Positions 1 to 64,000 of a stretch of 64,000 nucleotides of DNA are shown here, piece by piece. Source of the DNA: an uncultured Ignavibacteria bacterium (lineage in GTDB: Bacteria > Zixibacteria > MSB-5A5 > RBG-16-43-9). A program made the translations under genes and the position numbers. Below the pieces are notes generated by a model. That model was not told the origin of the DNA. It saw only the letters and a list, made by a program, of their open reading frames with translations, and did no database searches. The DNA is taken from the NCBI GenBank assembly GCA_964570765.1, contig CAZMZF010000011.1, positions 3,629 through 67,628 of the forward strand. Direction: 5' to 3'. Each line of letters starts with the position of its first letter. The stretch's first letter is position 1.

Positions 1-5
1 TCTTT

Positions 6-1085
6 ATGTTAGATGAAGTGGATAAGATCGGGCAGGATTTCAGAGGAGACCCGGCTGCGGCTTTATTAGAGGTATTAGATCCAGAACAGAACCATACCTT
101 TTCAGACCATTATTTAGAAGTTCCATTTGACCTATCCAAGGTTATGTTCATCACCACGGCTAATATCCTGGATCCGATACCAGCGGTGTTAAGAGACAGG
201 ATGGAAGTCTTAGAGCTTCCTGGCTATACTGATTTAGAGAAATTGCAGATTGCCAAAAAATATCTGATACCAAAGGAGTTAGAAAATCATGGTCTGAAAC
301 TTGAGAATCTTTCTTTTCAGGACCAGGCGATGAAAAGGATAATTAATGACTATACCAAAGAATCAGGATTAAGGAATTTGGACCGGGAGATTGCTACCAT
401 CTGCAGAAAGGTAGCTAAGAAGGTTGCCTCAGATGAGGTTAATAAAGTTGATATAACCTCAAACAACCTGCATGAATACCTTGGTCCCCCGAAATTTTTC
501 CAGGAGGTATTAGAAAGGACTTCACAGATTGGGGTTGTGCCAGGTTTAGCCTGGACTTCTACGGGTGGAGAGATCTTATTTGTAGAAGCTACCAAGATGA
601 GAGGAAAGAAATCCTTAACCTTAACCGGTCATCTGGGTGAGGTGATGAAGGAATCTGCTCAAACTGCATTATCCTATGTGCGCTCAACTTCCCACAGATG
701 GGGGATTCCGGAAGATTTCTTTGAGAAATATGATATTCACGTGCATGTGCCAACTGGCTCGATTCCTAAAGATGGACCTTCGGCTGGAATTACTATGGCT
801 ACTGCTATGGTTTCTCTTCTTTCTGAACGGCCGGTCAAGCCCTATCTGGCGATGAGCGGTGAGATCACCTTAAGGGGACAGGTTCTGCCGATCGGAGGGT
901 TAAAAGAGAAAACTTTAGCCGCCTATCGAGCCGGGATTAAGACGGTTATCCTATCCAAACATAATGAGAAAGATTTAGAGGAAGTCCCAGAGGAGATTAA
1001 AAAGAAGATTAAATTTATTTTCGTGGAAACAGTGGATGAGGTTTTAGGGCTGGCGCTGGATAAGAAGAAAAAAATTAAGAAGTAA
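6..1085 (+). CDS. lon: ATP-dependent Lon protease, C-terminal part (5' end lies outside the window)
   Basis: The translation shows a Lon AAA+ C-terminal region and proteolytic domain ('[17 protein letters not shown]', '[16 protein letters not shown]'). The ORF runs off the window start. Confidence 0.9.
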
Positions 1086-1105
1086 GATGTAAGAGGTGAG
1101 ATTTT

Positions 1106-1136
1106 GGGGCGACCCAACGGGTCGCCCCTTTTTTTG
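1106..1136 (+). terminator. Rho-independent terminator after lon
   Basis: GC stem 'ggggcgaccc'/'gggtcgcccc' with a 4-nt loop, followed by a T7 run, about 20 nt after the lon stop. Confidence 0.75.
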
Positions 1137-1358
1137 TCTTTATTTGGAGTGCATTAACCACGTTAATGCCTTGCTCCCAGCAGTAAAATATGCGGATGAT
1201 AACATCCGCTTCGAGCAAGGGTATCGGGTTTTATGCCCGATGAATTAACGGTTCGACAGGCTCACCGTCCTGAGCAAAGCCGAAGGAAAGATTTATTGCT
1301 GGACGTTGGTCTCCTGACCAACGTCTGCCTGAAAACGGAATTAAGCGATTTATTGAAG

Positions 1359-1397
1359 ATTGAATATATAAAGTGAAAAAAGGTTGTTATTATAAAT
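1359..1397 (+). repeat. Family F composite repeat, partial copy ('attgaatatataaagtgaa..ggttgt..ataaatc')
   Basis: Matches the first half of the longer copies at 4554-4640 (same orientation) and 41959-42045 (reverse complement). Confidence 0.7.
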
Positions 1398-1590
1398 CTT
1401 TGGGAAAATCCGGGAAATGAATCCGCAGGATTAGGAGTAAGATATACTTAGGTGAAATGTTTCCGAGCTAACGGTTAAGGCCAAAAGAAGTCCCGCAGGG
1501 CGGGATTTGGATGGTAATCTTTTGGCCTGTGTTAGGCGACGTTTTGGTAAAGCTCTTATGTCATAGAACGGTTGTTTACATTTCATAACT

Positions 1591-3240
1591 CTATAGGTCT
1601 TTTCTTCTTGCACGCCAGCGTTTTACTATTCGGCTCACATCCATGTCTTTAATACCTTTAGCCCAACACTCGGCAAACTTAACATCTGCGCTGTCAGGTT
1701 GAGGGTCAGGAAAATCTACTATAACCCTCGTAGGCATTACTACAGAATCCCCAACAATAAGAGCTTCCCCAGTTCTGAGCGACGGTACCATGTCCATAAG
1801 TCCGGCCAACGAATCGGGAACAAGACGACGAACATAATTCTGGTCGTCAGGATTGGTGAGACGCATCACAATAAAGGTGTTGCACTGTGAAATAACGGTT
1901 TCGGAAAGTTCTTTTGGCCGTTGGCTCACGACCATTATTCCAATTCCATATTTCCGTCCCTCTTTTGCGAGCCGCTCTACCGCTATTTTCGCTGCTGAAA
2001 ACTTAGCTTCTGGGCGGTTAGGAATGTAGTTGTGTGCCTCCTCAAATACCATCAAAATGGGAAATTGTTTCCTGTCTGGATTCCAAAAATTAAACTCATA
2101 AACGACACGAGAAATAACCGACGCTACCACACTGACAGCTTCGAAAGGAATACCACTTAGATCAATCACAGTCATTCTCTTTCCAGTATCAATAGAAAGG
2201 TATTCTTTAAGCAATTGAGGAAGACTGGCGTTCCCAGAGTATCGTTTAGGTGAGAACATAAATCGAAACCTGGGGTCATTGGTCTTACTGTCGAAACGAA
2301 TCAAAAACCGATCAAAAACTCCGTTGAGTGGCCCCTTCTTCTTTCCAGAAGACGTGCCAGGCACCATCTCTGTGTTCCAATCGCGGATTTGCTGGAGCAT
2401 CCCCTGAAGATCAAAGTAAATGGGTGAATCAACGGTAACTGCATTGCCAAGTCCAAGTTTTTCCTCCTTATCAGTATTCTGTCGAGCCTGTAGGAGCGCA
2501 TCTCGGAGACCAGTGATCTGGTTATGAGCAGTAAACTCAGTTATATCAACAGCTAGGTCTTGAAATTCTTCAAAGTTTAGTAGCCAATAGGGCAACTCCA
2601 CTTTGTCGGCTTCAATGAGTTGAGCGTGGTTAGGAAATGCGTTTGCATATTCTCCATGCAAATCTATCACGAGTATATGTGTATCTGGATATTTGTCAAT
2701 TGTGTGCTGGAGGATACTTGCCACCGTGCAAGATTTTCCGCATCCCGTCGTCCCGAGAATGGCTGTATGTCTACCGAAAAAGCGATCTACGTGTATGAAT
2801 GCCCGTTGGTCTTCCGCCTGAGCCAAACAGGCAAAAGAGAATCCCTGACTGACGAATTCTGAGAAGATTTCTTTAAGTTCATCTAAACCAACCATTTTTA
2901 CTTTTTGCCCGACGTTCGGGTATATGGCAACCCCACGACTAAATTGCCCATTGTGACTTAGAGTGCCTATGAGGAGACACTCAGCTACTTTCTTGCTAAT
3001 AGTCTCGCCGGCAGCTTCTTGGCCCGGTTTCATTGAAGGCGTAACATCAAGCATGCGAATGTTCGCCACTGTCCCAATGATATTAAGGTCTCGGAAAGGG
3101 ATTTTTACATGTGAGCCCGGCTGACCTGGATAATAGTCACCGTCTAGTGGAACTGTGGTGTCGACCGTCAATTCGACTATAACACGGTTTCCACTAACCT
3201 CAATGACATAGCCGATTTCTGTTTCTGGAGTCTTTGCCAT
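1591..3240 (-). CDS. HerA-like FtsK/HerA-family ATPase, partner of the SIR2 protein in a SIR2-HerA defense pair
   Basis: An N-terminal HAS-barrel-like region is followed by Walker A 'ILGTTGCGKS' and a C-terminal 'VVSQRPKELSETVISQCNTFIVMRL' motif. The likely start is the ATG at 3240, preceded by a GGGGAG RBS, rather than 3270. The upstream SIR2 gene ends in TAA only 2 nt before it, consistent with translational coupling. Confidence 0.8.
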   Translation of the reverse strand: MAKTPETEIGYVIEVSGNRVIVELTVDTTVPLDGDYYPGQPGSHVKIPFRDLNIIGTVANIRMLDVTPSMKPGQEAAGETISKKVAECLLIGTLSHNGQFSRGVAIYPNVGQKVKMVGLDELKEIFSEFVSQGFSFACLAQAEDQRAFIHVDRFFGRHTAILGTTGCGKSCTVASILQHTIDKYPDTHILVIDLHGEYANAFPNHAQLIEADKVELPYWLLNFEEFQDLAVDITEFTAHNQITGLRDALLQARQNTDKEEKLGLGNAVTVDSPIYFDLQGMLQQIRDWNTEMVPGTSSGKKKGPLNGVFDRFLIRFDSKTNDPRFRFMFSPKRYSGNASLPQLLKEYLSIDTGKRMTVIDLSGIPFEAVSVVASVISRVVYEFNFWNPDRKQFPILMVFEEAHNYIPNRPEAKFSAAKIAVERLAKEGRKYGIGIMVVSQRPKELSETVISQCNTFIVMRLTNPDDQNYVRRLVPDSLAGLMDMVPSLRTGEALIVGDSVVMPTRVIVDFPDPQPDSADVKFAECWAKGIKDMDVSRIVKRWRARRKDL

Positions 3241-3242
3241 GG

Positions 3243-4319
3243 TTATTTCTCCCCCAGAGATGGAAGCCACTTCGCAAATTTTTCAAAAGCCCACAAATCT
3301 GTAACTTCACTTTGGTCGTTGCCATCAATAATCGTTCTTTCTTCATTTATTACACTGAGTTTAGGATGAGTAGACCTACAAGCAAGGGCGTCTATCGGCT
3401 CTTTGGAAAGCACCAAAAGAGAAAGACCCTTGTCGAGACCAGAAAATATATACTGGTTCAAGTGCTCATCCGCAAACCGATAACCAATACATATCAATAG
3501 ATTTGCTTCGTTAACCGCCGCACTAAATCTGCGAAAGAGCCAATCAAAAGGAGGACGGATGGATTCAGCATACTTGAGCCTCGACGGATAAATGATTAAT
3601 GAAGTCCTCTTTGATTCTAACGTTGGTTTTTCTTCGTAGAATTGGCCGTTAGATTCAAACCAACTGATTGATCCATGAAGTTTATATAGTCTAATGTGTT
3701 GAGCAGAGGGCTCAAAACGTGGGGTTTGCGCATGAGTTGTTGCCTTTCCAATGTCATAGTCAAAACAGCACGGATTCCATCGGCGGTGGAAAAAACCTTC
3801 GAACCCATTGATTGCAACTATATGCGATTCCTCACAAGCCAACTCTATCAACAAATCGTAGTTGGTTGTGAAGATTTGTACTGGAGGTGCCTTTTCCGCC
3901 GGTTCTGCCTCCCGACGACTTACTATGCGGAGCATGAAGTCCTTATGGTATTCCGTTGGGCCATCAACCTTCAAGATATTTTGGATACATTGACAAACAT
4001 CCTCGAAGGTCGTCTTAAACCGCTCTTTGTCACGATGTTCCGAACCTGCCCCACTCAAACGATGGTATAATTCAGAAAGAACCTCCTCTATGTTAGGATT
4101 TTCTATACTATTATCAGTCAAGGACCGTATGATCTCGTCAAACGTCGTACTGCGGGATACATTGTATAATTTGGATCGAACCAAATCCCTCAACTCAGAA
4201 ATACTTGGAAGCCCAGCACAGAACGATGCACCACCACCCAGAAGAAAAACAGTATTAGGTTCTCTTATCTTCTGTATTAGAGTTTCTTTCAATGTATGTT
4301 TCTTTGTCACTCCTATCAC
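3243..4319 (-). CDS. SIR2-like (DHS-like NAD-binding) protein, NADase effector of a SIR2-HerA system
   Basis: The N-terminal 'FLLGGGASFCAGLPSISEL' is a Rossmann-like SIR2 signature. At 358 aa it is the right size, and its stop sits directly upstream of the HerA start. Confidence 0.7.
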   Translation of the reverse strand: MIGVTKKHTLKETLIQKIREPNTVFLLGGGASFCAGLPSISELRDLVRSKLYNVSRSTTFDEIIRSLTDNSIENPNIEEVLSELYHRLSGAGSEHRDKERFKTTFEDVCQCIQNILKVDGPTEYHKDFMLRIVSRREAEPAEKAPPVQIFTTNYDLLIELACEESHIVAINGFEGFFHRRWNPCCFDYDIGKATTHAQTPRFEPSAQHIRLYKLHGSISWFESNGQFYEEKPTLESKRTSLIIYPSRLKYAESIRPPFDWLFRRFSAAVNEANLLICIGYRFADEHLNQYIFSGLDKGLSLLVLSKEPIDALACRSTHPKLSVINEERTIIDGNDQSEVTDLWAFEKFAKWLPSLGEK

Positions 4320-4553
4320 CTACTGATTCCCTATAATAATAAAGCCAAAATGTCGCCTAACTCGTTCATATCCGCAATTATTGCGTATATACCCCTGATT
4401 TTGGGGTTGTAGACGAACCTGTTTCGTTTATTCCGATTCTGGCTGAAGTTCCGATCCTACGGATCCGTTTCTCGGAGAAACGGATTTCACATCGTCTCTA
4501 CGAGCCGTAAGGCTTTTATCGGCCTGAGCCTCAGTCTGCCTAAGGCAGACAAA

Positions 4554-4640
4554 ATTGAATATATAAAGTGAACAGGGGTTGTCAATATAAATCCTAAAAT
4601 CAATGACGGATGACGAATTTCGAATAACGAATAAAAACAA
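4554..4640 (+). repeat. Family F composite repeat, full copy
   Basis: A roughly 87-bp element, 'attgaatatataaagtgaacaggggttgtcaatataaatcc...atgacggatgacgaatttcgaataacgaataaaaa'. It recurs at 1359 (partial) and as the reverse complement at 41959-42045. Confidence 0.8.
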
Positions 4641-4686
4641 AAGACTGCAGCCTTGCCACTCCCGTGCCAACGGAAGGTTGTCTTTT

Positions 4687-4782
4687 GTAGTTGCTCGATT
4701 CATCGAGCAAAAAGCCCAATGAATTGGGCAACTACTTTTAGCCTCGCCTTTGGGCGACCCTGAAAGGGTCGCACTACGAAAA
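4687..4782. repeat. Cluster of GC-rich palindromic elements (GTAG-REP family G plus family C hairpin)
   Basis: The outer stem is 'gtagttgc...gcaactac', enclosing the palindromes 'tcgattcatcga' and 'cccaatgaattggg'. It is followed by 'tagcctcgcctttgggcgaccctgaaagggtcgcactacgaa', the family C hairpin with a 3-nt loop. Confidence 0.75.
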
Positions 4783-4937
4783 TTCGTATTCCAGCCTTGC
4801 CCACTCCTAATTTGGACCACATGAAAGGCGGGATACGACTATTTTTATTGACTTCTCTTTCCTTGAGATTTAATTTAACTTTTTGATGGAATATTTATTA
4901 AGTCATTAGGATTTGATCTTTCAGACTGGAGGTTTCT

Positions 4938-6596
4938 ATGGAATATAGACCGATAAAAGCGCCGCGTGGAACAACTTTATCTTGCAAGGGTTGGCATCAG
5001 GAGGCGGCTTTAAGGATGCTTCAGAATAATTTGGATGAAGAGGTGGCGGAAAACCCTCAAGAGCTTATCATCTATGGGGGGAGTGGCAAAGCGGCGCGAA
5101 ACTGGGAGTGTTACTATGCTATTGTTGAGGCTTTGAAAAATTTAGAGAATGATGAGACCCTTTTGGTCCAGTCCGGCAAGCCGGTTGGGATCTTTAAGAC
5201 CCATTCCTATGCCCCCAGAGTATTAATCTCAAATTCGATGATGGTTCCTGCCTGGGCTAACTGGGAGAAGTTCCGGGAGCTTGAAAGATTGGGCTTGATT
5301 ATGTTCGGGCAGATGACTGCTGGCTCCTGGATTTATATAGGGACCCAGGGAATTTTGCAGGGGACTTATGAGACCTTTGCCTCAGTGGCAAAAAAACATT
5401 TTACCGGAGACCTGAAAGGGAAATTTGTTCTAACTGGTGGAATGGGTGGTATGGGTGGAGCTCAACCTTTAGCAGTAACGATGAATGGCGGTGCAGTTCT
5501 TTGTGTAGAGGTGGATAAGAAAAGAATAGAAAGGAGACTTTCCAAAGGTTATTGCGATAAAATGGTGGAAAGCTTGGATGAGGCTCTTGATATTGTTTTA
5601 AAAGCTAAAAATAAAGGAAAAGCTATTTCCGTGGGGTTAGTGGCTAATTGTGCAGATACTCATCCAGAGATCTTAAAAAGAGGGATAATCCCGGATATCG
5701 TAACTGACCAGACCAGTGCGCATGATGAGTTAAATGGTTATGTCCCTGCAGGGATACCCTATGAAGAAGCTTTAAGATTGAGAAAGGAAAATCCAGAAGA
5801 GTATATCAAAAGGTCGATGGAATCTATTGCTAAACATGTTGAATCGATGTTAGGATTTTTAAAAGCTGGCTCAATAGTATTTGATTACGGAAATAATATA
5901 AGGGGTCAGGCAAAAAAGGCTGGAATAGAAAATGCTTTTGATTTCCCTGGATTTGTTGTCGCATATATCAGACCTCTATTCTGTCTGGGCAAGGGTCCTT
6001 TTAGATGGGCGGCTTTGTCTGGAGATCCTGAGGATATAAAGATTACTGACAAAATAGTATTAAGGGAATTCAAAGAAGATGAGCCTTTGTGCAGATGGAT
6101 AAAATTGGCTTCCAAAAAAGTCCAGTTCCAGGGCTTGCCTGCAAGAATCTGCTGGCTGGGTTATGGTGAAAGAGCTCATTTTGGAGATATTATTAACAGA
6201 TTGGTCAAAAGAGGAAGGATAAAAGCTCCGGTGGTTATCGGCAGAGACCATCTGGATTGCGGGTCTGTAGCTTCACCCTACAGGGAAACCGAAGGGATGA
6301 AAGATGGCTCAGATGCAATTGCAGACTGGCCTATCTTAAACGGACTTTTAAATGCGGTTTCAGGTGCCTCCTGGGTCTCAGTTCACCACGGAGGAGGAGT
6401 AGGAATCGGGAACTCGATTCATGCCGGGATGGTGATAGTGGCAGATGGCTCAAAGGAGATGAAGTTGAGATTAGAAAGAGTTTTAACCAATGATCCGGGC
6501 ACAGGAGTTGCAAGGCACGCGGATGCTGGATATGAAGAAGCAATTAAAGTGGCAAAAGAAAAAGGGATAAAGATACCAATGATGAAAGAAAAGTAA
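4938..6596 (+). CDS. hutU: Urocanate hydratase
   Basis: Full-length urocanase-like translation (552 aa) with a GGAGG RBS 7 nt upstream. Confidence 0.93.
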
Positions 6597-6733
6597 GAAG
6601 TGAGACGGGAGACGAGACTTTGTGCCCGCAAGGTCTCCTGACCTTGCGGGGAAACTAATCCAGTCGGGTCAGGGGACCCGACTGGCACAGGTAAGATAAT
6701 AAGTAAGATGTGAGATATGAGACGGAAAAGAAA

Positions 6734-8014
6734 ATGAGAAAAGTTACTCTTCTTATTAAAAACGCCAGACAGTTTTTGACTCTGTCTTCAGATAAAAAAG
6801 GTCCCCGCAGGGGGAGGGAGATGGAGGATCTGGGGTTGATTGAGGACGGGGCAGTGGCGATTTCCGGGAAAAAGATTGTAACAGTAGGAAAGACTAAAGA
6901 TGTTTTAGCTAAAGTCAAGTCCGAATTTGGATCCTGCGGAATAGATAAGAAGACAAAAATCATAAATGCTGAAGACAAAGTCGTTCTTCCCGGATTTGTG
7001 GACTGTCATACTCACCCGGTTTTTGGGGCTACCAGGGAGGAGGAGTTTGAATTAAGGATAAAAGGCAAAAGTTATGAGGAGATTGCCCAGACTGGAGGCG
7101 GAATCAGGTCGAGTGTAAGGTCTGTGCGGGAATTATCAAAGGAAAAGTTAATTAAACTTGCTTTACCTCGCTTAGATAGATTTTTGTCCTATGGCACTAC
7201 CACCATTGAGGCAAAATCAGGTTATGGGCTTTCCCTGAAGGATGAGATAAAGATTCTGGAAGTAATTAAAAAGTTAAATCAAATTCACCCTCTGGATTTA
7301 GTTCCTACTTTTTTGGGGGCACATGAAATCCCGGATGAGTATAGAGAGAGAAGAGAGGAATATATCGATTTATTAGTCAAGCAGATGATTCCGGAGGTGG
7401 CTAAAAGGAAACTGGCTTCCTTCTGTGATGTTTTCTGCGAAAGAGGAGTCTTTAGCTTAGATGAATCCAGAAAAATATTAGAAACAGCTAAAAGTTATTG
7501 GTTAAAGCCAAAACTTCACGCAGATCAATTGACTCCTTCAGGCGGTGGAGAATTAGCTGCCGAAATTCAAGCAATCTCAGCTGACCATTTGGAATTTGTT
7601 TCTGATTCCGGGATTGACAGGATGAAAGAATCTGGAACAATCGCAGTCCTTTTACCGGGCTCAGTTTTCGGATTGGGTAAAGAAAATTACCCTCCCGCAC
7701 GTAAAATGATTGATAAAGAATTGCCTGTGGCTTTAGCAACTGATTTCAATCCGGGTAGTTCTTTTACAGAATCAATGCCTGTTATCTTGAGTTTAGCTTG
7801 TCTCCGGATGAAACTCACTCCAGCAGAGGCTATAACTTCAGCCACTATTAATTCAGCCTATGCCATAGATGAAGGTGATTCGATTGGCAGTTTAGAGCCG
7901 GGTAAGAAAGCAGATATTGTAATCTGGAATGTCAAAAACTATAAAGAGATACCGTATCACTATGGAGTTAATCTGGTGGATAAGGTTATTAAAAACGGAG
8001 AGATAATCAGGTGA
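6734..8014 (+). CDS. hutI: Imidazolonepropionase
   Basis: Contains the 'DCHTHPVFG' metal-binding motif of amidohydrolase-family HutI. The start is uncertain (6710 or 6734). Confidence 0.88.
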   Translation: MRKVTLLIKNARQFLTLSSDKKGPRRGREMEDLGLIEDGAVAISGKKIVTVGKTKDVLAKVKSEFGSCGIDKKTKIINAEDKVVLPGFVDCHTHPVFGATREEEFELRIKGKSYEEIAQTGGGIRSSVRSVRELSKEKLIKLALPRLDRFLSYGTTTIEAKSGYGLSLKDEIKILEVIKKLNQIHPLDLVPTFLGAHEIPDEYRERREEYIDLLVKQMIPEVAKRKLASFCDVFCERGVFSLDESRKILETAKSYWLKPKLHADQLTPSGGGELAAEIQAISADHLEFVSDSGIDRMKESGTIAVLLPGSVFGLGKENYPPARKMIDKELPVALATDFNPGSSFTESMPVILSLACLRMKLTPAEAITSATINSAYAIDEGDSIGSLEPGKKADIVIWNVKNYKEIPYHYGVNLVDKVIKNGEIIR

Positions 8015-8541
8015 AGAAAGGGATTCTCCATTCGCTATTCGCTGTTGGCTATTTGCGTTTTTTTACCCTGTCTACTGTCTCCTGTCTCCTGTCTACTTTT
8101 TTCTCTTGTGGTCCCTATTCTTTTACTGGCTCCGGCTTGCCCGGCATAAAGACCATTGCTATCCCTTTGTTTGAAAACCAGACCCAGGAATACGGGATAA
8201 GAGAGGAATTGACAGAAAAGTTAGTTCAGGGGTTTGTTCAGGATAATACTCTGAAAGTGGTGGGTGAAAAAATCTCAGATTCAATCCTCAGGGGGACGAT
8301 TTTAAAATACGAGAAAGTTGCCCATACCTTTGATGAAAAAGAGAATGTGAAAGAATATATAGTCAGGATTTATGTCAAAGTTGCATTAGAGGATAAGAAA
8401 CATAATAAAAATATCTGGGAGGAGGAAAATCTTCAAGGCTGGGGGATTTATTCAGCAGATTCAACTGAGGTATATGGAAAGACTAAAGCGATTGATAAAT
8501 TAGCTGAAGACATTGTGAATAAAACGGTGAAAGGGTGGTAG
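8011..8541 (+). CDS. Lipoprotein, possibly LptE-like
   Basis: A signal peptide with lipobox 'FFSCG' is followed by 'LPGIKTIAIPLFENQT', reminiscent of LPS-assembly lipoprotein LptE. The ORF overlaps the hutI stop. Confidence 0.45.
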   Translation: MKKGILHSLFAVGYLRFFTLSTVSCLLSTFFSCGPYSFTGSGLPGIKTIAIPLFENQTQEYGIREELTEKLVQGFVQDNTLKVVGEKISDSILRGTILKYEKVAHTFDEKENVKEYIVRIYVKVALEDKKHNKNIWEEENLQGWGIYSADSTEVYGKTKAIDKLAEDIVNKTVKGW

Positions 8542-8688
8542 GTTTTAGGTAGTAGGTGATAGGTAGTAGGTGGTAGGGGAAAACCTATAACCTTCTACCT
8601 GCCACCTATGACCTGCTTTACGAAATTTATTGACAAATCAAGAGAGGTTTAGTAGATTTTAGAAAAGATAGTTTAAAGTGAGGTTAAA

Positions 8689-9636
8689 ATGAGAGAAAAG
8701 AAGATCTTTGCAGGAACAGTTATATTTTTACTGTTACTTTCCTCAATTAGCTGGGGAACAAATTCGAAGGTTGGAACCACTGCTTATCCGTTCTTAAAAG
8801 TTGGTGTAGGAGCCAGGGCTTCTGCTCTGGGTGGTGCTTTTGTGGGTTTATCAGATGATGAGTCAGCCTTATATTTTAACCCGGCTGGTCTTTTGCAGTT
8901 GAAAGGCAATCATTTCATCACCTATTACAACAACTTTATTACTGATATTCAATCTGGCTTTGTGGGTTATATCCATCCCTATTCAGATAAAGTCAACTTA
9001 GGTTTATCTATAAACTATTTCAACTACGGCTCAATGGAGGAGACAGATAGTTCTGGCAAAAGCTTAGGGACTTTTGGAGCGGGGGATTTGTGTTTTGCCT
9101 TCTCCTATGCCAGAAATATTAAGCCCAGACTGGACTTGGGTGCAAATGTAAAATTCATCCTGGAAAATGAGAGCGCTCAGGGTCATTCCTCAGATGCCTT
9201 AGCTTTAGATTTAGGTGGATTTTATCAGCTCAAAGATGAGCGCACCAGATTTGGGGCAGTAGTTCAAAACTTAGGATTTCAGCTTAAAGGATTTACCTCA
9301 AGCCATAAAGACCCTTTGCCCACTATTGTAAAAGCAGGGATCTCACACAACTTAAAAGAGGTTCCTCTCCTGGTGGCAGGTGATGTGTCTTTACCCTTTG
9401 ATAATGATATCTACTTCAGTTTAGGAGGGGAGATAACCTATTTTAAGCCTCTTTTTTTAAGAATAGGTTGGAGCTCTTTTGGTGAAAATTTCAAGACTGG
9501 CTCAGATAAAGATAAATGGGCTGGGGTTTCTTTGGGTTTTGGAGTGCACTGGAGAAAATATAAATTCGATTATGCTTATTCCTCCTATGCAGATTTAGGA
9601 GGGATACACCGGATAACCATAGCCGGTGGGATATAA
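8689..9636 (+). CDS. Outer-membrane beta-barrel protein, PorV/PorQ/FadL-like
   Basis: It has a signal peptide, and the N-terminal motif 'GARASALGGAFVGLSDDESALYFNPAGL' is characteristic of the PorV/PorQ-type OMP family. Confidence 0.5.
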   Translation: MREKKIFAGTVIFLLLLSSISWGTNSKVGTTAYPFLKVGVGARASALGGAFVGLSDDESALYFNPAGLLQLKGNHFITYYNNFITDIQSGFVGYIHPYSDKVNLGLSINYFNYGSMEETDSSGKSLGTFGAGDLCFAFSYARNIKPRLDLGANVKFILENESAQGHSSDALALDLGGFYQLKDERTRFGAVVQNLGFQLKGFTSSHKDPLPTIVKAGISHNLKEVPLLVAGDVSLPFDNDIYFSLGGEITYFKPLFLRIGWSSFGENFKTGSDKDKWAGVSLGFGVHWRKYKFDYAYSSYADLGGIHRITIAGGI

Positions 9637-9661
9637 ACTTTTATATTCAGGAGGGGAAAAG

Positions 9662-9919
9662 ATGCCAGAAGAAGAAATTGGAAAAGTAGCGGATTATTTT
9701 GCCAAAATCGGTGTAGCCGCCATTGATGTTACTAAAGGCATTCTAAAGGTTGGAGACACAATCCATATCAAAGGACATACCACAGATTTTGAACAAACGG
9801 TTGATTCAATCCAGATCGAGCATCAAAGTGTCCCGGAGGCAAAGCCTGGAGATTCTATCGGCATAAAGGTGAAAGATAAGGTCAGAGACCACGATATCGT
9901 GTATAAGGTACTTCCTTAA
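9662..9919 (+). CDS. Small hypothetical protein (translation-factor-like beta-barrel?)
   Basis: ORF with an AGGAGGGG RBS; I recognise no secure motif. Confidence 0.35.
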   Translation: MPEEEIGKVADYFAKIGVAAIDVTKGILKVGDTIHIKGHTTDFEQTVDSIQIEHQSVPEAKPGDSIGIKVKDKVRDHDIVYKVLP

Positions 9920-9928
9920 CTTAGAGAG

Positions 9929-10002
9929 TGTCATTCTGAGGGAGCGTAGCGACTGAAGAATCCGAAGATTCTTCCCCCGCCACTGGCGGGGTCAGAATGA
10001 CA
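9929..10002. repeat. Composite palindromic element (family J)
   Basis: The outer inverted repeat 'tgtcattctga...tcagaatgaca' encloses the hairpins 'gaagaatccgaagattcttc' and 'cccgccactggcggg'. Confidence 0.7.
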
Positions 10003-10079
10003 ATTAATTAGTTCCAGTTTTACAGTGTTACTGAAAGGTCTGACCTGAGAGAAACATTACTAATTAACAAGAGGATAAT

Positions 10080-10571
10080 TTGATAAAAATTCCAGAAGGG
10101 GTGGATTTTAAAGATATTCCATTGGAGGAGAAATATAAAAGCGCAACCACCGGACTTTTACAAAGAGTTCATACTATTTATAAAGGGATTTATAAAAATT
10201 TTGGTCAGCAGGGATTAGACCTGATTAGAGAAGTAAGCGAAACCTACGGAAAGGAGATTGCGGAAAGGGGCAGGAAGAGGGTTAAACCGGGTGATGTGAA
10301 ATCCGCAGGGCTTTTTCTCATGCGGGTTTTTGATATGATTAACTGCGAGGGGGAGGTAACAGAATTTTCAGACGACAAAGTGGTCATTCGCCTTTTCAAA
10401 TGTCCCTACCCTTTTGACGACCCCAAAATATGCGAAGCGCATACCACAATGGAAAAGGCCCTAATAGAATCCTTAGGTGAAAACTTCTCTTATCACATCG
10501 CAGAATCTATTCCCGCAGGTGGCAGATTCTGCGAACATGTGATTAGCTTAAAAAGTAGGGACAGAACATAG
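10080..10571 (+). CDS. Hypothetical protein (probable TTG start)
   Basis: A 163-aa ORF with several Cys/His residues ('KCPYPFDDPKICEAH') and no confident family assignment. A terminator follows it. Confidence 0.4.
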   Translation: MIKIPEGVDFKDIPLEEKYKSATTGLLQRVHTIYKGIYKNFGQQGLDLIREVSETYGKEIAERGRKRVKPGDVKSAGLFLMRVFDMINCEGEVTEFSDDKVVIRLFKCPYPFDDPKICEAHTTMEKALIESLGENFSYHIAESIPAGGRFCEHVISLKSRDRT

Positions 10572-10592
10572 TTCTGTCCTGTTTTATTTTTT
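10558..10592 (+). terminator. Rho-independent terminator
   Basis: Hairpin 'gggacagaacatagttctgtcc' followed by 'tgttttatttttt'. Confidence 0.7.
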
Positions 10593-10600
10593 AGTGTAAA

Positions 10601-10735
10601 AAACGTACAGTCGGGCTTTATGCCCGACGGGTGGCTGGTCGTAGGGCGAACCTTTCAGGTTCGCAATGCGAGGCTCAAAGCCTCGCGCTACGAAATTCAG
10701 AAAGCGGGAGGGGACAAGCCCCTCCCCTACGAAAA
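10601..10735. repeat. Tandem array of four GC-rich hairpins
   Basis: The four hairpins are 'gtcgggctttatgcccgac', 'ggcgaacctttcaggttcgc', 'gcgaggctcaaagcctcgc' and 'ggaggggacaagcccctcc'. The first resembles 'atcgggttttatgcccgat' at 1222. Confidence 0.65.
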
Positions 10736-10807
10736 ATTTTTGTGGGGGCGTATTGTAATTACTTTTTTGTTTTACATTTATACCATTTCCCCCGTAATAA
10801 CAAAAAT

Positions 10808-11551
10808 ATGATCGACACCATAACTTTCGACCTCTGGAATACTCTGATATATTTCTCGCCTGAAGACAATCTCAAATTTAAAAATAAAAGAGTTGAGGGA
10901 TTTATCGAAGTTCTAAAAAATATCGGGGTTAATTTGTCCAGAGAAGAGATGGAGAAAGCCTATGATGAGAGTTCCGAGAGATATAAGCCTATCCGGGAAA
11001 GAGAAGAGGATATCTCTACCCGGGAACAGGTTCAGATAATCTTAGACTGTTTAGGGACTCCTGGTTTTAAAGAATTTGATGAAGAGGTTTTGAATAAATT
11101 AGAGGAGGTTTTAGCAAATCCGATACTTTCAGAATTACCATCCCTGACCGAAGGGTGTGAGGAGATATTAAGTTATTTAGATAGAAAAAATTATAAGATA
11201 GGTCTTATCTGTAATACCGGCAGGACGCCAGGAAAAGTTTTAAGGGAAGTGCTTAAGAGAAGAAATATATTTCAATATTTCAAAGTTATAACTTTCTCGG
11301 ATGAATTAAGGATACGCAAACCGAATCCTGAAATCTTTTTTTCTACACTGGAATCACTTGATAGTTCCCCAGCCTCTTCTTTACACATAGGAGATTTACT
11401 GGAATCTGATATTTTAGGAGCTAAAAGATGCGGGATGATAACGGGCTGGCTTTGCCCGGACCGGGATGGATGCCAGATAGATTTTCTGCCTGAGCAAAGA
11501 CCAGATTTCATTTTGCCTAATCTGACTTCTCTTAAAAAAATTTTAATGTAG
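10808..11551 (+). CDS. HAD-superfamily hydrolase
   Basis: HAD motif I 'FDLWNTL' lies near the N-terminus and a C-terminal 'HIGDLLESDILGA' is motif IV-like. The annotated ORF extends upstream to 10631 through the repeat array, which is probably not translated. Confidence 0.75.
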   Translation: MIDTITFDLWNTLIYFSPEDNLKFKNKRVEGFIEVLKNIGVNLSREEMEKAYDESSERYKPIREREEDISTREQVQIILDCLGTPGFKEFDEEVLNKLEEVLANPILSELPSLTEGCEEILSYLDRKNYKIGLICNTGRTPGKVLREVLKRRNIFQYFKVITFSDELRIRKPNPEIFFSTLESLDSSPASSLHIGDLLESDILGAKRCGMITGWLCPDRDGCQIDFLPEQRPDFILPNLTSLKKILM

Positions 11552-11654
11552 ATAGAGTCTAATTCCTCAAGAAGTATAACCTAATATATTAATTCTGCCG
11601 ATATATTTTATGCGAATATAACTTTAAGGGGGATAGAGGTCTTGGATTATTTTC

Positions 11655-11683
11655 TTGACAGCATCAAGAAAAACTTTATATTA
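11655..11683 (+). promoter_or_regulatory. Sigma70-like promoter for pfk (TTGACA-N16-TATATT)
   Basis: Read directly: 'ttgaca' at 11655-11660 and 'tatatt' at 11677-11682, about 30 nt upstream of the RBS and ATG at 11711. Confidence 0.5.
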
Positions 11684-11710
11684 AAAAACTCTGAAACGAG
11701 GTGAGTTAGA

Positions 11711-12763
11711 ATGAAAATCGGTATTTTAACTGGTGGAGGGGATTGTCCGGGGCTCAATGCAGTTATCCGGGCAGTGGTGAGAAAGTCAATCCTTTTTTAT
11801 AATTCAAGAGTAATCGGGATACTGGAGGGATGGAGAGGTCTTTTAGAGGAGGGATTAACTGAAGACTTAGACTTAAACCAGGTTTCAGGTATTCTGCATC
11901 GCGGTGGGACCATTATCAAAACCTCTCGTACAAATCCTTATAAAGTTGAAGATGGGGAAAGAAGGGTTATAGAGAATAAAAGGAAAATGGGGCTGGATGC
12001 AATTGTAGCAGTAGGGGGAGAGGATACCTTAGGAGTTGCCGCCAAGCTTTATCAGGCAGGGGTGAAGATTGTCGGGGTTCCCAAGACTATAGATAATGAC
12101 CTGGCAATGACAGATTATACTTTTGGATTTGATACTGCAGTGAACATTGCTATGGAGGCTATTGATCGGGTACATACTACTGCAGAATCGCATAACCGGG
12201 TAATGGTGGTTGAGGTTATGGGCAGACATACCGGCTGGATAGCCATTGAGTCCGGTATTGCCGGAGGCGCAGATATTATTCTGATTCCGGAAAAACCGAT
12301 GAATTTAGATAAAGTCTGTGAGAGTATCCGGAAGAGGCATGCGCGGGGTAAAGATTTCAGCATCGTGGTAGTAGCTGAGGGAGCCAGGATAGCTTTAGGG
12401 GAGGAGGATCAAAAGAAAGAAACTTTCATTGTGCAGGACGAGTGTAAGGATGCCTTTGGTCATGTGAGATTGGGAGGAATCGGGAAGATTTTAGCCACCG
12501 AGATAGAGAAGAGAACCGGTTTTGAGAGCAGATTCGTGATCTTAGGTCATATCCAGAGAGGTGGTACGCCCACAGCTTTCGATAGGGTTTTAGGGACCCG
12601 TTTTGGAATAGCGGCCGTAGATTTAGTCCATCAGGGAAGATTCGGAAAGATGGTTAGTTTGCAGGGTAATAAAATTATCCCTGTGGATCTTAAAGAAGCA
12701 GTTGCCAGCACCAAATATGTGGATGAGGAGCTTTATAATATTGCAGATATTTTCTCAGCTTAA
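11711..12763 (+). CDS. pfp: 6-phosphofructokinase, pyrophosphate-dependent type by signature
   Basis: 'GGGDCPGLNAVIRA' is the PFK fold. The residues that fix phosphoryl-donor specificity read 'GGEDTLG' and 'PKTIDND' (E. coli ATP-PFK has GGDGS and PGTIDND), and the Asp and Lys substitutions are the established PPi-PFK determinants. Confidence 0.85.
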   Translation: MKIGILTGGGDCPGLNAVIRAVVRKSILFYNSRVIGILEGWRGLLEEGLTEDLDLNQVSGILHRGGTIIKTSRTNPYKVEDGERRVIENKRKMGLDAIVAVGGEDTLGVAAKLYQAGVKIVGVPKTIDNDLAMTDYTFGFDTAVNIAMEAIDRVHTTAESHNRVMVVEVMGRHTGWIAIESGIAGGADIILIPEKPMNLDKVCESIRKRHARGKDFSIVVVAEGARIALGEEDQKKETFIVQDECKDAFGHVRLGGIGKILATEIEKRTGFESRFVILGHIQRGGTPTAFDRVLGTRFGIAAVDLVHQGRFGKMVSLQGNKIIPVDLKEAVASTKYVDEELYNIADIFSA

Positions 12764-12802
12764 ACCCATAATCCACTTTTTAGACGTATAAAGTTTATAA
12801 AG

Positions 12803-13474
12803 ATGAAAAATTTATTATTCAGGATAGTTTTTTTATCACTTATAACCTTTTTCACAGGTTTGCTCTGGGCTGAGTTCAGTTGGGGAGTTGATCTCAGCTC
12901 TAAAGATTTGATTGGTTTTAGAGGGGGAGTCTGGAAAGTTGAAAAGGCTAAGGAATTGCCCTCAACCATTGAGGCAAAAACTTACACCCCCTATATTGAG
13001 CTTTTTATTTCCCACGGGATAAGAAAAGGTTTTTCCTTAGAATTTGACTTTGGAGCAGGTAACCGGGGGGATACTAAATTTATAATTCCAGAGGGATCTT
13101 ACTGGGAAAACTGGAATTTATACCCCATCTCCGGAAAGGTCAAATACTCCTTCTTGTCAATTTACCCCCATAAGATTTATCAACCCTATTTTGATTTAGG
13201 TGTAACCTTTTTAACCAGCACCAGCACTTATAATGACCCCTATTATCTGGATGTTACCTATGTAAATACAAAAACTACCTTGGGAGCTTTAGCCGGGTGG
13301 GGTTTGGATATTAACCTCTCTTCAAGGATATTATTTAACCTCGATTTTCAATATCGCTGGGTAAGTTTCAATAAGGAGGTTGCCGGGATTAAAAATTATA
13401 GCGGTCCCCAGTTGACTTTTGGCTTGGAATATATTATTAAACATAAAAAAGAAAAAGGTATCAATAAGCCTTAA
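12803..13474 (+). CDS. Hypothetical secreted/outer-membrane beta-barrel protein
   Basis: It has a signal peptide and alternating aromatic/hydrophobic beta-strand patterning, but no named family. Confidence 0.4.
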   Translation: MKNLLFRIVFLSLITFFTGLLWAEFSWGVDLSSKDLIGFRGGVWKVEKAKELPSTIEAKTYTPYIELFISHGIRKGFSLEFDFGAGNRGDTKFIIPEGSYWENWNLYPISGKVKYSFLSIYPHKIYQPYFDLGVTFLTSTSTYNDPYYLDVTYVNTKTTLGALAGWGLDINLSSRILFNLDFQYRWVSFNKEVAGIKNYSGPQLTFGLEYIIKHKKEKGINKP

Positions 13475-13486
13475 GGAGGAAAAGAC

Positions 13487-14494
13487 ATGTCTATAAAAAT
13501 TGGTATCAACGGATTTGGCAGGATCGGGAGGCTGGTTTACCGGGCAGGTTATCAAAATCCCAATCTTGAGTTTGTAGCTACCAACGATGTGACTGATGCA
13601 AAAACCTTAGCTCATCTTTTAAAATATGATTCAGTGCACGGAAAGATGAATGCTGAGATAAAAGTAGAGGGGAACAAGATAATAGTAAATGGTAAAAGCT
13701 TGGAAGTTTATAGCGAGAAAGACCCGTCAACCCTTCCCTGGAGCAAATTGGGAGTGTCGATCGTGGTGGAATCAACTGGTAAATTCACCGATGGTAAGTC
13801 CGCGATGAAACATATCGAAGCTGGTGCTAAAAAGGTTTTAATCTCATCTCCGGCTAAAAAATCTGACGTCCCGGTTCAAACAATTGTTTTAGGTGTAAAT
13901 GATGACAAATTCGACCCGAAGAAATTCCAGATCTTTACTATTGGCTCCTGCACCACCAACTGTCTGGCACCGGTTGCCAAGGTTATCAATGACAACTTTG
14001 GTATAAAGTATGGCTTTATGACCACTATCCACGCCTATACCAATGACCAGCGGATATTAGATACCCCTCATAAGGATTTAAGAAGGGCCAGGGCAGCCGC
14101 TGTGTCTATGATCCCTACTACTACGGGAGCGGCTAAGGCACTTTCTTTGGTCCTGCCGGAATTAGAAGGAAAATTGGATGGGGTAGCAGTCAGGGTCCCG
14201 GTGTGCAACGGCTCCTTAGTAGATCTGGTCTGTGAAACTGAAAAAGAGGTGAGTGTGGAAAGTGTTAATACTGCATTTAAAAAGGCGTCAGAAGGGAAGA
14301 TGAAAAAGTATATCGAGTATTGTGAGGACCCGATTGTCTCCTGCGACGTGATAGGAAATCCTCATTCATCCATCTTCGATGTGGCCTCTACTATGGTCAA
14401 GGGGAAAAATCTTTTGAAGGTCTTTGCCTGGTATGATAACGAATGGGGATTCTCCTTGAGGATGATTGAGATGATGGAGTTGATGGGGGAATAA
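13487..14494 (+). CDS. gap: Glyceraldehyde-3-phosphate dehydrogenase
   Basis: Starts with 'MSIKIGINGFGRIGR' and carries the 'SCTTNCLAP' active site. Confidence 0.95.
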   Translation: MSIKIGINGFGRIGRLVYRAGYQNPNLEFVATNDVTDAKTLAHLLKYDSVHGKMNAEIKVEGNKIIVNGKSLEVYSEKDPSTLPWSKLGVSIVVESTGKFTDGKSAMKHIEAGAKKVLISSPAKKSDVPVQTIVLGVNDDKFDPKKFQIFTIGSCTTNCLAPVAKVINDNFGIKYGFMTTIHAYTNDQRILDTPHKDLRRARAAAVSMIPTTTGAAKALSLVLPELEGKLDGVAVRVPVCNGSLVDLVCETEKEVSVESVNTAFKKASEGKMKKYIEYCEDPIVSCDVIGNPHSSIFDVASTMVKGKNLLKVFAWYDNEWGFSLRMIEMMELMGE

Positions 14495-14592
14495 AAAGAA
14501 AGGTTCAATCCGCCACAGGTGGATAAAGGTTTAAAGGTTCAAGGGAGAAAATAAAGGAAAAGAAAAAAAATATAAGAAGAGGGTGAATAGAT

Positions 14593-15789
14593 ATGAATAA
14601 ATTGACCATAGATGATCTGAAGATGAAAGATAAAAGGGTCCTGGTCAGAGTTGATTTCAATGTGCCTTTGAATGAGAAAAAAGAGGTAGCAGATGATACC
14701 CGTATCGTGGAATCTTTGCCCACGATCAAAAAAATCTTAAATGATGGCGGAAAAGCTATCCTGATGTCCCATTTAGGCAGACCTAAGGGGAAAGACCCTA
14801 ATTTGAGTTTGGCTCCAGTAGCTAAGAGATTGGAGAAGCTTTTAGGCAAACCGGTTAAATTTGTGGATGATTGTATTGGTGAGAAAGTGGAAAAAGCTGT
14901 TTCAGAGCTTAAGAGCTCTGAATGTCTGCTCCTGGAAAATCTGAGGTTTTATCCTCAGGAGGAGAAAAATGATCCGGAATTTGCCAAGAGCTTAGCTAAA
15001 TTAGGTGAGGTTTATATTAATGATGCTTTTGGCACTGCTCACCGTGCTCATGCCTCAACTGAAGGGGTAACTAAATATATTAAAGAATGCGCGGCTGGAT
15101 ATCTTATGCAAAAAGAGCTTAAATATCTGGGTATGGCATTAACCCAGCCCAAAAGACCCTTTATAGCTATCTTAGGAGGGGCAAAGATCTCTGGCAAAAT
15201 AGATGTTATTAAAAACCTTCTGGATAAGGTAGATACCATTTTAATTGGTGGTGGCATGGCTTTCACTTTCTATAAAGCCTTAGGGAAAGAGGTGGGCTCT
15301 TCCCTTTTAGAAGGGGACAAAGTAGAATTAGCCAAGGAGATCTTAGAAGAAGCAGAAAAAAAGAAGGTCGATTTAGAGCTTCCAGATGATTTCATAATTG
15401 CACCTGAAGCTAAGGAGGATACCTCCACCCGGGTGGTGGATAAAGACAATATCCCTGCTGGCTGGAAAGGGTTAGATATAGGTCCTGAAACTCTAAAACT
15501 TTTCAAGGAAAAGATTGAAAATGCCAAAACCGTTGTCTGGAACGGGCCAATGGGTGTTTTTGAAGTGGATAAATTTTCTAAAGGAACCATAGGAATTGCT
15601 GACCAGCTTGCCCGGATAACCAAGAAAGGTGCGACCACAATTGTGGGTGGTGGGGATTCAGTTGCGGCTTTAGCCAGGGTAAATTTAGAAAAGAAGATGA
15701 CTCACGTCTCCACTGGTGGAGGAGCTTCTTTAGAATTCTTAGAGGGAAAGACTCTACCAGGAGTGGCGGCTTTAACTGATAAAAAGTAA
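14593..15789 (+). CDS. pgk: Phosphoglycerate kinase
   Basis: 398 aa with typical PGK motifs ('ILMSHLGRP', 'GGGDS'). Confidence 0.95.
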   Translation: MNKLTIDDLKMKDKRVLVRVDFNVPLNEKKEVADDTRIVESLPTIKKILNDGGKAILMSHLGRPKGKDPNLSLAPVAKRLEKLLGKPVKFVDDCIGEKVEKAVSELKSSECLLLENLRFYPQEEKNDPEFAKSLAKLGEVYINDAFGTAHRAHASTEGVTKYIKECAAGYLMQKELKYLGMALTQPKRPFIAILGGAKISGKIDVIKNLLDKVDTILIGGGMAFTFYKALGKEVGSSLLEGDKVELAKEILEEAEKKKVDLELPDDFIIAPEAKEDTSTRVVDKDNIPAGWKGLDIGPETLKLFKEKIENAKTVVWNGPMGVFEVDKFSKGTIGIADQLARITKKGATTIVGGGDSVAALARVNLEKKMTHVSTGGGASLEFLEGKTLPGVAALTDKK

Positions 15790-15911
15790 ACTATATTCTT
15801 TGTCCGGGAAATGGATCCACAGGAGAGGAGAAAAAAAAGAAATTGAACGAAAAAAACAATCAAAAATCCGAGTCTGGATTTAAGGGACCTAACAATCGCC
15901 ATAATTCAGGG

Positions 15912-16685
15912 ATGAATAAGAAAACCAGACCTCTTTTAATCGCCGGGAACTGGAAGATGTTCAAAGACCATAAGGAAGGTTTCGCTTTGGCTTTTGCTCT
16001 CAAGGAAAGATTAGCTGATATATCCACCATCCAGGTGGTCTTATGTCCACCGTTCACCTCTTTACAAGCAGTATCCTCAGCCATAGAAGGCTCCGCTTTC
16101 TTTTTAGGTGCTCAAAATGTTCACTGGGAAAAGGAGGGTGCTTTTACCGGAGAGATATCCTCTCAGATGCTTTTATCTTTAGGCTGTAAATATGTTATAA
16201 TTGGTCATTCGGAAAGAAGACTTCTCTTTCATGAAAGTAACAAAATAGTCAACCTTAAGCTCAAAACTGCTTTAAAAGAAGGGCTAAACCCGATACTCTG
16301 TATTGGTGAGACCCTGCAGGAAAGGGAAAAGGGGAAAACCGAAGAGATAGTTGAGGAACAGCTCAAAGGAGCTTTTGAGGATTTGACTCCCGAGGATGTA
16401 GGGAAGATAGTTTTAGCTTATGAGCCGGTCTGGGCAATTGGCACAGGTAAGACCGCCACACCCAAGCAAGCCAACGATGTGCACCTTTTCATCCGTAGAA
16501 AACTTGAGGAAAGATATGGTCAGGAGATAGCCGGTAATATGAGAATACTCTATGGTGGCTCGGTAAAACCGGAGAATGCTAAAGACCTTTTAAAGGAACA
16601 AGAGATGGATGGTGCCCTGGTCGGGGGTGCAAGTTTAGATCTGGATTCTTTTGAGAAGATCGTAAGAAGTGGTTTAGATTTGTAG
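15912..16685 (+). CDS. tpiA: Triosephosphate isomerase
   Basis: Contains 'LIAGNWKM', 'IIGHSERR' and 'AYEPVWAIGTG'. The start is placed at the internal ATG at 15912, because the annotated ORF carries an implausible 23-aa N-terminal extension. Confidence 0.9.
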   Translation: MNKKTRPLLIAGNWKMFKDHKEGFALAFALKERLADISTIQVVLCPPFTSLQAVSSAIEGSAFFLGAQNVHWEKEGAFTGEISSQMLLSLGCKYVIIGHSERRLLFHESNKIVNLKLKTALKEGLNPILCIGETLQEREKGKTEEIVEEQLKGAFEDLTPEDVGKIVLAYEPVWAIGTGKTATPKQANDVHLFIRRKLEERYGQEIAGNMRILYGGSVKPENAKDLLKEQEMDGALVGGASLDLDSFEKIVRSGLDL

Positions 16686-16721
16686 CTTTCAATATTCATC
16701 TTTGGTTGAAAAGGAGGTATT

Positions 16722-17129
16722 TTGTACGCTTTTTTGATTCTTTTGCATGTGATTATATGTGCCGCTTTAATAATCACAGTCCTTTTACAGTCGAGCAAAG
16801 GAGAGGGATTAGCTGGTGCTTTTGGTGGCTCAGGGATTACCGGTGCGGTTTTTGGTGGAAGGGGTGCGGCTACATTTCTCTCTAAGGCTACTACAATTTT
16901 AGCGGTCGCCTTTTTTATTAGCTCCATCGCCTTGACTTTTATAACTCCCATTACTGGCACCAGGGGTGGTGGTGCAGGGAAAAGTGCAATTACCCAGGAG
17001 GCACAAAAAGAAAAAGGACAGGGCTCTTTGCCTGCAACCGGGATTCCAGGGACAACTCAGGAAACTCAGCCTCAATCGGACAAACCAGCTGAGCTACCTC
17101 CTCCGCCTCCAGAAGGTCAAGGGAAGTAG
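16722..17129 (+). CDS. secG: Preprotein translocase subunit SecG
   Basis: The N-terminal TM region plus 'LLQSSKGEGLAGAFGG' are typical of SecG, and it occupies the conserved gap-pgk-tpi-secG position. Confidence 0.85.
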   Translation: MYAFLILLHVIICAALIITVLLQSSKGEGLAGAFGGSGITGAVFGGRGAATFLSKATTILAVAFFISSIALTFITPITGTRGGGAGKSAITQEAQKEKGQGSLPATGIPGTTQETQPQSDKPAELPPPPPEGQGK

Positions 17130-17165
17130 TTTTTCTCATCTACTTAAAACTTAAGTGAAAGTTTT

Positions 17166-17248
17166 GCGGAAGTGGTGGAATTGGCAGACACGCTATCTTG
17201 AGGGGGTAGTGGGGTGACCCGTGGGGGTTCAAGTCCCCCCTTCCGCAG
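17166..17248 (+). tRNA. tRNA-Leu (anticodon GAG), long variable arm
   Basis: Hand-folded: acceptor 'gcggaag/cttccgc', D-arm 'gtgg..aattggcaga..cac', anticodon loop 'cttgagg' (GAG), a long variable arm, and T-arm 'ggggg ttcaagt ccccc'. Confidence 0.8.
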
Positions 17249-17311
17249 TTTTGTTATGGAGTGCATCCATTTGGATGCATTTTTTTATTAAAGTATTTTT
17301 AAGAGGAATTT

Positions 17312-17423
17312 TGGAGTGCGAGCCTTTCCTGTGATTCGCTTTTCCGACAAATTTGCTCAAAAAAGTAAAGCTGAAGTCTTCACCAGGATCCTGTGGACAA
17401 AACCTTGAGGCTTTACAATCCAG
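17312..17423. repeat. MITE-like element family A (GGAGTG termini)
   Basis: It begins 'tggagtgcgagccttt' and ends 'ggctttacaatccag'. It shares the core 'aaagctgaagtcttcaccaggatcctgtggacaa[ag]accttga' with the copy at 59745-59881. Confidence 0.75.
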
Positions 17424-18669
17424 TGTCTTTTTCTGTAATCTCTTTAGGACCGATGCGGGCAATTACCTCACTCAATCCCAAAATAAAAAACAGTATCATA
17501 TTATCAATCGCGGCCGTATAATAGCACTGAAATTGTGAGGCTAATAGATATGCGAATAGGGTTAAAATCCCGCCTAAGATTAGAGCTTTTTGGTAACCTT
17601 CCTTTTTCTCTTTATATCTACGGAGAAGGTTTTTCAATAAAATCACCCAGAGGAAAATAAAAGCTAAAAGTCCGATTATCCCGGCATTTACCGCTACATT
17701 TAAAAAGTCGTTATGCGCGTGACCGAAGATCTCAGAAGGTATCTTCAAATAACTCTTGTAAAACTCCTGAAAATTACCAAACCCTATCCCGAAGATGGGA
17801 TGATCTTTGAAGATATTAAAAGAGGTTGACCAGATAACTGACCTTATATCTGCCTGTTGTAAAGAACCGGCCTTAGCTGCCATAATCGACCTGCCCAATA
17901 TTCCTGGATCGATTAAATAGATGGCAATAAAGTAGCCAGTTACTGCTAAACCCTCTTTCAATTTGTGCCTGCTTTTCGAGAAGATAAAAAACAGGATAAA
18001 GGCAAAAATTTGTGCATAAAGAGTACTTCTGGTATAGCTGAACAGGTTTCCGGTTACACAAAGGGCTGAAACTGTAAAATAGAATATTTTCAAGGAGGTT
18101 TTTTTCGTATAAGATGCCAGGCAGAAGCTGACTATACCTATTACCATGGCATAGAAAGCATAAGTCAAAGACAGATCAAAGAAACCCGGGGAGCGGAACT
18201 TTCCATAAGGTAGAAGTTGGTCAAGGGGCTTGTGTCTTATCAGGTCTAACCCGGAATAATGTTGCCAGATAGCGTAAAGCGCTACAATCCCCGAGATCAG
18301 AAAAATCAGGTTAACTAATTTCCTTATGAAATTTTCGTCCTTAAGATTATTGATCAATAAAAATGGGATTACAAGCAGCCATTCATCCCTGAGACTAACA
18401 AGGCTTCGGACCGGATTCTGGGAGAAGATGATCGAAAGAAGATAAGCTCCTAAATAGACTAAAACCGGCAGTTCAAAAAAGGAGCTTTCCCAGTTAAAAC
18501 TTTTTTTAGAGATAATTCTCCAGAACCAGCCTAAAAGGGCAAAACAGAGTCCAGTTTGAGTTCCAGCTATAGAAAAGGGAGAAAAAAATACAAAGAGGAG
18601 AAGTCCAAAATTAACTAAAGCTTGAGGTGAGATAAATTTTTCTTTTTTATCAGAAGATATATCGAGCAT
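17413..18669 (-). CDS. O-antigen ligase family membrane protein (Wzy_C domain)
   Basis: A polytopic membrane protein with 'FGHAHNDFLNVAVNAGIIGLLAFIF', the O-antigen ligase/polymerase signature. Confidence 0.75.
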   Translation of the reverse strand: MLDISSDKKEKFISPQALVNFGLLLFVFFSPFSIAGTQTGLCFALLGWFWRIISKKSFNWESSFFELPVLVYLGAYLLSIIFSQNPVRSLVSLRDEWLLVIPFLLINNLKDENFIRKLVNLIFLISGIVALYAIWQHYSGLDLIRHKPLDQLLPYGKFRSPGFFDLSLTYAFYAMVIGIVSFCLASYTKKTSLKIFYFTVSALCVTGNLFSYTRSTLYAQIFAFILFFIFSKSRHKLKEGLAVTGYFIAIYLIDPGILGRSIMAAKAGSLQQADIRSVIWSTSFNIFKDHPIFGIGFGNFQEFYKSYLKIPSEIFGHAHNDFLNVAVNAGIIGLLAFIFLWVILLKNLLRRYKEKKEGYQKALILGGILTLFAYLLASQFQCYYTAAIDNMILFFILGLSEVIARIGPKEITEKDTGL

Positions 18670-18674
18670 TAGAT

Positions 18675-20237
18675 TTAGTTTCCCGGAGAAAACCTCTTTA
18701 AAATTTCCAAGAACTTACTGAATATCTTATCCAGACCAAAAGGTAGTTTTGCAATATATCTTGAAGCCAGGTCAAAATCAAGTTTTTCCAAGCCCCGGAC
18801 AAAAGCTAAGAAAATCGGATAAAAGATAATTCCAAGCAAGATACAAATAACCAATCCATAAATCCCGGGTAAAAATGAAGAGAGGAAGTAAACTAAAATT
18901 CCCATTAAGACCGAGGCTAAAATAATCTTCAGTATCGGAATTAGCGGAAATTTTTCTTTTAGAAATATTGCATAAACATAAATGATTATCCCTAACCCGA
19001 AAAAAGCCTGAGCAGAAAAACTTACCCAGACCGCCCCCAGGGCTTGATATTTGCGAGTGAAAATAAGATTTAATACCAATTTCAAAAAAACCGAAAGGAT
19101 ATAAAATCTAAGGATTACCTTCTGTTTTTCAAGACTGTAAAGCAAAGAAGATGAAGCCTGGGATAATGCTCCAAATGCTCCGGCTAAAAGGATAATCGAA
19201 AATATAAAAGCGGATGGCAGATACTCTGCACCGTAGATGCTGGTAATAATTCGGGGAGAAAGAAAAATCCCGCCAGCGCACAAAGGTAAAACTAAAAGGG
19301 CTAAATATCTGGTGGAATTATAATGGATACGTATTAATCTATCTTTCTGAGCACCTCCATAGGCTTCTGACATAGTGGGGAGTAATACCCCGGCAAAAGC
19401 ACCTGGCAGAAGCAGGATAACCTTATTGGCTAAATTAAAACCTAAATTATAAAAGGCTACTTGCCTTTCAGTGCTGAAAGCCCCCAGAAATAACAGCTCA
19501 AACCTCTCCCAGAGAAAGGCTTCTAAAAGAAGGATGATGAAAATACTTTTACTATAATCTATCAGCTTATTTTTCAACCCCAGGGGCAAAGCTTCTTTTG
19601 TAAATGGATATTTTTTTGAATGATAGTAATTGAAATAAAGGAACAAACCTAAAAAATTGGAGATAAAACTGATCCAGAAAAGAGATTCCACTTCTCCTTT
19701 TAAAATCATTACCAAAAGGATCAAAAGAAAGGTTAAAGGGGAGAGGATAAAAGTTAAAAAGGCGATAAGGTCATACCTTAAAAATCCGGAGAAACCTGCC
19801 ATATAGATAGCTAAAAGCCCCATAGGGATCATACCCAAAGACCCGATTCTCAGATATAGGGAGAGATATGGTTTTTGATAAAGGTTAGCCAGAAGTGGAG
19901 CAAAAATAAATAATAAAATTGTAAGAATAATTCCAGCCCAGAAGACCCATCTGGAACAATTTCTGAGAATAAGCCCTGTAGATTTATAATCCTTCTTACC
20001 TGAATATTCTGATATATATTTTGTCACTGTAGTGGGTAGACCTAAATTGACTAAAAACCCAACCATAGTTAGAATCCAGAAAGCTAAACTGTATTCACCG
20101 AGCTTTTCCGGACCGAGTATCCTGGCAACAACTATCGAGGTTATAAAACCAAAGAAAAGCCCAGTCCCCCTGAAAAGGAAATTGTAAAGGGTATTTTTTG
20201 CTAAAGAAGGAGTGTAAATATTCTGAGGTATTTCCAA
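18675..20237 (-). CDS. Polysaccharide/O-antigen flippase (Wzx/MOP-family) membrane protein
   Basis: A 520-aa protein with about 12-14 TM helices, as in MOP flippases, encoded next to the O-antigen ligase. Confidence 0.7.
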   Translation of the reverse strand: MEIPQNIYTPSLAKNTLYNFLFRGTGLFFGFITSIVVARILGPEKLGEYSLAFWILTMVGFLVNLGLPTTVTKYISEYSGKKDYKSTGLILRNCSRWVFWAGIILTILLFIFAPLLANLYQKPYLSLYLRIGSLGMIPMGLLAIYMAGFSGFLRYDLIAFLTFILSPLTFLLILLVMILKGEVESLFWISFISNFLGLFLYFNYYHSKKYPFTKEALPLGLKNKLIDYSKSIFIILLLEAFLWERFELLFLGAFSTERQVAFYNLGFNLANKVILLLPGAFAGVLLPTMSEAYGGAQKDRLIRIHYNSTRYLALLVLPLCAGGIFLSPRIITSIYGAEYLPSAFIFSIILLAGAFGALSQASSSLLYSLEKQKVILRFYILSVFLKLVLNLIFTRKYQALGAVWVSFSAQAFFGLGIIIYVYAIFLKEKFPLIPILKIILASVLMGILVYFLSSFLPGIYGLVICILLGIIFYPIFLAFVRGLEKLDFDLASRYIAKLPFGLDKIFSKFLEILKRFSPGN

Positions 20238-20324
20238 ATCCTTTTATCTCCGCAATTCAGTTGAAGAGAGTGGTCGGGTCCAGAATGGATCCAATTGGAC
20301 AAGGGTGCCCAACCTACGTTCTAT

Positions 20325-20445
20325 TCCCTCTCCCCTCTACGAGCCGTAAAGCTCTTATCGGCTTGTGGGAGAGGGTTAGGGATATAGGGGGAAAAAATAA
20401 TTTCACCCTCCCCTTCCCCCCTCCATCAAGGGAGGGGACTCCTAA
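20325..20445. repeat. Family D palindromic element carrying a nested family E module
   Basis: The sequence reads 'ccctctcccct[ctacgagccgtaaagctcttatcggct]tgtgggagagggttaggga ... caccctcccct..ccatcaagggaggggac'. The bracketed module is absent from the 22637-22715 copy but occurs alone at 4495-4530. Confidence 0.75.
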
Positions 20446-20521
20446 ATCCGCGTATGTATTTCTCATAGGCGGGGCTCCCAACCCCGCAGAATGAGTTTTT
20501 CAGAGGTCTCATTTACCTCAC

Positions 20522-21109
20522 TTAATAATTCCTCTCGATCAGATCACAGACTATATGCCCGATAAGAAGATGCACTTCTTGAATCCTCTGGGTCTCAGAA
20601 GAGGGGACAATAATTGAGTAATCCACAATTCGGCTCATCTCTCCCCCTTTTTTACCGGATAAGGCTAAAGTTTTCATTCCGATTTTCCTGGCAGTCTTTA
20701 TGGCTAAATTCACATTAGAGGATTCACCGGAGGTGCTTAAAGCTAAAAGACAATCTCCTTTCTTACCTAAAGCTTCTACCTGGCGGGAAAAAACCTTTTC
20801 AAATCCAAAATCATTTGAGGCTGCAGTTAAGATTGAAGGATTAACTGTAAGGGCAATAGCTGGTAGTGCCTTTCTTTTTGAATCAGACCTTAATCTTACT
20901 ACTAATTCTCCGGCAATATGCTGAGCATCTGCCGCAGAACCACCATTCCCGCAGAGTAAAATCTTTCCACCTTTTTTAAAACAATCATTCAAAATATCTG
21001 CCAGCTTTACAATCTTTTCTGAAAACTCCGATTTAATTTTTTCCTCTAAAGCAATACTCTCCTCAATCTGAGCCTGGACCATTGAAATTTGTTTTGATTT
21101 CTTAGTCAT
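20522..21109 (-). CDS. gmhA: D-sedoheptulose-7-phosphate isomerase (SIS domain)
   Basis: Contains 'LLCGNGGSAADAQHIAGEL' and 'ALSTSGESSNV', the GmhA signatures. Confidence 0.8.
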   Translation of the reverse strand: MTKKSKQISMVQAQIEESIALEEKIKSEFSEKIVKLADILNDCFKKGGKILLCGNGGSAADAQHIAGELVVRLRSDSKRKALPAIALTVNPSILTAASNDFGFEKVFSRQVEALGKKGDCLLALSTSGESSNVNLAIKTARKIGMKTLALSGKKGGEMSRIVDYSIIVPSSETQRIQEVHLLIGHIVCDLIERNY

Positions 21110-21135
21110 AGTTTAGCTCTTTTTATCCAATTCTG

Positions 21136-21782
21136 TCAGACAGGAATGTCTGACTTACTTATAATGCATATTTTTCCACATAATATCTCTTCAAAATCAC
21201 CCCATTGATTTTCGTAAGATTTATCTTGAATATATTCAGGATTTTCCCGGTCATATTGCCATTGTAAAAGATTATACAAGATATATTGCCTGATAAGATT
21301 TAATTCGTTTTCATTTCTAATAACGTGTTCATAATAATTTCGTTGCCAAACAGAGATTCCAGGTGAGTTGTGAATAATATTAATTTGTTTAGTAACTGCA
21401 GATTTGAAAGAGCGTATAATAGTAGGCAATGAACCAATAACAGGTTTTCCGAACCGTTCAACTGGAGGGGCACGGCGCGCCGTGCCCCTACAATCTCGGT
21501 AATCATCACAATTCCGTGAAAATGATTGGGCATTACCATGAAAACATCTATCTTAACATCTTTTCTTAATCTTGCTGTTTTTCTCCATTCCTCTTCAACC
21601 ACATGACCATATTTATTTAACTTCATTACACCGTTAACTACCTTGCCAAAAATATATTCACTATTACGTGTACATATGGTTACAAAATACGCACCTGCCT
21701 GTGAATAATCATAATCCTTTAACCTGATTGAACGGCGGTGATATTTTTGGGGATTATATTTACTATCAGAAATTTTATCCAT
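21136..21782 (-). pseudogene. REP-associated tyrosine transposase (RAYT, IS200-like HuH Y1 transposase), frameshifted
   Basis: The N-terminal ORF carries 'YSQAGAYFVTICT' and the HuH motif 'MPNHFHGIV', then 'VGARRAVPLQ'. A second ORF in another frame carries 'SLPTIIRSFKSAVTKQIN...SVWQRNYYEHVIRNENELNLIRQYI', which includes the catalytic Tyr region. The frame break lies near 21450-21468. The gene is flanked by hairpins at 21133-21155 and 21825-21846. Confidence 0.7.
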
Positions 21783-21845
21783 AGAATTTCCTGATGTAGG
21801 GGCTTGATTTATCAAACCCTATTTGAGGCACGATGAATCGTGCCT

Positions 21846-22586
21846 CTACCTATGTATTGCCCTGGCAAAATCTTTTAAAATCTTATCATTCCCCTTTTCT
21901 TCTAAGGCATTCCCAATCACCACGAAGTTTGCCCCGGCTTTTACCTTAGCTTTAGCGGTTTCCGGGTCTCTTATTCCTCCGCCGATTATCAAAGGAACGG
22001 TGATAAATTTCTTCACCTCTTTTATCAAAGGATCAGGTACAGAACTCTCTGCCCCGGAGCCTGCATCCATAAAGATAAATTTCATCCCTAAATATTCTGC
22101 AGCAAGGGCATGAGCACAGGCAAGATCTGGCTTATTCGAAGGCAAGGGAAGGGTATCAGACATAAACTGAACCGAGGTCATCTTTCCGGATTCGATTAAC
22201 ATATATCCGGTCGGGATCGGTTCTAAACCAAATTCTTTTATCACCGGTGCGGCTTTCACCTGTTCGCCGATCAAAAGGTTTGGGTTTCTGCCGCTGATCA
22301 AGGAAAGAAACAAAACCGCATCTGCATATTTAGAGACCTGGTTGGCATTTCCTGGAAAGATTATTACCGGGAGTTTGACTTTCTCTTTTATCCTTTTAAT
22401 TGCCTCATCAAAATGGGTGGATAAAAGCAAGCTTGAGCCGACCAAGATTCCGTCTGCTCCCCCTTTCTCTGCCCGATAAGCTAATTCCGCAATCTCTTTG
22501 GGGCTTAACCTGTCCGGGTCCAATAGGACTAAGAAGCCTCCTTTTTTATCTTTGATAACCTTTAATAATCTCTGATAAACTTTCAA
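21846..22586 (-). CDS. Geranylgeranylglyceryl-phosphate synthase family protein (PcrB/GGGPS)
   Basis: 'GGADGILVGSS', 'FMDAGSGA' and 'PLIIGGGIRDPETAKA' are the (beta/alpha)8 GGGPS/PcrB signatures. Confidence 0.75.
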   Translation of the reverse strand: MKVYQRLLKVIKDKKGGFLVLLDPDRLSPKEIAELAYRAEKGGADGILVGSSLLLSTHFDEAIKRIKEKVKLPVIIFPGNANQVSKYADAVLFLSLISGRNPNLLIGEQVKAAPVIKEFGLEPIPTGYMLIESGKMTSVQFMSDTLPLPSNKPDLACAHALAAEYLGMKFIFMDAGSGAESSVPDPLIKEVKKFITVPLIIGGGIRDPETAKAKVKAGANFVVIGNALEEKGNDKILKDFARAIHR

Positions 22587-22636
22587 GTTCCCCTCGTTTT
22601 TATTTTGGAGTGCATCGTCCGTGTCGCTGTGTGACA

Positions 22637-22715
22637 GTTCCCTCTCCCCTTGTGGGAGAGGGTTAGGGAGAGGGGTTCACCCTCCCCTAACCCCTCCCAT
22701 CAAGGGAGGGGAAGT
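22637..22715. repeat. Family D palindromic element (un-interrupted copy)
   Basis: 'ccctctccccttgtgggagagggttagggagaggggttcaccctcccctaacccctcccatcaagggaggggaagt'. Confidence 0.75.
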
Positions 22716-22747
22716 ATGCATTGACACGGTTAATACACTCCAAATAT

Positions 22748-25360
22748 TTATTTTAGCATATTTTTAATTATCTCCGGCACCTGGGATAAGGCAAAATCTA
22801 ATTTAGTTATATCCTTTCCTCCTGCCTGGGCTAAATGGGGTTTTCCTCCACCACTCCCACCGGTAAGTTTTGCCACTTCTTTGATTATTTCACCTGCCTT
22901 AATTCCCTTTTTTATTAAATCATCTGTTACCGTAGCAACAAAAGAGATTTTATCCTCTGAAACCGTTGCGAAAACCCCGACTGAGGATTTAAGATTTTCC
23001 CTGAGCGCATCTGCTAAGCTCAATAAGTATTCTCTGTTCCCATTTTGATCGCGATATGAAATTATCTTTATTCCATCTAAGTCAAAAGCAACCTGATATA
23101 GCTCTTTTATCTTTTCTTTGGCGCTCCCTGCGTCAGCGATTTTTACTTTCTTCTCCATCTCTTTACTGGATTCTAAAAGTTTAGTCACCTTTGTCCCTAA
23201 ATCCTCTTTGTTAACCTTGAGGATAGCGGAGAGCTCCTCTAATGTTTTCTTTTCTTTTTTAATCAGCTCATAAGCACCTTTACCGGTAACTGCCTCAATT
23301 CTCCTCATCCCTGCAGCAATACTACTTTCTGAGATTATCCTGAACAAGCCAATTTCACCTGTGGCTTTAACATGAGTTCCACCGCAGAGCTCTCTAGAAT
23401 AATCATTAATCTGAACTACTCTCACCGTATCCTCATATTTCTCCCCGAACAAAGCCATTGCCCCGAGCTTTTTTGCCTCTTCTAAACTGGTATTGAAAGT
23501 CATAACCTCGAAATTCTCCCAGATTTTCCGATTAACCTTTTCTTCTATCTGTATTAATTCTTCCTCAGTTAAATCCTTAAAATGAGTGAAATCGAACCTG
23601 AATCCATCTTGACTTACCAAAGACCCAGCCTGATTAACGTGTTCCCCTAAGGTTTCCCTTAGAGCTTTATGCAGAAGATGAGTTGCAGTATGGTTTCGCA
23701 TAGTGGATTTGCGTCTTTCTATATCCACCTGTGCAGTTACCTTTTTCCCGGCTAGATCAAAGACATCCTTAGGTTCACGTACAAATTCACCTATATGAAT
23801 AATAACATTCTGTTCCTTTACAACTTCCTTAACCACAAATTCAAAGTCATTGGAATAGATTTTACCAATGTCGCTTATTTGACCACCAGATTCAGCATAA
23901 AATGGTGACTTGTCTAAGACAATAGCCTGAAGATAAGTAGAAACTACTTGTAATACAATGGCTTCGATTTCAAAAGAGTAAATAAACTCAGTTTTCCTCT
24001 TCTCAAAATCTTCTACCCTCAATATCCCTTCTATGGCTGGTTCAAATGATTTTGTAGCTTTGCGAGATTTTATCTGTTGTTTCTCCATTTGTTGATTAAA
24101 TCCATCTAGGTCTACTGTCAATCCCTTTTCATCTGCCATTACCTGAGTTAAGTCCAGTGGAAAGCCGAAAGTATCATAAAGCTTGAATGCTTCCTCACCT
24201 GGTATAACTTTTTCTCCCTTCTTTATAACTTTCCCTGCAACTTCTTCAAAAAGCTCAATCCCTGAATCCAGGGTTTCACCGAACCTTTCCTCTTCGGATT
24301 TTATCACCAGAGAGATATGTTCTTTTTTGGCTTTAAGCTCAGGATAGACTTTTCCCATTAAATCCACCACTATGCTTGAAAGCTTAAAAAGGAAAGGTTT
24401 ATGCAAATCTAAAAGCCTGCCGTGCCTGGATGCTCTTCTCAATATCCTTCTTATTACATAGCCTCTACCTTCATTTGAAGGGATGGTTCCATCTGCAATG
24501 GCAAAGCTTAAAGTCCTTATATGGTCAGCTATGACTCTGAAGGACTTTGCATGAATGGGATCTTTATATTTTCGTTTAGAAATCTCCTCCGTCTTTTTGA
24601 TTATGGATAAAAAAAGATCGGTATCGTAATTTGAATCTACATTTTGCAAAATTGCTACCAACCTTTCAAAACCCATCCCGGTATCTACATTCTTGGACGG
24701 AAGATCAGACAATTTTCCATTTTCATCTCTGAAGTATTGCATAAAAACCAAATTCCAGATCTCGATCACCCTGCCGCAGCCGCAGTTCACTCCGCAGTCT
24801 GGCTTGGAACAGCTATATTCTTCACCCCGATCATAATGTATCTCCGAGCAGGGACCACAGGGACCCACCTCTGCCATTTCCCAGAAATTCTCTTTTTCAT
24901 CGAACTTTAAAACTCTCCCTTTTTTGATATCCGTATTTTCATACCATAATCTTTCAGCCTCATCATCCTCCCTGAAAACCGTTGCCCAGAGTCTATCTTT
25001 TTGTAGTTTGTACACCTCAGTTAAAAGCTCCCAGGCATAGATTATGGCTTCTTTTTTGAAATAATCACCAAAAGACCAGTTGCCCAGCATCTCAAAAAAG
25101 GTATGATGAAATGTATCCTTTCCCACCTCTTCCAAATCGTTATGTTTCCCTGAAATCCTTATACATTTCTGGGAAGAGGCCACTTTATTATAATCTTTTT
25201 TCTCCAATCCCAAAATGAGCTTCTTGAACTGGTTCATCCCCGCATTGGCAAAAAGCAAAGTGGGGTCATCCTCCGGAATCAAGGATGAACTGGGAACAAT
25301 TTTATGATCTTTGTCTTCAAAATATTTCAAAAATTTTTCTCTGATCTCTGTGCTTTTCAT
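22748..25360 (-). CDS. alaS: Alanine--tRNA ligase
   Basis: 870 aa with the class II core, the editing-domain motif 'HTATHLLH...CGGTH' and a C-terminal DHHA1-like region. Confidence 0.95.
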   Translation of the reverse strand: MKSTEIREKFLKYFEDKDHKIVPSSSLIPEDDPTLLFANAGMNQFKKLILGLEKKDYNKVASSQKCIRISGKHNDLEEVGKDTFHHTFFEMLGNWSFGDYFKKEAIIYAWELLTEVYKLQKDRLWATVFREDDEAERLWYENTDIKKGRVLKFDEKENFWEMAEVGPCGPCSEIHYDRGEEYSCSKPDCGVNCGCGRVIEIWNLVFMQYFRDENGKLSDLPSKNVDTGMGFERLVAILQNVDSNYDTDLFLSIIKKTEEISKRKYKDPIHAKSFRVIADHIRTLSFAIADGTIPSNEGRGYVIRRILRRASRHGRLLDLHKPFLFKLSSIVVDLMGKVYPELKAKKEHISLVIKSEEERFGETLDSGIELFEEVAGKVIKKGEKVIPGEEAFKLYDTFGFPLDLTQVMADEKGLTVDLDGFNQQMEKQQIKSRKATKSFEPAIEGILRVEDFEKRKTEFIYSFEIEAIVLQVVSTYLQAIVLDKSPFYAESGGQISDIGKIYSNDFEFVVKEVVKEQNVIIHIGEFVREPKDVFDLAGKKVTAQVDIERRKSTMRNHTATHLLHKALRETLGEHVNQAGSLVSQDGFRFDFTHFKDLTEEELIQIEEKVNRKIWENFEVMTFNTSLEEAKKLGAMALFGEKYEDTVRVVQINDYSRELCGGTHVKATGEIGLFRIISESSIAAGMRRIEAVTGKGAYELIKKEKKTLEELSAILKVNKEDLGTKVTKLLESSKEMEKKVKIADAGSAKEKIKELYQVAFDLDGIKIISYRDQNGNREYLLSLADALRENLKSSVGVFATVSEDKISFVATVTDDLIKKGIKAGEIIKEVAKLTGGSGGGKPHLAQAGGKDITKLDFALSQVPEIIKNMLK

Positions 25361-25387
25361 CTTATTTTTAGTTAGGCCAATCTATAT

Positions 25388-25442
25388 TGGAGTACAAACC
25401 TTAAGGTTTATGAAAAAGTAAAGCTAAAGCTTTACACTCCAG
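25388..25442. repeat. MITE-like element family A (short copy)
   Basis: 'tggagtacaaaccttaaggtttatgaaaaagtaaagctaaagctttacactccag'. The terminal inverted repeats are 'tggagtRYaaa'/'tttRYactcca'. Confidence 0.8.
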
Positions 25443-26088
25443 TATTTTCTTCTGAAACCTCCACATCTTTTATTTTCAAAACCTGTTTAACAATCTCATA
25501 CGAAAATCCTCTTCTTAATAAGAAACTCATCATTCTTCTTTTAGCCATATTTTTATCCAGGTTCTCATATCTTTTCTTTCTTTTCTCTAAAAGATTTTTA
25601 GCTAAATTTAACTCCTCTTCTTCGTCTTCAAAATATTCCTGCAGGACTTTTTCAATCGTCTCATCTTTTATCCCTTTTTTCCACAATTCCTGCTTTAAAA
25701 GAATCTTTCCCTGAGGCTTATTGGAGATTTTATCTCTGACAAAAGTAGAGGCGAAGTTAGAGTCATCTATAAGATTTATCCTTTTTAAATCTTTTATCAC
25801 CTCATCTATTAAGTCATTTGCAAATTCTTTTTTCTTTAACTTATCCCTGACCTCCTTTTCGCTTCTCATCCGGTAAGATAAGAATTTCAGTGCTGCATCT
25901 TTCGATTCTTTTTTTACCTCAGACTCAAGTATCTGGTCAATTTTCTTCTGGTCAAGCTCCTCCCCAATTTTTAACCCATATTTATATAAAACCTCTTCAT
26001 CCAGACCAAAGGCAAACTCTCCATCTAAAAAAATTGACCTTCTTTTCGGGTTTTTCTTCTGTGATTCTATTTTGGTTATGCGAGGCAT
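25432..26088 (-). CDS. recX: Recombination regulator RecX
   Basis: RecX-like three-helix repeats in a K/E-rich protein. It sits in the conserved recA-recX-alaS arrangement. Confidence 0.8.
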   Translation of the reverse strand: MPRITKIESQKKNPKRRSIFLDGEFAFGLDEEVLYKYGLKIGEELDQKKIDQILESEVKKESKDAALKFLSYRMRSEKEVRDKLKKKEFANDLIDEVIKDLKRINLIDDSNFASTFVRDKISNKPQGKILLKQELWKKGIKDETIEKVLQEYFEDEEEELNLAKNLLEKRKKRYENLDKNMAKRRMMSFLLRRGFSYEIVKQVLKIKDVEVSEENTGV

Positions 26089-26117
26089 CCTGCAAAAGTT
26101 TTAAGGATAATCCAGTC

Positions 26118-27173
26118 TTATTTCCCTTTATGTTTTACAATCTCCTCCGGTTCTTTTTCTTCAACTTTGGTTTTGAAACCCAATTTCTCCCTTATCTCCT
26201 TCTCTATTTTTTGGGCAATATCCGGATTATTCTTTAAGAGCTGTTTAGCATTATCTCTTCCCTGACCTAATCTTTCATCTTTATAGGAGAGCCAGGTTCC
26301 GCTTTTCTCTAAGACTTTATGTTCTACACCCAAATCGATCAACTCACCTTCTTTAGAAATACCTTTACCATAGATTATATCAAACTCTGCCTCTTTAAAA
26401 GGTGGGGCGACTTTGTTTTTTACAACCCGGACTCTGGTTCTGGAGCCGGTTATGTCTTCTCCTTCTTTTATGGAGGCGATCTTCCTTATATCAAGCCTGA
26501 TTGAGGAATAAAATTTCAAGGCGATTCCGCCAGTGGTAGTTTCCGGGTTTCCGAACATAACCCCTATCTTCATCCTGATCTGGTTTATAAAGGTCACACA
26601 GGTTCTGGATTTGCTTATTGTTCCAGTAAGTTTCCTTAAAGCCTGAGACATTAGTCTTGCTTGCAGGCCCATATGTGAATCTCCCATCTCCCCTTCAATT
26701 TCTGCTTTGGGGACTAAGGCGGCTACAGAGTCGATGACTATCAGGTCAACAGCTCCGCTACGGACTAAAGTCTCAGTGATCTCTAAAGATTGTTCACCAG
26801 TATCAGGCTGGGAAATTAAAAGGTTATCAATATCCACACCTAAGGCCTTGGCATAATTCGGGTCTAAAGCATGTTCTGCATCGACGAAAGCGGCAACCCC
26901 GCCTGCTCTCTGAGCCTCAGCTAAGATATGCAGAGCTAAAGTAGTTTTACCAGATGCTTCCGGGCCGAAAATCTCTACCACCCTACCTCGTGGAACACCT
27001 CCCACACCCAAAGCAGAATCTAAGGCGATTGAGCCGGTGGAAATCACCGGAATAGATATCCCTAAGCTCTCGCTTCCTAATCTCATTATGGAGCCTTTGC
27101 CAAATTGTCTTTCTATCTGGGTAACAGCCTGATCTAAAGCTTTTTTCTTCTCATCTGATGGCTGTATTGTCAT
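26118..27173 (-). CDS. recA: Recombinase RecA
   Basis: Walker A '[12 protein letters not shown]' and canonical RecA sequence throughout. Confidence 0.97.
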
Positions 27174-27193
27174 ATTTACCTCACTTTCTATAT

Positions 27194-27751
27194 TCAGGTT
27201 AAAAGAGCTATTTTTTTCAGAGGGGTGTAGATTGCCCCGGCTGGATGAAGCTCGGATTTCATCATCACCACCTCTTTGATTTCGATCTCCCCGGTTTGGA
27301 AATTTATATTTTTAATAAGTTCAGTTAATTTCTCAATATTTTTAGGGGATTTAACCCTGCCGATGGTCAGATGAGGGGAGAACTCCCTATCTTCTTTTGG
27401 AAAACCTATCTTCCCCATCTCATCTTCAATTTTTTTCTGCATCAGGGATAATTCCTGTTTCCCTTTATCAACCCCTATCCAGATCACCCTGGGTCTCCTC
27501 AAATTGGGGAAACAGCCTAAATCTTTTAAACTCAATTTAAAAACTTTTATCCCTTCCAAAGCTAATTTTGTTCCTTCAAAAACCTTTTCGATTTTATCTT
27601 CGGGGACCTCTCCTAAGAATTTTAAGGTTGCATGAATATTTCCTGGTTTTACCCAGGATACATCTGCATTAATCTTCTTAAGAGGGTTCTGGAGCTCCTC
27701 GATTTTTTTCTTTAGGTCTGCTATAAGCTCAACTGCTATAAAGGTACGCAT
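27194..27751 (-). CDS. thpR: RNA 2',3'-cyclic phosphodiesterase (2H family, LigT/ThpR)
   Basis: Two H-x-T/S-x motifs ('HATLKF', 'HLTIGR'). The start is placed at the internal Met 'MRTFIAV'. Confidence 0.75.
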
Positions 27752-27856
27752 TTTATTTAACCTTTGGAATGCATTGACCGAGCCAATGCTTTTATTCTCT
27801 ATGGTGGTTCCTTTTATAGGGGCGTATTGCAATACGCCCCTACCGCTCTAAAATTT

Positions 27857-29092
27857 TTATTTTAACATAAAAAGTCTCACCAAATTCAAAGCCGCCTGAG
27901 CGGTTCTCTCTCTTATCGCCTGTCTGTCTCCTCCGAAAACGAATTTTTTAGCAAAAGAATCGTTCTCATGAGCAAACCCGATATATACTAAGCCAACCGG
28001 TTTTTCCTCTGTTCCGCCAGTGGGCCCTGCAATTCCGGTAGCAGATAAACCGTAATCCGTGTTGGAGATTTTCTTTACCCCCTCTGCCATCAGGATGGCT
28101 ACCTGTTCGCTAACTGCCCCATATTTTTCTATAATCTCTTTTGGGATCTTTAAAAGCTCGATTTTAGCTTCATTGCTATAGGTTATCACCCCGTTTATGA
28201 AATAGTTTGAGCTTCCAGAGACATTGGTGAACCTTGCCCCGATCAACCCTCCAGTGCAGGATTCAGCCACGGAGATGGTCTTCTCCTTATTCTGGAGTAA
28301 TTTTCCTAAAACTTCTTCTAAGGTCTCCTGGTCTATTCCATAAATATATTCATTCAAAATTTCCCTGACCTTTTGTTCTATTTCCAAAATAATTTTATGG
28401 GCTAAATCATCAGACTCGGATATAATTCTTAGTTTGAGGTCTACTCCGGAAAAACTAGGTAAAAAGCCAATTTTTACCGGGCTTTTAAATTTTAAAATCG
28501 GTTCTATTTTCTCATGTATAGCTGACTCAACTATACCTGTGGTTCTTAAGACCTTTTGAAGGGTGAATTTCTTAGAGGACTTTGATTTCAAAAAGGGTAA
28601 AATCTCATTTTCAAAAATAGTTTTCATCTCCAGGGGGACACCGGGAAGAGCAAAGAATAGTCTTTTCCCTTCCTGGATAAATATCCCCGGGGCTGAGCCA
28701 TATTGATTAGACAGAGCCTTTGCTCCCTGTGGCAGAAGGGCTTGATTCTGGTTGATCTTGGGCATCTCGATCCCCCTTCTTTTGAACCCTTCCTCCACTT
28801 TCTTTAAGATATCCTCGTGAAAGACTAAATTCCTTTTGAAAGCCTTAACGATTCCCTTTTTAGTCAAATCATCATTGGTTGGTCCCAATCCTCCGGTAGC
28901 AATTACCAGATCAACCCTTTCCAGACTGAGCTTAATAGCCTCGATTATCCTTTTTAAATCATCCCCCACAGAAGTCTTAAAAGCTACCTCAATCCCTAAA
29001 CCAGAAAGTCTATCTCCAATATAGGCTGCGTTGGAATCTAATATCTCCCCGTGGATTATCTCATCTCCAATCGTGATTATCTCTGCTTTCAT
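27857..29092 (-). CDS. cinA: CinA-family competence/damage-inducible protein (NMN deamidase domain)
   Basis: N-terminal MoCF-binding-like 'MKAEIITIGDEIIHGEILDSNAAYI' plus a C-terminal CinA domain. Confidence 0.85.
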   Translation of the reverse strand: MKAEIITIGDEIIHGEILDSNAAYIGDRLSGLGIEVAFKTSVGDDLKRIIEAIKLSLERVDLVIATGGLGPTNDDLTKKGIVKAFKRNLVFHEDILKKVEEGFKRRGIEMPKINQNQALLPQGAKALSNQYGSAPGIFIQEGKRLFFALPGVPLEMKTIFENEILPFLKSKSSKKFTLQKVLRTTGIVESAIHEKIEPILKFKSPVKIGFLPSFSGVDLKLRIISESDDLAHKIILEIEQKVREILNEYIYGIDQETLEEVLGKLLQNKEKTISVAESCTGGLIGARFTNVSGSSNYFINGVITYSNEAKIELLKIPKEIIEKYGAVSEQVAILMAEGVKKISNTDYGLSATGIAGPTGGTEEKPVGLVYIGFAHENDSFAKKFVFGGDRQAIRERTAQAALNLVRLFMLK

Positions 29093-29538
29093 AGTTTTAA
29101 AATCCTCAAGTAGATTAAAACATGCATAATGATATTAGTATAAATCCCGGCTACAACATCATCTAAGGTTACCCCTAAACCACCTTTAAGTTTTTGACAG
29201 GCATTAGCTGGAGGTGGCTTTACAATATCCAATAACCTGAAAATTACAAAAGCTAATATATATAAAAAAGGTCTCTTTGGCAAAAACAAAAAAGAAATTA
29301 ACATCCCACAGCTTTCATCGATTACTATCCTTCGATCATCCTCCCCGAAAAATCTTTCCACCTCAGTTGCAGACCATAAGCTGATAATGAAAACTATAAG
29401 AGTGATCCCGCCTAAAAGATAAAAGTTCTCAGGGATAAAAAACCATACCAGAATAATGGTCAAAAGGCTTCCCCAGGTTCCAGGGAATGGGGGTAAATAT
29501 CCTGTTCCAAAAAGTGTAGCGAAAAGAATCTGGACCAA
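29089..29538 (-). CDS. pgpA: Phosphatidylglycerophosphatase A
   Basis: 'FGTGYLPPFPGTWGSL' is the PgpA signature. Confidence 0.8.
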   Translation of the reverse strand: MVQILFATLFGTGYLPPFPGTWGSLLTIILVWFFIPENFYLLGGITLIVFIISLWSATEVERFFGEDDRRIVIDESCGMLISFLFLPKRPFLYILAFVIFRLLDIVKPPPANACQKLKGGLGVTLDDVVAGIYTNIIMHVLIYLRILKL

Positions 29539-29570
29539 TTGAATTGGTCTTAGAGTGATTTTGTTAGACT

Positions 29571-30158
29571 CTATTTTAACACCCCCTTCAGTAACGGAAT
29601 ATTCTTAATTAAATAATCTATTCCGGTTCCTAAAGTTAAAAGCATACTGATAAAGACTAAAAGGTCAAATATCTTAAAAACCATCGGGCTGGTGAAAATA
29701 CTCCAGTTATACCCTAAGGGAACCAGGGTAGTTTTCAAATTGGTGAAGATTAAGATTATGCTAATAACTAACATCTGAGAGAAGGTCTTCACCTGTGCCA
29801 GAATAGTAGGCATAATCACCATCCCTTTGTAAGCGGCTAAGCTCCGCAGTCCGGTAATAAAAAACTCCCTGACGATTATCACCAAAATCATCCAGGCTTT
29901 AACGTAACCTAAAGCCACAAAAGAGATAAAAGCAGTTGAGACCAGGATTTTATCAGCTAAGGGATCCATAAACTTCCCGAAACCGGTTACCACACCATAT
30001 TTTCTGGCAATATACCCATCATAAAGATCAGTTAATGCCGCAAATAAGAATATAAGAGTGGCAAAATAGCGGGAATAGACATTGTTTACCAGAAAGAAGA
30101 CCATAAAGACCGGGGAAAGCAAAATCCGGGCTAAGGTAAGTTTATTAGGCAAGTTCAT
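29571..30158 (-). CDS. pgsA: CDP-diacylglycerol--glycerol-3-phosphate 3-phosphatidyltransferase
   Basis: CDP-alcohol phosphatidyltransferase motif 'DLYDGYIARK...G...DPLADK'. Confidence 0.85.
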   Translation of the reverse strand: MNLPNKLTLARILLSPVFMVFFLVNNVYSRYFATLIFLFAALTDLYDGYIARKYGVVTGFGKFMDPLADKILVSTAFISFVALGYVKAWMILVIIVREFFITGLRSLAAYKGMVIMPTILAQVKTFSQMLVISIILIFTNLKTTLVPLGYNWSIFTSPMVFKIFDLLVFISMLLTLGTGIDYLIKNIPLLKGVLK

Positions 30159-30464
30159 CTTCCAATCCTTAATGTTCCGTTTTCACAAAGTCATTGCAAG
30201 GAGGTCATTTGACCGACGAAGCAATCCACCTAAAATTAAAAGGATTGCTTAGCTGAATTCCTTCCATCTTAATCAGACTCAAAATCGGCTTCGTAAATTT
30301 AACCTTCTAAAAGTTATCAGTCAATAAAAAACGAATATAGGGGAATAATCCGCTTGAGGTGGATTCTGTCCCTATTATTCTAACGACCTTGGAAGGATTA
30401 CCCTGCAAAAGGATAATGCAGCTGAAAGGTTTCAACCTTCTAAAAAAACTTTACGGGGTTCAAA

Positions 30465-30486
30465 ATTTTGAACCCCTACCATAATG
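30465..30486. terminator. Palindromic hairpin, probable terminator of the PAP2 gene
   Basis: 'ggggttcaaaattttgaacccc' is a perfect palindrome with flanking A/T runs, just 3' of the minus-strand PAP2 gene. Confidence 0.6.
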
Positions 30487-30541
30487 GTGATTTAAAAACT
30501 TTCTCTTCATTTAAATTTCTGGACAGAACAACATCCTGTAC

Positions 30542-31120
30542 CTACGTTTTTTGTTGACCGAAAAGGGTTATACCTGGAAACATTACTTTGACAATTAGCA
30601 ACGCCAGAACCCCCCACAAAATCCCATAAAAAGCCCCGCATAGAACATCAAAAGGATAATGCACTCCCACATAGATGCGGGAGAAAGAAACTAAAAGTGC
30701 AATAGATAGCCAGATAATCCAGACCCTCCTGTAAAAAAAAGTCAGAATTGTACCAGCTCCGAAGATATTAGCCGCATGAGAGGAGGGGAAGGAGCCGGAG
30801 TGGGAACATCCGGTTAAAAGATGAACTTCTGAAAAAACATTGCAGGGTCTGACTCTGCCAATCCAGGATTTGAGCCAGAAATTTACCGTGGCATCAGTTA
30901 TACCCAGGATTATCAAAATTAAAATCGCTACTATTCTGTCTTTTTTCTTTCCAAAGATAAGCATGGCCAGAATAATCAAGAAAAATGGAATTCTCCAGTA
31001 TTTAAACTCAGTTAAAATTGGCATCAAGAAGTCGAAAAAGCCATTTTGTAGTTTCAGGTTGATAAAGAGAAAAAGCTCTTTATCTAGTTTGATTATGAAA
31101 TTTAAAAGTTCAGCAACCAT
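30542..31120 (-). CDS. PAP2-family phosphatase (membrane)
   Basis: The PAP2 motifs 'KSWIGRVRP', 'PSSHA' and 'SRIYVGVHYPFDV' are all present. Confidence 0.7.
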   Translation of the reverse strand: MVAELLNFIIKLDKELFLFINLKLQNGFFDFLMPILTEFKYWRIPFFLIILAMLIFGKKKDRIVAILILIILGITDATVNFWLKSWIGRVRPCNVFSEVHLLTGCSHSGSFPSSHAANIFGAGTILTFFYRRVWIIWLSIALLVSFSRIYVGVHYPFDVLCGAFYGILWGVLALLIVKVMFPGITLFGQQKT

Positions 31121-31169
31121 AATCGTATCGTGGAGTTCGTAGTGCGAGGCCTCAAGGTCTTGAGACTTT

Positions 31170-31250
31170 TAGCCTCGCCTAAGCGACCCTGTCCTACGGT
31201 GGCTACGCCAGACGTAGTCTCCGTTATTAGGAAAAGGGTCGCGCAACGAA
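31170..31250. repeat. Family C hairpin with GTAG-REP (family B) nested in its loop
   Basis: 'tagcctcgcctaagcgaccct[gtcctacggtggctacgccagacgtagtctccgttattaggaaaa]gggtcgcgcaacgaa'. The 4737-4782 copy has only 'gaa' in the loop. Confidence 0.8.
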
Positions 31251-31316
31251 AACTTTCGCTCTCAGTTGGTCTCCAGACCAACTGAGTCACTTCTCGCGGA
31301 CACCTTTCTTTGATTT

Positions 31317-32240
31317 TTAAAAATTCTCCACCTCTTTTAAACTCGGAATTCCTTCTCTGCCACCCAACTTTCTGCATTTTAAAGCAGCGCAGGCAGAGGC
31401 ATACTCGATAATATTTGCCATTTTCCATTTTCTTAATAGTCCGAAAATAAAAGCTCCATGAAAGACATCCCCTGCTCCGGTGGTATCAACCACATCGATT
31501 TTAAATCCCGGGAAATAATTTATCTTATGGGAGTCTGTCCATAAACATCCTTTTTCGGACAAAGTGATAACCACACATTTGAATCCAATCTTTTTCAACT
31601 CTAAACAGGCCTGGCTTAAATCTTTGAGCTTAGTATAATCATAAGCGAATTTTTTAGAGACAACTAAATAATCCACATAAGGGAAAAGGTTTTCGATATT
31701 TTCTCTTAAACTTCCCAAATCCAAAACCACCTCTGAACCATCCTTTTTCGCCTTTTTAGCTAAGTAGATATTGGCCTCAATATCTCTGCTATCTAAGTGC
31801 AGATACCTGAACGAAACCTTTTTCAAAAAGGAAAGCTCTTCAGGTGTAATCGGTCTCATCTTTGTTCTATCCAAAGCTACAGTCCTTTTGCCACTATTTT
31901 TGTCCACCCAGATGAAAGCCTTTAAGCTTTTTACTTTTTTATCAATGATTAAGTAATCTGTATTGATTTTAAACTTTTCCAACTCAGAACGGATGAGTTT
32001 ACCTTCGTAATCATCTCCGACCTTACCCACGAAAGCCACCTTTGCACCTAACTTTGACAGAATTGCCATAGCTGTAGGAACTGGACCACCTCCCTGGATT
32101 GAAGAGGCTATAATATCTACTTTCTCGTCTAATCCCGGATAAGGGTCTAAAATCGAAAGGTAATCTAAGGCACAGATTCCCACGCCCAGGCAGTCCCATA
32201 AGGGATCTGCAGGATCAAAATCAAACTTTTTCAAACTCAA
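31317..32240 (-). CDS. PfkB-family carbohydrate kinase
   Basis: 'DTTGAGDVFHGAF' is the PfkB motif 2, with a ribokinase-like fold. Confidence 0.75.
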   Translation of the reverse strand: MSLKKFDFDPADPLWDCLGVGICALDYLSILDPYPGLDEKVDIIASSIQGGGPVPTAMAILSKLGAKVAFVGKVGDDYEGKLIRSELEKFKINTDYLIIDKKVKSLKAFIWVDKNSGKRTVALDRTKMRPITPEELSFLKKVSFRYLHLDSRDIEANIYLAKKAKKDGSEVVLDLGSLRENIENLFPYVDYLVVSKKFAYDYTKLKDLSQACLELKKIGFKCVVITLSEKGCLWTDSHKINYFPGFKIDVVDTTGAGDVFHGAFIFGLLRKWKMANIIEYASACAALKCRKLGGREGIPSLKEVENF

Positions 32241-32859
32241 TCTCTCCTCTGGTATTGTCCTTTAATTCATCTTGTAGTCTTGAAAAGACTCCTTTATTAA
32301 AATCTATTTCCATTCTTACTCTGTCTCCAAAAGCTAATTTTTTGACTTTGACTTTTTCTCTATTTAAAATTTTTTGAACCTGGTCAAAATATTCTTTTGG
32401 GAAAATTAGGGTGAGTCTTTCTCTATTTTCTTTTTTAACCTGAATACAGCTTTTTAAAACTTTTAAGGTGCTTTCATAATATGCTTTAGAAAGACCGCCG
32501 GTGCCTAATTTGACTCCACCAAAATAACGGGTGACTATTACTAAAATATCTTTCAAATTCTGAGACCTTATTGCCGATAGGATTTGCCTTCCAGCAGTTC
32601 CAGAAGGTTCACGGTCATCGCTGGATTTTGAAATCTCTCCTTCTGAAATGACATAGGCATAGGGATTATGAGTAGCATCGTAAAATTCTTTTTTTATCTT
32701 TTCAAGAAAGACCTTAGCTTCTTTTTCTGAATTTACTGGTAGGGCAGTGGCAATAAATTTAGAGCCCTTAATTAACAGTTTATCTCTTCTAGATTCCTTG
32801 ATACTAAGATATTCATTCTGCATTTGGATCTGTAAGACCTGATTTTTTATTCCCCCCAA
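32221..32859 (-). CDS. YigZ/IMPACT-family protein
   Basis: 'REPSGTAG' and 'VIVTRYFGGVKLG' are UPF0029 signatures. Confidence 0.75.
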   Translation of the reverse strand: MGGIKNQVLQIQMQNEYLSIKESRRDKLLIKGSKFIATALPVNSEKEAKVFLEKIKKEFYDATHNPYAYVISEGEISKSSDDREPSGTAGRQILSAIRSQNLKDILVIVTRYFGGVKLGTGGLSKAYYESTLKVLKSCIQVKKENRERLTLIFPKEYFDQVQKILNREKVKVKKLAFGDRVRMEIDFNKGVFSRLQDELKDNTRGEIEFEKV

Positions 32860-33089
32860 TTTTTTTTCTCCACATACTGCTGAATTAACCTTTTAAGTCT
32901 GTTACCATAGATTAAATCGAATTTCTCCATATCATCTGGTATTAGAGATTCTGCTTTTAACCTGACCAGAGCCGCTTCCTTTTTAGCCTCCCCTAAAGTC
33001 AACTCTCCACTTTTGATTTTTTCACAGGCTTGATCCACGATCTTTTTAAGTTTTTTTAACTTCTCCTCAGAATTAAGATATTCTTTCAT
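32847..33089 (-). CDS. Hypothetical small protein
   Basis: An 80-aa ORF translationally coupled (ATGA overlaps) between dprA and the yigZ-like gene. Confidence 0.35.
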   Translation of the reverse strand: MKEYLNSEEKLKKLKKIVDQACEKIKSGELTLGEAKKEAALVRLKAESLIPDDMEKFDLIYGNRLKRLIQQYVEKKNWGE

Positions 33090-33955
33090 AGATATTTCGA
33101 AACTAAATCTAAATCCCCGGACCCATTAATCGGGATAGCACCAATCCTGACCAGTTCATCTAAGTTTTTGCTCTCCTCTCTCATAACCGCAAAAAGAGGC
33201 TTCCCCTGGTCAATAGCTTTTTTAGCCGTATCCATTGTGCCTGAGGTATTATCTTCAGTTTCCACCACTATCACAGCTTGAGAAAGACCTACAACTATTC
33301 GGTTTCTTGCCATAAGCTGACCCACATTCACCCTGGCATTCAGAGGATATTCAGTTATAAGAGCACCATTCTTGCTAATCTCAACTGAGAGGTTAAGATT
33401 TTCTTTAGGATAGATATTATTCAAACCAAAACCTAAGACCGCATAGGTTTTTCCTTTTTTAGCGATTGCTCCCATATGTGCGCCAGTATCAATTCCCCGG
33501 GCTAAACCACTTACTACTACACCATTTTTTTCTGCCAACTTTTTCCCGATCTCAGTTGCATCTTTAATGCCTTCATAGGTAGCATTATGTGTGCCAACTA
33601 CTGCTACGAATACAGTATCAGATAACGGGAATTCACCTTTAAAATAAAGCAAAGGGGGCGGATCATCAATCTCTCTTAAGCTTTGTGGGAATTCCTCGTC
33701 TAATATGGTCTTGATCCCGATACCCTGTTCCTCCAAGAAAGATATATGCTCTTCGATTTCAGCAAATTTCTCCTGAGAATCAAATATCTCCTTAGCCTTC
33801 TCTGGACTCATTCTGGGAAGTTTAGAAATCTGTTCTAAGGTAGCTTTGAAGATATTCTCCGGAGAGCCAAAAGCAAAAAGGAGCTGTTGAAATCTTTTAG
33901 GTCCAATTTTCGCCACTTTTCTTAAAGCTATGATGTATTTTCGATAGTCCAACAC
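33086..33955 (-). CDS. dprA: DNA-processing protein DprA
   Basis: 'VVSGLARGIDTGAHMGAI' is the Rossmann-fold DprA core. Confidence 0.75.
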   Translation of the reverse strand: MLDYRKYIIALRKVAKIGPKRFQQLLFAFGSPENIFKATLEQISKLPRMSPEKAKEIFDSQEKFAEIEEHISFLEEQGIGIKTILDEEFPQSLREIDDPPPLLYFKGEFPLSDTVFVAVVGTHNATYEGIKDATEIGKKLAEKNGVVVSGLARGIDTGAHMGAIAKKGKTYAVLGFGLNNIYPKENLNLSVEISKNGALITEYPLNARVNVGQLMARNRIVVGLSQAVIVVETEDNTSGTMDTAKKAIDQGKPLFAVMREESKNLDELVRIGAIPINGSGDLDLVSKYL

Positions 33956-33998
33956 TTCATATCCTTTTAACTAATATACATTATTTTTTAAATCAAAA

Positions 33999-34076
33999 AA
34001 GTAAATTTTGGAGTATAAACCTTTAAGTTTATCAGAATGAATCTTCTGTTAATGGATTAAAGTAAAGCTAAAGCTT
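33999..34076. repeat. MITE-like element family A
   Basis: 'tggagtataaaccttt...aaagtaaagctaaagctttacactccag'. Its termini match those of 25388-25442. Confidence 0.8.
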
Positions 34077-34086
34077 TACACTCCAG

Positions 34087-35196
34087 TCATTCTTCCCAGG
34101 AGTTATAATTTTTCGGAGATCCCTCAGGAAATTGTATAAATCCTCTTCCCTCGAAAAAAATAAGCTCCATTCCGAAGATGGATGAATCGAAATTTAATCT
34201 ATTCAATATCTCCTGAGCCATCTTCCCTTCAGCCACCTTAGGAGATCGGAGGAAGGTTACCAGCTCAATCGGAATTATCTCCGCTTGAAGAAGATTTTTA
34301 CCCCGCAGGGTAATTTTTAACATAATGCTCTGGTTATTCTTTAAGTCTTTCTGGTCAAATACAAAATTTCCCAGGCTATAGGCGATTAGTTTTCCTTTAT
34401 ATAATTCTATCCCCTGAAACGTATGAGGATGATGTCCCACCACAATATCTGCACCGCAGTCAATTACCATACGGGCTAAGCTTTTCTGATATTCTGAGGG
34501 GAAATCTTCATATTCAATCCCCCAGTGAAAAGAGACTACAACCAAATTCACATCCTTTTTCGCTTTTTCTATATCTTCTATTATCCAGGAAGATTTAATT
34601 TTTGCAACTCCAGGACTATCTTTTCCTGCATAGACAGCACCAGGAGATAAATCGTAACCCAGGAAAGCAATCTTAAGATCACCTAAATCAAAGATAGCAG
34701 GTTTTCTGGCTTCTCTTATATTTTCCCCTGCACCGATAATCTGGAAATTATTTTGTTCTAAAAGTTTGAGTGTCTCCTCAAAAGCCTTTCTGCCATAATC
34801 ATAAGAATGGTTATTAGCCAAGTTGAGCACATCAAATCCAGCATATTTTAATCCTTTTATCGACTCAGGGTTCCCCCGGAAAGCATAGATCTGGTCTCCT
34901 TTCATCCCTCTTTTGGAAATAGGAGATTCCAGATTTCCGAAAGTAATCTCTGCAGAATTGGTTATATTAGCGATATTTTTAAAAGGATAAAGGTATCCTT
35001 CTTTTTTCATATACAAATCTACACCCCGGGAAAGCATAATATCACCAGTGAAAATTAAACTGTGTTCTCTGGGAAAAAAGATATTTTCCTGCCCGGAAGA
35101 ATTTTCTATCTGGGGGTTGAAAGGTGATAGAAAAAAGAGTAAGAGGAAAAAAGAGAGAAGAAAGAACTTTTTAAACGGATGTTTTGTAGAAGCCAT
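34087..35196 (-). CDS. CapA-family (PGA-synthesis-type) metallophosphatase
   Basis: It has a signal peptide and calcineurin-like motifs ('GNLE', 'NNHSYD', 'VVGHHPH'). Confidence 0.75.
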   Translation of the reverse strand: MASTKHPFKKFFLLSFFLLLFFLSPFNPQIENSSGQENIFFPREHSLIFTGDIMLSRGVDLYMKKEGYLYPFKNIANITNSAEITFGNLESPISKRGMKGDQIYAFRGNPESIKGLKYAGFDVLNLANNHSYDYGRKAFEETLKLLEQNNFQIIGAGENIREARKPAIFDLGDLKIAFLGYDLSPGAVYAGKDSPGVAKIKSSWIIEDIEKAKKDVNLVVVSFHWGIEYEDFPSEYQKSLARMVIDCGADIVVGHHPHTFQGIELYKGKLIAYSLGNFVFDQKDLKNNQSIMLKITLRGKNLLQAEIIPIELVTFLRSPKVAEGKMAQEILNRLNFDSSIFGMELIFFEGRGFIQFPEGSPKNYNSWEE

Positions 35197-35215
35197 TCTC
35201 GGGAGAAATATTATG

Positions 35216-35396
35216 TAGGGACAGGGCTTGTCCCTGTCCTAATGCTAATAAGGACAGCCACACGCTTCGACGATTCGACAAGCTCATCGTCCCGAGCAAA
35301 GTCGAGGGACAAGCTCCCTTCGATCTTACTCAGGGACAGTGAGAGGAATCGAACTGTCACCGTCCTGAGCAGGGTCGAAGGAAGGGCTGTCCCTAC
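35216..35396. repeat. BIME-like unit: GTAG-REP, internal family H repeats, inverted REP
   Basis: 'gtagggacagggcttgtccctgtcc' at the 5' end and 'gggctgtccctac' at the 3' end lie in inverted orientation. Between them are 'catcgtcccgagcaaagtcgaggga' and 'caccgtcctgagcagggtcgaagga'. The latter is also found at 1261-1290. Confidence 0.7.
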
Positions 35397-35446
35397 ATTT
35401 TTTTCTATGTTTTTAAACAATTCCAAACATTAACCTAAGAATATTT

Positions 35447-36694
35447 CTATTCTACAGAGGCAAAGAAAAGTCTGCCGGTTAGAAGCTCTAAAGCATAAAG
35501 GAGATTTTCGCTTTTGGTTTTGAAATCAGATAGGTAGATTTCTTTAACCGGCTCGGCTGAAGGGAAGTTCATCTTCAAAGGATTCACATACCTTCCGCCC
35601 ATTTTACATCTATAATCTAAATGAGGACCTGTAGCCAGACCAGTTGCCCCCACCCTGCCGATCATCTCTCCCTGGTTAACCCTTTCCCCTTTTCTTATCC
35701 CATCTGTAAAAGCGGAAAGGTGCCCGTAGGAAGTTATCAGCCCGTTGGAGTGCTTTATCTCCACGGTATTACCCAGACCTTTTTTCCAGCCGGCGAAGAT
35801 TACTATTCCATGTGAAGATGATACCACTGGAGTCCCATAGGGTGCGGAATAATCTACCCCGTAATGGGGTTTGTAGGTCTTAAACACTGGATGAAACCGG
35901 GAAAAAGAAAATCTTGACGAAATCCTCCGGTAATTCAAAGGGGATTTTAAGAAGGCTTTTCGCAAAGACTTGCCTGAAGGGTCGTAATAATCTTTATGTC
36001 CGGAATTATCCTGGTATAATACGGCATTATATTTTGTTCCGGAAGCCTCATACTCAGCCGCCAGGATCTCACCATAACTTACAAATTTTCCCTCCCTCTC
36101 AAATACTTCATAAATTAATTTAAAACTGTCCCCTTTTTTGGGCTCGTTCAAAAAGTCTATCTGCCAGGCAAAGATATCGGAGAATTTCATTATTAACTCT
36201 GGACTTTCTCCTTTATCTTTTATCTCCTCCCACAGGGAATTTTCTATCTTCCCTTCTAACCCTTTCACCATTCGGGTGAGTTTAACTGGCACAGAATAGG
36301 CAACTAAGTCTCCTTCTTTATTTACAACCTTATATTTCTCCAGAAACCCCTTATGGTATTCGAAAGAGAGAAGGGAGTGGTCTGCAGTAGCTAAGAGGGT
36401 GAAAAAATCTCCGGGCTTACACTTCCTTAGATCCAGAACTTTTGAAAGAGATTGGGTCAGATCAAAAATTAATTCTGAGGGAAGACCTTTCTTAAAAAGG
36501 GAAAGGGCTAAAGTTTGATTCTTTTCGATTGTCCCGGAAGTTATACATCCCAAGGTAAGGTCTGAAGAAAAAACTTTCTTCTCTTCTGCTGTGGGGAGCA
36601 CGCAGGACTTAGTGAAAAAAAGATTTAAAAGATAAAATAGCCCTGCTGATAAAACTAAACTTCTTATAATTTTTATGACCCTTTTCAAAACCAC
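35447..36694 (-). CDS. M23-family peptidoglycan metalloendopeptidase
   Basis: 'HYGVDYSAPYGTPV' and 'SYGHL' are the LytM/M23 motifs. Confidence 0.8.
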   Translation of the reverse strand: MVLKRVIKIIRSLVLSAGLFYLLNLFFTKSCVLPTAEEKKVFSSDLTLGCITSGTIEKNQTLALSLFKKGLPSELIFDLTQSLSKVLDLRKCKPGDFFTLLATADHSLLSFEYHKGFLEKYKVVNKEGDLVAYSVPVKLTRMVKGLEGKIENSLWEEIKDKGESPELIMKFSDIFAWQIDFLNEPKKGDSFKLIYEVFEREGKFVSYGEILAAEYEASGTKYNAVLYQDNSGHKDYYDPSGKSLRKAFLKSPLNYRRISSRFSFSRFHPVFKTYKPHYGVDYSAPYGTPVVSSSHGIVIFAGWKKGLGNTVEIKHSNGLITSYGHLSAFTDGIRKGERVNQGEMIGRVGATGLATGPHLDYRCKMGGRYVNPLKMNFPSAEPVKEIYLSDFKTKSENLLYALELLTGRLFFASVE

Positions 36695-36724
36695 TCCTTT
36701 TATCCTATGGATCCGCTTTCGGAT

Positions 36725-38221
36725 TTAAAAAACCTCTGCAGAGAATATATAGATTTCCGTATCTTTATCCTTCCAGCAATCTTTATTGTAAATACCAGCC
36801 TTGAAGCAGGTCTGTTCCAGAAAAGTTTTTCGGTCCCAGTTATTTTCCGTGGCAACCTGGGGCAAAAGCAAGCCGGAATTATATCCATTCCGAATCAGAA
36901 TCCCATGTGTTCCTACTTGAATTTGATTCACATCCGTTATCTTTTTCAAAGGGGTTAAGGCCGAGATCTCTATCTCTAAGTCTTTTAACTCTTCTTTGGT
37001 AACCGGAGAAAACCTTGGGTCACTCAAAGCTGCGGCTTCTGCCATCTCCTGAACTGTTTGATAAAGTGGCTTGATCGCCTGAATATATCCGATACATCCC
37101 CGGAGCATCCCCTGTTTTTTTATGGTTACAAAAGCGCCACGATTTTCCTTGAGTATTTGTGAGGTTACATTATAATCAGGGCATTTTACACCCTTAACCT
37201 TGCACTCTATAGTTTCCCTGGCAATCTTTAGTAGAAGAGCCTTATCCTTAGCTGAAAGTTCTGATTCTGCCCCTTTCTTTTCTTCATTTTCTTTTTCATC
37301 TTTGTTTTTTGAAGAACTGCCTGGATTTTTCCTGGTGTCGACTTTGACCTTGGGGCTGTAAAAAACTGCTGACATATAGCCTACCACTTGAGATTTATCT
37401 CCGGTTACATCCCCAGAGTTAGCATATTTGACCACTTTTGATTGGTCAGCTCCTAATTCCTTAGCTGCGATTATAGTCGCTATAATAGGACCTCCGCCAC
37501 AGGCTTCACACCGGTCAGAAGAGAGGTCTTCAAAAAGTGCCTCTGGATTAAAGGAGTTCACATCTTTTATGACCACACTGTCTAATTTAACTGCCTCTGC
37601 ATAAGGATGAAAATGTGAAAGGTCCGAGCTGGCAACGATTAAAGCATCTTTATCTTTCAAAACTTTACCCAGAGCTTTTCCTAACGCTTCATAGGTTTCA
37701 TAGCTATCATCGGGCCCAAGGACTATGGGGATAAGATTAAACTTCCCCAGGACAACCTGCAAAAAGGGCAACTGAACCTCTAAGGAATGCTCTGCTCTTG
37801 TCCCGGAGGAGGTATGCCCTACATCTGAGAGATGAATCCTATTGTCCATTTTAGAAAGCTCCAACGCTAACTCCTTATCCACTGAGATTGTTCCTAAAGG
37901 GGTCTGGTAAGCTTTTCCGTTATAGACTGAAGCGCCTTGAAAGTAAGCCGCATGGGAAGGGGAGATGACAACTACCGTCCGATATTTTAAACCTTCTAAA
38001 GTTTTATAGCCATAGGCTGCTACCTGCCCGGAATAAAAATACCCGGCGTGAGGTGAGATCAAGGCAACTATTTTTCCGGGGATCTCTTCTATCTTTGCCT
38101 TGTTATAGAAATCGGCAATTTCTTTAGTTAACTTTACAGGGTCTGAGGTATAAAAACCTCTTATTGGATCTGCATAGGCAGGTTTCCTTATCTCCTCAGT
38201 CTGAACTCCTTCTTTTTTCAT
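36725..38221 (-). CDS. Fused MEMO1-family (AmmeMemoRadiSam system protein B) and AMMECR1 (protein A) protein
   Basis: The N-terminal half has 'ISPHAGYFYSGQVAAYGY' (MEMO1/UPF0103) and the C-terminal half has 'LRGCIGYIQAIKPLYQ' (AMMECR1), joined by a K/E/S-rich linker. The start is placed at 38221 ('MKKEGVQ', GGAGGG RBS 8 nt upstream). The 5' extension to 38323 has no RBS. Confidence 0.7.
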   Translation of the reverse strand: MKKEGVQTEEIRKPAYADPIRGFYTSDPVKLTKEIADFYNKAKIEEIPGKIVALISPHAGYFYSGQVAAYGYKTLEGLKYRTVVVISPSHAAYFQGASVYNGKAYQTPLGTISVDKELALELSKMDNRIHLSDVGHTSSGTRAEHSLEVQLPFLQVVLGKFNLIPIVLGPDDSYETYEALGKALGKVLKDKDALIVASSDLSHFHPYAEAVKLDSVVIKDVNSFNPEALFEDLSSDRCEACGGGPIIATIIAAKELGADQSKVVKYANSGDVTGDKSQVVGYMSAVFYSPKVKVDTRKNPGSSSKNKDEKENEEKKGAESELSAKDKALLLKIARETIECKVKGVKCPDYNVTSQILKENRGAFVTIKKQGMLRGCIGYIQAIKPLYQTVQEMAEAAALSDPRFSPVTKEELKDLEIEISALTPLKKITDVNQIQVGTHGILIRNGYNSGLLLPQVATENNWDRKTFLEQTCFKAGIYNKDCWKDKDTEIYIFSAEVF

Positions 38222-38339
38222 ATTATTACCCTCCGCCTTAAGGTTAGAGAAATCCTTAAAGCAAAACAAAAAAATAAAGAAAATTGAAAAAACGCAAAAG
38301 AATTTTTTAAAATATGATTTCATCTAAATCCCATTTATT

Positions 38340-40799
38340 TCAAAGAAAATTTAATTGCACAGAGCCCTTAGGGTTAGCTTTGGGGATTCTATAAAGGTTT
38401 TCTATATGTGAAGGCTCTATTCCTTTTTTTCTTTTATTGTCTTCAAAAATTGTTTCAAGAGCATGATATAATATAAATTTCCAATTATACTTAGTTATTT
38501 GTTCTTGTAAGATAGGTTCCTGTAATCGTCTATTCAATAACCTCTCTCTTTCATTTGGAATAATGATTACTCTTTTCACATCTAGGTTTGGTATACTTGT
38601 GCCTCTTATTATTGCTTCTGTTATACCCGTTGTATTCTCGACTTCAAATTCCCAATACACTTTACCCTGCTTATACCATATGCAATCAATATTTTTTACT
38701 CTATCCAATCTTTCCGGTAAGATATTAACTAATTTAAAATCTTTTTCATCACATAAATCTGCTAATTTTTCTCCATCGTAAGTTTCGTTTTGCTCTTTTA
38801 AACCGACCCAGATTTTAAACCCCATTTTTTTACCAAGAACTGCCAGGTAATATATAAACTTACCATGCTCCTTCGCACGTCGGACTACACTTTGCCGTAA
38901 TCTCCACTTTCCATCTGAGGTCTTCTCAGCATATTCACCTAAAATATCCTTCACATTCTGAGTATCTGGCGTTAGAGCATTAGGAAAATTAATAAGTATC
39001 TCTTGTAAAGCATCATCGAAAGTCACTTTAATTTGTCGATTCAAAACATTTATTACAGCCTTTTCTACTCTTTCGCGTAAAGGAATTTTTTCTAAATGCG
39101 GAACACTCGAAGGATCTTTAAACCACCATTCATACCCTTTGATTTTACTTCTTTCATCTTTGACCGGGATTAATACAAACTCCTTATCAAGATGTTCTTT
39201 AAGGATCTGGTCAAATTTTCTTTGCCCAGCAAGCAGAACTCCATGTTGGTTTAGAACAGGATATATACCATTTAAAATATATGTATAAGCTGTAGGCTCA
39301 CCTCTCTCTGCAATTATTTTTGTAGTAGTATTTACTACTACTTTCTCATACAGCTCGACGCTGGCATTATTATTCTCTTGGATCTCCATCCGTTTCTCAG
39401 GTTTTCTGAATCTCAAATAATAATCACCTACAGCGCTTCCGTAAGGCCTTAATAAGGCAAGATTGGAGGCTCTTGCAGGCGGCTGGTATATAATTTTCTC
39501 TAAGTTAAATCCGGCTAAGACAATGGCTTGAATAATGCTATTAAAAATCTTAATGTCAGTACTATGGAATGTAACTGTGAGATATTTCGCGGGTTTTAAG
39601 ACTTCATAGATTCTAGAGAAGGCCGCATAAAGCATTTTATGATAATATTCAAAATCCTTTTTTTGCCATTTGTTTATTGTTATCTCGTCTCCAAACTCTA
39701 ATTCAAAATCTTCATCCTTAGGACCTTTTAACCAAGAAGTCCATAATACGCTTAATTCAAAATATTGAATAGCTCCTCCATAAGGGGGATCGGTAAAACA
39801 ATAATCTATACTTCCCTTTGGAATGTATTCATCAAGTTCCAAGGCAGATTTTGTAAGTAAAAAGATATTTCTGTCCTTCTTAAGTTCTGCAAAGTTTTTT
39901 GCTTCCTTATATACTCGTATAACTTCTTGAGAATCTGATTTCCCCCTTAGAATACCTTGTCTTCCCTCAATTGAGCTTTCAAATAAATTCCAAACATTTG
40001 ATTCCATATATAAAGGAGGCACCCAAAAACTATTCATAGCCCAGAATGAACTAAATTGTCTACTCGGTCTAACAGGTGTTAATTTGCTGGCTAAATGAAG
40101 TATAGAGCTAAAGGAAAAAAGAAAGATATCTTTCATTTTTCTTGATTTAATCTTACTTATTTGATTAAATAAAATAGAAAGTGCTAAAAGATTTCTTTTA
40201 GTAAACAAATCTGCTATGGATTCGCCGGCTTTTCTCGCCTGATTAAATGTTATACCTTTTGGAAACTGGTATTTTGGATACCAAAATTTTATTCGTTGAC
40301 CTTCAACTTCTGAATATTTCTTGAAATCTTCTTTTCTCGGTTTTTTCGAACCTTTTAAACCACATTTTGGGCACTCAAACATTATTCTGCTGATTTTATT
40401 CTTATTCCAATGACAACAGATTATTGTTACTGCATTCTTACACTTTGGACATGAGGTAGCATATAATACATCAATCTGGTGTTTTATATTTTTTCTAATA
40501 TGCTCGTATGTAGCTTCTATCTCTCGGAGATCAGTTGGCTGAGATGTCATCTTAGTTATGAAAATAGCCATTGGATCTAAATCTATAGCTACAGCTTTTC
40601 TATTTAATCTCAGAGACTCAATAGCAGTTACACCTGAACCAACAAAAGGGTCTAAAACAATGTCTCCTTTTTTGGAATATGTTTTGATATATTCCGCAAC
40701 CACATTATGTGGTTTTCTCGCCCACCACTTATGCATCAAGTACATTGGAGTATGGGCTTTAGAAACTAAAGCATGATTTATTTGTTGTACTTCAGACAT
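38340..40799 (-). CDS. N6-adenine/N4-cytosine DNA methyltransferase with a large C-terminal extension
   Basis: 'YLMHKWWARKPHNV' plus 'LDPFVGSGVT' (AdoMet motif I) lie near the N-terminus, and 'CFTDPPYG' (motif IV) is about 290 aa further on. Roughly 400 aa of unassigned sequence follow. No cognate restriction endonuclease gene is adjacent. Confidence 0.8.
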   Translation of the reverse strand: MSEVQQINHALVSKAHTPMYLMHKWWARKPHNVVAEYIKTYSKKGDIVLDPFVGSGVTAIESLRLNRKAVAIDLDPMAIFITKMTSQPTDLREIEATYEHIRKNIKHQIDVLYATSCPKCKNAVTIICCHWNKNKISRIMFECPKCGLKGSKKPRKEDFKKYSEVEGQRIKFWYPKYQFPKGITFNQARKAGESIADLFTKRNLLALSILFNQISKIKSRKMKDIFLFSFSSILHLASKLTPVRPSRQFSSFWAMNSFWVPPLYMESNVWNLFESSIEGRQGILRGKSDSQEVIRVYKEAKNFAELKKDRNIFLLTKSALELDEYIPKGSIDYCFTDPPYGGAIQYFELSVLWTSWLKGPKDEDFELEFGDEITINKWQKKDFEYYHKMLYAAFSRIYEVLKPAKYLTVTFHSTDIKIFNSIIQAIVLAGFNLEKIIYQPPARASNLALLRPYGSAVGDYYLRFRKPEKRMEIQENNNASVELYEKVVVNTTTKIIAERGEPTAYTYILNGIYPVLNQHGVLLAGQRKFDQILKEHLDKEFVLIPVKDERSKIKGYEWWFKDPSSVPHLEKIPLRERVEKAVINVLNRQIKVTFDDALQEILINFPNALTPDTQNVKDILGEYAEKTSDGKWRLRQSVVRRAKEHGKFIYYLAVLGKKMGFKIWVGLKEQNETYDGEKLADLCDEKDFKLVNILPERLDRVKNIDCIWYKQGKVYWEFEVENTTGITEAIIRGTSIPNLDVKRVIIIPNERERLLNRRLQEPILQEQITKYNWKFILYHALETIFEDNKRKKGIEPSHIENLYRIPKANPKGSVQLNFL

Positions 40800-40828
40800 A
40801 ATCTACTCAATCTGGAGCCTATTATCCC

Positions 40829-41517
40829 CTACATCAAATTCCTTTCCCTCAAACTCACATAACTTTCATTTCCGATGATTATATGATCCAAGACATCTAT
40901 CTCCATTAATTTCCCGACCTCTACTATTTTGCGAGTAACTTTCAGGTCATTTTCAGAAGGGTCCGGGTCGCCAGAGGGATGATTATGTGCTAAAATCAAA
41001 GCAGCAGCCCCATATTCGATTGCCGGGCGAAAAACCTCTCTGGGTTGAACTATATTAAAAGTCAAACTGCCGATGGAGATAACCTCATCGTGGATTAAGC
41101 GATTTCTGATATTTAAGTATAATCCCCGGAAATGTTCCTTCTGCAGTTTTCTCATCTCCTCTAAATATTTATACACATCCTCGGTGTCCTTATAGTTGGA
41201 ATTCTACCTTTATCCTCAAGGAAAAATCTCCTGCCCAGTTCAAACACAGCCACTATCTGGCAGGCTTTTACCTGAGGAATCCCTAAGGTATTCATCAGCC
41301 TGCCTACATCTTTTTCCTGGGCAATCGCTTTTGAGCCATAGTCTTTGATTATCCTCTCAGATAGCTCGATTACATTTAAGCCCTTATACCCGGTGTTCAA
41401 AATAATAGAAAGAAGCTCACTATTCCTCAGAACATCCGGACCATATTTTATTAACTTTTCCCTGGGCTTCTGATCCTCGGGTAGCTCTTTTATTCTGATC
41501 TGATAATTATCTTCCAT
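40829..41517 (-). pseudogene. radC: radC (JAB/MPN-domain protein), split by a frameshift
   Basis: ORF 41161-41517 encodes the RadC N-terminal HhH-type region. ORF 40829-41176 encodes the JAMM motif 'HNHPSGDPDPS'. The two overlap in different frames near 41161-41176. Confidence 0.7.
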
Positions 41518-41842
41518 GACTATATCTTCTAATGCAAAGCTTCAACAAAGTTAATAAATAATTTGGGAAAAGGAAAGAAAAAAATCATTCACAGCAGATA
41601 AAACTGATTAAGCTGATTTTTCGAGCGGATTATCTGCTTAATTAAACTAATCAGCTGTGAGGAATTTTTAGTTATAGGGAGGGGCTTGTTCCCTCCCGAA
41701 ATTTGGGAGTTCCCAAGGAACTCCACTACAAAACTTGTTGTCACATTGTAGTTACCCAATTCATTGGGTAATTTATTTTCGGTAGGTCGGACATTCCTAT
41801 CTGACCCTGGCGAACAGACAAGAATGTCTGTTCTACCAGTTT

Positions 41843-41935
41843 TTGCTCGATGAATTGAGCAACTACAAAACATCCATCCGTTGCCATCCTAGAAACGGAG
41901 ACTACGTCTGGCGTAGCCACCGTAGTCTAGGACAG
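41843..41935. repeat. Reverse-orientation copies of GTAG-REP families G and B
   Basis: 'ttgctcgatgaattgagcaactac' is followed by 'cggagactacgtctggcgtagccaccgtag', the reverse complement of 'ctacggtggctacgccagacgtagtctccg'. Confidence 0.75.
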
Positions 41936-41958
41936 GAGTTGTAACGCTACAGTCATTT

Positions 41959-42045
41959 TATTTTTTATTCGTTATTCAAAATTCGTCATCGGTCATTTAG
42001 TTTAAGATTTATATTGACAATCTTTTACTACCTCATATATTCAAT
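41959..42045 (-). repeat. Family F composite repeat, reverse-complement copy
   Basis: The reverse complement reads 'attgaatatatgaggtagtaaaagattgtcaatataaatcttaaa...atgaccgatgacgaattttgaataacgaataaaaaataa', matching 4554-4640. Confidence 0.8.
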
Positions 42046-42293
42046 CTTCAATAAATCGCCTAACCCCGCTTAGGCGGGGGCGGAGGAACCATAAAATTCT
42101 AGGGCGAATTTTTCCTAAATGGGAGATAGGGTTAACTCTTGACCCGAGCCTTTAAGCTAACTCCGCAGGCGTAAAGAGAGGAGTGAAGATCTGAATAGTA
42201 TAGACCACTGGGTTTTCATTGGTCTTTTTTCTTTGATTATATTTTTTCATTGTAGTTGTCTAATTTATGGGGCTATTTAAACTGCTGGAATTG

Positions 42294-42356
42294 AGGACAG
42301 AATCCGCCTGAGGCGGATTCTGTCCCTACAGAGCTCCGATGAATCGAGCAACTACC
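42294..42356. repeat. Perfect hairpin (family I) plus a family G REP
   Basis: 'ggacagaatccgcctgaggcggattctgtcc' is a 14-bp stem (family I is also at 30349-30374). It is followed by 'gagctccgatgaatcgagcaactacc'. Confidence 0.75.
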
Positions 42357-42376
42357 TTTTAATGATTTAGAAAGAG

Positions 42377-43942
42377 ATGGAGCAGGTTCAGACAAAAGAA
42401 AAAATAGAGCTTCGACGGGATGTTTCGGTCTGGGGTTCATTTACCTGGGGATATGCGGATGTGGGCGCAGATATCTATGTGGCATTAGGCCTGGTTATGG
42501 CTTATGCGCAAGGGGCTGCCAGCCTGGTCTTTGCCTTAGCCGGGATTGTTTATATAATGATCGGGCTTGCCTATACTGAGCTTGCCTCCGCCTATCCTGT
42601 AGCAGGAGGAGGTCCTTACTTCACCTTAAGAGGCTTAGGGGATTTCTGGGGATTTGTAGGGGGATCAGCTCTGCTTTTAGATTACACCATAGATATTGCT
42701 CTCTTCGCAGTTGGTTCAGCCGGTTATATTAACTTTTTTATGCCTTATCTGCTGGGAAGAAGTATTGAGAGTTTCGCCATCACTTTAGGTCCACTGCATA
42801 ATATAAACCCGGTCTGGTGTCTGGAAACCCTTGTCCTCATTGGGATTTTGATCCTGGTAAATATTAGGGGTATAAGGGAATCATCCCTTTTGAATTCGAT
42901 AATAGGAGCAGTTGATCTTTTAGCTGAAGGGAGTATCATAATTTTTGGCTTTCTGTTTGCCTGGAAGCCTGAACTTCTTGCCCATCAATGGCATACTCAG
43001 TTCCCAACGCTACATAATTTTATGTATGGCTCTTCTCTGGCAATCATCTCCTTTGTCGGTTTAGAGTCGATCTCTCAGGCAGCTCAGGAAACCAAAAGGC
43101 CAGCTACTATAATCCCTCGCACTTCTCTAACTTTAATCTTGACCGTCTTCATCTTCGCAGTATCCTTCTCTACTCTGGGTTTAGGAGTATTGCCCTGGCA
43201 GGTTTTTGCAGACCATATAGGGGATCCTGTGGCTAAACTTGCCAGCACTATTCCATATATCGGATTAATCGCTGGACCTTTTGCTGCCATCTTAGGTGCT
43301 ACTATCCTTTTTATCTCTTCCAATGCTGGAGTTATGGGAGCCTCAAGGTTAACTTATTCTTTGAGCCAGTTCGGGATAATCAGTCCCTGGTTTTATTCAG
43401 TTCATCCGAAATTTCACACCCCGGTGAGGACTATAGTTATTTTTTCTATGGTCGCAGTGCTCCAAACTATTTTATCGTTTCTAACTCCTAAAGCTATGGA
43501 TACTTTAGGGAATATGTATGCCTTCGGTGCTACCTTAGGGTACACTTTAGTCTTTATCGCTTTGATAAAACTCAGGTTCTCAGATCCTTACACTCCCAGA
43601 CCTTATAAGATGCCTCTAAATTTAAAATTAAATTATAAGGGAAGAAAAGTCTATTTTCCTATACTTGGAGTTATCGGGATGTTAGGCGTGGCTACTATTC
43701 TTTTTGAGGTAATCCTGACTCATACTATTGGAAGAATAGCAGGCCCTTCCTGGGTTTTATTGTGTTTTATCTATTATGCCTGGTATAGGAAAAAAGAAGG
43801 ACTTCCCCTATTTAAAAGCATCAAACATAACTGGGAGAAAGAGCAGATAGAGGTTTTAACCTCAGCCGAAGAATTTGATTCATTAGAACAGTATAAGAAT
43901 GCTTTGGCTGAAAGGGATAAAAAGAGAATGGGGATAAAATGA
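42377..43942 (+). CDS. APC-superfamily permease (amino-acid/cation transporter)
   Basis: A 521-aa protein with about 12 TM helices. The 'GSFTWGYADVGADIYVALG' N-terminal segment is typical of the AA_permease_2 family. Confidence 0.8.
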   Translation: MEQVQTKEKIELRRDVSVWGSFTWGYADVGADIYVALGLVMAYAQGAASLVFALAGIVYIMIGLAYTELASAYPVAGGGPYFTLRGLGDFWGFVGGSALLLDYTIDIALFAVGSAGYINFFMPYLLGRSIESFAITLGPLHNINPVWCLETLVLIGILILVNIRGIRESSLLNSIIGAVDLLAEGSIIIFGFLFAWKPELLAHQWHTQFPTLHNFMYGSSLAIISFVGLESISQAAQETKRPATIIPRTSLTLILTVFIFAVSFSTLGLGVLPWQVFADHIGDPVAKLASTIPYIGLIAGPFAAILGATILFISSNAGVMGASRLTYSLSQFGIISPWFYSVHPKFHTPVRTIVIFSMVAVLQTILSFLTPKAMDTLGNMYAFGATLGYTLVFIALIKLRFSDPYTPRPYKMPLNLKLNYKGRKVYFPILGVIGMLGVATILFEVILTHTIGRIAGPSWVLLCFIYYAWYRKKEGLPLFKSIKHNWEKEQIEVLTSAEEFDSLEQYKNALAERDKKRMGIK

Positions 43943-44160
43943 AAAGCCTATCCTTAAATTCATCTAAAAATTTAACCCGTCTGGACTATTACCAGATTAT
44001 AACCAGCATACTGATGACCGTTTTGGGCGGGATAATTCTTCTGAGAACTTTTACCTTTGGCATTTTTATCCCTTCAATTTTAGTGGGTGGGGGTCTTTTG
44101 GGTTTAGGGATTTATAGATTGAGCTTTATCTACAAATATCTAAAGGAAAGAAAAAGTTAA
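43939..44160 (+). CDS. Small membrane protein
   Basis: A 73-aa ORF with two predicted TM segments, translationally coupled to its neighbours. Confidence 0.35.
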   Translation: MKSLSLNSSKNLTRLDYYQIITSILMTVLGGIILLRTFTFGIFIPSILVGGGLLGLGIYRLSFIYKYLKERKS

Positions 44161-44723
44161 TGCAAGTTCAAGTCTCTTTATTGGGAATAGTAATCGCTAT
44201 AGCTTTCTTCCTTTCTATGGGCGGGATTCTGTGGTGGATGCTTCATCCTCCACCTCAGATAAAGCCAGAGGTAGCTAAGGCTCGCAGGTCAGTTGAGGCC
44301 TTGAAAAGGATTCTGGTCCCTACTTCCGGGATGCCTTATTCTGAAAGAGGGATTGAGCTTGCCTGTCGGTTGGGGGTGGAACATCAGGCAGAGATCGTAT
44401 TGACCTATGTTATAGAGATCCCTCGTACATTACCTTTGGATGCGCCTATGCCTGAGGCTGAGGAGAAAGCTAATCAGGCTCTGAATCGCGGAAAAGAGAT
44501 TGTAAAGCTTCATAATCTTTCTCCAGTTCCCCTAATTGAAAGGGCGCGGGAAGCAGGGGAGGGGATAATACGAGCAGCCAAGGATAATCAGGTAGATGCA
44601 ATCGTTTTAGGTATGCGTACTGATTTACGGGGTGTTCAAGCACTCTGGGGAAGGACAACTGATATCTTGATCCGAAAAGCTCCGTGTGAAGTTATTTTAG
44701 ATAAACTTCCAGAAGGAAGTTGA
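44160..44723 (+). CDS. Universal stress protein (UspA-domain) with an N-terminal TM helix
   Basis: The pattern 'RILVPTSG...VLTYVIEIP...DAIVLGMR...VILDK' is Usp-like. Confidence 0.6.
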   Translation: MQVQVSLLGIVIAIAFFLSMGGILWWMLHPPPQIKPEVAKARRSVEALKRILVPTSGMPYSERGIELACRLGVEHQAEIVLTYVIEIPRTLPLDAPMPEAEEKANQALNRGKEIVKLHNLSPVPLIERAREAGEGIIRAAKDNQVDAIVLGMRTDLRGVQALWGRTTDILIRKAPCEVILDKLPEGS

Positions 44724-44746
44724 TTCATTTGGATAAGGAGTAAAAT

Positions 44747-45154
44747 ATGAAAGTGGTAATTTTAGGATGTAGTCTGGTGGGCTCATTGCTGGCCAATCAG
44801 CTTATGGCAAAGGGGGATGAGGTTTCCGTTGTAGACCAGAACCCAAGCTCGTTTAAAAGACTGGATAGAGAGTTCATGGGTAAAACCATCTTAGGGATAG
44901 GGATAGATGAGGAGGCTTTAAAAAGTGCTGGGATAGAAAAAGCTGAAGCCTTTATTGCCGTGACCAATGACGATAATACTAATCTAATGGCAGCTCAACT
45001 GGTGAGAGAAAAATTCAAAACCCCTAAGATATTATTAAGAGTTTACGATTCCAAAAGGGCTCAGGCTTTTAGAGAATTAGGTTTAAATATAATCTGTCCA
45101 ACCATAGATTCAACTGAAAAAATTAAAAGTCTTCTTTTAGAAAACCTTGAATGA
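44747..45154 (+). CDS. TrkA-N (RCK, NAD-binding) domain protein
   Basis: 'KVVILGCSLVGSLLANQL' is a Rossmann GxGxxG-type motif, and the protein shows RCK-N topology. Confidence 0.7.
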   Translation: MKVVILGCSLVGSLLANQLMAKGDEVSVVDQNPSSFKRLDREFMGKTILGIGIDEEALKSAGIEKAEAFIAVTNDDNTNLMAAQLVREKFKTPKILLRVYDSKRAQAFRELGLNIICPTIDSTEKIKSLLLENLE

Positions 45155-45178
45155 TATCTAAAGGTAGGTGAAATCAAG

Positions 45179-45832
45179 ATGTATGTTATCATAGTAGGTG
45201 GAGGTCAGGTAGGTCATAGTCTTGCCCGGATGCTTATCTCAGAGAAATATGAGATATTGCTGGTGGAAAAAGATCCAGCCAGATATAGTAAACTCTCAGA
45301 GGAATTAGGGGAACAAGTGATCTTAGGAGATGGGACTGAGCTTGGCACTCTGATGGATATGGGGGTCAATCGGGCGGATGTATTAGTGGCTGTAACTGGT
45401 ACAGATCAGGATAATTTGATCATCTGCCAGATGGCTAAAATATTATATATTATACCCAGGACCATTGCCCGGGTGAATGACCCAAAAAATGAGGAGGTCT
45501 TTCAAACTTTAGGGGTGGATGCAACTGTTTCTGCAACCAGGATAATCGGCTCGCTAATCGAGGAGAAGATCGATGCCGGAATGTTTATCCCTCTTTTAGC
45601 CTTAAAAGGAGGTGAAGTTGAAATCTTCCAGACCCAGTTATCTTCGGATTCTCCTTTAATCGATAAGAAAATTTCCAAACTAACCCTTCCTCAGGATTGT
45701 ATAATTATAGCGGCCTTAAGGGAGAACCAGATAATCATCCCTAAAGGGGATACAATCCTTAAGGAAAATGATACCATAATCACCTTAGTGGGAAAAGAAG
45801 CCAAGGATACCTTTAAAAAACTTTTCTTGTAA
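45179..45832 (+). CDS. TrkA/KtrA-like RCK protein (TrkA-N plus TrkA-C)
   Basis: 'MYVIIVGGGQVGHSLARML' is followed by a C-terminal TrkA-C-like segment. Confidence 0.75.
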   Translation: MYVIIVGGGQVGHSLARMLISEKYEILLVEKDPARYSKLSEELGEQVILGDGTELGTLMDMGVNRADVLVAVTGTDQDNLIICQMAKILYIIPRTIARVNDPKNEEVFQTLGVDATVSATRIIGSLIEEKIDAGMFIPLLALKGGEVEIFQTQLSSDSPLIDKKISKLTLPQDCIIIAALRENQIIIPKGDTILKENDTIITLVGKEAKDTFKKLFL

Positions 45833-45875
45833 ATAAAGATAAAAAACATATATTAGCACAGGAAAAAGGAGGATT

Positions 45876-46418
45876 TTGATGTTAAAAAAAGTGATATGTC
45901 TTTTCGGGTTTTTGCTTTTAGTGTCAGTTCCTTTATCTAAAGCACTTCTAGCTCAGCAACCCAAGATTGGTTATGTGGATGTGGAAAGGCTTAAAGTAGA
46001 ATATAAGGAGTTTCAGGATGCTCAGGAGAGGTTCAACCGGCAATTAGCTATATGGCAGAGCCAGGCGGATACTATGCAAAAAGAGGTTGCGGTTTTGCAG
46101 GATGAGTTAGAAAGACAGGGTTCACTTTTGACTGAAGCCAAGAGAAAAGAAAAACAACAGCAGATTATAGCCAAACAAAAGCAATATCAGGAGTTCGCTA
46201 CCAAGATATTAGGACCTGAAGGTGAAGCCGCCAGAAGGGAAAGGGAGCTTTCCAAACCCCTTATAGATAAGATCAATGCGGTTATCCAGTTAGTGGCAAT
46301 CCGAGATGGCTATTCCTTGATTTTAGATTCATCTGGAGGTAATGTGCTCTATGCTAAAGAGGATATGGATTTGACTGCGGTAATTTTAGAAGAATTGAAT
46401 AAAAGCAAGACCAAATAA
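45876..46418 (+). CDS. skp: OmpH/Skp-family periplasmic chaperone
   Basis: A signal peptide followed by a coiled-coil Q/E/K-rich body, as in Skp. Confidence 0.7.
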   Translation: MMLKKVICLFGFLLLVSVPLSKALLAQQPKIGYVDVERLKVEYKEFQDAQERFNRQLAIWQSQADTMQKEVAVLQDELERQGSLLTEAKRKEKQQQIIAKQKQYQEFATKILGPEGEAARRERELSKPLIDKINAVIQLVAIRDGYSLILDSSGGNVLYAKEDMDLTAVILEELNKSKTK

Positions 46419-46602
46419 ATGTTTTTTGTTCCGTCAGATTTTGAACCTGATAAGAGATCAAAAAGTTCGCTTTTTCAACCAATGACAAGGTTATATTGTG
46501 GTATAATCTTCTAAACGCATATAGATCAATGAACTTTATTCTTCAGAGTGTAGTTGGAGTTAGCATATATATTGTCGATACTGAAAATAAAGAAGGATAA
46601 TC

Positions 46603-46629
46603 TTGACAAATTGTTTTTTTACATATAAT
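46603..46629 (+). promoter_or_regulatory. Candidate sigma70 promoter (TTGACA-N15-TATAAT) in the AT-rich leader of the three-gene island
   Basis: 'ttgaca' at 46603-46608 and 'tataat' at 46624-46629, about 130 nt upstream of the ATG at 46757. Confidence 0.4.
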
Positions 46630-46756
46630 TTAGATAAGTTGCTGAGACTAATATTTTATTAAATATTATTATTACTGATTAGTATACATTTTAGCGAAGA
46701 ATAGCTGAATTTGAAAAGTTGATTCAGATCAAACCAGTTGAAATGACTCACTTTTA

Positions 46757-47491
46757 TTGGCACACTTAAAAAAGATACCACTAATGGAGCCCAAACAAGA
46801 AATATACCCCAACTCTCCTCTTGTGGAGGTAGTATTTGAAATTCGCTTCTCTGGGGAACCAATGATTGAATGCCGAAGACATGAACTTTATGCTAGTGTC
46901 AGAAATAACTACCCAAAGGTTCTTGTCCCTCAAGTTCAAGCAGAAGGTTTCCCCGCTTTGGCACCGTATCGATTCGAAAGATCTGATGGTGCTGCCGGTA
47001 TAATGCTTGCTATAGATAAATTTAGTTACTATGCCCGTAAATATCCTGGATACATTGAATTTAAAAGAGAATTCTTAGAACTGGCATCAATATTTAACAT
47101 CCTATTTCCTTTAGAAAAATTGAAACGAGTGGGGTGGCGATATGTCAATGTTATCCCTTTTACCAGAGAAAGTGGAAGTATTCCATTAAAGAGATTTCTC
47201 AATTTTGGTCTATATTTGGGAAAAGAGACTTCAGACAAATACGAAAACCTCAGTGTCACGCTAATATCAAAAACAAATGATTGTTCAATTACTACCAGAC
47301 TTGAATCTATGATATCATCTGATACTAGCCGGGAAGCTTTATTACTTGATTTCGATTGTGCTAAAGAAAAAGAGCTTTCGTTTTCCAAAACAGAAACGTA
47401 CATAGAGGAGACCCATCAAGTGGCCAGAAATTTGTTTGAAGAGCTAATCACTGATAATTATAGAAAATATCTCAGAGATGAGGTAATATGA
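46757..47491 (+). CDS. Uncharacterised protein, TIGR04255-like by its N-terminal motif
   Basis: 'YPNSPLVEVVFEIRF' near the N-terminus matches my recollection of the TIGR04255 family start. 244 aa, encoded in a low-GC region. Confidence 0.45.
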   Translation: MAHLKKIPLMEPKQEIYPNSPLVEVVFEIRFSGEPMIECRRHELYASVRNNYPKVLVPQVQAEGFPALAPYRFERSDGAAGIMLAIDKFSYYARKYPGYIEFKREFLELASIFNILFPLEKLKRVGWRYVNVIPFTRESGSIPLKRFLNFGLYLGKETSDKYENLSVTLISKTNDCSITTRLESMISSDTSREALLLDFDCAKEKELSFSKTETYIEETHQVARNLFEELITDNYRKYLRDEVI

Positions 47492-47916
47492 ATACTTCAA
47501 CTATAAATGAAAGCTATGAAGAGATAAAAAGAAGACAAAAATATTTTCCAGAATATTTGGATATGAAGAGTTCCCTTATTGGAAAAGACATTGGTGTCTC
47601 TTTGGAGGAACGTTTCAGACGAGATCAAGAAATTTTTAAAGACGCCCCTCTATGGGCTGTGCACACCGAAGTAAAAAAATTTAGAACATCAAAACCCATA
47701 AAGGTCCACATCTTCAAAGATGCTGACTTCTTTTTCGCAGAAAACGAAACCTTAATGGTTTATGGAAGTGGGGAATCTATCAGCGAAGCAGTTGAAGACC
47801 TAGGATTACACATCATCCACTTCTGGGAGTACTACAATAATTTATCTTGGGATCGTGTTATTGGAGAGGCAGAAAGACTTAAACATCTCTATGAGAATCT
47901 ATTGATTGAAGAATAA
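47488..47916 (+). CDS. Putative HicB-like antitoxin with an N-terminal extension
   Basis: 'LMVYGSGESISEAVEDLGLHIIHF' resembles the HicB 'G.T.eEA..nl.eai' region. Its start overlaps the previous stop (ATGA). Confidence 0.35.
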   Translation: MNTSTINESYEEIKRRQKYFPEYLDMKSSLIGKDIGVSLEERFRRDQEIFKDAPLWAVHTEVKKFRTSKPIKVHIFKDADFFFAENETLMVYGSGESISEAVEDLGLHIIHFWEYYNNLSWDRVIGEAERLKHLYENLLIEE

Positions 47917-47918
47917 TA

Positions 47919-48209
47919 ATGCAAATCGATAGAGACATTATCGAGTCCTCGCTGTCAAAGAAAGGATTTGTTCGAGAGGACTCACATCATAGATATTTTT
48001 ATCATGAGTATGAAGGTAAGAGAACTGGGCTTTACACTTACACATCTCACGGTAGTAAACACAAAACTTACCCTGAAGCTCTACTTAAACAAATGAAGAA
48101 ACAGCTTCGTTTAGACCGATTAAAACAAGTAGAGGAACTTTTTCTATGCCCGATAAATGGTGAGGGCTACAATCAAATTCTAAAGGAAAAGGGCTTCTTA
48201 ACCGAATAG
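47919..48209 (+). CDS. Putative HicA-family toxin (mRNA interferase)
   Basis: 'LSKKGFVREDSHHRYFYHE...GLYTYTSHGSKHKTYPEALLKQMKKQLRL' parallels the HicA consensus 'lkk.Gf..vrq.GSHh.f.h...g..vtvP.H..kel..gtl.sIlkqagl'. Confidence 0.5.
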   Translation: MQIDRDIIESSLSKKGFVREDSHHRYFYHEYEGKRTGLYTYTSHGSKHKTYPEALLKQMKKQLRLDRLKQVEELFLCPINGEGYNQILKEKGFLTE

Positions 48210-48298
48210 TGTCAAACAAAAACTTGGAAGTCTATAACCTTGCCTATTCCTCTTTTCTCCCTAACATTCTAAAGTCGAAAGATACATTAAAAAATCTA

Positions 48299-49156
48299 CT
48301 AATAATTAATCACCTGGTCGATCTTCCCCTTTTTCCGGGCAACATATTCGATCGATTTGTAGATATAATCGGAGAACAGGGCTAATAGAACTGTTGTTCC
48401 AAGCATAATCAGAAGGAGCTGGAAATCAGAATATTTAGCCAGTGTATTGCTTAAGCTTTTACCCAGAATAGATCTTCTCAGAAGCTCTAACCAGTAAGTT
48501 AAAGGTAAAGCCTTGGAGATATATTGTAGCCAATTAGGTAACAAGTCAATCTGGAAGATCGCTCCACAGGCTAAATAGAATATCCCTCCTAAGCCCTCGG
48601 TCAAAGCAAAACTGTGATGAGCAGTTAGCATAGTTATCCCGGCTAAGAGGATTCCAAGACAGGTTATCACAAATAGTCCTACTATAAAGGTGATAAAGAA
48701 TAGTGGATAATTTACCTTTAACAAATCGATAGGTATCTTCAAGACAATCATACCGAAGGCTAAAGTGATTATAATCGCAATGGTAGTGGTAATAAGTTTG
48801 GCTATCCCTCTGCCAAAAAGATAATAATACATCCTGATCGGGGCGATATAGATGTATCTCAACATCTCATAATGCTCCCGGTCTTCGTGAATCACCCAGG
48901 AGATACCGAATAAAACGTTATAGACATACATAAAGAATGTATTCCCCAGAAATATGTAGGCGAAAAGGTCAAATGAGGTCTTCCCCCGGGTAACCACTAA
49001 ATACATAAAGACCAGAATCAAAGATGAGGCAATAGGACGGATTATAGAATAGATTGCAAACAAAAATGGGTCTGCCCAATTTGCCTCCATTGCCCACCCT
49101 AATTTGCCAGCTAATCGGGTGGTTCTTAAATTATCTTTTAATTTCTGCACGAACAT
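48299..49156 (-). CDS. ABC-2-type transporter permease
   Basis: A 6-TM ABC-2 permease pattern. Confidence 0.7.
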   Translation of the reverse strand: MFVQKLKDNLRTTRLAGKLGWAMEANWADPFLFAIYSIIRPIASSLILVFMYLVVTRGKTSFDLFAYIFLGNTFFMYVYNVLFGISWVIHEDREHYEMLRYIYIAPIRMYYYLFGRGIAKLITTTIAIIITLAFGMIVLKIPIDLLKVNYPLFFITFIVGLFVITCLGILLAGITMLTAHHSFALTEGLGGIFYLACGAIFQIDLLPNWLQYISKALPLTYWLELLRRSILGKSLSNTLAKYSDFQLLLIMLGTTVLLALFSDYIYKSIEYVARKKGKIDQVINY

Positions 49157-49298
49157 AAAATTACCTTTTTCTTATCCTAAATTTGTAGTGGAAGGCTTTA
49201 GCCTTCCATTTATTTTATGGAGGTCTAATCCGCCTTCGGCGGACCGCTACATTTAAAGCGACCCTGATCCCGCCGATGGCGGGGCAATCTGGGTTGCG

Positions 49299-50084
49299 CT
49301 ACGATAATACTTTCTTCGCCACAAAAATCATAAATGGGCTTTTTGCCTCAAAAGAAGATTTGTCATAGTCACCAAATAGCTTCTCTTTTTCAAATCCATT
49401 GGAAATAAGCATCCTCTCAAACTCAGCCGGGAAAAAATACCTCATCTTCAAGTCTATAGTCTTGCGAAAAAACCTGCCATCTGGTTTGTTGGTTTCCACA
49501 AAGAGTCTGACCTTCAAAATCTGCTTGGGTTTATCATAAAATTGATTGGAGTAAATTTGAGTTAAGTCCTCTTTTTCCGGATAGCCCTCTAAAATATCTC
49601 CTTCACTTCTTAACACCCCTTCTGCCCTGGTCAGGTCTGGATGAAACACACTGATCATTAACCTCCCCTGAGAAGTAAGGTGTTTATGAACTGAGCGAAG
49701 ACAGTTATTCTGTTCCTCAATTGAAAGAAGGACCTGAAAAGAGTTAAAAGGGATAAAGATTAAATTAAACTCCTTTTTCAGATGAAAATTTCTCATATCG
49801 CCCTGAAGCAGAGTCACTCTTTTTTTGATCTCTTCTGATTCTTTGTTCAATTTCTCCCTGGCTTTATCTAACATTTTCTCTGATATATCTAAACCAGTAA
49901 TCTCTATCCCTTCTTTAGCTAAAGGAAAAAGAATCCTACCAGTTCCACAGCATAGTTCTAAAACTGGAGAACCATATCTTTTAGCGTATTCTAACCATAG
50001 AGGAATATCTGAGACAAAGCTCTGATTCCACTTATCATAAAAATCAGCATAGAGATCGAATTCATTTTTCATAGATTCTGCCAT
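49299..50084 (-). CDS. Class I SAM-dependent methyltransferase
   Basis: 'VLELCCGTGRILFPLA' is motif I, with a post-I acidic residue in 'TGLDISEKM'. Confidence 0.8.
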   Translation of the reverse strand: MAESMKNEFDLYADFYDKWNQSFVSDIPLWLEYAKRYGSPVLELCCGTGRILFPLAKEGIEITGLDISEKMLDKAREKLNKESEEIKKRVTLLQGDMRNFHLKKEFNLIFIPFNSFQVLLSIEEQNNCLRSVHKHLTSQGRLMISVFHPDLTRAEGVLRSEGDILEGYPEKEDLTQIYSNQFYDKPKQILKVRLFVETNKPDGRFFRKTIDLKMRYFFPAEFERMLISNGFEKEKLFGDYDKSSFEAKSPFMIFVAKKVLS

Positions 50085-50126
50085 CCAGAATTAACCGTAG
50101 AGACGCATTGCAATGCGTCTCTACCC

Positions 50127-50945
50127 TTATTGCCATCTCAGTGTTAATCTCCCTTCTTTCTTACCCATATTCTCCATATACTTTAAAGCATAATGGGAAG
50201 CAATAAGGAAAAGTATCGAAAGTATTACCAAAGCTCCAATCTCTAAATTGACATTCAAAAATCCAAACTCTTTCCCTCCTTTGAAAGCTAACTGCCTCAT
50301 TCCATCTAAACCCAGGGTCAAAGGGATAAAAGATGCAACCAGTCCGATGGTAAGCCCTAAGCTTTTTATGGGGAAATAGAAGCCGGATAAAAGATAAATC
50401 GGCTCCTGAAAAAGATTGGTGGTATGCCAGGCTTCCCTGCCAAAAAGCATAAATAAAGATGAGAACATCATACCTAAGCCGTAAAGGGATACCTGAGTCA
50501 GAAAGAATATCAAAGCTAATTTACCCCAGCTAATCAAAGCGAAATTTACTTTAAAGATTAAACTTCCTATCACAAAGACGAAGATCGCTCTGGTGCTTGC
50601 CAGATAAAACCCACCCGTTGCCATTCCTAAAAGGATTGCCATTCGAGATATGGGTGCGACTAAATAAAGCTCTAAATTCCCCATCTCCTTTTCCCAGTAG
50701 AACTGAGCGGCCATAGACCATAGAACGTTCATCCAGTAAGCGGTCATTGCCCCACCCAATACTACAAAACCGGTGAACTCCTCAGGTGCTTTTAAAGCTT
50801 TATAGACATAGACAAAAGCGGCTGTTGAAAGTAAAGGCAAAAGCGCCTCTGAGATAAGCCAGCTCGGTTCACGGTGAGCCCCAACCAATCTCACATAACT
50901 TCTGCCAAAGATAGCTTTTAAGTTAGTTTTCAGCTCTGTTTTCAT
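50127..50945 (-). CDS. ABC-2-type transporter permease
   Basis: A 6-TM permease. The start is placed at Met13 (AAGGA RBS), which reduces the overlap with the ATPase gene to 23 nt. Confidence 0.7.
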   Translation of the reverse strand: MKTELKTNLKAIFGRSYVRLVGAHREPSWLISEALLPLLSTAAFVYVYKALKAPEEFTGFVVLGGAMTAYWMNVLWSMAAQFYWEKEMGNLELYLVAPISRMAILLGMATGGFYLASTRAIFVFVIGSLIFKVNFALISWGKLALIFFLTQVSLYGLGMMFSSLFMLFGREAWHTTNLFQEPIYLLSGFYFPIKSLGLTIGLVASFIPLTLGLDGMRQLAFKGGKEFGFLNVNLEIGALVILSILFLIASHYALKYMENMGKKEGRLTLRWQ

Positions 50946-51942
50946 TTTCCAATCCTTTACCACATAGGGAAACAAAGACATCTTCTAAGGTTGGCTCAGT
51001 TTTGGATAGACTCAATATCTCTGAGCCATTATTACTTATCGCCTCAGTTACCCCGGAGATATAAGAATCGTTCTCCAGGATGAATTTTAAATCGGTTCTG
51101 CCAATGTGGGGTTTATGCTCAAAGGCAAACTTTATCACCCCGGGTATATTTATGAATCTATCTAAATTCTCTAACATCAAATTCACCTCGATATGGAAAA
51201 CTGCATCCTGCTTTAAGGATTTCTTAAGATTAAAAGGTGAATCACAGGCCAGGACTTTTCCATTGTCGATTATAGCTACCCGGTCGCAAAGCTCATCTGC
51301 CTCTGCCATATAATGAGTGGTGAGTAACACGGTTTTTTCCTGATTCTCCTTCACCCAGGATTTTATATATTTTCTTACCTCCCGGGAGATCTGCACATCT
51401 AATCCCAGGGTTGGCTCATCTAAGAATAATATTTGTGGATCGCAGACAAAACCACGGATGATATTCATCTTCTGTCTCATCCCGGTGGAAAGCTTGGAGA
51501 TTTTGAGCCGGGCATACTCCTCCATACCCAAGAATTTCAATAGTTCATCGATTCTCTGTAAGGCTAATTTAGTGTTCATACCATACAATTGAGAGAAAAG
51601 CCATAAATTTTCCCTTACAGTTAAGATACCATATCCGGAATGTTCCCCGCCTGAGACCATATTTATCTTTTTCCTCACCTTTTCTGGATATTTTGCCACA
51701 TCGATATTATCCACTAAGGCGATTCCAGAGGTAGGCAGAAGAAGAGTCGATAATATCTTTATTAAAGTGGTCTTGCCAGCCCCGTTTGGACCTAAAACTC
51801 CAAAAAGCTCACCCGGGTTTATGGTCAGGGTAACCTTATCCAATGCCATTATCAGGTTAGTCTGTTTGGAATTGGAATTGTTTTTCTTTTTACCCTTTTT
51901 AAAAGTCCGGGTCAAATCCAAAGTTTCTACGGCGTAACTCAT
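50923..51942 (-). CDS. ABC transporter ATP-binding protein
   Basis: Walker A 'GPNGAGKTT', the signature 'LSTGMRQKMNI' and Walker B 'ILFLDEPT'. Confidence 0.9.
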   Translation of the reverse strand: MSYAVETLDLTRTFKKGKKKNNSNSKQTNLIMALDKVTLTINPGELFGVLGPNGAGKTTLIKILSTLLLPTSGIALVDNIDVAKYPEKVRKKINMVSGGEHSGYGILTVRENLWLFSQLYGMNTKLALQRIDELLKFLGMEEYARLKISKLSTGMRQKMNIIRGFVCDPQILFLDEPTLGLDVQISREVRKYIKSWVKENQEKTVLLTTHYMAEADELCDRVAIIDNGKVLACDSPFNLKKSLKQDAVFHIEVNLMLENLDRFINIPGVIKFAFEHKPHIGRTDLKFILENDSYISGVTEAISNNGSEILSLSKTEPTLEDVFVSLCGKGLENENRAEN

Positions 51943-51975
51943 ATTTTAAATCCTTTATAGTTATTTTCATAAATT

Positions 51976-52014
51976 AAAAAACCGTGACCTACTCTGGATA
52001 AGTCACGGTTTTAA
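51976..52014 (-). promoter_or_regulatory. Terminator-like hairpin in the 5' leader of the ABC exporter operon (possible attenuator)
   Basis: 'aaccgtgacctactctggataagtcacggtt' has a 9-bp stem. On the transcribed minus strand it is followed by a U-run, about 35 nt upstream of the ATPase start codon. Confidence 0.4.
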
Positions 52015-52352
52015 TAAACCTTATTTTTCCTTATCTCATTTCAGCCTTTTACCCTTTGAAGCGGGCAGAGTTATCCCTGTGCAAAAATCTTTATTAATTC
52101 TAAGTCTCACTCCATTCACCTCCGAACAAAAGACTACAATTTTTATAATTATACGTTGATATTTTATTTTGTCAAGGAAAATTTTTGAATTTTATCATAC
52201 TTTAAAGATAGATTTTATCTCTAATTGATCCATTCTGGATAATAATTTTATGAATAGGCTAACCTAAAAAGAAATCTTTTTATAAAATTAATAAATAATC
52301 GTTCAAAACCGTATTATTTTAAAACCTTTTTTAACCACTAAGGAGGTGATAT

Positions 52353-52952
52353 ATGAAGAAGGTTAGTTTAGTAATGAGCTTGACTTCCCTTTTCATCCTT
52401 CTGGTTTTCACCTGGTCCTTTGCCCAGATGGAGATGGGTAAGGGTTGTTCTCATGAGATGAAGATGATGGGTGAGGAAAAGATGATGTCCCCGGAGAAAT
52501 ACGGACAGCATCAGGAAGGGATGATGTCTCAAATGGGATGCTCTAAAAAGGGTATGGAGATGGGGATGGGGATGAAGATGTGCGGGATGATGGGTGAGGG
52601 AGAGGAGATGGGATGTTGTAAAATGGAGTTTTTCCTCTGCTGTAAAGATGAATTAGGTCTCACTGATAAACAGATCGAAAGCTTAAAATCCATGAAAATG
52701 GACTTTATGAAGACGAAAATCAAGATGGGAGCCGATCTGCAGATAGCCCAGTTGGAGCTAAAAGCCCTTATGGGTGATGACAAAGCCAGCTTGAAAGATA
52801 TAGAGGCTAAATTAAGGGCAGTGGAAAAGATGAAAACAGATATGAAGATTACCCATCTGAAAGCTTTCAGAGATGCCAAAGCGCTTTTGACTCCGGAGCA
52901 GAAGGAAAAGATGATGAAGTGTGATAAAATGAAATCAGAAGAAGAAAAATAA
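52353..52952 (+). CDS. Met/Cys-rich periplasmic protein with LTXXQ motifs (Spy/CpxP/ZraP 'Metal_resist'-type)
   Basis: A signal peptide, then Met-rich repeats 'MGMGMKMCGMMGEGEEMGCC', then two LTXXQ motifs ('LGLTDKQIESL', 'LLTPEQKEKM'). Confidence 0.7.
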   Translation: MKKVSLVMSLTSLFILLVFTWSFAQMEMGKGCSHEMKMMGEEKMMSPEKYGQHQEGMMSQMGCSKKGMEMGMGMKMCGMMGEGEEMGCCKMEFFLCCKDELGLTDKQIESLKSMKMDFMKTKIKMGADLQIAQLELKALMGDDKASLKDIEAKLRAVEKMKTDMKITHLKAFRDAKALLTPEQKEKMMKCDKMKSEEEK

Positions 52953-52992
52953 AGAATTCCTTTTGTCATAGAGAGGCGCGGTAGTTTTAAAA

Positions 52993-53025
52993 AATCGGTC
53001 AGGTTTCACCTGGCCGATTTTTTTG
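52993..53025 (+). terminator. Rho-independent terminator
   Basis: 'atcggtcaggtttcacctggccgat' followed by 'ttttttg'. Confidence 0.7.
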
Positions 53026-53187
53026 TGCAACCAGGAAGGAAATCTCACAATTCGATTAACGTATCTGTCCCCGCAAATTCCTCTCAAAAGAGATTGACTT
53101 TTAAAATGAAATTGGATAAGCTATATTAGGTTTAATTGACTTAAGAGACAAGTTTCATTTTTACCACCCTGTAGGGAGCAGACTTAT

Positions 53188-56142
53188 ATGGGCACACAAA
53201 AAGACCAGATACCTCGCCTAACTCTCTTTTTCCGCTATCTTGTTCTCACGGTGATGACCCTTGTTCTTACCGCAATGGTAATTGCCTCCTTTTGGATGGT
53301 TCATCAGTGGGTACGTTATATGGACGTTCACCCCGGACTCTGGGTATACAATATCGACAACTATGGAAATTTGTGGAGCGTTTTTGACATTCGGGAGAGA
53401 GGGCATGTGGTTGTTTCGGGAGTGGATTCTACGAGCGCGGCGGAAAAGGCGGGGATTCAAGCCGGGGACTCGATCCTTGCTGTTAACGGTGTAAGACTTA
53501 AAGAGAAGCCGCAAGCTTTTTTCGGCGCCTTTGTAGGAGCAGTTCCGGGCAAGGAAATTAAACTTGAGTTTATTAGAAACGGCATTACCGAGCATCGGGT
53601 TTTGGTTTTGGAAGTTAACAATATCCTCACCTCTCCAATAGGTTATCTGGGTGTTTATTATCGTTGGTTGACTCCGGACATAGCCGATAGTTTGGGTCTG
53701 AAATCTACCACGGGGGTACTGGTGGATCGGGTCGAATCCGGAACCGCGGCGGATAAAGCCGGGCTAAAAGCTGGGGATGTTCTTTTGGGGTTCGATGGAA
53801 AGCTGTTCACAACACCCGACGATTTCAGTCGTCTAGTAGATGCTAAACCCGGTAAGAAAGTAGAAATCGAACTGCTAAGAAACGGCGATACGTTAACAGC
53901 AGACGCCACACTGGGGAAAAGGCCTCCCCTGGGTTGGAACTACCTGGGTTTCCAGTTCCGAGGAACTGCGCGTACACTTGCGCTGGCCTTCTACTTACCC
54001 CTCTTACTACTCACACTTCTTTTTCTCGTAGTAGGAGCGTCGATCGGCTGGCTCAAACCCCGGGACCCAGTCGCTTTCCAATGCTCCCTCTGGTTCTTAT
54101 GCTGGGTGGCACCGTGTGTTATGTTCTTCATAAATATGCCTCTTCAGGCCTCCTGGCCCGATTGGGCCTTAGCAGGAGTTTTCTGCGGTGGTATCCTCTC
54201 GGTCGGACTGATGGCCCCGTTGACTCTGCGTGTATTTTCCATCTTTCCCACCCGTTCAAGCCTGGGTAAGGTGCTCTGGAAGTGGCAATGGGCTGCTTTT
54301 CTGTTCTCAGGTCTCTACTCTTTCTCATCGTCTGCAGACTTTCTCACCGGGCTTTACGGCTGGAAATCAACCTGGCTTTTTGCTAACCCGTTGGCCCAGT
54401 TTTTCGTGAACATGGAGGAAGGGTTCGTTTCAGTTGTTGTGTTGCTTATGGGTTCACTTCTTATTGCCCAACGGATTGAGACCCGTCACCGCCCTCAGAC
54501 CCGACTCAAGATCATCGAATTTAGCCTTGTTCTGGGTCTACTGGGGATGATCGTCTATCTGGTCCCACGGACGATGTTTGGAATTACGTCTGAATCCTGG
54601 CGTCCCGCACACGGCTTTTTGAGTTTGTATCTCCCCATAGTCTTGTTTAGCGCTATTCCGCTCTCTTTTGCCTATTCTATTCTTGCCCGCAAGGTTTTTG
54701 GTATTCGCTTCATTATCCGGAAAGGTCTCCAGCATCTTCTTTTATCAAAAGGAGCACTTTTGCTCGAAGGGATAATTATCTTTCTCATCGTCTGGCAGGC
54801 TATTGGGAAAGGAGGCTCTCGTCTGGCTGGCTCACCCATTGCTGCAAGCGGCGTGGCTGTGGCGAGTGCGGTTTTAATGATGGGAACTTTGAGTCGGGTT
54901 AATCGCAAGATTATGCCCGCCATTGACCGCAGATTTTTTAGGGAAACTTTAGATGTGAGGCACCTGCTTTTAAAGCTAGGCGATCAGTTGTCTGAGTTTC
55001 GAGAGAAGGAAAAGATTCTGAAGCGGACAGCAGTAACGGTGCTAAAAGCTTTACATCCTTTAAGGGTTGTCTTGCTTTTAAAAGAAGCACAGACCAGGGA
55101 TATAAAATGTGTTCTGGACTTGAAAAATGGCACAAGTCGGTTGGCTTCCATTGAAGACTTGGAAAAAGAGGTAGTGTCTAATCCATCCCTTGAGCTTAAG
55201 TCTAAAGATTCGGTGATTAAGCAGATGGAACAAGGCAAGTCGTGGTTAGCTGTTTACCCTGAGAAACTTGACCCTGAGAATGAAGAAGAGAGAAAGTTAC
55301 TTGAGCTTAACTGTGAGCTATTGATTGGACTTCAGGGAAGCTCAGGTCTTATTGGGGTAATGGGCTTGGGAGCTAAGCTTTCAGAAGAGCCTTTCAGTGG
55401 GGAGGATAAGGAGCTTTTGCTTACTGTTGCCAGACAGATGGGGATGGCTTTAGAGAATGCAGAGCTATTAGAGGTGGCAAAACGAGAAGCAGAGCTTTCC
55501 CGAGACTTAGAGATAGCCAAACAGGTTCAGCAGAACCTTTTCCCTAAGAAGTTACCCTCAGTCCCTGGTTGGGAGTTTGCCGGGATTTGTCGCTCAGCTC
55601 GTGCAGTAGGAGGGGATTATTACGACATCTTTGAGGTTGTTCCAGGCAAGGTTCTTTTAGCCTTAGGAGATGTCTCAGGAAAAGGTTTAGGAGCTTCACT
55701 CCTTATGGCAAGTGTCCATTCTGCCATTCGCAGTCGGTCTGGGATCTCTTTAGATGACCCCTCAAAGCTGATTGTAGAACTAAACCACCATCTTTTATCC
55801 TCAACTTCACCTGAAACATTTGTCACCCTGTTTTTGGGTTTGATTGATCTTGAAACCGGAAAGCTTCAATATGTGAACTGCGGACACCCAGCCCCTATAC
55901 TGCTGTGCCAGGAAGGAAAAAAACAGGAAAGGCTTACCATAGGTGGCCCGATTTTAGGCATTTTAGATGGAGTTCCTTATATAAAAGGCGAGCATTACCT
56001 GAGGGATGGGGATGTTTTAGTCTTATTCAGCGATGGGGTAACTGAGGCTACCAATCAGAAAGAAGAGATGTTTGAGGAGGAAAGACTTTTGCAGGTGGTA
56101 AGTGATACAGCTATTTCAGAACCTCAGCTATTCTGGATATGA
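53188..56142 (+). CDS. Multidomain membrane sensor: 2 PDZ, multi-TM, GAF, PP2C (SpoIIE/RsbU-type) Ser/Thr phosphatase. The 3' end is out of frame.
   Basis: The PDZ motifs are 'AAEKAGIQAGDSILAVNG' and 'AADKAGLKAGDVLLGFDG'. About 8 TM helices follow, then a GAF-like 'LIGLQGSSGLIGVMGLGA', then PP2C motifs 'GGDYYDIF', 'ALGDVSGKG' and 'LVLFSDGVTEA'. The expected C-terminal 'FATGCEQADDISAVVIHRL' is encoded at 56150-56220 in a different frame. Confidence 0.8.
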   Translation: MGTQKDQIPRLTLFFRYLVLTVMTLVLTAMVIASFWMVHQWVRYMDVHPGLWVYNIDNYGNLWSVFDIRERGHVVVSGVDSTSAAEKAGIQAGDSILAVNGVRLKEKPQAFFGAFVGAVPGKEIKLEFIRNGITEHRVLVLEVNNILTSPIGYLGVYYRWLTPDIADSLGLKSTTGVLVDRVESGTAADKAGLKAGDVLLGFDGKLFTTPDDFSRLVDAKPGKKVEIELLRNGDTLTADATLGKRPPLGWNYLGFQFRGTARTLALAFYLPLLLLTLLFLVVGASIGWLKPRDPVAFQCSLWFLCWVAPCVMFFINMPLQASWPDWALAGVFCGGILSVGLMAPLTLRVFSIFPTRSSLGKVLWKWQWAAFLFSGLYSFSSSADFLTGLYGWKSTWLFANPLAQFFVNMEEGFVSVVVLLMGSLLIAQRIETRHRPQTRLKIIEFSLVLGLLGMIVYLVPRTMFGITSESWRPAHGFLSLYLPIVLFSAIPLSFAYSILARKVFGIRFIIRKGLQHLLLSKGALLLEGIIIFLIVWQAIGKGGSRLAGSPIAASGVAVASAVLMMGTLSRVNRKIMPAIDRRFFRETLDVRHLLLKLGDQLSEFREKEKILKRTAVTVLKALHPLRVVLLLKEAQTRDIKCVLDLKNGTSRLASIEDLEKEVVSNPSLELKSKDSVIKQMEQGKSWLAVYPEKLDPENEEERKLLELNCELLIGLQGSSGLIGVMGLGAKLSEEPFSGEDKELLLTVARQMGMALENAELLEVAKREAELSRDLEIAKQVQQNLFPKKLPSVPGWEFAGICRSARAVGGDYYDIFEVVPGKVLLALGDVSGKGLGASLLMASVHSAIRSRSGISLDDPSKLIVELNHHLLSSTSPETFVTLFLGLIDLETGKLQYVNCGHPAPILLCQEGKKQERLTIGGPILGILDGVPYIKGEHYLRDGDVLVLFSDGVTEATNQKEEMFEEERLLQVVSDTAISEPQLFWI

Positions 56143-56424
56143 TATTCAAATCAGTTGATAGTTTTGCCACTGGATGTGAGCAGGCTGATGATATCTCGGC
56201 AGTTGTGATCCATAGGCTATAGTTTATCAGTTTAGGAGGGGCTTTTATGTTATATCTATCTACCTATCCAAGAAAAAAGGGGTTCTGCCTTCCGGGCAAA
56301 AGAAAGTTTTTACTCCTGTTTGTGATTCCATTTATTATTCTTTTATTGAAACGTGGGGATACTAATGCCGGTGCATTTGTAAAAGGAGAGGGGATATGTA
56401 GTGCGTCCCGCGCCGGCGGCGGGA

Positions 56425-56530
56425 TTAGCCTCGCTTAAGCGACCCTGTCCTACGGTGGCTACGAGCCAGCCCGCCCGTAGGGCGCCAGACGTAGTCTCCG
56501 TTATTAGGAAAAGGGTCGCACTACGAATCC
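56425..56530. repeat. Family C hairpin carrying GTAG-REP (family B) plus a further nested palindrome
   Basis: 'tagcctcgcttaagcgaccct[gtcctacggtggctacga{gccagcccgcccgtagggcgc}cagacgtagtctccgttattaggaaaa]gggtcgcactacgaa'. Confidence 0.8.
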
Positions 56531-56583
56531 TAATCGTTATATGATATCCGTAATCCGTCATTTTTTTACAATATATGAATTGA

Positions 56584-56647
56584 TCGGAGTGCAAGAGCTT
56601 GCTCTTGCATTCTATCTAATATGCATCAGCAAGCTGATGCACTCCAT
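56584..56647. repeat. Hairpin element with GGAGTGCA/TGCACTCC termini
   Basis: 'ggagtgcaagagcttgctcttgcattctatctaatatgcatcagcaagctgatgcactcc'. The GGAGTGCA start is also seen at 1147, 17260 and 22603. Confidence 0.6.
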
Positions 56648-56657
56648 CTTTGTCTAT

Positions 56658-58055
56658 TTATAAGACATGAATTGGTCTTCCAGCGGTTTTTAGAGCGCTT
56701 TCCCGAACTGCTTCGGCTAAGGTGGGATGGGCATGGATGGTTTCAATCAGGTCTTTTAGTTTAGTCCCCATCTTTATTCCCAGGGCAAGCTCAGCTATAA
56801 GGTCTGTGCCTCGATTGCCCATTATTATACATCCTAAAATTTTATCAGATTTCTCATCTGCTATTATTTTTACCATCCCTTCGGTCTCATCCTCGGCTAA
56901 GGCTCTTCCGTTGGCTATGAAGGGGAATCGGCCGGTTTTTATTTTAAAACCTTTATCTAAAGCTTCCTTTTCGGTCAAACCTGCTCCACCGATCTCCGGA
57001 TAGGTAAAGATGCATCTGGGCACCGCGGTATAGTCCATCTTTAAATTCCCACCTAAGGCATTCTCAACTGCACATTCTGCTTCCATTGAGGCTACATGAG
57101 CTAAAAGGTAGCCTCCGATGCAATCCCCGGCTGAATATATACCTTTGAGGTTGGTTCTTAAATATTCATCTACTTTTATTTTATCATTTTCCTGCTCTAT
57201 ACCAATCCCTTTCAGATTTAATCCGGAGGTATAAGCCTTTCGACCTACGGAAATTAGTACTTTTTTAGATAAGATTTCGAGTTCCCCTTTCGGAGTTGAG
57301 ATTTTCACTTTCCTGGTTTCAGCATCTTTTGAGTAGATACCAGTAACTTTGGATTCCGTATAGATTTTTATCCCTTCTTTTTCCCATTTCCTTCGGAGCA
57401 AAGAGACTATCTCCTCATCCTCGCCGGGAAGTATCTGGGGGAGCATCTCCACAATGGTTACCTTAGTGCCGAAGGAATGATAGAGTGAGGCAAATTCACA
57501 ACCGATATATCCACCTCCCACGATCAGAAGGGTTTTTGGCACTTCCTCAAAGGATAAAGCTTTAGTGCTGTCAACCACACCATCTAAATCTGTTCCTGAA
57601 ATGGGCAGATCGATTGGAACCGAGCCGGTTGAGATCAGAATTTTATCTGCTTGTAGCTTTTCTATCCCCCCATCGGCTTTTTTTATCAATAATGTTTTCT
57701 CATCTAAGAATGATGCAGAACCTGAGATTAGATTTACCTTTCTTTCCTTCAGAAGAAATTTTACTCCATTGACCAATCTTCTCACTACCTGTTCTTTTCT
57801 CCTCATCACCTGATCCCAGTTTAAACTAGTGAAACCGGAATCTATGCCCCAGCTTGAAGATTTCTTCATAAGGGTATAAAGGTGAGCGGTAGAGGTTAAG
57901 GTTTTAGTAGGGATACAGCCGACATTTAAGCAAGTGCCGCCAACCTCCTTTTTCTCAATCAGAGTGACTTCTGCACCCAATTGAGCTCCCCTTATAGCCC
58001 CCACATACCCGGCCGGTCCTCCCCCGATTATGGCTAATTTTTCCCGATTGGACAT
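56658..58055 (-). CDS. lpdA: Dihydrolipoyl dehydrogenase
   Basis: Contains 'IIGGGPAGY' and the redox-active disulfide 'GGTCLNVGCIPTK'. Confidence 0.9.
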   Translation of the reverse strand: MSNREKLAIIGGGPAGYVGAIRGAQLGAEVTLIEKKEVGGTCLNVGCIPTKTLTSTAHLYTLMKKSSSWGIDSGFTSLNWDQVMRRKEQVVRRLVNGVKFLLKERKVNLISGSASFLDEKTLLIKKADGGIEKLQADKILISTGSVPIDLPISGTDLDGVVDSTKALSFEEVPKTLLIVGGGYIGCEFASLYHSFGTKVTIVEMLPQILPGEDEEIVSLLRRKWEKEGIKIYTESKVTGIYSKDAETRKVKISTPKGELEILSKKVLISVGRKAYTSGLNLKGIGIEQENDKIKVDEYLRTNLKGIYSAGDCIGGYLLAHVASMEAECAVENALGGNLKMDYTAVPRCIFTYPEIGGAGLTEKEALDKGFKIKTGRFPFIANGRALAEDETEGMVKIIADEKSDKILGCIIMGNRGTDLIAELALGIKMGTKLKDLIETIHAHPTLAEAVRESALKTAGRPIHVL

Positions 58056-58279
58056 TTAGTTCTCCTTTGATTTTTTTATCCATTCAAGAAAATAGTATGA
58101 GATAATTTTAAGTCAAGTTAAAAAGTTCAAGTTTTTTAAAAGTGCTTTGAAGATAACTCTCTTTCACTTTTTCAGATCGGTGTCGGTTTGAGTTTAATCC
58201 TTGACCGCAAAAATAAAGATGGTTATATTGATAATAAATTTCTTATGTGATTTAAAAAGAAAAAAATCCAGAGGGGAAA

Positions 58280-59710
58280 ATGGAAAAGGAATATAAGATG
58301 TTGATAGGGGACAAATGGGTCTCCGGGGAGAAATTTTTTGAGGTTAAAAACAAATACAATCAAGAGGTGATCGGAAAAGTTCCGGAAACAAATAAGGAAA
58401 ACTTTGAAAAAGCGGTTTTATCTTCGCTCGCAGGATTTAAAACCATATCAACTCTTCCAGCTCACCAGAGAGCAAAGATTTTACAGAATACCTCAGAGTT
58501 AATTGAGAAGAATAAGGAAGAGTTCACCCGGATAATCTGTCTGGAGGCTGGTAAAGCCTGGAAACATTCTTTAGTTGAGGTGGAAAGGTCTGTTCAGACC
58601 TTTAAGTTTGCCTCTGAAGAGGCAAAGGATATTTGTGGTCATACCGTTCCTTTAGATGCCTCAGTTGGGGGAGAGAAAAGGATTGGTTTTTTTATGAGGT
58701 TTCCAGTAGGGGTGGTCGGAGCTATCTCCCCGTTCAATTTTCCCTTGAACTTAGTGGCGCATAAAGTTGCACCAGCCATTGCAGCTGGCTGTTCAGTAAT
58801 TTTAAAACCAGCCTCATTAACCCCTTTGACCTCGATAAAATTAGGGGAGATAATGCTGGAGGCAGGGCTATGCCCAGGTGGTTTGAACATAATCTTTGGC
58901 TCAGGAGGAACAGTAGGTGATTGGCTGGTTACCGATGAAAGGGTTTCTATGATAACTTTTACTGGAAGCCCGCCAGTGGGAAGAAGGATTAAAGAAAAAT
59001 CCGGGCTTAAAAAAGTTACCTTGGAGTTAGGCTCCAATTCTGCAGTGATAGTTGACCAGGATGCGGATTTAAACTTGGCTGTGGAAAGGTCTGTTATGGG
59101 AAGCTTTGCTTATGCCGGACAGATCTGCATATCGGTTCAGAGGATTTTTCTGCATAAGAAAATCTATGAAAAATTTAAAAAAGATTTCTTGGATAAAACC
59201 TCAAAGCTTAAATTGGGTGATCCCTTAGATAAGACAATAGATGTCGGACCGATGATCACAGAAGAAGATGCTAAGAGGACTGAATCCTGGGTAAATGAGG
59301 CTGTAAAAGAGGGAGCGAAAATTTTAATCGGAGGGAAAAGGGATGGGGCTTTCTTTTATCCAACTGTTTTAGAGAATGTCAAGCCGGAGATGAAAGTAAT
59401 GGTTTTGGAGGTCTTTGCCCCGGTGGTCTGCTTTTGCCAGTTTGAAGATTTTTCAGAGGCAGTCAAGATGGTGGACAATTCGATCTACGGGCTTCAGGCA
59501 GGGGTTTTTACAGATAATATCGAAAATGCATTTCAGGCTATCAAAGGGATAAAAGTTGGTGGAGTGATAATCAATGATGTGCCAACCTATAGAGCAGATA
59601 ATATGCCTTATGGCGGGGTTAAGGAAAGCGGGATCGGAAGAGAAGGGGTAAAATTTGCGATCGAGGAGATGACCGATATTAAAATGGTCTGCTTTAACTT
59701 GAGAAAATAA
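58280..59710 (+). CDS. NAD(P)-dependent aldehyde dehydrogenase family protein
   Basis: The ALDH catalytic motifs 'LELGSNSA' and 'GQICISVQR' (Cys nucleophile) are present. 476 aa. Confidence 0.9.
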   Translation: MEKEYKMLIGDKWVSGEKFFEVKNKYNQEVIGKVPETNKENFEKAVLSSLAGFKTISTLPAHQRAKILQNTSELIEKNKEEFTRIICLEAGKAWKHSLVEVERSVQTFKFASEEAKDICGHTVPLDASVGGEKRIGFFMRFPVGVVGAISPFNFPLNLVAHKVAPAIAAGCSVILKPASLTPLTSIKLGEIMLEAGLCPGGLNIIFGSGGTVGDWLVTDERVSMITFTGSPPVGRRIKEKSGLKKVTLELGSNSAVIVDQDADLNLAVERSVMGSFAYAGQICISVQRIFLHKKIYEKFKKDFLDKTSKLKLGDPLDKTIDVGPMITEEDAKRTESWVNEAVKEGAKILIGGKRDGAFFYPTVLENVKPEMKVMVLEVFAPVVCFCQFEDFSEAVKMVDNSIYGLQAGVFTDNIENAFQAIKGIKVGGVIINDVPTYRADNMPYGGVKESGIGREGVKFAIEEMTDIKMVCFNLRK

Positions 59711-59744
59711 TTAGGTTATAGGTGGTAGGTAGTAGCTTAACAGA

Positions 59745-59881
59745 TAGATAATCTGGAGTGTAAACCTTTCCTACGGTGGCTACGCCAGACGTAGTCTCCG
59801 CTTATAGAACAGGTTTACCAGATAAAGCTAAAGTCTTCACCAGGATCCTGTGGACAAGACCTTGATGGCTTTATATTCCAG
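59745..59881. repeat. MITE-like family A element with a GTAG-REP (family B) inserted
   Basis: 'tggagtgtaaacctttc[ctacggtggctacgccagacgtagtctccg]cttatagaac...aaagctaaagtcttcaccaggatcctgtggacaagaccttgatggctttatattccag'. Compare 17312-17423, which lacks the insert. Confidence 0.8.
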
Positions 59882-59907
59882 AGATTATCTTCAAACTGGG
59901 AAAATCA

Positions 59908-62679
59908 ATGCCTGAACTATTTTTCAAAAAGATGGTAGTTTTAGGTAAGAATGACTCAGCTTCTGAAAAAGATACAGTAGAAGTTTCAGCAGTCAAACTG
60001 GTTGATTTGAAAATAGAAAACAAATTGAATTCCCCTGTCAGTTTAAAAAAGATAAAACCCAAGGAGATTGAAGCACTTGATGATTTCTTAGAAGAGGGCA
60101 ATTTAGTTATTTTTGGCTTTGAAGATTGGCAGAAAATCCTGAAAAAACTATCCATTCAACCAGAAAATGTTTTAGACCTGAAAGAATTATCTAAAATACT
60201 TTTACCCCGCTTAAAAGAATTTAAGTTAGAAACGGTTGCTCAGTATTTCAATTTAGATTCGACTTATTCCAGAAAAGAAGCTGAGTCGGTTAATCAGATT
60301 TTATTAGCCTTACTTCATAGACTCCAGAAATTAAGCCCATCTGTTTTTCAGCAACTTTTGAGCCTTTCTTTCGGGGCAAAAGATAGCTGTTCAAAGTTTC
60401 TTATAGAGGGAAGGAAAATAGAGCTTAAAGATTTCGTGCCTTTTGAAGAAAATGAAAAGCTTCTGCTCGATTTCCAGGGCAGTCGAGGTGAGAAAGAGAC
60501 AGGCTCAAAGAAAAATTATAGTTTCATCTGGCTGAAAGAGGAAAAGGTTTTAGAATATTACCAGAGCGATGGGTTGATTTCCACACAGATGGAGAGATTT
60601 GAACAAAGGGAAGAACAGAAAAAGATGGCTCAGAAAGTGGCTTCAGCTTTTAACCAGGGTGAATTCCTTTTAGTTGAAGCCGGGGCAGGTGTGGGGAAAT
60701 CTTTAGCCTATCTGGTGCCTGCTTTATTATGGGCAGAAAAAAATAATGAAAAAAGTATTATCTCAACCAATACCAAGAATCTTCAGGAGCAGCTTTTCTT
60801 TAAGGACCTTCCGCTTTTAGAAAAAGCGCTCCCCTTTAAATTCAAAGTTACCCTGCTTAAAGGGAAAAGAAATTATCTTTGTCTTTACCGGCTTTATGAC
60901 TGGATAAATAAAGCCGAATACGAGCTTCCCCTTGAAGACCAGAAAAGCCTGGCAAATTTAGCAGTCTGGGCTTCAGAGACCAAATCCGGAGATGTTGCTG
61001 AAAATAGTGGATTTGACCTATCTAAAGATATCTCTGTGTGGAACAGAGTCCTGTGTGATGGGAGCTTTTGTCTGAACCAGGAATGTCCATATTATCAAAG
61101 ATGCTTCTATTTTAAAATCAGAAGGGAGGCACAAAGATCAGACCTGTTAGTGATCAATCATTCCCTTTTATTCTCAGACCTTTTAGCCGAAGGGAGGATT
61201 TTAGTAGCAGATAATTTGATTTTGGATGAAGCTCATAACTTAGAAAATGTGGCAACCCAGTTTTTAGGAAAAGAGCTTTCCTTCTGGAGAATAAAAGAGG
61301 TCTTGGACAGGGTTTATCATAGAAAGCTTGAAGCAGAATGGGGAGTTTTAGGGGAAATTAAATTAAGGTTTAAGCAAGGATCTTTGAAAAAAGTTGAAAG
61401 GGTCTGGTCAGAGGAGAAGCTGAAAAAAGGGATAGAGGAGGTTATTAAAACTTATAAATTCTCTGAAGAGTTTTTCAAAAAAGTTCCTTCCCGCTTAAGA
61501 GGATATTCTTCCACTGATAGCTTTAAACTTAGATATAAAAAGGATGAGCCCTTGATTTCAGAGTTAAAAGAGGAAGGTGAAAAGCTTTTAAATCATTTTA
61601 AGAAATTGAAGGATAGTTTAGAAGCAATCTCAACCGGATTAGAGGAATTTAAAAGCTCAAAGTTGGAGGGAAAATATGAAAACCTTCAACAGCTTCAAGC
61701 CGATATAGCGGAAATTCAGTCTCTGATCGACACAGCTAAAGCTTTGTTTTCAGCCGAGGACCAAGAGTTTGTCTTCTGGATAGAGTTTTCAGCTCAAAAG
61801 GATGGGATTGATTCTAAATTCTATATGGCTCCCTTAGAGGTTGGGGAAAGTTTAAATCAGCTTTTGTATGCCAATCTACGAACGGCTATATTTACTTCGG
61901 CTACTCTTTCAGTTAATGGAGATTTCTCTTATATAAAAGAAAGATTAGGTTTAAATATCTTAGAAGAAGAAAGGGTTAAAACCCTTTGCCTGGGATCTGC
62001 TTTTGCTTTTGAAAAGCAGGCCAAGGTTTTAATCCCCTCATTCATACCCTCTCCTAAGGAAGAAGGTTATGTAAAAGTTGCAAAAGAGTTAATAGAGGAA
62101 TGTGGTAAAAAATATAGAAAAAATATTCTGGCTTTGTTCACCTCCTATGAGATGTTGGATGAAGTATATAAAAGCCTTAAATCAGGTTTTGAAGAAGATG
62201 GAATCGTATTTTTAGCCCAGGGAAAAGATGGGCAGAGTACTAATCTATTTGAGAGGTTTAAAGGTGAAAAGGGTGCCATCCTTTTAGGAACATCTTCTTT
62301 CTGGGAAGGAGTAGATGCCCCGGGTAAAGCTTTGGAAATTCTAATCCTGGTAAAATTGCCTTTTGCAGTGCCAACTGAGCCTTTAGTAAGTGCCCGGATG
62401 GAGAAGTTAGAAAGTGCCGGAGAAAACCCATTTTTGAGCTACTCTTTGCCTGAGGCGGTAATAAAGTTCAAGCAAGGTTTTGGAAGGCTTATCCGGAAAA
62501 AGGACGATTATGGATTGGTGATAATCCTGGATAGCCGGGTTCTAACCCAGAGGTATGGGAGATTTTTTTTAGATTCGCTCCCGGTAAAGAGTGGGGTAGT
62601 TAAAAACAAAAAGGAGCTTTTAGATGAGATATCCAGATGGTTTGGAAAAGAAACAAAATTAACCCAGTTAAAAAACTGA
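59908..62679 (+). CDS. dinG: DinG-family ATP-dependent DNA helicase (Rad3/XPD-like FeS) with a degenerate N-terminal exonuclease-like domain
   Basis: Walker A 'AGAGVGKS', the FeS cysteines 'CDGSFCLNQECPYYQRC' and 'LILDEAHNL' (DEAH). The N-terminal 200 aa lack a recognisable DEDD motif. Confidence 0.85.
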   Translation: MPELFFKKMVVLGKNDSASEKDTVEVSAVKLVDLKIENKLNSPVSLKKIKPKEIEALDDFLEEGNLVIFGFEDWQKILKKLSIQPENVLDLKELSKILLPRLKEFKLETVAQYFNLDSTYSRKEAESVNQILLALLHRLQKLSPSVFQQLLSLSFGAKDSCSKFLIEGRKIELKDFVPFEENEKLLLDFQGSRGEKETGSKKNYSFIWLKEEKVLEYYQSDGLISTQMERFEQREEQKKMAQKVASAFNQGEFLLVEAGAGVGKSLAYLVPALLWAEKNNEKSIISTNTKNLQEQLFFKDLPLLEKALPFKFKVTLLKGKRNYLCLYRLYDWINKAEYELPLEDQKSLANLAVWASETKSGDVAENSGFDLSKDISVWNRVLCDGSFCLNQECPYYQRCFYFKIRREAQRSDLLVINHSLLFSDLLAEGRILVADNLILDEAHNLENVATQFLGKELSFWRIKEVLDRVYHRKLEAEWGVLGEIKLRFKQGSLKKVERVWSEEKLKKGIEEVIKTYKFSEEFFKKVPSRLRGYSSTDSFKLRYKKDEPLISELKEEGEKLLNHFKKLKDSLEAISTGLEEFKSSKLEGKYENLQQLQADIAEIQSLIDTAKALFSAEDQEFVFWIEFSAQKDGIDSKFYMAPLEVGESLNQLLYANLRTAIFTSATLSVNGDFSYIKERLGLNILEEERVKTLCLGSAFAFEKQAKVLIPSFIPSPKEEGYVKVAKELIEECGKKYRKNILALFTSYEMLDEVYKSLKSGFEEDGIVFLAQGKDGQSTNLFERFKGEKGAILLGTSSFWEGVDAPGKALEILILVKLPFAVPTEPLVSARMEKLESAGENPFLSYSLPEAVIKFKQGFGRLIRKKDDYGLVIILDSRVLTQRYGRFFLDSLPVKSGVVKNKKELLDEISRWFGKETKLTQLKN

Positions 62680-62689
62680 GGAGTAAAAT

Positions 62690-64000
62690 ATTAAATATAT
62701 TACAATCGACGGGGAAAATCTAAAATTAGAACAGATCGAGGAAGTGGCTTTTGGAAAAGCTTTGGTCAGGCTTTCCCAAAAAGCTATTCCAAAAATTAAC
62801 CGCTGTAGAAGATATGTGGAAGAGATAGTTAAAAAAGGGGAGACAGTTTACGGGATAAATACAGGCTTTGGAAAGCTCTGTCGGGTCAAAATCAGCCCAG
62901 TGGAGATAGAAAAGTTACAGAAGAATTTAATCTTGAGCCATGCAATTGGGGTTGGTCCAGTCTTCTGTGAGGAAGAGGTTAGAGCCGCAATCCTTCTGCA
63001 GGCGAATGTCTTAGCCAAAGGTTATTCAGGAGTGAGAGTAGAGGTAATTGAAAGTCTGATCAAATTATTAAACTCCGGAATTACCCCTATGGTTCCGGAA
63101 AAAGGCTCGGTTGGAGCATCTGGAGATTTAGCCCCTCTATCTTTTATAGCTCTGGTCTTAATTGGAGAGGGATGGGCTTTTTATCCGAATTTGGATCCTT
63201 GGGATAAGAAAAGATTAGTTTCAGGTAAACAGGCATTGAAGAAAGCTGGAATAAAACCTTTGAAACTTTCTGCAAAGGAAGGCATTGCTTTAATTAATGG
63301 TACCGAGATGATGACCGGCTTAGGGGTCTTAACCTTACTTAAGGGAGAGAGATTGGCTGAGTTAGCGGATATGGCTGGAGCATTAAGCTGTGAGGCGGCT
63401 TTAGCTACTCCAGTGGCATTTGACGAGGATTTGCAAAAGGTAAGAGCGCATAAAGGACAGAAAATCTCTGCTTATAATTTAGTGCAGCTTATGAAAAATA
63501 GCCAGATCCGGGAGTTCCATAAAGCCTGTCCCAAAGTGCAAGACCCTTACTCTTTTCGCTGTATGCCCCAGGTTCACGGCGCAGTCAGGGATGTATTAGG
63601 TTATGTCCGCTCGGTCTTAGAGGTGGAAATAAATTCAGCCACAGATAACCCTTTAATCTTTCCGGAGAAGAATAAAATCATCTCTGGTGGGAACTTTCAC
63701 GGAGAACCAGTAGCATTAGCCTTAGATTTCTTAGGGATAGCATTAGCTGAGCTTGCCAGTATCTCCGAAAGAAGAATAGCCGCGATGATGGACCCGAATA
63801 TCACCGACCTGCCAGCTTTTCTTATCTCTGAGCCAGGAATAAACTCAGGCTTGATGATGGCTCAGACTACAGCCGCGGCCTTGGTCTCAGAGAATAAAAT
63901 CTTAGCTCATCCAGCCTCAGTTGACTCTATCCCCACCTCTTTAAATCAGGAAGACCATGTGAGTATGGGGACGATTTCTTCAAGAAAAGCAAGGGAAATA
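62690..64000 (+). CDS. hutH: Histidine ammonia-lyase (3' end lies outside the window)
   Basis: Contains 'GSVGASGDLAPLS', the Ala-Ser-Gly MIO-forming motif. The conserved N-terminus 'ITIDGENLKLEQIEEVAFG' has no in-frame ATG, GTG or TTG. A GAGGAG RBS at 62678-62683 is followed by an ATT at 62690. Confidence 0.8.
   Translation, partial: MKYITIDGENLKLEQIEEVAFGKALVRLSQKAIPKINRCRRYVEEIVKKGETVYGINTGFGKLCRVKISPVEIEKLQKNLILSHAIGVGPVFCEEEVRAAILLQANVLAKGYSGVRVEVIESLIKLLNSGITPMVPEKGSVGASGDLAPLSFIALVLIGEGWAFYPNLDPWDKKRLVSGKQALKKAGIKPLKLSAKEGIALINGTEMMTGLGVLTLLKGERLAELADMAGALSCEAALATPVAFDEDLQKVRAHKGQKISAYNLVQLMKNSQIREFHKACPKVQDPYSFRCMPQVHGAVRDVLGYVRSVLEVEINSATDNPLIFPEKNKIISGGNFHGEPVALALDFLGIALAELASISERRIAAMMDPNITDLPAFLISEPGINSGLMMAQTTAAALVSENKILAHPASVDSIPTSLNQEDHVSMGTISSRKAREI

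Follow-up and report, generated by a model that had tools for sequence, protein, structure and literature searches.

A SIR2-HerA gene pair between lon and hutU in an uncultured Ignavibacteria bacterium: probable horizontal acquisition, a putative duplicated host promoter and an inversion

How did a pair of genes resembling an anti-phage system come to lie between lon and hutU in an uncultured Ignavibacteria bacterium, and what are the repeats on either side of it? We analyzed a window of 64,000 nt (GCA_964570765.1 CAZMZF010000011.1:3629-67628), and all coordinates count from its first letter. The preliminary description of this DNA had seen a GC-rich island that carries a SIR2-HerA pair and was inserted between lon and hutU at a dispersed repeat that seemed to mark insertion hot spots. 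We consider it highly probable that the locus, taken as a whole, holds a SIR2-HerA abortive-infection cassette that is functional and was acquired horizontally, with a promoter duplicate and an inversion in its history.

Two ORFs of the same orientation occupy the minus strand, i.e., a SIR2-family gene (3243-4310 or 3243-4319), the product of which is a putative NADase, and a gene for a HerA-family ATPase of 549 aa (1591-3240). The longest SIR2 ORF starts from the GTG at 4319 (358 aa); the homologs favor the GTG at 4310 (355 aa), which is preceded by AGGTGAT. The coupling of the two genes was described correctly: the SIR2 stop codon TAA, two nucleotides (cc) and the HerA ATG follow one another at 3238-3245 on the minus strand, and the peptides quoted for both proteins are present in the ORFs. 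A ribosome-binding site for HerA, GGGGGAG, is located within the SIR2 3' end. SIR2 and HerA are paired at every homologous locus inspected, and the 2-nt spacing is retained in most of the homologous cassettes, the genes overlapping instead in two of them (L092 and L181). It should be noted that the order hutU, repeat copy 2, SIR2, HerA, repeat copy 1 was found independently in the Logan contigs of several sequencing runs; because these contigs break at repeats, the junctions of lon with copy 1 and of radC with copy 3 come from the present assembly only.

The SIR2 protein is matched over its full length by the PADLOC SIR2 model (E 1.4e-53) and contains the Pfam domain SIR2_2. The Rossmann motif GGGAS (28-32) and the motifs TTNYD (151-155) and KLHGS (213-217) are found, and the catalytic residues N153, D155 and H215 (358-aa numbering) are intact, the N, D and H being invariant in 59 homologs. 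N153 and H215 align with N226 and H287 of SaSir2, in which the replacement H287A abolishes NADase activity (PMC11514289), and the catalytic residues also align with N163, D165 and H212 of the Paenibacillus protein (PMC11472057). Sequence matches in the PDB are the SIR2 proteins from the SIR2-HerA systems of S. aureus, E. coli and Paenibacillus. In agreement with these alignments, the AlphaFold2 model (pLDDT 89.4, pTM 0.90) has, as its best 39 Foldseek matches in the PDB, SIR2 chains from SIR2-HerA entries only (complexes or SIR2 alone), with TM of 0.63-0.75 for full-length chains. The proposed SIR2/DHS-like NAD-binding identity thus has both the fold and the catalytic Asn and His behind it.

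The HerA protein, in turn, is matched over its full length by the PADLOC HerA model (E 5e-157), has the Pfam domains DUF87 and HerA_C, and retains intact Walker A (GTTGCGKS, 163-170) and Walker B (VFEE, 398-401) motifs. Its matches in the PDB are HerAs of defense systems (E 2.5e-99 to 2e-29), the closest solved relatives being those of DUF4297-HerA systems (E ~5e-95), followed by the SIR2-partnered HerAs (1.6e-80 to 2e-29), whereas models of conjugative ATPases reach only E ~1e-4. The protein therefore belongs with the HerA/FtsK-type ATPases of the defense clade, as had been suggested, and not with conjugative VirB4/TraB proteins.

Estimates of dN/dS are 0.07 for HerA and ~0.2 for SIR2, and both proteins are intact and under purifying selection. 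We regard the pair, judged by sequence and predicted structure, as a genuine, intact SIR2-HerA anti-phage pair; the original assignment stands, none of the findings that its authors named as contradicting it having been obtained. Both proteins score below the equivalog cut-offs of NCBIfam (SIR2_antiphage, 115 bits where 500 are required; HerA_antiphage_2, the best model for HerA, 440 where 850 are required), and we therefore assign the pair to a divergent subtype, outside NCBI's curated anti-phage SIR2/HerA models. The SIR2 family forms a tight separate clade, with ~58 clusters at identities of at least 49% and an abrupt fall to 33% or less beyond them. NADase activity, complex formation and phage protection are predicted by homology, at ~20-23% identity to the solved SIR2 proteins. 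By analogy with the characterized systems, a HerA hexamer and a SIR2 ring would assemble into a large complex, the NADase of which would be silent before phage infection. Upon infection, SIR2 would hydrolyze NAD+ via N153, D155 and H215 while HerA consumes ATP, and the infected cell would arrest.

The foreign origin of the pair had been argued from its GC content. The segment 2701-2760 has 55% GC, and this is a local spike: the mean over the pair is 44.2% (sd 5.5, 60-nt windows). GC content is 44.1% in the pair, 42.7% in the lon fragment, 43.6% in hutU and 40.4% in the entire window, and GC3 is 0.40-0.41 in the pair, compared to 0.44 in lon, 0.40 in hutU and 0.38 in hutI. The pair is thus equal in GC and GC3 to the neighboring core genes; there is no GC-rich island, and composition gives no signal of horizontal origin.

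Horizontal acquisition itself is nevertheless upheld, on other grounds. The pair is absent from four relatives (L094, L096, L098 and L100), in which Lon or HutU is 89-94% identical to the proteins of the window, and near-identical DNA is found in unrelated hosts: the cassette is 93.9% identical to its nearest copy (L090), with dS of merely 0.11-0.13, and ~82% identical to three others (L085, L087 and L091), the flanks being unrelated in all cases. Bathyarchaeota and Deltaproteobacteria have SIR2 homologs with 77-78% identity, and one copy of the cassette resides on a Bathyarchaeota chromosome. Across copies, GC content is steady at 44.7-45.1%, compared to 33-50% in the host flanks. The DNA homology is limited by positions 4361 and 1518-1592. 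These observations indicate that a compact cassette of ~2.8 kb reached this genome by horizontal transfer, and that a 2.83-kb unit (1531-4361) moves among distant hosts, very different bacteria and an archaeon.

The 40-nt repeat is real. The motif is present in direct orientation at 1359-1398 and 4554-4593, with no chance matches expected (100 shuffles), and a third, inverted copy is located at 41957-42071. Read on the opposite strand, the repeat appears to be a near-consensus sigma-70 promoter, TTGACA-16 nt-TATATT, although a consensus scan of the region finds 4 promoter-like sites versus 7.2 expected in shuffles. Copy 3 (plus strand) has the same hexamers and spacing and is the predicted native promoter: it lies directly upstream of a c-di-AMP riboswitch (42047-42185, Rfam) followed by a permease operon (amino-acid permease, from 42377 onward), and copy 3 stops 1-2 nt short of the Rfam riboswitch start. 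Copy 3 is conserved in relatives, with identical hexamers and spacing at the orthologous positions of L096 and L098, which points to driving of the riboswitch/permease operon as the native, conserved role of the repeat. Copy 2 (4554-4593, minus strand; 11/12 matches to the consensus) points into SIR2-HerA, the start codon of SIR2 being ~235 nt away; several hairpins intervene, and no terminator-like site was found between this copy and SIR2. Its homology with copy 3 covers 92 nt (4551-4642, 82% identical). Copy 1 (1333-1400, minus strand) shares the promoter core, its -35 element (ATAACA) being degenerate; it also has ~25 nt homologous to the 5' end of the riboswitch, and faces the 3' end of lon. 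From these positions, SIR2-HerA would be transcribed from copy 2, a duplicate of the host riboswitch/permease promoter; the conserved 35 nt before SIR2 may contain a promoter belonging to the cassette itself. The role conserved in relatives takes the place of the insertion hot spots that the repeat was thought to mark. The copies are 82-86% alike, so that they have diverged about as far as their orthologs in relatives (73-89%), and hence are not a fresh target duplication.

The stacked hairpins at the junctions of the pair had also been listed among the features of the island. Both junction regions are indeed hairpin-rich (DNA folding z-scores of -6.9 and -6.7); however, hairpin modules are shared by 13/28 intergenic regions of the window and occur in the relatives as well, so that they are not specific to an island.

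The surroundings of the pair differ from those in relatives. In the four related genomes, lon adjoins radC and hutU adjoins the riboswitch-permease operon; hutU is divergent from that operon in L094, L096 and L098, and in L100 radC comes after lon, and then the remainder of the block in reversed order. A segment of 37-40 kb is thus inverted relative to these genomes and has repeat copies at its ends, i.e., 4643-41956, between copies 2 and 3, or 1401-42003, between copies 1 and 3. Which orientation came first is judged only from a three-to-one agreement among the relatives, in a comparison that has no outgroup. An inversion of this segment appears to have produced the present order of lon, cassette and hutU; because the segment is inverted relative to the relatives, the adjacency of lon and hutU is derived and is not an ancestral insertion site. 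The radC gene had been assigned to a second island; in L100 it belongs to the core.

Insertion of a GC-rich island between lon and hutU, with the direct repeats as att-like sites or as a target-site hot spot, would account for the repeat copies that flank the pair, for its accessory character and for the variable space upstream of hutU in relatives, which in L096 holds a kinase and an SH3 protein, and in L098 an ORF of 293 aa. We consider it very improbable. The lon-hutU adjacency is found in no relative and is explained by the inversion, the repeats lie ~190 nt beyond the limits of cassette homology, and no integrase, transposase or recombinase adjoins the pair among the ORFs of the 64-kb window; the composition, the divergence of the copies and their promoter role in relatives, all described above, speak against it as well.

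The ends of the cassette suggest other modes of spread. A conserved 17-nt inverted repeat brackets every well-preserved copy and is degenerate in 1/7. Its left arm, GTTAGGCGACATTTTGG (4345-4361, minus strand), is located 35 nt upstream of the SIR2 start, and the right arm, CCAAAACGTCGCCTAAC on the coding strand (1531-1547, annotated on the plus strand), 43 nt past the HerA stop codon. Outside the two cassette ends, the 17-mer is found nowhere in 2.37 Mb of loci. Next to the right arm is a 3' structured element (1480-1528, minus strand), in which an outer stem, GGCCAAAAG/CTTTTGGCC, surrounds an intrinsic terminator, TCCCGCcctGCGGGA with a T-run after it (1505 to 1491). Elsewhere the outer stem is GTGTTTG/CAAACAC, i.e., it covaries between copies. 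A search of 1050-1650 gave no Rfam matches.

These features can be read as those of an integron-type gene cassette, or of its kin, for which a recombinase acting in trans would provide mobility. A core site, G/TTAGGC (the slash marks the presumed crossover point), would then lie in the left arm and an inverse core, GCCTAAC, in the right; beyond the latter come an L''/L' stem, a variable hairpin and AACG/TTA, and together these would form an attC-like site once the cassette is circular. Both boxes agree with the integron consensus of attC sites, GTTRRRY/RYYYAAC. As in a linearized cassette, the left end is an exact complement of the right inverse core; the 5' untranslated region is short, the structured site lies 3' of the genes, and no recombinase gene is carried by the cassette. 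When joined, the ends form a long hairpin (z -9.2), a circular test, since the arms were picked for complementarity. Transfer across domains would fit as well, integrons and attC clusters having been reported in Archaea (PMC9668308). A XerA/integron-integrase-like recombinase is encoded 680 nt downstream of the Bathyarchaeota copy; however, it scores 112 bits, far under the cut-off of 220. Moreover, the complementarity extends over 17-18 nt, past the 7-nt boxes, which fall on the inner and not the outer side of the palindrome, an atypical geometry, and a hairpin upstream of the left arm (CGAAC..GTTCG), common to four copies, carries the homology beyond the presumed crossover. No attC-like sites or arrays are found nearby at any locus, and the window has no integrase beside the pair. 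On balance, an integron-type origin seems quite unlikely to us.

The same inverted repeat could instead act at the level of the operon mRNA, whose 5' and 3' untranslated regions would pair as an RNase III-type processing or stabilizing stem, and the cassette would spread via ordinary recombination within larger mobile DNA. The predicted transcript, which runs from the promoter or cassette leader to the terminator, includes both arms, and a terminator is present on the 3' side of all copies; one compensatory change, G:C to C:G, preserves the pairing, and in four copies the homology reaches upstream past the left arm. However, this is a single covarying position, several copies are mismatched (13-19/27 paired), and homology to the nearest copy begins exactly at the left arm. 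We know of no precedent for such a stem in SIR2-HerA systems, and this role is possible but doubtful. The combined view, in which the pair is a discrete 2.8-kb mobile defense cassette without its own recombinase, the terminal inverted repeat with integron-like boxes is the recombination site for spread between Bacteria and Archaea, and a duplicated host promoter was captured later, is unlikely in this full form.

Comparison with known systems places these features as follows. As in inversions between inverted repeats or with duplicated breakpoints, inverted 92-nt copies are found at both ends of the inverted segment; unlike in known cases, the repeat is a promoter region and not an insertion sequence or an rRNA operon, the copies are too diverged for recent homologous exchange, and there is an extra third, direct copy. 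With integron cassettes and attC clusters lacking an integrase, the cassette shares compactness, absence of a recombinase, a short 5' leader, a structured 3' site, GTTAGGC/GCCTAAC boxes at both ends and cross-domain spread; it differs from them in lacking an array or an integrase in the window, in having its boxes inside a longer 17-nt inverted repeat, and in the upstream hairpin shared past the presumed crossover point. The nearest solved HerA belongs to DUF4297-HerA (PDB 8XAU, 9C1M; PMC11291478; bioRxiv 10.1101/2024.10.24.620088), where the partner is a DUF4297 nuclease, whereas here it is a predicted SIR2 NADase. The SIR2-HerA systems of E. coli (Nezha; PDB 8J4U, 8SU9), Paenibacillus sp. 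453MF (8W9L, 8WIV, 8WLD) and S. aureus (8YHO, 8YHX) have the same two-gene operon, SIR2 then HerA, the same SIR2 fold with catalytic Asn/Asp/His and the same HerA Walker A/B motifs, and the SIR2 chains of these complexes are the best structural matches of the SIR2 protein. Compared to them, SIR2 identity is just ~20-23%, and the proteins described here are shorter (355 versus 381-428 aa for SIR2 and 549 versus 562-696 aa for HerA); Sir2-HerA subtypes with mutual identity of just 13-22% are already known (PMC13434337).

An ORF scan of the window places two minus-strand ORFs, SIR2 followed by HerA, at 1591-4319, and the peptides quoted for the two proteins in the preliminary description are both found there. 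The translational coupling it described is read directly in the sequence: SIR2 ends in TAA, two nucleotides (cc) follow, and then comes the HerA ATG, with the HerA ribosome-binding site, GGGGGAG, within the SIR2 3' end. The longest SIR2 ORF (358 aa) begins at GTG 4319; however, the genes called on identical contigs, like the alignment with homologous loci, favor GTG 4310 (355 aa), with AGGTGAT just before it, as the probable start. A further ORF of 130 aa at 4428-4820 (minus strand), gene-called in Logan assemblies, was judged spurious: it has no Pfam match and lies across the promoter repeat and hairpin modules considered below, and it is therefore probably no gene.

The assignment of the pair to SIR2-HerA defense systems holds, and none of the refuting observations named in the preliminary description was made. 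The PADLOC profile search gave a full-length match for SIR2 (E = 1.4e-53) and a match for HerA with E = 5e-157; the Pfam matches are SIR2_2 for the former, and DUF87 and HerA_C for the latter, in which Walker A (GTTGCGKS) lies at residues 163-170 and Walker B (VFEE) at 398-401. Among PDB sequences, the SIR2 protein matches subunits of the same kind from SIR2-HerA systems, namely those of S. aureus, E. coli and Paenibacillus. N153 and H215 (358-aa numbering) align with N226 and H287 of SaSir2, in which NADase activity is lost in the H287A mutant (PMC11514289), and N153, D155 and H215 align with Paenibacillus N163, D165 and H212 (PMC11472057); these three residues are unchanged in all 59 SIR2 homologs compared. 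The SIR2 fold is present as well: for the AlphaFold2 model (pLDDT 89.4, pTM 0.90), the best 39 PDB structure matches are all SIR2 chains from SIR2-HerA entries, either complexes or SIR2 alone, with TM scores of 0.63-0.75 against full-length SIR2 chains, and the next matches are the DSR2, KomC-type and ThsA sirtuins.

The pair is absent from four related metagenome-assembled genomes, which were found by protein search with context look-ups and by a Lon scan of metagenomes: L094, L096 and L098 (HutU 93-94% identical) and L100 (Lon 89% identical). Thus, the two genes are not part of a core conserved among close relatives. An empty site was also sought via HutU in reference genomes, where the nearest HutU was 86% identical and its upstream region was not syntenic. 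Going by the organism names of the closest HutU homologs, which are not uniform, the DNA probably comes from a member of Zixibacteria. The SIR2 family is tight, with about 58 clusters at 49% identity or more before identity falls to 33% or less, and its members include a Deltaproteobacteria protein (78%) and one encoded on a closed Bathyarchaeota chromosome (77%). At the DNA level, the closest copy of the cassette (L090), set in unrelated flanks, matches it at 93.9% identity across 2850 nt; the copies of the Bathyarchaeota chromosome and of two further backgrounds match at about 82% across about 2770 nt. The GC content of the cassette is 44.7-45.1% across copies, compared to 33%, 43%, 49% and 50% in host flanks. 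An identity of 82-94%, together with constant GC over hosts of 33-50% GC that include an archaeon, is clear evidence of recent movement.

Horizontal acquisition, as previously proposed, therefore stands on the absence of the pair in relatives and on near-identical distant copies, whereas the GC content given as its reason does not support it. The block had been described as GC-rich; however, 60-nt windows over the pair average 44.2% (sd 5.5), and positions 2701-2760 (55%) are a local spike. Nor is the pair compositionally distinct, with 44.1% GC compared to 42.7% in the lon fragment, 43.6% in hutU and 40.4% in the window, and a third-position GC of 0.40-0.41 compared to 0.44 in lon, 0.40 in hutU and 0.38 in hutI. 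It should be noted that reliance on one 60-nt window for composition produced a wrong reason behind a right conclusion.

Synonymous divergence between the window and L090 is only 0.11-0.13. SIR2 has a dN/dS of about 0.2 and HerA one of 0.07, indicating that selection maintains both genes. Compared with six other copies (L085, L087, L090, L091, L179 and L181), SIR2 evolves approximately three times faster than HerA at non-synonymous sites. In the pair formed by the window and the Bathyarchaeota chromosome, dS is 0.56 for SIR2 versus 1.16 for HerA, a mismatch that hints at recombination inside the cassette.

The neighbors of the cassette vary by locus and include SbcCD-like and AddAB-like genes, a FokI-type restriction-modification pair and a tyrosine recombinase; one neighborhood contains RadC and then a type III restriction-modification pair. 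The cassette recurs beside DNA-end-processing and restriction genes (L085/L086, L087-L089, L091-L093 and L179-L181), and SbcCD-like pairs adjoin it in two unrelated contexts. RadC is likely to have been an earlier neighbor in this genome, too. The IMG/VR protein search returned no relative and the phage DNA search no match, and the plasmid DNA search gave short matches only, at 66-71% identity, inside HerA; no tRNA gene lies near the pair, and no recombinase lies next to it within the window. The cassette is a defense module that lacks its own recombinase, and its movement has possibly crossed domains; both the near-identity across domains and the conserved cassette ends are points worth follow-up.

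Homology to L090 starts at window position 4361; at the other end, homology stops at the HerA stop codon for most copies and about 70 nt further for L090. A 17-nt inverted repeat, with the consensus GTTAGGCGAC(A/G)TTTTGG, brackets the cassette: the left arm, GTTAGGCGACATTTTGG, lies at 4361-4345 on the coding (minus) strand, 35 nt upstream of the SIR2 start codon, and the right arm, its inverted partner, at 1531-1547 (plus strand), 43 nt past the HerA stop codon. Both arms are recognizable in the window and in L087, L090, L091 and L179; in L181 the right arm is clear and the left one weaker, and in the archaeal copy (L085) both are degenerate. At one arm position, pairing is kept by a compensatory change from G:C to C:G. 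The 17-mer, with up to two mismatches, has only a single chance-like match elsewhere in 2.37 Mb of fetched loci, and the viral contigs scanned contain eight single matches, none of them paired, which we judged to be at chance level. Downstream of the right arm, an outer stem (GGCCAAAAG/CTTTTGGCC in the window copy) surrounds an intrinsic terminator; stem and terminator are found in each copy, the stem being GTGTTTG/CAAACAC in the others, i.e., the sequence differs and the pairing is kept. On the lon-HerA spacer, Rfam gave chance-level matches only.

The arms contain the heptamers GTTAGGC and GCCTAAC, which fit the integron core and inverse-core consensus. However, the geometry is atypical for an integron gene cassette, four copies have a common hairpin upstream of the left arm, and there are neither arrays nor a nearby integrase in the window. 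The joined cassette ends fold into a long hairpin, although this test is circular. No target-site duplications were found outside the inverted repeat. The arms are candidates for a DNA recombination site or for RNA pairing of both untranslated regions, and the shared inverted repeat is a concrete candidate for how minimal cassettes move or get processed.

The interval between lon and hutU had been taken as the insertion site; synteny with the relatives points instead to an adjacency derived from an inversion. In L094, L096 and L098, the block hutU-hutI-lptE-porV...pfk-gap-pgk-tpi-secG corresponds to window 4938-17129, and the permease/Usp/TrkA/OmpH/ABC genes of window 42377-52000 lie divergently and directly upstream of it. 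In L100, about 2 kb of hairpin modules and a dockerin-like ORF come after lon; an intact radC is next, and then homologs of window genes 36725, 35447, 34087, 33086, 32221 and 31317 in reversed order and orientation. A segment of 37-40 kb is thus inverted relative to these four genomes and, given the hutU/permease adjacency in three relatives and the lon-radC order in L100, one inversion, as read from gene order, accounts for both junctions and for the lon-hutU setting. The three copies of the approximately 40-bp dispersed repeat reported earlier do exist, and the inverted segment is either 4643-41956 (between copies 2 and 3, which form an inverted repeat of 92 nt) or 1401-42003 (between copies 1 and 3, of 68 nt); each repeat is 82% identical. 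Under the first option, the original place of the cassette was between lon and radC, which would make the methyltransferase-nuclease fusion gene 38340-40799 its neighbor; under the second, it was between hutU and the riboswitch, and the space between hutU and the riboswitch operon is variable in relatives. Independent Logan contigs confirm the order hutU-copy 2-SIR2-HerA-copy 1; at the radC/copy 3 junction they end at a repeat, 76 nt before the permease gene. The two outer junctions (lon/copy 1 and radC/copy 3) are unconfirmed by these contigs, which break at repeats. A search for the exact breakpoints through spacer homology with L100 matched only short, shuffled hairpin modules.

On the opposite strand, all three repeat copies have a TTGACA-16 nt-TATATT pattern. 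Copy 3 (42006-42045, plus strand) ends 1-2 nt before a c-di-AMP riboswitch (Rfam RF00379; 42047-42185, plus strand; 79.5 bits compared to a gathering score of 38), which precedes the amino-acid permease/Usp/TrkA operon and is the only Rfam match in the whole window at gathering thresholds. The genes after it (42377-46418) encode an amino-acid permease, a 73-aa ORF, Usp, two TrkA-domain proteins and OmpH; in relatives, operon and promoter are divergent from hutU, with a tandem second permease in L096 and L098. The orthologous site in L096 and L098 has identical hexamers, spacing and following riboswitch sequence, indicating that copy 3 is the native operon promoter. Copy 2 (4593 to 4554, minus strand) retains the two hexamers intact, has about 50 nt of sequence upstream in common with copy 3 and is directed into SIR2-HerA, with no terminator-like site found in between. 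From this position and conservation we infer, as the best reading, that copy 2 is the promoter in use and now drives the defense operon. Copy 1, with a damaged -35 box (ATAACA) and about 25 nt of the riboswitch 5' end, faces the lon end. The spacer ACCTTTTTTCACTTTA within copy 1 (window 1359-1398) is closer than the copy 3 spacer ATCTTTTACTACCTCA to ACCTTTTTTTCGTATA of the relatives' orthologous promoters (L096 6334-6373, L098 7719-7758), a likeness that may help to tell the ancestral copy. As origins we weighed homologous exchange (copy 2 with copy 3, or copy 1 with copy 3), a duplication at staggered breaks and an insertion into the native promoter; none of these accounts for all three copies. 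Rather than marking an insertion hot spot, as had been suggested, the repeat is better read as a promoter of the host that was duplicated and lies at the ends of the inversion. Lying beside the cassette, it is a worked example of a new defense operon wired into host transcription, and of repeats reshaping the chromosome around such an operon.

The stacked hairpins reported at the junctions are seen there, but they are genome-wide and not special to the island: of the window's 28 intergenic regions, 13 share such modules (e.g., 17130-17412, 20238-20521, 31121-31316, 56143-56657 and 59711-59907). The lon-radC spacer of L100 (11114-13087) is full of them; examples are CTACGGTGGCTACGCCAGACGTAGTCTCCG, TTGCTCGATTCATCGAGCAA and GTCCGCCTGAGGCGGAC, and their order is shuffled in relatives. 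The modules make up a REP- or MITE-like family at which short-read assemblies break. The radC gene (window 40829-41517, minus strand) is split in two overlapping ORFs of 118 and 115 aa, implying a frameshift, and could be a pseudogene or reflect a sequencing error; in L100 it is a single intact 229-aa gene (13088-13777). The 819-aa protein encoded at 38340-40799 (minus strand) combines an N6/N4 DNA methyltransferase at its N-terminus with a region resembling type II restriction nucleases at its C-terminus (PADLOC REase_II, residues 645-791), which suggests a fused restriction-modification enzyme. L100 lacks this gene and has a Memo/AMMECR1 gene directly after radC.

Complex formation, trigger and activity we infer by homology to the studied systems (PMC11472057, PMC11514289, PMC13434337). 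A HerA hexamer would bind a SIR2 ring, in which the NADase would be kept inactive before infection; infection would then lead to NAD+ depletion and cell arrest, to which ATP-dependent HerA activities may contribute.

The SIR2-HerA class itself is already known, structurally solved and subtyped, and by its sequence the system in the window is a divergent member. Both proteins score under the NCBI equivalog cut-offs, which marks the system as a divergent subtype and agrees with the reported division of Sir2-HerA systems into types sharing 13-22% identity (PMC13434337). The three best solved relatives of HerA are 8ZIQ, 9C1M and 8XAU. Two of these, 9C1M and 8XAU (E about 5e-95), belong to DUF4297-HerA systems (PMC11291478; bioRxiv 10.1101/2024.10.24.620088), SIR2-partnered HerAs rank after them (1.6e-80 to 2e-29), and models of conjugative ATPases match at about 1e-4 at best, placing the protein with the defense HerAs.

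Follow-up and report, generated by a model that had tools for sequence, protein, structure and literature searches.

GGAGT-tagged repeat doublets and their link to a clade of RAYT proteins in Zixibacteria and other uncultivated lineages

Repeat elements in the window and the genes beside them

The stretch of DNA analysed here (64 kb; hereafter the window) holds four related short elements: copy A (17312–17423), copy B (25388–25442), copy C (34009–34086) and copy D (59754–59881). A preliminary description had presented them as a four-copy MITE-like family, and the family is real, since all four were found and align over their ends. The positions first given for copies A and B are exact; copies C and D exist as well, but the former had been placed 10 nt off (at 33999–34076) and the latter had been started at 59745, taking in 9 nt of flank which precede the conserved core and prolong the inverted repeat in copy D alone. 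The terminal 12-mer GGAGTRYRAAVC (one mismatch allowed) has 10 matches in the window against 3.6 expected, a number reached by none of 100 shuffles, and the ends of the four copies account for eight of the ten. The internal block said to be common to copies A and D is likewise real (a 33-mer with two matches against 0 expected; 43 nt at 95% identity) and is confined to these two copies in the window.

Each element is composed of two inverted half-sites of 23–24 nt, in each of which a conserved tag, (Y)TGGAGT, precedes a separate hairpin of 7 bp. The tags face outward, the hairpin loop has the form C-TTYA-G, and the spacer between the half-sites varies from 3 to ~40 nt. The consensus reads (Y)TGGAGT, GTAAACC-TTYA-GGTTTAC, variable spacer, GTAAAGC-TRAA-GCTTTAC, ACTCCA(R). 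Reverse-complementing the left half gives the right half, save for one compensated C/G stem pair (AAACC/GGTTT in one half, AAAGC/GCTTT in the other), which makes the elements heterodimers; we therefore take the half-site (tag plus hairpin) as the unit and the element as an inverted doublet of it. The longer copies have extensions or nested repeats at their hairpin tips.

Copy B (plus strand) is the minimal intact doublet, matching structure model R1 at 72.8 bits (E = 4e-16). Its left half-site (TGGAGT+ACAAACC-TTAA-GGTTTAT, 25388–25411) is separated by the spacer GAAAAA from the right half-site (GTAAAGC-TAAA-GCTTTAC+ACTCCA, 25418–25441), and its fold has z = -4.3 on the plus and -4.7 on the minus strand. 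Copy C (plus strand; structure model 63.9 bits; fold z = -3.2 / -5.6) is also intact, with half-sites at 34009–34032 and 34062–34085 and a spacer of 29 nt. Copy D (plus strand; structure model 23.1 bits; fold z = -4.2) has both hairpins extended: hairpin 1 contains a nested repeat (59771–59807), bearing out the earlier observation of an insertion within one copy, and hairpin 2 carries the extension in common with copy A (59823–59865), whilst the right tag has degenerated to ATTCCA. Copy A (plus strand) is a decayed doublet with a structure model score of 14.8 bits (E = 0.26) and a fold z of -0.5, from which we conclude that the stable fold has been lost; its hairpin 1 is extended and mismatched (GCGAGCC...), its hairpin 2 has the same extension as in copy D (17366–17408), and its right tag has degenerated to AATCCA. 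The repeat nested in the hairpin 1 loop of copy D belongs to a separate family, CTACGGTGGCTACG...CCAGACGTAGTCTCCG, with copies at 31169–31250, 41887–41925 (inverted), 56425–56527 and 59771–59807, and the same nesting occurs at a Zixibacteria locus (L109).

The other hairpins that had been put forward as related (1146, 17258, 22607 and 56586/56638) do carry GGAGTGCA, which occurs seven times in the window against 0.79 expected, and are relatives of the four copies. The window thus holds, in all, four core doublets, two sibling doublets and two solo half-sites. Element E (56586–56645, no strand assigned; structure model 23.8 bits) belongs to a sibling family and is a doublet built in the same way: GGAGT+GCAAGAGC-TT-GCTCTTGC, a 14-nt spacer, and GCATCAGC-AA-GCTGATGC+ACTCC. 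Element F (22607–22741, no strand assigned) is a GGAGT...ACTCC doublet located directly 3′ of alaS and containing GC-rich nested repeats (22640–22712); GC-rich repeats of the form CCCTCCC...GGGAGGGG are found in this AT-rich genome at 20300–20445 and at 22640–22712, one set lying inside element F. One solo half-site, GGAGT+GCATTAAC-CAC-GTTAATGC (1146–1169, plus strand), shows 79% complementarity with element F at the latter's right end. The other, GGAGT+GCATCCA-TT-TGGATGC followed by a T-run (17258–17286, plus strand), lies 10 nt after tRNA-Leu(GAG).

Repeats with a GTAG tag are present in the same DNA. The structure model built from the GGAGT doublets also matches GTAG doublets of the same design at 10638–10694 and 49182–49253 (compare TGTAGTGGAAGGCTTTAGCCTTCC with TGGAGTGTAAACCTTTAGGTTTAC), and on this basis the GGAG tag is a one-base variant of GTAG. 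Further GTAG REP doublets or single units lie at 4683–4713 / 41840–41870 and at 35206–35234 / 10705–10739 / 41677–41698, several units having the same arrangement of tag, stem and CTTTAG loop as the GGAGT elements; the genome therefore carries several REP families. Of another kind is a repeat of ~70–90 nt with three copies, 82% similar, at 1333–1400, 4551–4642 and 41957–42071 (inverted). The last abuts a c-di-AMP riboswitch (42047–42185), and the repeat may represent a shared promoter or leader.

All copies had been described as lying immediately 3′ of genes, namely alaS, dprA, the tRNA-Leu/secG region and the aldehyde dehydrogenase gene. This is correct for copy D, which is located between the aldehyde dehydrogenase gene (58280–59710) and a DinG-like helicase gene (59908–62679), but the assignments to alaS and dprA are wrong because both genes are on the minus strand. 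Copy B is 3′ of recX and upstream of alaS. Copy C lies 3′ of a PGA_cap gene (34087–35196, minus), starting 1 nt past its stop codon, and upstream of dprA (33086–33955, minus). Copy A has tRNA-Leu(GAG) on one side and, on the other, the 3′ end of a Wzy_C-family gene (17413–18669, minus), the stop codon of which is contained in its right half-site; the right half-site of copy B similarly contains the recX stop codon (25432–25434, minus) and the last three codons (T-G-V). The tag supplies final codons and stop at window positions 25432–25443 and 17413–17424, as well as at ~5250–5262 of locus L058 and ~5915–5927 of locus L052. The sequence ..CT GGA GTG TAA yields (S/T)-G-V-stop in recX (in two genomes) and in a gene of 434 aa, and the Wzy_C gene ends in T-G-L-stop. 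For annotation, this means that the elements provide the end of some genes, such as the T-G-V-stop of recX, and that they create spurious start codons.

A role as terminators or transcript stabilisers had also been suggested. Only copy B (in the minus sense) and the solo half-site at 17258–17286 resemble intrinsic terminators, for which a T-run after a G+C-rich hairpin, on the transcribed strand, was required; copies A, C and D and element E fail on this definition, with no T-run in A, C or D, and termination was rejected as a property of the family. A search of the whole window against Rfam returned no match at the elements at the gathering threshold, and none at E ≤ 1 for copy B.

Half-site structure, distribution and mobility

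The elements fold into two local hairpins closed by conserved ends, and not into a single long hairpin. In a set of 35 elements drawn from many genomes the local hairpins are 98.3% paired and contain 35 double-change cells, a number that none of 500 shuffles reaches. End-to-end pairing in the same set gives one double-change cell, which is equalled in 443 of 500 shuffles, and was rejected as a selected structure on these counts. The GGAGT/ACTCC ends show no covariation; they are conserved yet tolerate A.C (five A.C cells among the 35 elements), and are therefore a sequence tag, not a stem. Of 116 flanks, 112 have T directly 5′ of the tag (position -1) and 94 have Y at position -2. The description of the ends as terminal inverted repeats is correct insofar as they are inverted, although each end is in fact a half-site with an internal hairpin of its own.

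A scan with the exact 22-mer of the right half against one genome per species revealed more than 114 loci among the matches listed, mostly in Zixibacteria genomes assembled from metagenomes, with at least about 9 to 24 such loci per genome. Many copies therefore exist outside the window, and the family is of the dispersed, mobile type that had been proposed, with at least dozens of copies per genome in many Zixibacteria metagenome genomes. The loci hold 63 inverted pairs, most commonly ~50–52 nt long, together with solo half-sites. All of the 50 elements that were classified are extragenic, none lying inside an ORF, and their mix of intergenic contexts resembles the background. Both orientations occur; the strand on which hairpin 1 comes first is the gene strand in 28 of 39 tandem contexts (28 vs 11), a bias which could reflect a candidate replication-strand preference. 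Tandem arrays are found at 5792–6500 of locus L016, where units of 56/80 nt lie next to a RAYT gene, and three right-half sites in a row occupy 4733–4828 of locus L069; such arrays are mistakable for CRISPR-like or satellite arrays. The elements are also located at contig-breaking repeats in metagenome assemblies.

The combination of GGAGT with a GTAAA[C/G]C hairpin extends to contigs labelled Aminicenantia, Nitrospira, Terriglobales and Gammaproteobacteria, and to a Falkowbacteria (CPR) contig (L017) whose taxonomic label is sound, the named close relatives of its MurA being Patescibacteria only. Several of the metagenome taxon labels are unreliable; the Lon protease of one genome labelled ‘Ignavibacteria’ is 90.6% identical to that of the window.

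The genome closest to the window is that of OY970208.1 (Zixibacteria), with syntenic stretches that are 83–91% identical at the nucleotide level. At one position a GGAGT doublet of 107 nt and a GTAG doublet of 58 nt are present in that genome where the window (50085–50110) has neither, the flanks being 88% identical; alignment of this filled/empty junction with affine gaps gave no duplication at either boundary. The comparison shows gain or loss of an element between relatives, in agreement with the mobile character first ascribed to the family. The target-site duplications expected of MITEs were found neither at the filled site nor in 58 non-redundant doublets (k = 2–8, four offsets), where the counts equal the permutation expectation.

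An element lies at the recX–alaS junction in the window and, degenerate, at L058; the junction is empty at L115, where the recX stop directly abuts the alaS start (TAAATG); these genomes are too diverged for exact insertion boundaries to be resolved. Doublets of the GGAGT family with differing interiors lie right after the alaS stop codon in three genomes (element F in the window, and L058 and L115 in two other Zixibacteria genomes), which fits long persistence at a site. Since spacers differ among copies, there is no support for recent copying of whole doublets. Synteny with OY970208.1 ends at the site of copy C. Elsewhere, the stretch at 146–1215 (L106, 6900–8000) is inverted and relocated in OY970208.1, and in place of the 819-aa gene at 38340–40799 that genome has an 80-nt spacer with a GGAGT-family element. 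Two overlapping minus-strand ORFs in the window (40829–41176 and 41161–41517) correspond to one ORF of 235 aa in the closest genome (L076, 96–98% identical), an apparent frameshift in the window.

The flanking RAYT proteins and competing explanations

Clustering of all ORFs of the loci placed a Y1 (IS200-like) transposase, present at nine loci, as the second most recurrent ORF family near the elements. At three of the nine (L059, L016 and L017) the gene is a member of one subfamily and elements flank it directly: at L059 there are complete doublets 2 nt past its stop codon and 10 nt ahead of its start codon, at L016 an upstream array of at least eight doublets, and at L017 elements on both sides, with inverted half-sites 604 nt apart. 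A further window-type doublet lies 11 nt upstream of the RAYT start codon at L121. Zixibacteria loci L118–L120 have doublets that share this design, the GGAGT tag and the CTTYAG loop, and whose stems are entirely different; the RAYT flanks at L122 and L123 have GGAGT/GGAAT-tagged hairpins with other stems. GGAGT- or GGAAT-tagged hairpins mark the WOR-3 and Kerfeldbacteria loci. The elements are thus physically linked to one RAYT clade, the genes of which are flanked, in other genomes, by the same elements or by variants of the same design. The flanks of the remaining Y1 genes in the loci have hairpins of another kind, tagged GTAG.

The subfamily has 83 detectable homologues, including proteins from Zixibacteria, Patescibacteria and WOR-3, and each protein cluster is present on only 1–6 contigs. 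Applying a strict rule, 24 of 80 metagenome homologues have a GGA(G/A)T followed immediately by a hairpin within 250 nt of the gene, 16 of them on both sides, and GGAGT is by far the top 5-mer before the hairpins that flank these homologues. The left half-site of element E is identical to repeats flanking RAYT homologues at L167, L179 and L181.

The partner proteins score 90–109 bits with the NCBIfam model NF047646, ‘REP-associated tyrosine transposase’ (cut-off 80), 19–27 bits with the IS200 model NF033573 (below its cut-off of 55), and above the cut-off with Pfam Y1_Tnp. Their best match among solved structures is 4ER8, E. coli TnpA-REP, with the HUH (HYH) motif, Tyr, Asn and His aligned. 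Judged by these sequence matches, the flanking proteins are RAYTs. Within the subfamily, RAYTs 65–69% identical to the L059 protein carry other stems, whereas those 54–56% identical to it carry window-type stems; as RAYT similarity does not track stem sequence, specificity is not readable from these data.

No cognate RAYT gene is encoded within the 64-kb window, where the sole RAYT-like gene is frameshifted. This Y1 gene (21136–21815, minus) is split over two frames, 21300–21815 and 21136–21429, which meet near a GC-rich palindrome (~21440–21480), and is probably a pseudogene. It was rejected as the partner on account of the frameshift, the lack of a Pfam match at E ≤ 0.001 and the GTAG-type REP hairpins that flank it (21135–21154 and ~21822–21850).

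With a RAYT-type HUH tyrosine transposase as partner, the elements are, in our judgement, most likely REP doublets (REPINs) and not MITEs. The MITE reading takes them to be deletion derivatives of a DDE-type IS, whose transposase would bind terminal GGAGTGYAAA repeats and make target duplications. It accounts for the inverted ends, for the dispersal of the family and for a site occupied in one genome and unoccupied in a near relation, but not for the lack of 2–8 nt duplications beyond chance in the 58 elements or at the filled site. An IS with these ends is found neither in the window, as the preliminary description had already stated, nor in the 893 kb of loci, where the only genes enclosed by distant half-sites are the RAYT gene of L017 and an ordinary 434-aa gene (L052). 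The selected structure is, moreover, the hairpin within each end and not the complementarity of the ends, and the enzyme encoded recurrently nearby is of the Y1 HUH type and not of the DDE type. An IS-derived MITE with transposase-bound terminal repeats, as initially proposed, was thus not borne out, and we regard it as very improbable. The ends, or miniature derivatives (palindrome-associated transposable elements), of an autonomous IS200/IS605 element, whose Y1 transposase gene moves with its hairpin ends, would involve the same enzyme superfamily, the same recognition of hairpins and the same absence of duplications, and the L017 gene does lie between inverted half-sites. However, the proteins are recognised by the RAYT model and score below the cut-off of the IS200 model, there are far more elements than genes, and each protein cluster occurs on just a few contigs; the genes are also flanked by complete doublets or arrays and not by distinct left and right ends, so that such an origin appears improbable.

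Equally improbable, in our view, is that the elements are host RNA elements (3′-end stabilisers, terminators or structured ncRNAs) kept for their function without a dedicated transposase. All copies are extragenic and usually lie just 3′ of a gene, hairpin 1 comes first on the gene strand in most tandem contexts, the solo half-site at 17258 and, in the minus sense, copy B are terminator-like, and doublets recur after the alaS stop in three genomes, all as would be expected of such a function. Against it, both orientations occur, copies A, C and D have no T-run, the spacer is unconstrained and Rfam gave no match at the gathering threshold or, for copy B, at E ≤ 1. Tandem arrays and the direct flanking of RAYT genes would not be explained by a local RNA function, nor would the fact that unrelated loci, and a CPR genome, contain the identical sequence. 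An RNA role is possible alongside the REP identity, and the hairpins after genes may have a putative secondary role as 3′-end RNA structures.

If E. coli TnpA-REP and IS200/IS605 are taken as models, a RAYT encoded in single copy elsewhere in this genome would bind the folded hairpin and tag on single-stranded DNA, and would cut and rejoin next to the tag through a 5′-phosphotyrosine intermediate. Doublets would in this way be copied or excised in trans without target duplication. Two bases of GTAG, A3 and G4, are retained in GGAG; in E. coli TnpA-REP it is these two that are placed so as to pair with the CT at which cleavage occurs (PMC3479197). A conserved YT dinucleotide lies directly 5′ of the tag.

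Comparison with known repeat systems

The elements form a REP/REPIN family with a GGAG(T) tag that is tied to a RAYT clade of Zixibacteria, CPR and neighbouring uncultivated lineages. The repeats, formerly of ‘orphan MITE’ status, are thereby assigned to a known system whose partner enzyme can be tested, and REP/RAYT biology is extended from Proteobacteria to Zixibacteria and CPR-type lineages.

Classical bacterial MITEs (Correia/NEMIS, RUP, ERIC and similar) are likewise small, dispersed, inverted-repeat elements located next to genes, and some of them provide stop codons or 3′ hairpins. They differ in being mobilised by DDE transposases and in carrying target duplications, neither of which was found here. 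Closer in enzymology are IS200/IS605 elements and their palindrome-associated miniature derivatives, whose hairpins, preceded on the 5′ side by a guide-like sequence, are acted on in single-stranded form by a Y1 HUH enzyme without target duplication; they are set apart from the present family by the failure of its proteins on the IS200 model, by a gene that is not multi-copy in the available data, and by ends that are symmetric doublets.

The most unusual aspect of the family is the occurrence of the same REP sequence in different phyla, together with RAYTs ~55% identical to each other. REPIN–RAYT systems are considered to be inherited almost strictly vertically, a view that movement between phyla, if true, would go against. 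One REP type that is nearly unchanged in Zixibacteria and Falkowbacteria would imply either that REPIN–RAYT systems cross phyla or that the REP sequence has stayed the same across very deep divergence. GGAG would in addition form a third tag class having its own cleavage rule; this proposal is tentative, and we hold it to be on the doubtful side.

The closest likeness is to the GTAG REP/REPIN systems, exemplified by E. coli REP/BIME with TnpA-REP and by the REPINs of Pseudomonas (Bertels & Rainey 2011, PMC3116915; Messing 2012, PMC3479197). In both, a short hairpin has a conserved unpaired tag at its 5′ foot, the units form inverted tail-to-tail heterodimers with differing stems, and the repeats are extragenic, of high copy number and free of target duplications; in both, too, repeats flank a RAYT gene with HUH and Tyr motifs, here in other genomes. 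Surveyed REPs comprise tail-to-tail and head-to-head dimers, including heterodimers of two differing stems, and the surveyed RAYT genes are flanked by their own repeats (Di Nocera 2013, PMC3733652). The tags in that survey are GTAG, with degenerate forms (GYAG, GYRG, GTRG, GTMG and GTGG), and CGTC; GGAG(T), one base from GTAG, is absent from these degenerate forms and is not CGTC either. The hosts differ as well, being Zixibacteria, CPR/Patescibacteria, WOR-3 and similar lineages here and Proteobacteria there, and the present doublets are very compact, their commonest length being ~50–52 nt, with one stem sequence accompanying RAYTs of ~55% mutual identity. The difference of one base between GGAG and GTAG is a natural tag variant, and provides material for testing how RAYTs read their guide sequence.

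Follow-up and report, generated by a model that had tools for sequence, protein, structure and literature searches.

A REP-associated tyrosine transposase gene, frameshifted as assembled and carrying an intragenic REP, in a Zixibacteria genome

In the account of Quentin et al. (2018, BMC Genomics 19:475, PMC6006769), subclass 2.4 of the REP-associated tyrosine transposases (RAYT, or TnpA_REP) is the same group as RAYT Group 4, and REPs that are intragenic and double-footed, with GT[AG]G at the 5′ end and C[TC]AC at the 3′ end, are its hallmark. As described there, the REP is inserted inside the gene between the HuH motif and the catalytic tyrosine without disturbing the reading frame, and the median distance between these motifs is 88 aa, against 58-67 aa in most subclasses. 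The same source gives W94, Q95, E100, H101 and R104 of E. coli TnpA_REP as the residues that contact the GTAG guide. Three further systems invite comparison. E. coli TnpA_REP itself (RAYT, YafM; structure 4ER8; Messing et al. 2012, PMC3479197; Ton-Hoang et al. 2012) has GTAG-footed REPs that are imperfect, bulged palindromes, and its gene holds no REP. The GTAG-tagged REP superfamily of Di Nocera et al. (2013, PMC3733652) comprises stem-loops 20-35 nt long, tagged with GTAG at the 5′ end. Most lie outside genes and some inside, clusters of alternating orientation are frequent, and members are found beside RAYT genes. The IS200/IS605 TnpA enzymes (IS608, ISDra2) use HUH/Y1 chemistry and recognise ssDNA hairpins.

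Here we describe a locus in a 64-kb stretch of DNA, referred to throughout as the window, that is a fresh example of the already published system of a RAYT with an intragenic REP. We put the probability at roughly 85% that it is a RAYT (TnpA_REP) 'REPtron' from a Zixibacteria genome, single-copy in the window and presumably fixed in the chromosome, that belongs to subclass 2.4 / Group 4; the subclass is assigned from its published features and the taxa to which the homologs belong. It shares with subclass 2.4 an HUH and Tyr core with a lengthened spacer (H89 and Y167 of the repaired protein are 78 residues apart), preceded on the N-terminal side by a conserved motif. As in that subclass, GT[AG]G REPs lie no more than 1 kb from the gene, with further copies elsewhere in the window, and one REP is intragenic, between HuH and Y. 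GTAG...CTAC double-foot REPs occur in homologs and in the window, whilst the intragenic copy here is GTAG...CTCC. Moreover, the homologs are scattered over many phyla, matching the taxonomic spread reported for Group 4 (Bertels et al. 2017, PMC5581495). The locus departs from the published descriptions in its host, Zixibacteria being a phylum that the accounts of the group in PMC6006769 and PMC5581495 do not name, in the degenerate 3′ foot, and in a 1-nt frameshift just upstream of the intragenic REP.

The gene (Table 1) starts with an ATG at 21782, ends with a TGA at 21136-21138 and, once its frame is repaired, encodes a 215-aa protein. The original prediction had read YSQAGAYFVT and MPNHFHGIV from one frame and placed the tyrosine half in another, and ORFs and translation agree: the former peptides are encoded by the upstream frame and SLPTIIRSFKSAVTKQIN...VWQRNYYEHVIRNENELNLIRQYI by the downstream frame. 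Homologs number more than 8000, several of them named RayT or REP-associated tyrosine transposase at source, and the list includes proteins and contigs labelled Zixibacteria. The sole NCBIfam match was REP_Tyr_transpos (NF047646; E=1.2e-15). At 57.7 bits the repaired protein lies below the curated equivalog cut-off of 80 bits, and by this score it is a relative of NF047646 without equivalog status at the NCBI threshold. The match to Pfam PF01797 (Y1_Tnp) reached 18 bits, below the gathering threshold of 23, and either half of the protein alone gave zero Pfam matches; a precomputed PF01797 match is present in many close homologs. Similarity to IS200/Y1 transposases, whose absence from HMM searches would have counted against the original prediction, was found with both models, below the curated cut-off in each case. 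A PDB search with the single sequence was too weak (4ER8 at E=0.66) and a profile of the family was therefore used. Its only match was E. coli TnpA_REP 4ER8 (E=5.7e-6), in an alignment that pairs HUH, WQ..EH..R and Y115, with no significant match to the IS608 or ISDra2 TnpA structures. Judged from these comparisons of sequence, 21136-21782 encodes a genuine HUH/Y1 enzyme of RAYT (TnpA_REP) type.

Table 1. Features of the RAYT locus; positions are those of the window.
Feature	Position	Strand	Remarks and basis
RAYT / TnpA_REP gene	21136..21782	minus	two frames as assembled; ORFs and three-frame translation
P-N-H-F-H codons, HUH metal-binding motif	21516..21530	minus	upstream frame; sequence
WQRNYYEH codons	21325..21348	minus	downstream frame; profile alignment to 4ER8, near-invariant columns
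Predicted catalytic Tyr codon, Y167 of repaired protein (RQ-Y-ILYN)	21283..21285	minus	alignment to 4ER8
Frameshift site, one G of ancestral GG gone	21494..21496	minus	remaining G at 21495; DNA alignment with L001
Intragenic REP GTAGGGGCACGGCGCGCCGTGCCCCTCC, 28 nt	21464..21491	minus	GTAG 5′ foot, degenerate 3′ foot CTCC; identical core in 7 homologs
5′ flanking REP GTAGAGGCACGATTCATCGTGCCT	21826..21849	minus	hairpin GAGGCACGATGAATCGTGCCTC at 21825-21846
Second, degenerate leader REP ATAGGGTTTGATAAATCAAGCCCCTAC	21796..21822	minus	8-bp stem, CTAC 3′ foot
3′ REP-like hairpin GTAAGTCAGACATTCCTGTCTGAC, GTAA foot	21135..21158	minus	hairpin GTCAGACA..TGTCTGAC at 21135-21154
PcrB-like gene, upstream neighbour	21846..22586	minus	adjoins RAYT also in L001
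195-aa ORF, downstream neighbour	20522..21109	minus	start adjoins RAYT also in L001

The HUH motif corresponds to P85-N86-H87-F88-H89, and alignments A1 and A3 show no variation at P85, N86, H87 or H89. In the profile alignment to 4ER8, WQRNYYEH matches W94, Q95, E100 and H101 of E. coli TnpA_REP, and the residues concerned (W146, Q147, E152 and H153, together with R156, in VWQRNYYEHVIR) are invariant or almost so. Y167 aligns with Y115 and N171 with N119 of the E. coli enzyme; in alignment A3 the former is invariant and the latter nearly so. The codon for Y167 in the window copy lies in a different frame from the HUH motif. Although similarity to E. coli TnpA_REP is weak at the level of the single sequence, the HUH, W-Q, E-H, R and catalytic Tyr positions of the two enzymes align, and GTAG-footed REPs accompany both.

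The perfect 22-bp palindrome noticed within the gene, GGGGCACGGCGCGCCGTGCCCC at 21467-21488, is present as predicted and forms the core of a REP that lies in the coding sequence after the HUH motif and before the helix with the catalytic Tyr. Of 151 intact homologs, drawn from many phyla, 115 have in this interval a hairpin of 8 bp or more with a GT[AG]G foot, at a median offset of 42 nt past the Pro codon of PNH. Its codon phases 0, 1 and 2 are used in a ratio of 64:51:0 among these 115 homologs, phase 2 never being used because TAG there is a stop. Read in phase 0 the element gives VGAR..VPL, and in phase 1 xRGT..RAPT. The 3′ foot, CTCC in the window, is CTAT in the intact, syntenic ortholog L001 and CTAC in 87/115 homologs. 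ARRAVPLQ (or GARRAVP) had been taken as a conserved hallmark of the protein; in the window, however, this is the shifted reading, the native frame giving CRGTARRAP as in L001 and in the family consensus xRGTxxRAPT. The other phase has native users too, since homolog L026 reads VGARRAVPLQ.

Hairpins had been predicted on both sides of the gene and are found there, at 21825-21846 and 21135-21154, with two GTAG-type hairpins upstream and one downstream. The stem of the 5′ REP is related to that of the intragenic REP (GGCACG), and the PcrB-like gene upstream terminates within the 5′ REP, whose TAG (21846-21848) it uses as stop codon. As ssDNA the leader folds into two tandem hairpins (-15.3 kcal/mol, z=-6.7). 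The RAYT stop codon is inside the 3′ arm of the downstream hairpin, which has a GTAG-footed relative at 41782-41805 and related copies in L001. The intragenic palindrome, the 5′ hairpin and the 3′ hairpin all fold as ssDNA far better than shuffled sequence (z-scores of -6.7, -4.7 and -3.8 among the three). The downstream neighbour is an ORF that we take, by eye, to be sugar-isomerase (SIS/GmhA)-like, and the order PcrB-RAYT-ORF is kept in L001.

Beyond the gene itself, the window contains 21 perfect hairpins with a GT[AG]G foot against a mean of 0.83 expected from 30 dinucleotide shuffles, an enrichment of about 25-fold, and the dense GTAG REP-like repeats that had been proposed are therefore real as a broader class. 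Together with the 4ER8 and REP_Tyr_transpos matches, this supports the original prediction of a frameshifted RAYT, flanked by REP-like hairpins, in a REP/RAYT system. A narrower claim fared less well, in that the supposedly dispersed GTAGTTGCTCGATKCATCGAGCA elements gave only 2 matches at up to 3 mismatches; with a looser pattern a subfamily of 5 copies is recovered, including the RAYT's own 5′ hairpin. All but three of the hairpins are extragenic, the exceptions being the intragenic REP, a GTGG hairpin at 58580 within a gene, and 10555-10579, which overlaps the 3′ end of a gene. A full double-foot REP lies at 50097-50124. Unlike the bulged REPs of E. coli, those of the window are short perfect palindromes, as in the second REP group of Corneloup et al. 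(2021, PMC8266576). In length, tag, placement and proximity to a RAYT gene they resemble the GTAG-tagged superfamily, but their stems are unusually heterogeneous by comparison with that superfamily (PMC3733652), the roughly 20 copies of the 64 kb falling into at least 5 stem/loop subfamilies. The GGCACG stem is common only to the hairpins at the RAYT itself, other window REPs having different stems. No Rfam family covers the hairpins, the sole Rfam match in the window being a c-di-AMP riboswitch. A 15-bp hairpin at 42295-42325 was considered as the terminator of this riboswitch and rejected, as a separate hairpin with a T-run at approximately 42203-42232 serves. There are also signs of REP turnover: L001 has two extra REPs, and those of the spacer at 30158-30542 differ from L082.

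An autonomous IS200/IS605 transposase whose flanking hairpins are IS ends rather than REPs would have the same HUH/Y1 chemistry and would likewise show sub-terminal hairpins either side of the gene. Against this, the family profile matches TnpA_REP and none of the IS608 or ISDra2 TnpA structures, there is one copy of the gene in the window, and no tnpB-sized ORF adjoins it among the window ORFs. Moreover, the same neighbour genes flank it in a relative with 92% nt identity, and the hairpins on either side are members of dispersed GTAG families found independently of any gene. We therefore regard an IS element as very unlikely. The peptide xRGTxxRAPT encoded by the palindrome is present in the family consensus, as would be expected if it were a protein motif and the palindromic DNA incidental. 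This reading is refuted by the use of two phases, however, as the same DNA (GTAGGGGC...GCCCCTAC) gives unrelated peptides in 64 and 51 homologs. In addition, the same palindromes are found outside genes, for example at 27820-27843 of the window, and the published description of the subclass (PMC6006769) presents the element as a REP insertion. A protein motif is thus scarcely tenable, and the alignments identify the palindrome as an intragenic REP conserved at the DNA level, not as a conserved peptide motif.

The break in the gene had been placed at 21450-21468. Pairwise DNA alignment with L001, which has 92% nt identity and served as the reference, instead locates it to one missing G at 21495, CGAGATTG in the window corresponding to CGAGGATTG in L001, that is a 1-nt deletion, CGAG(G)ATTGTAGG, lying 5 nt upstream of the palindrome's GTAG foot. 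The intragenic REP is in frame in L001, and it is this separate deletion upstream of the REP, not the REP, that disrupts the frame in the window. As assembled, the RAYT is predicted to be an inactive enzyme because its HUH half and Tyr half are in different frames. It has no other disabling change and therefore the lesion, if real, is recent. The evidence for it comes from one assembly, and an assembly or polishing error beside a GC-rich perfect palindrome, with the gene intact in the organism, is possible, though we lean against it. In favour of such an error, only one base of a GG dinucleotide is affected, and an element of 28 nt that can form a hairpin lies 5 nt away; the lack of a second disabling mutation points the same way, as do the central 475 nt of the gene, approximately 98-99% identical to the intact L001 gene, and the sharing of one frame by HUH and Tyr in 151/151 homolog genes examined. 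On the other hand, an assembly prone to indels throughout would hardly give the long, closely packed ORFs seen in the rest of the window, and pseudogenisation is common among transposase-like genes. No independent contig of the lineage was found for comparison: the window's own truncated product was linked to no recorded contig, a search for the exact sequence spanning the deletion, with one base optional, had zero matches in metagenome contigs, a protein-guided scan for such contigs returned no relative above 65% identity, and the best match in a genome scan was 64%. A programmed -1 ribosomal frameshift that joins the two frames, with the hairpin of the intragenic REP as downstream stimulator, would account for the arrangement in a third way. 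A -1 slip after GAG would give GAT TGT AGG and exactly restore the ortholog peptide E-D-C-R-G, and a strong hairpin begins 5 nt downstream. Nevertheless, inspection by eye of the sequence at and around the site found no slippery heptamer of the form X XXY YYZ, and we rejected this explanation on that ground; the nearest ortholog, like all 151 homologs, also encodes the protein in one frame, making programmed frameshifting highly improbable.

By analogy with the enzymes of E. coli, S. maltophilia and Marinomonas, the RAYT protein would be an HUH/Y1 ssDNA endonuclease and strand transferase, and catalytic activity of subclass 2.4 members is predicted on the same basis. Such an enzyme would bind folded REP hairpins on ssDNA, with the GTAG foot read by the W-Q...E-H...R cluster; its tyrosine would cleave beside the hairpin and the strands would be rejoined, so that REPs are spread and rearranged. 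In intact relatives the intragenic REP is read through, in phase 0 or 1, as a surface loop that the protein tolerates. The approximately 20 extragenic GTAG hairpins of the window would be the REP population on which such an enzyme acts, and may have been produced or mobilised by the RAYT at 21136-21782. Two observations leave room for another mobiliser, namely that the copy is broken as assembled and that, among these heterogeneous REPs, the stem of the intragenic REP recurs only in hairpins at the gene. The rest of the genome, beyond the 64 kb, may carry further RAYT copies.

For annotation, the locus is best recorded as a subclass 2.4 RAYT pseudogene, or a mis-assembled RAYT, with an intragenic REP, and it places a REP/RAYT association on record in a Zixibacteria genome. 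The intragenic REP explains the odd GC-rich peptide (VGARRAVPL or CRGTARRAP) to be expected from gene callers. The survey of 151 homologs adds that the element is present in about three quarters of them, at a near-fixed site, and is confined to the two phases that avoid TAG. Here an element kept at the DNA level clearly determines a stretch of the protein, a phenomenon already published.

Whether the intragenic REP does more than persist is a more speculative matter. It may be a maintained cis-element, for example a site that the RAYT binds or cleaves to regulate itself, or a protected master copy from which the cognate REP derives, although we consider this improbable. Such a role fits the near-invariant outer arms, the two codon phases and the way the variable core follows the protein subfamily. 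Across phyla the outer GTAGGGGC...GCCCCTAC hardly varies, compared with proteins that are only about 50% identical, and two homologs that share a core resemble each other more in both protein halves, the observed difference being reached in 0/1000 permutations. Shared ancestry could explain the association of core and subfamily. Were the element maintained in cis, the 1-nt deletion 5 nt away could be a footprint of the enzyme on its own gene. A cloud of cognate REPs around the gene found no clear support, as the exact core mostly does not recur within 10 kb of the gene in other genomes. A second copy is present at 12/52 loci listed, and in several of these 12 it is directly beside the gene.

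On its sequence, the perfect 22-bp palindrome in the window's gene for a REP-associated tyrosine transposase (RAYT, or TnpA_REP) is the core of a GTAG-footed REP inside that gene, running on the gene strand from 21491 down to 21464 as GTAG-GGGCACGGCG/CGCCGTGCCC-CTCC. For 161 related loci in genomes and metagenomes of many phyla, including Nitrospirota, Chloroflexota, Cyanobacteria, Zixibacteria, Calditrichota, Desulfobacterota and Atribacterota, we extracted the stretch from HUH to Tyr; 151 genes were delimited. In 115/151 genes this stretch contains a hairpin of ≥8 bp with a GT[AG]G foot. Its median offset is 42 nt past the PNH proline codon, and its 3′ end is CTAC in 87 of the 115. The outer GTAGGGGC...GCCCCTAC is nearly constant among homologs, with a centre of discrete kinds; 7 other genes of the survey have a core identical to that of the window. 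The codon phase of the GTAG is 0 in 64 genes (V-G-A...P-L/Y) and 1 in 51 (x-R-G...A-P-T); in none of the 115 is it 2, a phase that would make TAG a stop codon. Since the same DNA element is read in two phases into unrelated peptides, the constraint acts on nucleic acid and not on the peptide. The original prediction was right about the perfect 22-bp palindrome, but mistook a DNA element for a conserved peptide segment. Core type tracks protein subfamily, as might be expected were the REP a maintained cis-element (an autoregulatory site or master copy) and not a tolerated insertion; shared ancestry accounts for the tracking equally well, and we consider such maintenance improbable.

A REP inside the RAYT gene is a feature already described, for TnpA_REP subclass 2.4, by Quentin et al. 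2018 (PMC6006769). They give subclass 2.4 'double foot' REPs (5′ GT[AG]G ... C[TC]AC 3′), a HuH-Y distance that varies and is longer (median 88 aa) and a scattered taxonomy with abundance in Cyanobacteria and Bacteroidetes, and they map it to Group 4 in the RAYT classification of Bertels et al. 2017 (PMC5581495). Group 4 is common in Cyanobacteria, Chlorobia and Caldilineae, with 17 classes in all. The window gene, whose HuH-Y distance is 78 aa, fits the listed features, though of the two feet of its intragenic REP the 5′ one is GTAG and the 3′ one a degenerate CTCC (CTAT in the ortholog L001); window 50097-50124 is a full double-foot REP. By these published features we place the locus as a subclass 2.4/Group 4 RAYT with an intragenic REP, adding a frameshifted Zixibacteria case to the published kind. 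The GTAG REP superfamily was treated by Di Nocera et al. 2013 (PMC3733652), and a perfect-palindrome REP group with its TnpA_REP was studied by Corneloup et al. 2021 (PMC8266576).

Translation bore out two minus-strand frames with transposase motifs, the halves lying in different frames. Of these, the upstream one, MDKISDSKYNPQKYHRRSIRLKDYDYSQAGAYFVT...MPNHFHGIVMITEIVGARRAVPLQ..., meets a stop at 21300; the second reads ...DCRGTARRAPPVERFGKPVIGSLPTIIRSFKSAVTKQIN...VWQRNYYEHVIRNENELNLIRQYILYN... and ends in KSDIPV and a stop codon. Searched separately, neither half matched Pfam. With the frames rejoined, the repaired protein (215 aa) hit Y1_Tnp below threshold (18 vs 23 bits), and its sole NCBIfam match was REP_Tyr_transpos (E=1.2e-15; 57.7 bits, cut-off 80). 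The database search gave over 8000 homologs at E below 1e-5, of which several bear the name 'REP element-mobilizing transposase RayT' or 'REP-associated tyrosine transposase' from their source and many carry PF01797. When a 30-member family profile was compared with solved structures, E. coli TnpA_REP (4ER8) was the one significant match (E=5.7e-6), over the HUH strand and the W-Q...E-H...R...Y...N segment; none of the IS608 or ISDra2 transposase structures was matched. The RAYT identity was thus supported. In repaired-protein numbering, the 4ER8 alignment makes Y167 (codon 21283-21285) the predicted catalytic tyrosine, and W146, Q147, E152, H153 and R156 are counterparts of the E. coli GTAG-guide contact residues, going by the residue roles in PMC6006769. 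No second RAYT copy was found within the window (tblastn, 30 family members).

Features of the RAYT locus (window positions)
Feature	Position	Strand	Location or character	Basis
RAYT gene, two overlapping reading frames	21782 (ATG) to 21136 (TGA)	minus		ORF and translation
Perfect 22-bp palindrome GGGGCACGGCGCGCCGTGCCCC	21467-21488		within RAYT gene	
Hairpin GAGGCACGATGAATCGTGCCTC	21825-21846		5′ of RAYT	sequence
First 5′ REP GTAGAGGCACGATTCATCGTGCCT	21826-21849		GTAG foot	
Second 5′ element ATAGGGTTTGATAAATCAAGCCCCTAC	21796-21822		degenerate	
Hairpin GTCAGACA-TTCC-TGTCTGAC	21135-21154		3′ of RAYT	sequence

The frame break was located with an intact syntenic ortholog (L001), a 2.4-kb ENA metagenome contig with the PcrB-like gene, RAYT and downstream ORF ordered as in the window, 92% DNA identity to it and a RAYT of 226 aa. 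The pairwise alignment has a single gap around the frame change, with CGAGGATTGTAGGGGC in L001 and CGAGATTGTAGGGGC in the window: of two adjacent Gs one is missing at 21495, and the GTAG opening the palindromic element lies 5 nt downstream. The break had been predicted at 21450-21468, which is 30-45 nt too far downstream. As it lies upstream of the palindrome, ARRAVPLQ is a shifted reading in the window gene; the native frame gives CRGTARRAP, in agreement with the family consensus xRGTxxRAPT-xExFGKPVSGSLPTIIRSFKS. The central 475 nt are ~98-99% identical to L001 and no further disabling changes are present in the window RAYT, which as assembled would be inactive.

We favour a real lesion, at a probability of roughly 0.65-0.7, because the window's remaining ORFs are long and lie close together. 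An assembly error is a plausible source of the missing G, given the GC-rich palindrome close to the deletion site; two metagenome scans yielded no close relative, and a look-up of the window's own truncated product gave no recorded contig. That programmed frameshifting joins the two frames is unlikely, since no slippery heptamer (X XXY YYZ) could be seen by eye around the deletion and HUH and Tyr share one frame in 151/151 delimited homolog genes.

The hairpins predicted to bracket the gene were both located, and together with the palindrome they fold as ssDNA far better than dinucleotide shuffles (z = -6.7, -4.7 and -3.8). Upstream are two tandem hairpins, the first sharing a GGCACG stem with the intragenic REP; its centre, CGATTCATCG, has four further copies, at 4687, 4714, 41845 and 42334. 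The GTAG foot of this first REP supplies the PcrB-like gene's TAG stop codon (21846-21848). At 41782-41805 there is a GTAG-footed relative of the 3′ hairpin, whose own foot is GTAA and whose 3′ arm includes the RAYT's TGA (21136-21138).

A descriptor scan (GT[AG]G, gap of 0-2 nt, perfect stem ≥7, loop ≤8) returned 21 elements in the window against a mean of 0.83 in 30 dinucleotide shuffles, in keeping with the predicted REP/RAYT system. On a simple ORF map all are extragenic except three: the one in RAYT, one at 10555-10579 overlapping the 3′ end of ORF 10080-10571, and a GTGG-footed element inside a gene at 58580, which may be a chance match. The stems are heterogeneous (at least 5 subfamilies), and clusters of alternating orientation lie at 4687-4777, 10555-10730 and 41677-42356. 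TnpA_REP enzymes bind folded REPs on single-stranded DNA, read the GTAG foot, cleave via their tyrosine and then rejoin the strands (PMC3479197, PMC8266576); the window RAYT may, before the deletion, have acted on the window's REPs.

BIME-like clusters (4687-4777, 10555-10730, 41677-41866) hold 3-6 GTAG REPs each with subfamilies mixed, and mechanical calling places spurious ORFs across REP clusters, e.g. 4428-4820 and 41589-41873 (minus). Between the PcrB-like and AlaRS genes, the G/C-rich hairpins CCCTCTCCCC..GGGAGAGGG and CCCCTCCC..GGGAGGGG (22640-22711) together form a larger inverted repeat without a GTAG foot, similar to the GGGAGGGG-stem REP at 10706-10730. The gene starting at 42377 is preceded by an aptamer of the c-di-AMP riboswitch on the plus strand (42047-42185; Rfam RF00379, 79.5 bits), with a terminator-like hairpin and T-run 3′ of the aptamer (42203-42232); two GTAG REPs (42295-42356) separate this terminator from the start codon. 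The window's only tRNA gene is tRNA-Leu (GAG), 17165-17248 (plus strand).

The window's RecA is 87-95% identical to RecA of candidate division Zixibacteria; a related contig (L082) has a RecA 95% identical to it. Outside genes, between CinA-like and LigT-like genes, 27820-27843 is a double-foot REP, GTAGGGGCGTATTGCAATACGCCCCTA, whose palindrome GTAGGGGCGTATTGCAATACGCCC is of the type inside the RAYT genes of three other genomes (L013, L014, L072). This REP is kept at the orthologous site of L082 (~9335-9362), where one central substitution breaks the perfect palindrome, but the REP-bearing spacer 30158-30542 is largely different there. At its RAYT 3′ end (~2190-2310; columns 733-836 of the alignment with the window), L001 carries two REP-like hairpins that are absent from the window, both GTGG-footed when read antisense. 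The first is a 33-nt in-frame insertion extending the C-terminus by 11 codons and the second a 27-nt insertion just past the stop codon; they are a REP presence/absence polymorphism between close relatives. In this lineage, then, part of the REP population is old and part is in turnover.

Identity to L001 is uneven, the first 100 nt of the window RAYT being only ~80% identical (alignment columns 120-225), unlike the following 475 nt (~99%). Set against window 21136-21848, the homolog P0003 (JGI contig, 947 bp) is nearly the same as the window protein at both its N- and its C-terminus, but its centre comes from another subfamily and includes VGARFIVPY-NKEGFDKSNPYIR, which resembles the window's 5′ REP and leader. 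Both suggest that RAYT genes are mosaic, through recombination or cassette exchange. Lastly, REP-like peptides (VGARCNVPL, EGAHTGVPLQ, RGEPCVRP and similar) occur in the called ends of many homologs, at the N-termini of P0008, P0009, P0016 and P0065 and the C-termini of P0012, P0080 and P0065; gene callers appear routinely to extend RAYT ORFs into flanking REPs.

Follow-up and report, generated by a model that had tools for sequence, protein, structure and literature searches.

The stretch of DNA analyzed here (the window; 64,000 nucleotides) belongs to a genome of the candidate division Zixibacteria. The intergenic DNA of this genome is crowded with GTAG-headed hairpins of the REP type that belong to many families. 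The window carries 81 perfect hairpins with a stem of at least 7, compared to 11 to 33 in shuffled sequences, and 16 GTAG-headed hairpins, compared to 0 to 4 in the shuffles. It also carries a RAYT-like gene for a Y1/HUH transposase (21136-21782, minus strand), and Pfam and NCBIfam scans of its open reading frames identified no other transposase.

One hairpin, here called A, consists of GCGACCCT...AGGGTCGC followed by RCWACGAA. It occurs three times in the window (4754-4772, 31183-31242, and 56439-56519), as the original prediction had reported, and all sequences named there are present where it placed them. In the empty form (4754-4780, plus strand), GCGACCCT-GAA-AGGGTCGC is followed by ACTACGAA, a GTAG head on the minus strand; the hairpin itself occupies 4754-4772 and has the loop GAA (dG -10 kcal/mol, z -5.56). 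The other two copies are embedded in composites of nested hairpins, both on the plus strand. At 31136-31250 (dG -33.9), a GTAG hairpin (31139-31178) lies within the outer stem TTCGTAGTGCG...CGCGCAACGAA together with hairpin A, whose arms are at 31183-31190 and 31235-31242. Likewise, at 56398-56527 the outer stem GTAGTGCG...CGCACTAC contains a TCCCGC..GCGGGA hairpin as well as hairpin A, here with its arms at 56439-56446 and 56512-56519. Because an outer stem, GTAGTGCG...CGCNCNAC, surrounds hairpin A at both 31.1 kb and 56.4 kb, there are four to five layers in total.

The loop of hairpin A at these two places holds an element of 40 to 41 nt, termed M, with the structure TCCTA-CGGTGGCTACG-CCAGA-CGTAGTCTCCG followed by 8 or 9 nt that end in GGA. 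Its core is a 31-nt module that had already been recognized. This module is present with zero to one mismatch at 31193, 41896 (minus strand), and 59770 (0 matches expected from 100 shuffles), and it is interrupted by AGCCAGCCCGCCCGTAGGGCG at 56448-56509. Three of the earlier descriptions of its surroundings need to be revised. The loop content at 31.2 kb was given as the module plus ttattaggaaaa, but the mobile unit is 41 nt long (31192-31232, plus strand; the short form), splits the GAA loop after its G, and includes the tail TTATTAGGA, which pairs with the 5' TCCTA. The module at 41896, thought to stand on its own, actually has a host, a degenerate GTAGCGTTGCCA...TGGCAACG hairpin of the F4 family (41879-41950, minus strand; GTAGCGTTACAA...TGGCAACG), in whose loop M spans 46 nt (41887-41932). 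An empty F4-type paralogue, GCAGCCTTGCCA-CTCCCG-TGCCAACGG (4647-4673, plus strand), is located within an inverted duplication (4551-4713 and 41840-42048), such that an empty and an M-filled version are paired inside the window. Finally, what was called a MITE around the module at 59.77 kb is the host hairpin GGAGTG-TAAACCT...AGGTTTAC (59755-59818, plus strand) with the short form of M in its loop (59769-59809). Empty counterparts of this hairpin, GTGTAAACCTTCAGGTTTAC, are present in metagenome contigs L198, L209, and L211.

Copies of M were then counted in a survey set of 89 contigs, comprising the window and 88 metagenome contigs. They were gathered with an exact-match pattern, and the conservation of M is hence not an independent observation; the sample is restricted to contigs that carry M. 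The nesting is broader than first described: M is represented by 95 copies at 76 distinct sites, some of which are orthologues from different samples and so are not independent. The host hairpin families also recur across the 89 contigs. Short forms account for 71 copies and long forms for the other 24, in which an insert of 21 or 22 nt occupies an invariant position. In the long form at 56.4 kb (62 nt; 56448-56509, plus strand), the 21-nt insert L3, AGCCAGCCCGCCCGTAGGGCG (56464-56484, plus strand), which folds into the small hairpin CGCCC-GTA-GGGCG, separates CTACG from CCAGA. The inserts of long forms have diverged, with compensatory changes. The original prediction treated this palindrome as a third layer, and it does lie inside the module; its standing as an independent mobile element is not supported, since no 21/22-nt insert was found outside M in our data. 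We therefore describe it as a recurrent variant at the M tip and not as a proven independent element. Likewise, the inner module of M was never found on its own in the data.

The 14-mer CTACGGTGGCTACG identified 120 chance loci in genome contigs (L001-L120), none of which has the full module, and M was absent from the viral contigs searched. Relatives with hutU synteny (L121-L124; ~93% amino-acid identity) carry no M, A, or N (an element described below) within 20 kb, and their spacers are filled by other GTAG hairpins such that no clean empty sites are available. A search for an autonomous parent of M, which examined M half-sites more than 40 nt apart and other sequences starting with TCCTACGG, uncovered only related small modules.

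The host hairpins and the elements inside them differ in their relationship to known REPs. The hosts are small (about 20-40 bp), palindromic, extragenic, many-copy stem-loops with GTAG or a close variant at the stem end, and they therefore qualify as GTAG-tagged REPs. Their heads are GTAGTGCGACCCT in A, GTAGCG... in F4 and F5, and GGTAGAACAG... in F7; F9 and F10 are also headed, and GGAGTG is a variant head. In M, by comparison, CTACG/CGTAG is part of the inner stem and is not terminal as in canonical REPs, and its terminal inverted repeat is 5 bp (TCCTA/TAGGA). The ends of M pair and stack on the host stem to yield a longer hairpin with a new tip loop. Single-strand folds agree with this arrangement, with the inserts lengthening the host stems co-axially (z -6.65 for 31133-31253 and z -6.08 for 20322-20375).

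Two further elements behave similarly. M-mini (22 nt; TCCTA-CGGATCCG-TTTCTCGGA; 4455-4476, plus strand) has the same ends as M, is missing the inner CTACG...CGTAG hairpin, and has no GTAG head; the data include 16 distinct copies, which occupy the same host loops as M. Element N, which has CTACGA at one end, is the 27-nt sequence CTACGAGCCGTAAAGCTCTTATCGGCT (20337-20363) in the loop of a family D hairpin, CCCTCTCCC...GGGAGAGGG (20326-20375, plus strand). An empty copy of that hairpin (22640-22662, plus strand) has the loop CTTGT, such that the filled copy equals the empty one plus a 27-nt loop insert. A related copy of N is located outside any obvious hairpin (4498-4524, plus strand). This set of three had been correctly identified at the outset, and N proves to be present in the loops of at least four hairpin families.

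The preference for loops is pronounced. Of the 76 M sites, 51 (67%) fall in a loop closed by a perfect stem of 6 bp or more, compared to 3.8% of 5000 random positions, and at least 11 host hairpin families have M in the loop. M, M-mini, and N are also found at the border between stem and loop and occasionally just 3' of the hairpin. The boundaries of M are modal at TCCTA and at 8 to 9 nt past CTCCG. For 25 of the 76 sites, the exact 20-nt empty junction exists elsewhere in the data, and thus the demand made in advance that empty and filled flanks match exactly is borne out. No target-site duplication was found at empty/filled junctions of M, where the ambiguity is 0 to 2 nt. Because the left flanks vary (CCTG, CCTT, CCAG, CCGG, CATT, CAAG, CCTA, and CCCA), targeting of M looks structure-directed rather than sequence-targeted. 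The original prediction is supported in its core: precise loop insertion and recent movement of small non-autonomous elements agree with the exact flanks, the loop bias, and the alleles described next. Its notion of sequence-targeted mobility fits less well.

Allelic differences are most complete at one orthologous locus, which is empty in contig L141, carries short M in L148, L149, and L197, and carries long M in L165; this is the only clean orthologous empty/filled pairing for M itself that was found. The site at 56.4 kb in the window has long M, and its orthologue in L133 has short M within flanks that are 99% identical. Further long/short pairs are L177/L167 and L155/L132. The spacer orthologous to the 31.2-kb site is unrelated sequence in L218, L219, and L220, and an empty site can therefore not be defined at this locus. 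The tail variant of M is linked to the host family (0 of 5000 permutations), whereas long or short status is not. Composites of host plus M have probably also spread as units.

The RAYT-like gene is disrupted in the window by a 1-nt deletion near 21492, which recurs in two other assemblies, and a GTAG palindrome (21466-21489) is located in its linker. GTAG-type hairpins flank the gene on both sides (21825-21846, ~21795-21820, and 21135-21154). The order pcrB, RAYT, SIS gene is common to the window, L153, L218, and L220, and the gene is intact and syntenic in relatives, with intact alleles in L218 and L220. Only two copies were found in the ~770 kb searched. The NCBIfam model REP_Tyr_transpos (NF047646) matches with an E value of 1e-16 and 58 to 60 bits, which is under the cutoff of 80. 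Against Pfam Y1_Tnp (cutoff 23), the L153 orthologue reaches 27.9 bits and the repaired copy of the window 18.6 bits. The HUH motif and the catalytic tyrosine, Y(I/V)xxN, align with those of E. coli TnpA-REP (4ER8). That enzyme needs a C|T cleavage dinucleotide (PMC3479197), which is not evident at M junctions (N|TCCTA...AGGA|N). The rule fits the 5' junction of element N, with a C before the element in all copies seen, and also fits its 3' junction at the subset of copies where a T follows. Judged from gene and repeat sequences, the proposed link to HuH/RAYT mobilization is circumstantial, and the RAYT-like protein is a candidate enzyme for M and N.

This pattern is a record of the gain or loss of mini-elements, with loops as the target. 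We consider it likely that tiny palindromic elements have been inserted precisely into loops by an HUH enzyme acting in trans, accompanied by composite copying and turnover of the tip. Integration would occur on single-stranded DNA extruded as a hairpin, where structure would serve as the guide and no fixed target sequence would be required. Catalysis would be provided in trans by a single-copy Y1/HUH enzyme, for which the gene between pcrB and SIS is the only candidate seen. A founding insertion would then be followed by copying of the host-plus-M composite as a unit, and M tail variants would consequently follow the host family. The M tip probably switches fast between mini, short, and long (+21/22 nt) forms, either by a further loop-directed event or by exchange between M copies. 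Given the frameshift in the RAYT gene, elements in the window's population may now be immobile. A more specific proposal, which we advance tentatively, is that a Y1/HUH enzyme of the RAYT kind recognizes an extruded single-stranded hairpin by its shape and splices another hairpin into the loop without a sequence-specific target, which could generate multi-layer palindromes whose layers turn over independently.

The inner M module and the 21/22-nt insert were never seen alone, and for these layers insertion cannot be told apart from exchange or deletion. The same fact fits a process of module exchange between related hairpins, by gene conversion, by template switching at stalled forks, or by HUH-type cleavage and rejoining, such that filled and empty copies are recombinants and no transposition occurs. 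Mini, short, and long tips do recur in the same host families with host-specific tails, long or short status is not linked to the host family, four orthologous loci differ at the tip only, and E. coli TnpA-REP is capable of strand transfer in vitro (PMC3479197). However, exchange requires homology, whereas M is found between the arms of at least 11 unrelated families at junctions without common sequence, and the whole 40-nt unit is cleanly missing from the L141 allele. We regard such swapping as a rather unlikely account.

Long palindromes are unstable in bacteria, and a deletion series would make the long multi-layer palindromes ancestral and the shorter forms products of repeated loss of the center, through hairpin-stimulated slippage or SbcCD-type processing. 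Precise short/long polymorphism at the same loci and the compensatory divergence of long-form inserts, which suggests age, would suit this scheme, which we nevertheless judge quite improbable. Deletion between the best direct repeats that flank the 21-nt insert (GCCAG...GCCAG) would yield CTACGAGCCAGACGTAG, but CTACGCCAGACGTAG is observed, and only a 2-nt CG repeat fits. Furthermore, a simple deletion in M does not yield M-mini (CGG-A-TCCG), empty host hairpins form abundant families themselves, and the same M inside many unrelated hairpins is left unexplained. It is hardly credible that M and its closing stem form a functional structured RNA or a protein-binding DNA motif whose variable outer helices reflect covariation under selection. 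The M core is invariant, its enclosing helix is always paired, and the elements are intergenic, but the invariance is partly due to the exact-match search, the outer helices are discrete repeat families with many copies that have no M, and one locus has alleles with and without it. Moreover, both orientations are represented among the elements, whose spacers separate divergent, convergent, or tandem genes, and an Rfam search returned a c-di-AMP riboswitch as its sole match, with no family at the elements.

Loop insertion of mini-elements, our preferred reading, has its nearest parallels in REP/BIME and RAYT (TnpA-REP) of E. coli and in REPIN-RAYT of Pseudomonas (PMC3479197, PMC3116915, PMC5581495). 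Shared features are short, many-copy, extragenic GTAG-headed hairpins and a single-copy, vertically conserved Y1/HUH gene between such hairpins with HUH and Tyr motifs. Some elements are also inverted REP pairs as in REPINs, for example, at 4686-4736 (GTAGTTGC...GCAACTAC). In contrast to those systems, many stem families occur together here, and M, M-mini, and N are 22 to 62 nt long, have GTAG/CTAC, where present, in internal position, and reside in the loops of other REPs. In addition, the RAYT scores under the NCBIfam cutoff, and REP hairpins are present within its own coding region. Cleavage and strand transfer are the only steps demonstrated for E. coli TnpA-REP, both in vitro (PMC3479197).

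REPs tagged with GTAG or CGTC and "inserted within palindromes" have been reported previously, namely, GTAG-23 of T. roseum, GTAG-15 dimers of A. variabilis, and CGTC-1 dimers of H. neapolitanus, along with alternative self-complementary loops in GTAG-3 and GTAG-14 (Di Nocera et al. 2013, PMC3733652). Common to that report and ours are REP-type elements within another palindrome and loop-length variants in one family, and the T. roseum target palindrome is unoccupied in hundreds of copies, like the empty hosts here. The mention is a passing one, with one REP family per target palindrome per genome, and the report does not include orthologous empty/filled alleles, multi-family targeting, a third or fourth layer, or loop-position statistics.

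Other mobile elements are less similar. IS200/IS605 elements, their miniature derivatives (PATEs), and the TnpA proteins of IS608 and ISDra2 share the use of Y1/HUH chemistry on single-stranded DNA, hairpin ends, and seamless insertion and excision with no target duplication. Insertion of IS200/IS605 elements takes place 3' of a fixed tetra- or pentanucleotide; these elements measure about 100 nt or more, and their left end differs from their right end. M, by comparison, is a single, nearly symmetric hairpin of 40 nt with variable left flanks. Nested MITEs, which are common in plants and reported in some cyanobacteria, likewise consist of non-autonomous elements inside one another. However, classical (DDE-type) MITEs differ from M in their longer terminal inverted repeats, their target-site duplications, and the lack of any requirement for hairpin loops. 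IS1397 and ISKpn1 (IS3 family) and IS110-family elements also target the loop or center of REP hairpins; these are autonomous, kilobase-size elements with their own transposase, and the IS3 members generate target duplications. REPs have been cited as IS targets (PMC3733652).

The nested mini-elements are thus a variant of REP/RAYT-type repeats, and REPs in palindromes had been briefly described before. We know of no established answer to how REPs and REPINs are copied and choose their sites, and to our knowledge the movement step has never been demonstrated for any REP/RAYT system. If shape-guided loop integration is true, these Zixibacteria would offer a readable natural record of REP movement. 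The many empty/filled pairs with exact boundaries, which point to hairpin loops, lead to a hypothesis of structure-guided single-stranded loop integration that can be tested with oligonucleotides. They also indicate that units of 22 to 41 nt can act as discrete mobile or exchangeable modules, and that metagenomes alone suffice to dissect the repeat-rich spacers of uncultured phyla. In practice, short-read assemblies break at nested palindromes.

Several minor observations concern the same spacers. An unrelated 84-nt element (56583-56666) does carry an 8-nt direct repeat. Logan contigs beside lpd end inside a nested element, and contig L126 runs on into a different hairpin set beside this gene, either as a variant strain or as a graph chimera, and was excluded from analysis. 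Rearrangement breakpoints coincide with nested palindromes.

At approximately 40% G+C, the window has the gene content of a typical chromosome segment (hutU, pfk, gap, pgk, tpi, alaS, recA, recX, cinA, dprA, lpd, and dinG), and the nearest named homologues of its proteins belong to candidate division Zixibacteria. Its spacers are unusually rich in hairpins, with 81 perfect examples (stem of at least 7 bp, loop of 3 to 8 nucleotides) compared to 11 to 33 in block shuffles. GTAG or CTAC adjoins the stem in 16 of the 81, versus 0 to 4 in the shuffles. An Rfam scan of the window returned a single match, a c-di-AMP riboswitch (42047-42185, forward strand; 79.5 bits) located upstream of an APA-family permease gene, a Usp gene, and TrkA-domain genes.

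All the elements described in the original prediction are present in the window. Hairpin A (GCGACCCT...AGGGTCGC followed by RCWACGAA, the GTAG head on the other strand) occurs three times: empty at 4754-4772, where the loop is GAA, and filled at 31183-31242 and 56439-56519. Both the 31.1-kb and 56.4-kb copies are enclosed by a further outer stem (GTAGTGCG...CGCNCNAC). The 31-nucleotide module reported as the occupant has four copies in the window, three of them intact (none expected by chance) and one, at 56.4 kb, split by a 21-nucleotide insert. The actual unit, which we call M, is instead 41 nucleotides long, running from TCCTA to TTATTAGGA (31192-31232). Furthermore, the 41.9-kb copy, thought to stand on its own, and the 59.7-kb copy, assigned to a MITE, are both occupants of hairpin loops. 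The family D hairpin at 22640-22662 recurs at 20326-20375 with a 27-nucleotide insert in its loop, as proposed. When folded as single strands, the composites form co-axially stacked hairpins with z-scores of -3.3 to -6.7.

Metagenomes were then scanned with the pattern CGGTGGCTACG-N(0-30)-CCAGACGTAGTCTCCG, which yielded 88 JGI contigs (705 kb total). Some of these are near-identical or syntenic to the window; for example, flanks in contig L133 are 99% identical, and the contig of L203 carries the kinase orthologue. The window and the 88 contigs contain 95 copies of M, 71 of the short form and 24 with a 21- or 22-nucleotide insert. When all copies are aligned on M, their flanks resolve into at least 11 discrete hairpin families, given here as left flank/right flank: A (GCGACCCTG/AAAGGGTCGC), F4 (GTAGCGTTGCCAyTCCyr/TGGCAACG), F5 (GTAGCGTCCTCAyTCCnn/TGAGGACG), F6 (GGAGTGyrAACCTT/AGGTTTrC), F7 (GGTAGAACAGrCATT/CyTGyCTGTTC), F8 (GGACAGGCTTCCAG/CCTGTCC), F9 (GTAGCGTCCGG/..CCGGACG), F10 (GGTAGCCGCAAG/CTTCAGCTTGCG), Ct (CCCTCTCCTT/AAGGAGAGGG), and Cc (TCCCTCCCC../..GGGGAGGGA), together with F12, in which the M site lies 2 nucleotides 3' of GGTCGGGC...GCCCGACC. 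Two identical 29-nucleotide GGAGTG-headed hairpins (GTAAAGC-TAAA-GCTTTAC-ACTCC; 25415-25443 and 34059-34087), each directly 3' of a gene, belong to the family whose 59.77-kb member holds M, and are themselves empty.

Exact empty junctions, in which the 11 nucleotides left of M and the 9 nucleotides right of it occur elsewhere in the data as an exact 20-mer, were found for 25 of the 76 distinct M sites, and come from hairpins of the respective family that lack M. M most often begins at the T of TCCTA and ends 8 to 9 nucleotides past CTCCG, giving an insert of 40 to 41 nucleotides, or 61 to 63 in the long form. Its ends are precise to 0 to 2 nucleotides, with no duplication of the target site. 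The M copies were collected by exact match, and the 76 sites include some orthologues. At 51 of the 76, the junction falls in the loop of a perfect stem of 6 bp or more, compared to 3.8% of 5,000 random positions scored identically. This fraction would rise if mismatches were allowed in the stem. The loop preference in the proposed sequence-targeted insertion is borne out, whereas a fixed target sequence is not: the left context varies (CCTG, CCTT, CCAG, CCGG, CATT, CAAG, CCTA, or CCCA), and the insertion point can be at the 5' edge, middle, or 3' edge of the loop.

Flank-to-flank BLAST searches and alignments were used to find orthologous alleles. One locus, with flanks 91 to 96% identical, has three states: empty in L141 (GTAGCGTTGCCATTCCC, then ATGGCAACG), M-short in L148, L149, and L197 (40 nucleotides inserted), and M-long in L165 (61 nucleotides inserted). 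Only one clean orthologous empty/filled pair was recovered for M itself. Within the window, an F4-type hairpin in an inverted duplication (4551-4713 and 41840-42048) is empty at 4647-4673 and filled by M at 41879-41950. Empty and filled copies share exact flanks both in the orthologous alleles and in this paralogous pair. The 56.4-kb locus is M-long in the window and M-short in L133 (flanks approximately 99% identical), and two other long/short pairs (L177/L167 and L155/L132) each have a different variant of the 21/22-nucleotide insert. These unit states are polymorphic between closely related populations.

Other elements occupy loops in the same manner. The 27-nucleotide element N (CTCTACGAGCCGTAAAGCTTTTATCGGC) is found in several hairpins, including CCCTCTCCC...GGGAGAGGG at 20.3 kb in the window, CCCCTCC...GGGAGGGG in L149 and L190, GGAACAGGCA...TGCCTGTTC in L196 and also L218, and GTCCGCC...GGCGGAC in L148. 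M-mini, a 22-nucleotide relative (TCCTA-CGGATCCG-TTnnnnGGA; window copy at 4455-4476), has the ends of M without the inner CTACG...CGTAG hairpin, and its 16 distinct copies occupy the same position as M in five of the host families (A, F7, F8, F10, and F12). The data indicate that units of the CTACG...CGTAG type form a larger family than those analyzed here. Further mini-modules, for example TCCTACGGAGGCTTCGCTCCTCGTAGAGG fused to N, and CCTACGGGGACTACGTCCGGCGTAGCC, were observed at L134 1376, L165 5439, L195 5429, L148 8001, and L211 8850.

The third layer of nesting described at 56.4 kb is present as a 21-nucleotide insert, but only as a part of M. This 21/22-nucleotide insert is a small hairpin (CGCCC-GTA-GGGCG) with compensatory variants such as CGTCC...GGACG, and it always lies between CTACG and CCAGA of M (24 of 95 copies). 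In the approximately 770 kb searched, it was found 26 times, each time inside M, and the inner hairpin of M was not found alone in the data searched. Therefore, we do not count the inner layers as independent mobile elements. The 3' tail variant of M is strongly tied to host family (none of 5,000 permutations reach the observed association), which argues that, once M had inserted, the host-plus-M composite was passed on and duplicated as a whole. Whether M is long or short does not depend on host family and varies between alleles at four orthologous loci, and thus turnover at the tip appears to be faster than composite spread. The short form seen here is not what simple slippage between the best direct repeats (GCCAG) would produce; it is better explained by a directed tip event or by exchange between M copies.

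In many families, pre-existing hairpins either carry or lack a discrete palindromic unit of 22 to 62 nucleotides at the tip; the boundaries of these units are exact, and no sequence is duplicated. Integration may be guided by structure and occur on single-stranded, extruded hairpins, perhaps catalyzed by a Y1/HUH enzyme acting in trans. Such chemistry, as known from IS200/IS605 and TnpA-REP (PMC3479197), characteristically acts on single-strand targets and leaves seamless joints without duplication. However, E. coli TnpA-REP requires a C|T dinucleotide (PMC3479197) that M junctions lack, which speaks against applying that model directly. For N, a C precedes the 5' junction in every copy seen, and the base 3' of N is T at three sites and C or A elsewhere; an empty counterpart exists for three sites, two of which have the T.

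A candidate for such an enzyme is a RAYT-like gene (21136-21782, reverse strand; frameshifted), which was located by tblastn with an E. coli YafM sequence used only as a lead. Orthologues are present at L153 5394-6110, L218 20271-20945, and L220 20181-20861. The window product, joined across the frameshift, matches the NCBIfam model "REP-associated tyrosine transposase" (E value of 1e-16; 58 bits, below the cutoff of 80) and Pfam Y1_Tnp, for which the intact L153 orthologue passes threshold at 27.9 bits. Among PDB entries, the product matches E. coli TnpA-REP (4ER8) best, with an alignment that covers the HUH and W-Q...E-H-x-I-R-N...Y-x-x-x-N-P motifs, and both histidines and the tyrosine are invariant among the four orthologues and YafM. 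In the window and in L153, L220, and the 2.72-Mb contig L218, the neighbours of the gene are pcrB on one side and a SIS-domain gene on the other. This vertically conserved position, along with there being two copies in the approximately 770 kb searched, fits a RAYT, and the gene has the sequence and context features of this group. It has GTAG-type hairpins on either side, and one of these, at its 3' end, resembles F7. GTAG palindromes also lie inside its variable coding linker (one in the window, at 21466-21489, and three in L153), where they add or alter 10 to 35 residues between the HUH and Tyr motifs. Relative to the intact L220 allele (96% identical), a 1-nucleotide deletion near 21492 breaks the frame, and because the identical deletion occurs in two other assemblies, the window gene is probably a pseudogene. 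No other transposases were found in the window.

Some full-size insertion sequences target REP loops. The host hairpins here fit the definition of GTAG-tagged REPs, and REPs enclosed by palindromes have been briefly noted in Thermomicrobium roseum, Anabaena variabilis, and Halothiobacillus neapolitanus, as have loop-length variants of the GTAG-3 and GTAG-14 families (PMC3733652). No paper found in our literature search reported repeats of this type in Zixibacteria or REP nesting targeted to loops. New features are the entry of a single mini-element into many unrelated hairpins, nesting of up to four to five layers, sister elements with common ends, and empty, short, and long alleles at orthologous loci.

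Several additional observations concern the surrounding DNA. An 84-nucleotide element (56583-56666), in which two GGAGTG-headed hairpins are arranged as an inverted pair, is bounded by an 8-nucleotide direct repeat (ATGAATTG; 56575-56582 and 56667-56674) and is absent from L133, whose flanks are approximately 99% identical. It lies within the last codons of lpd, giving a new C-terminus (VL-stop rather than IL-stop), and, unlike M, it resembles a classical MITE with a target duplication. Compared to window positions 56395-56530, the short-read Logan contig L126 (ERR4334734) follows the 3' flank of lpd precisely up to the CTACGAA head and then switches to another hairpin (GCGATCCTGAAATGATCGC) with different sequence upstream; it represents a strain variant or else an assembly-graph chimera at a repeat. 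Another two Logan contigs terminate within M.

A SIR2-family gene (matching an anti-phage-associated model below its cutoff) beside a HerA-type helicase gene (1591-4319, reverse strand) resembles a SIR2-HerA defence pair, and this candidate pair lies at the edge of a region that differs from relatives. Within 38340-41517 (reverse strand), radC is represented by two overlapping open reading frames (40829-41176 and 41161-41517), compared to a single gene of 229 to 235 amino acids in L218 and L220. An 819-amino-acid protein with a DNA methylase domain (38340-40799) is encoded between radC and a Memo/AMMECR1 gene, and is absent there in L218 and L220. The inverted duplication at 4551-4713 and 41840-42048 (160 to 200 bp, 82 to 97% identical) is located in REP-rich spacer DNA and bounds a segment of approximately 37 kb that is inverted relative to L121, where hutU adjoins the permease gene. 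The permease-to-OmpH block has a third arrangement in L220, and thus rearrangement breakpoints coincide with hairpin clusters.
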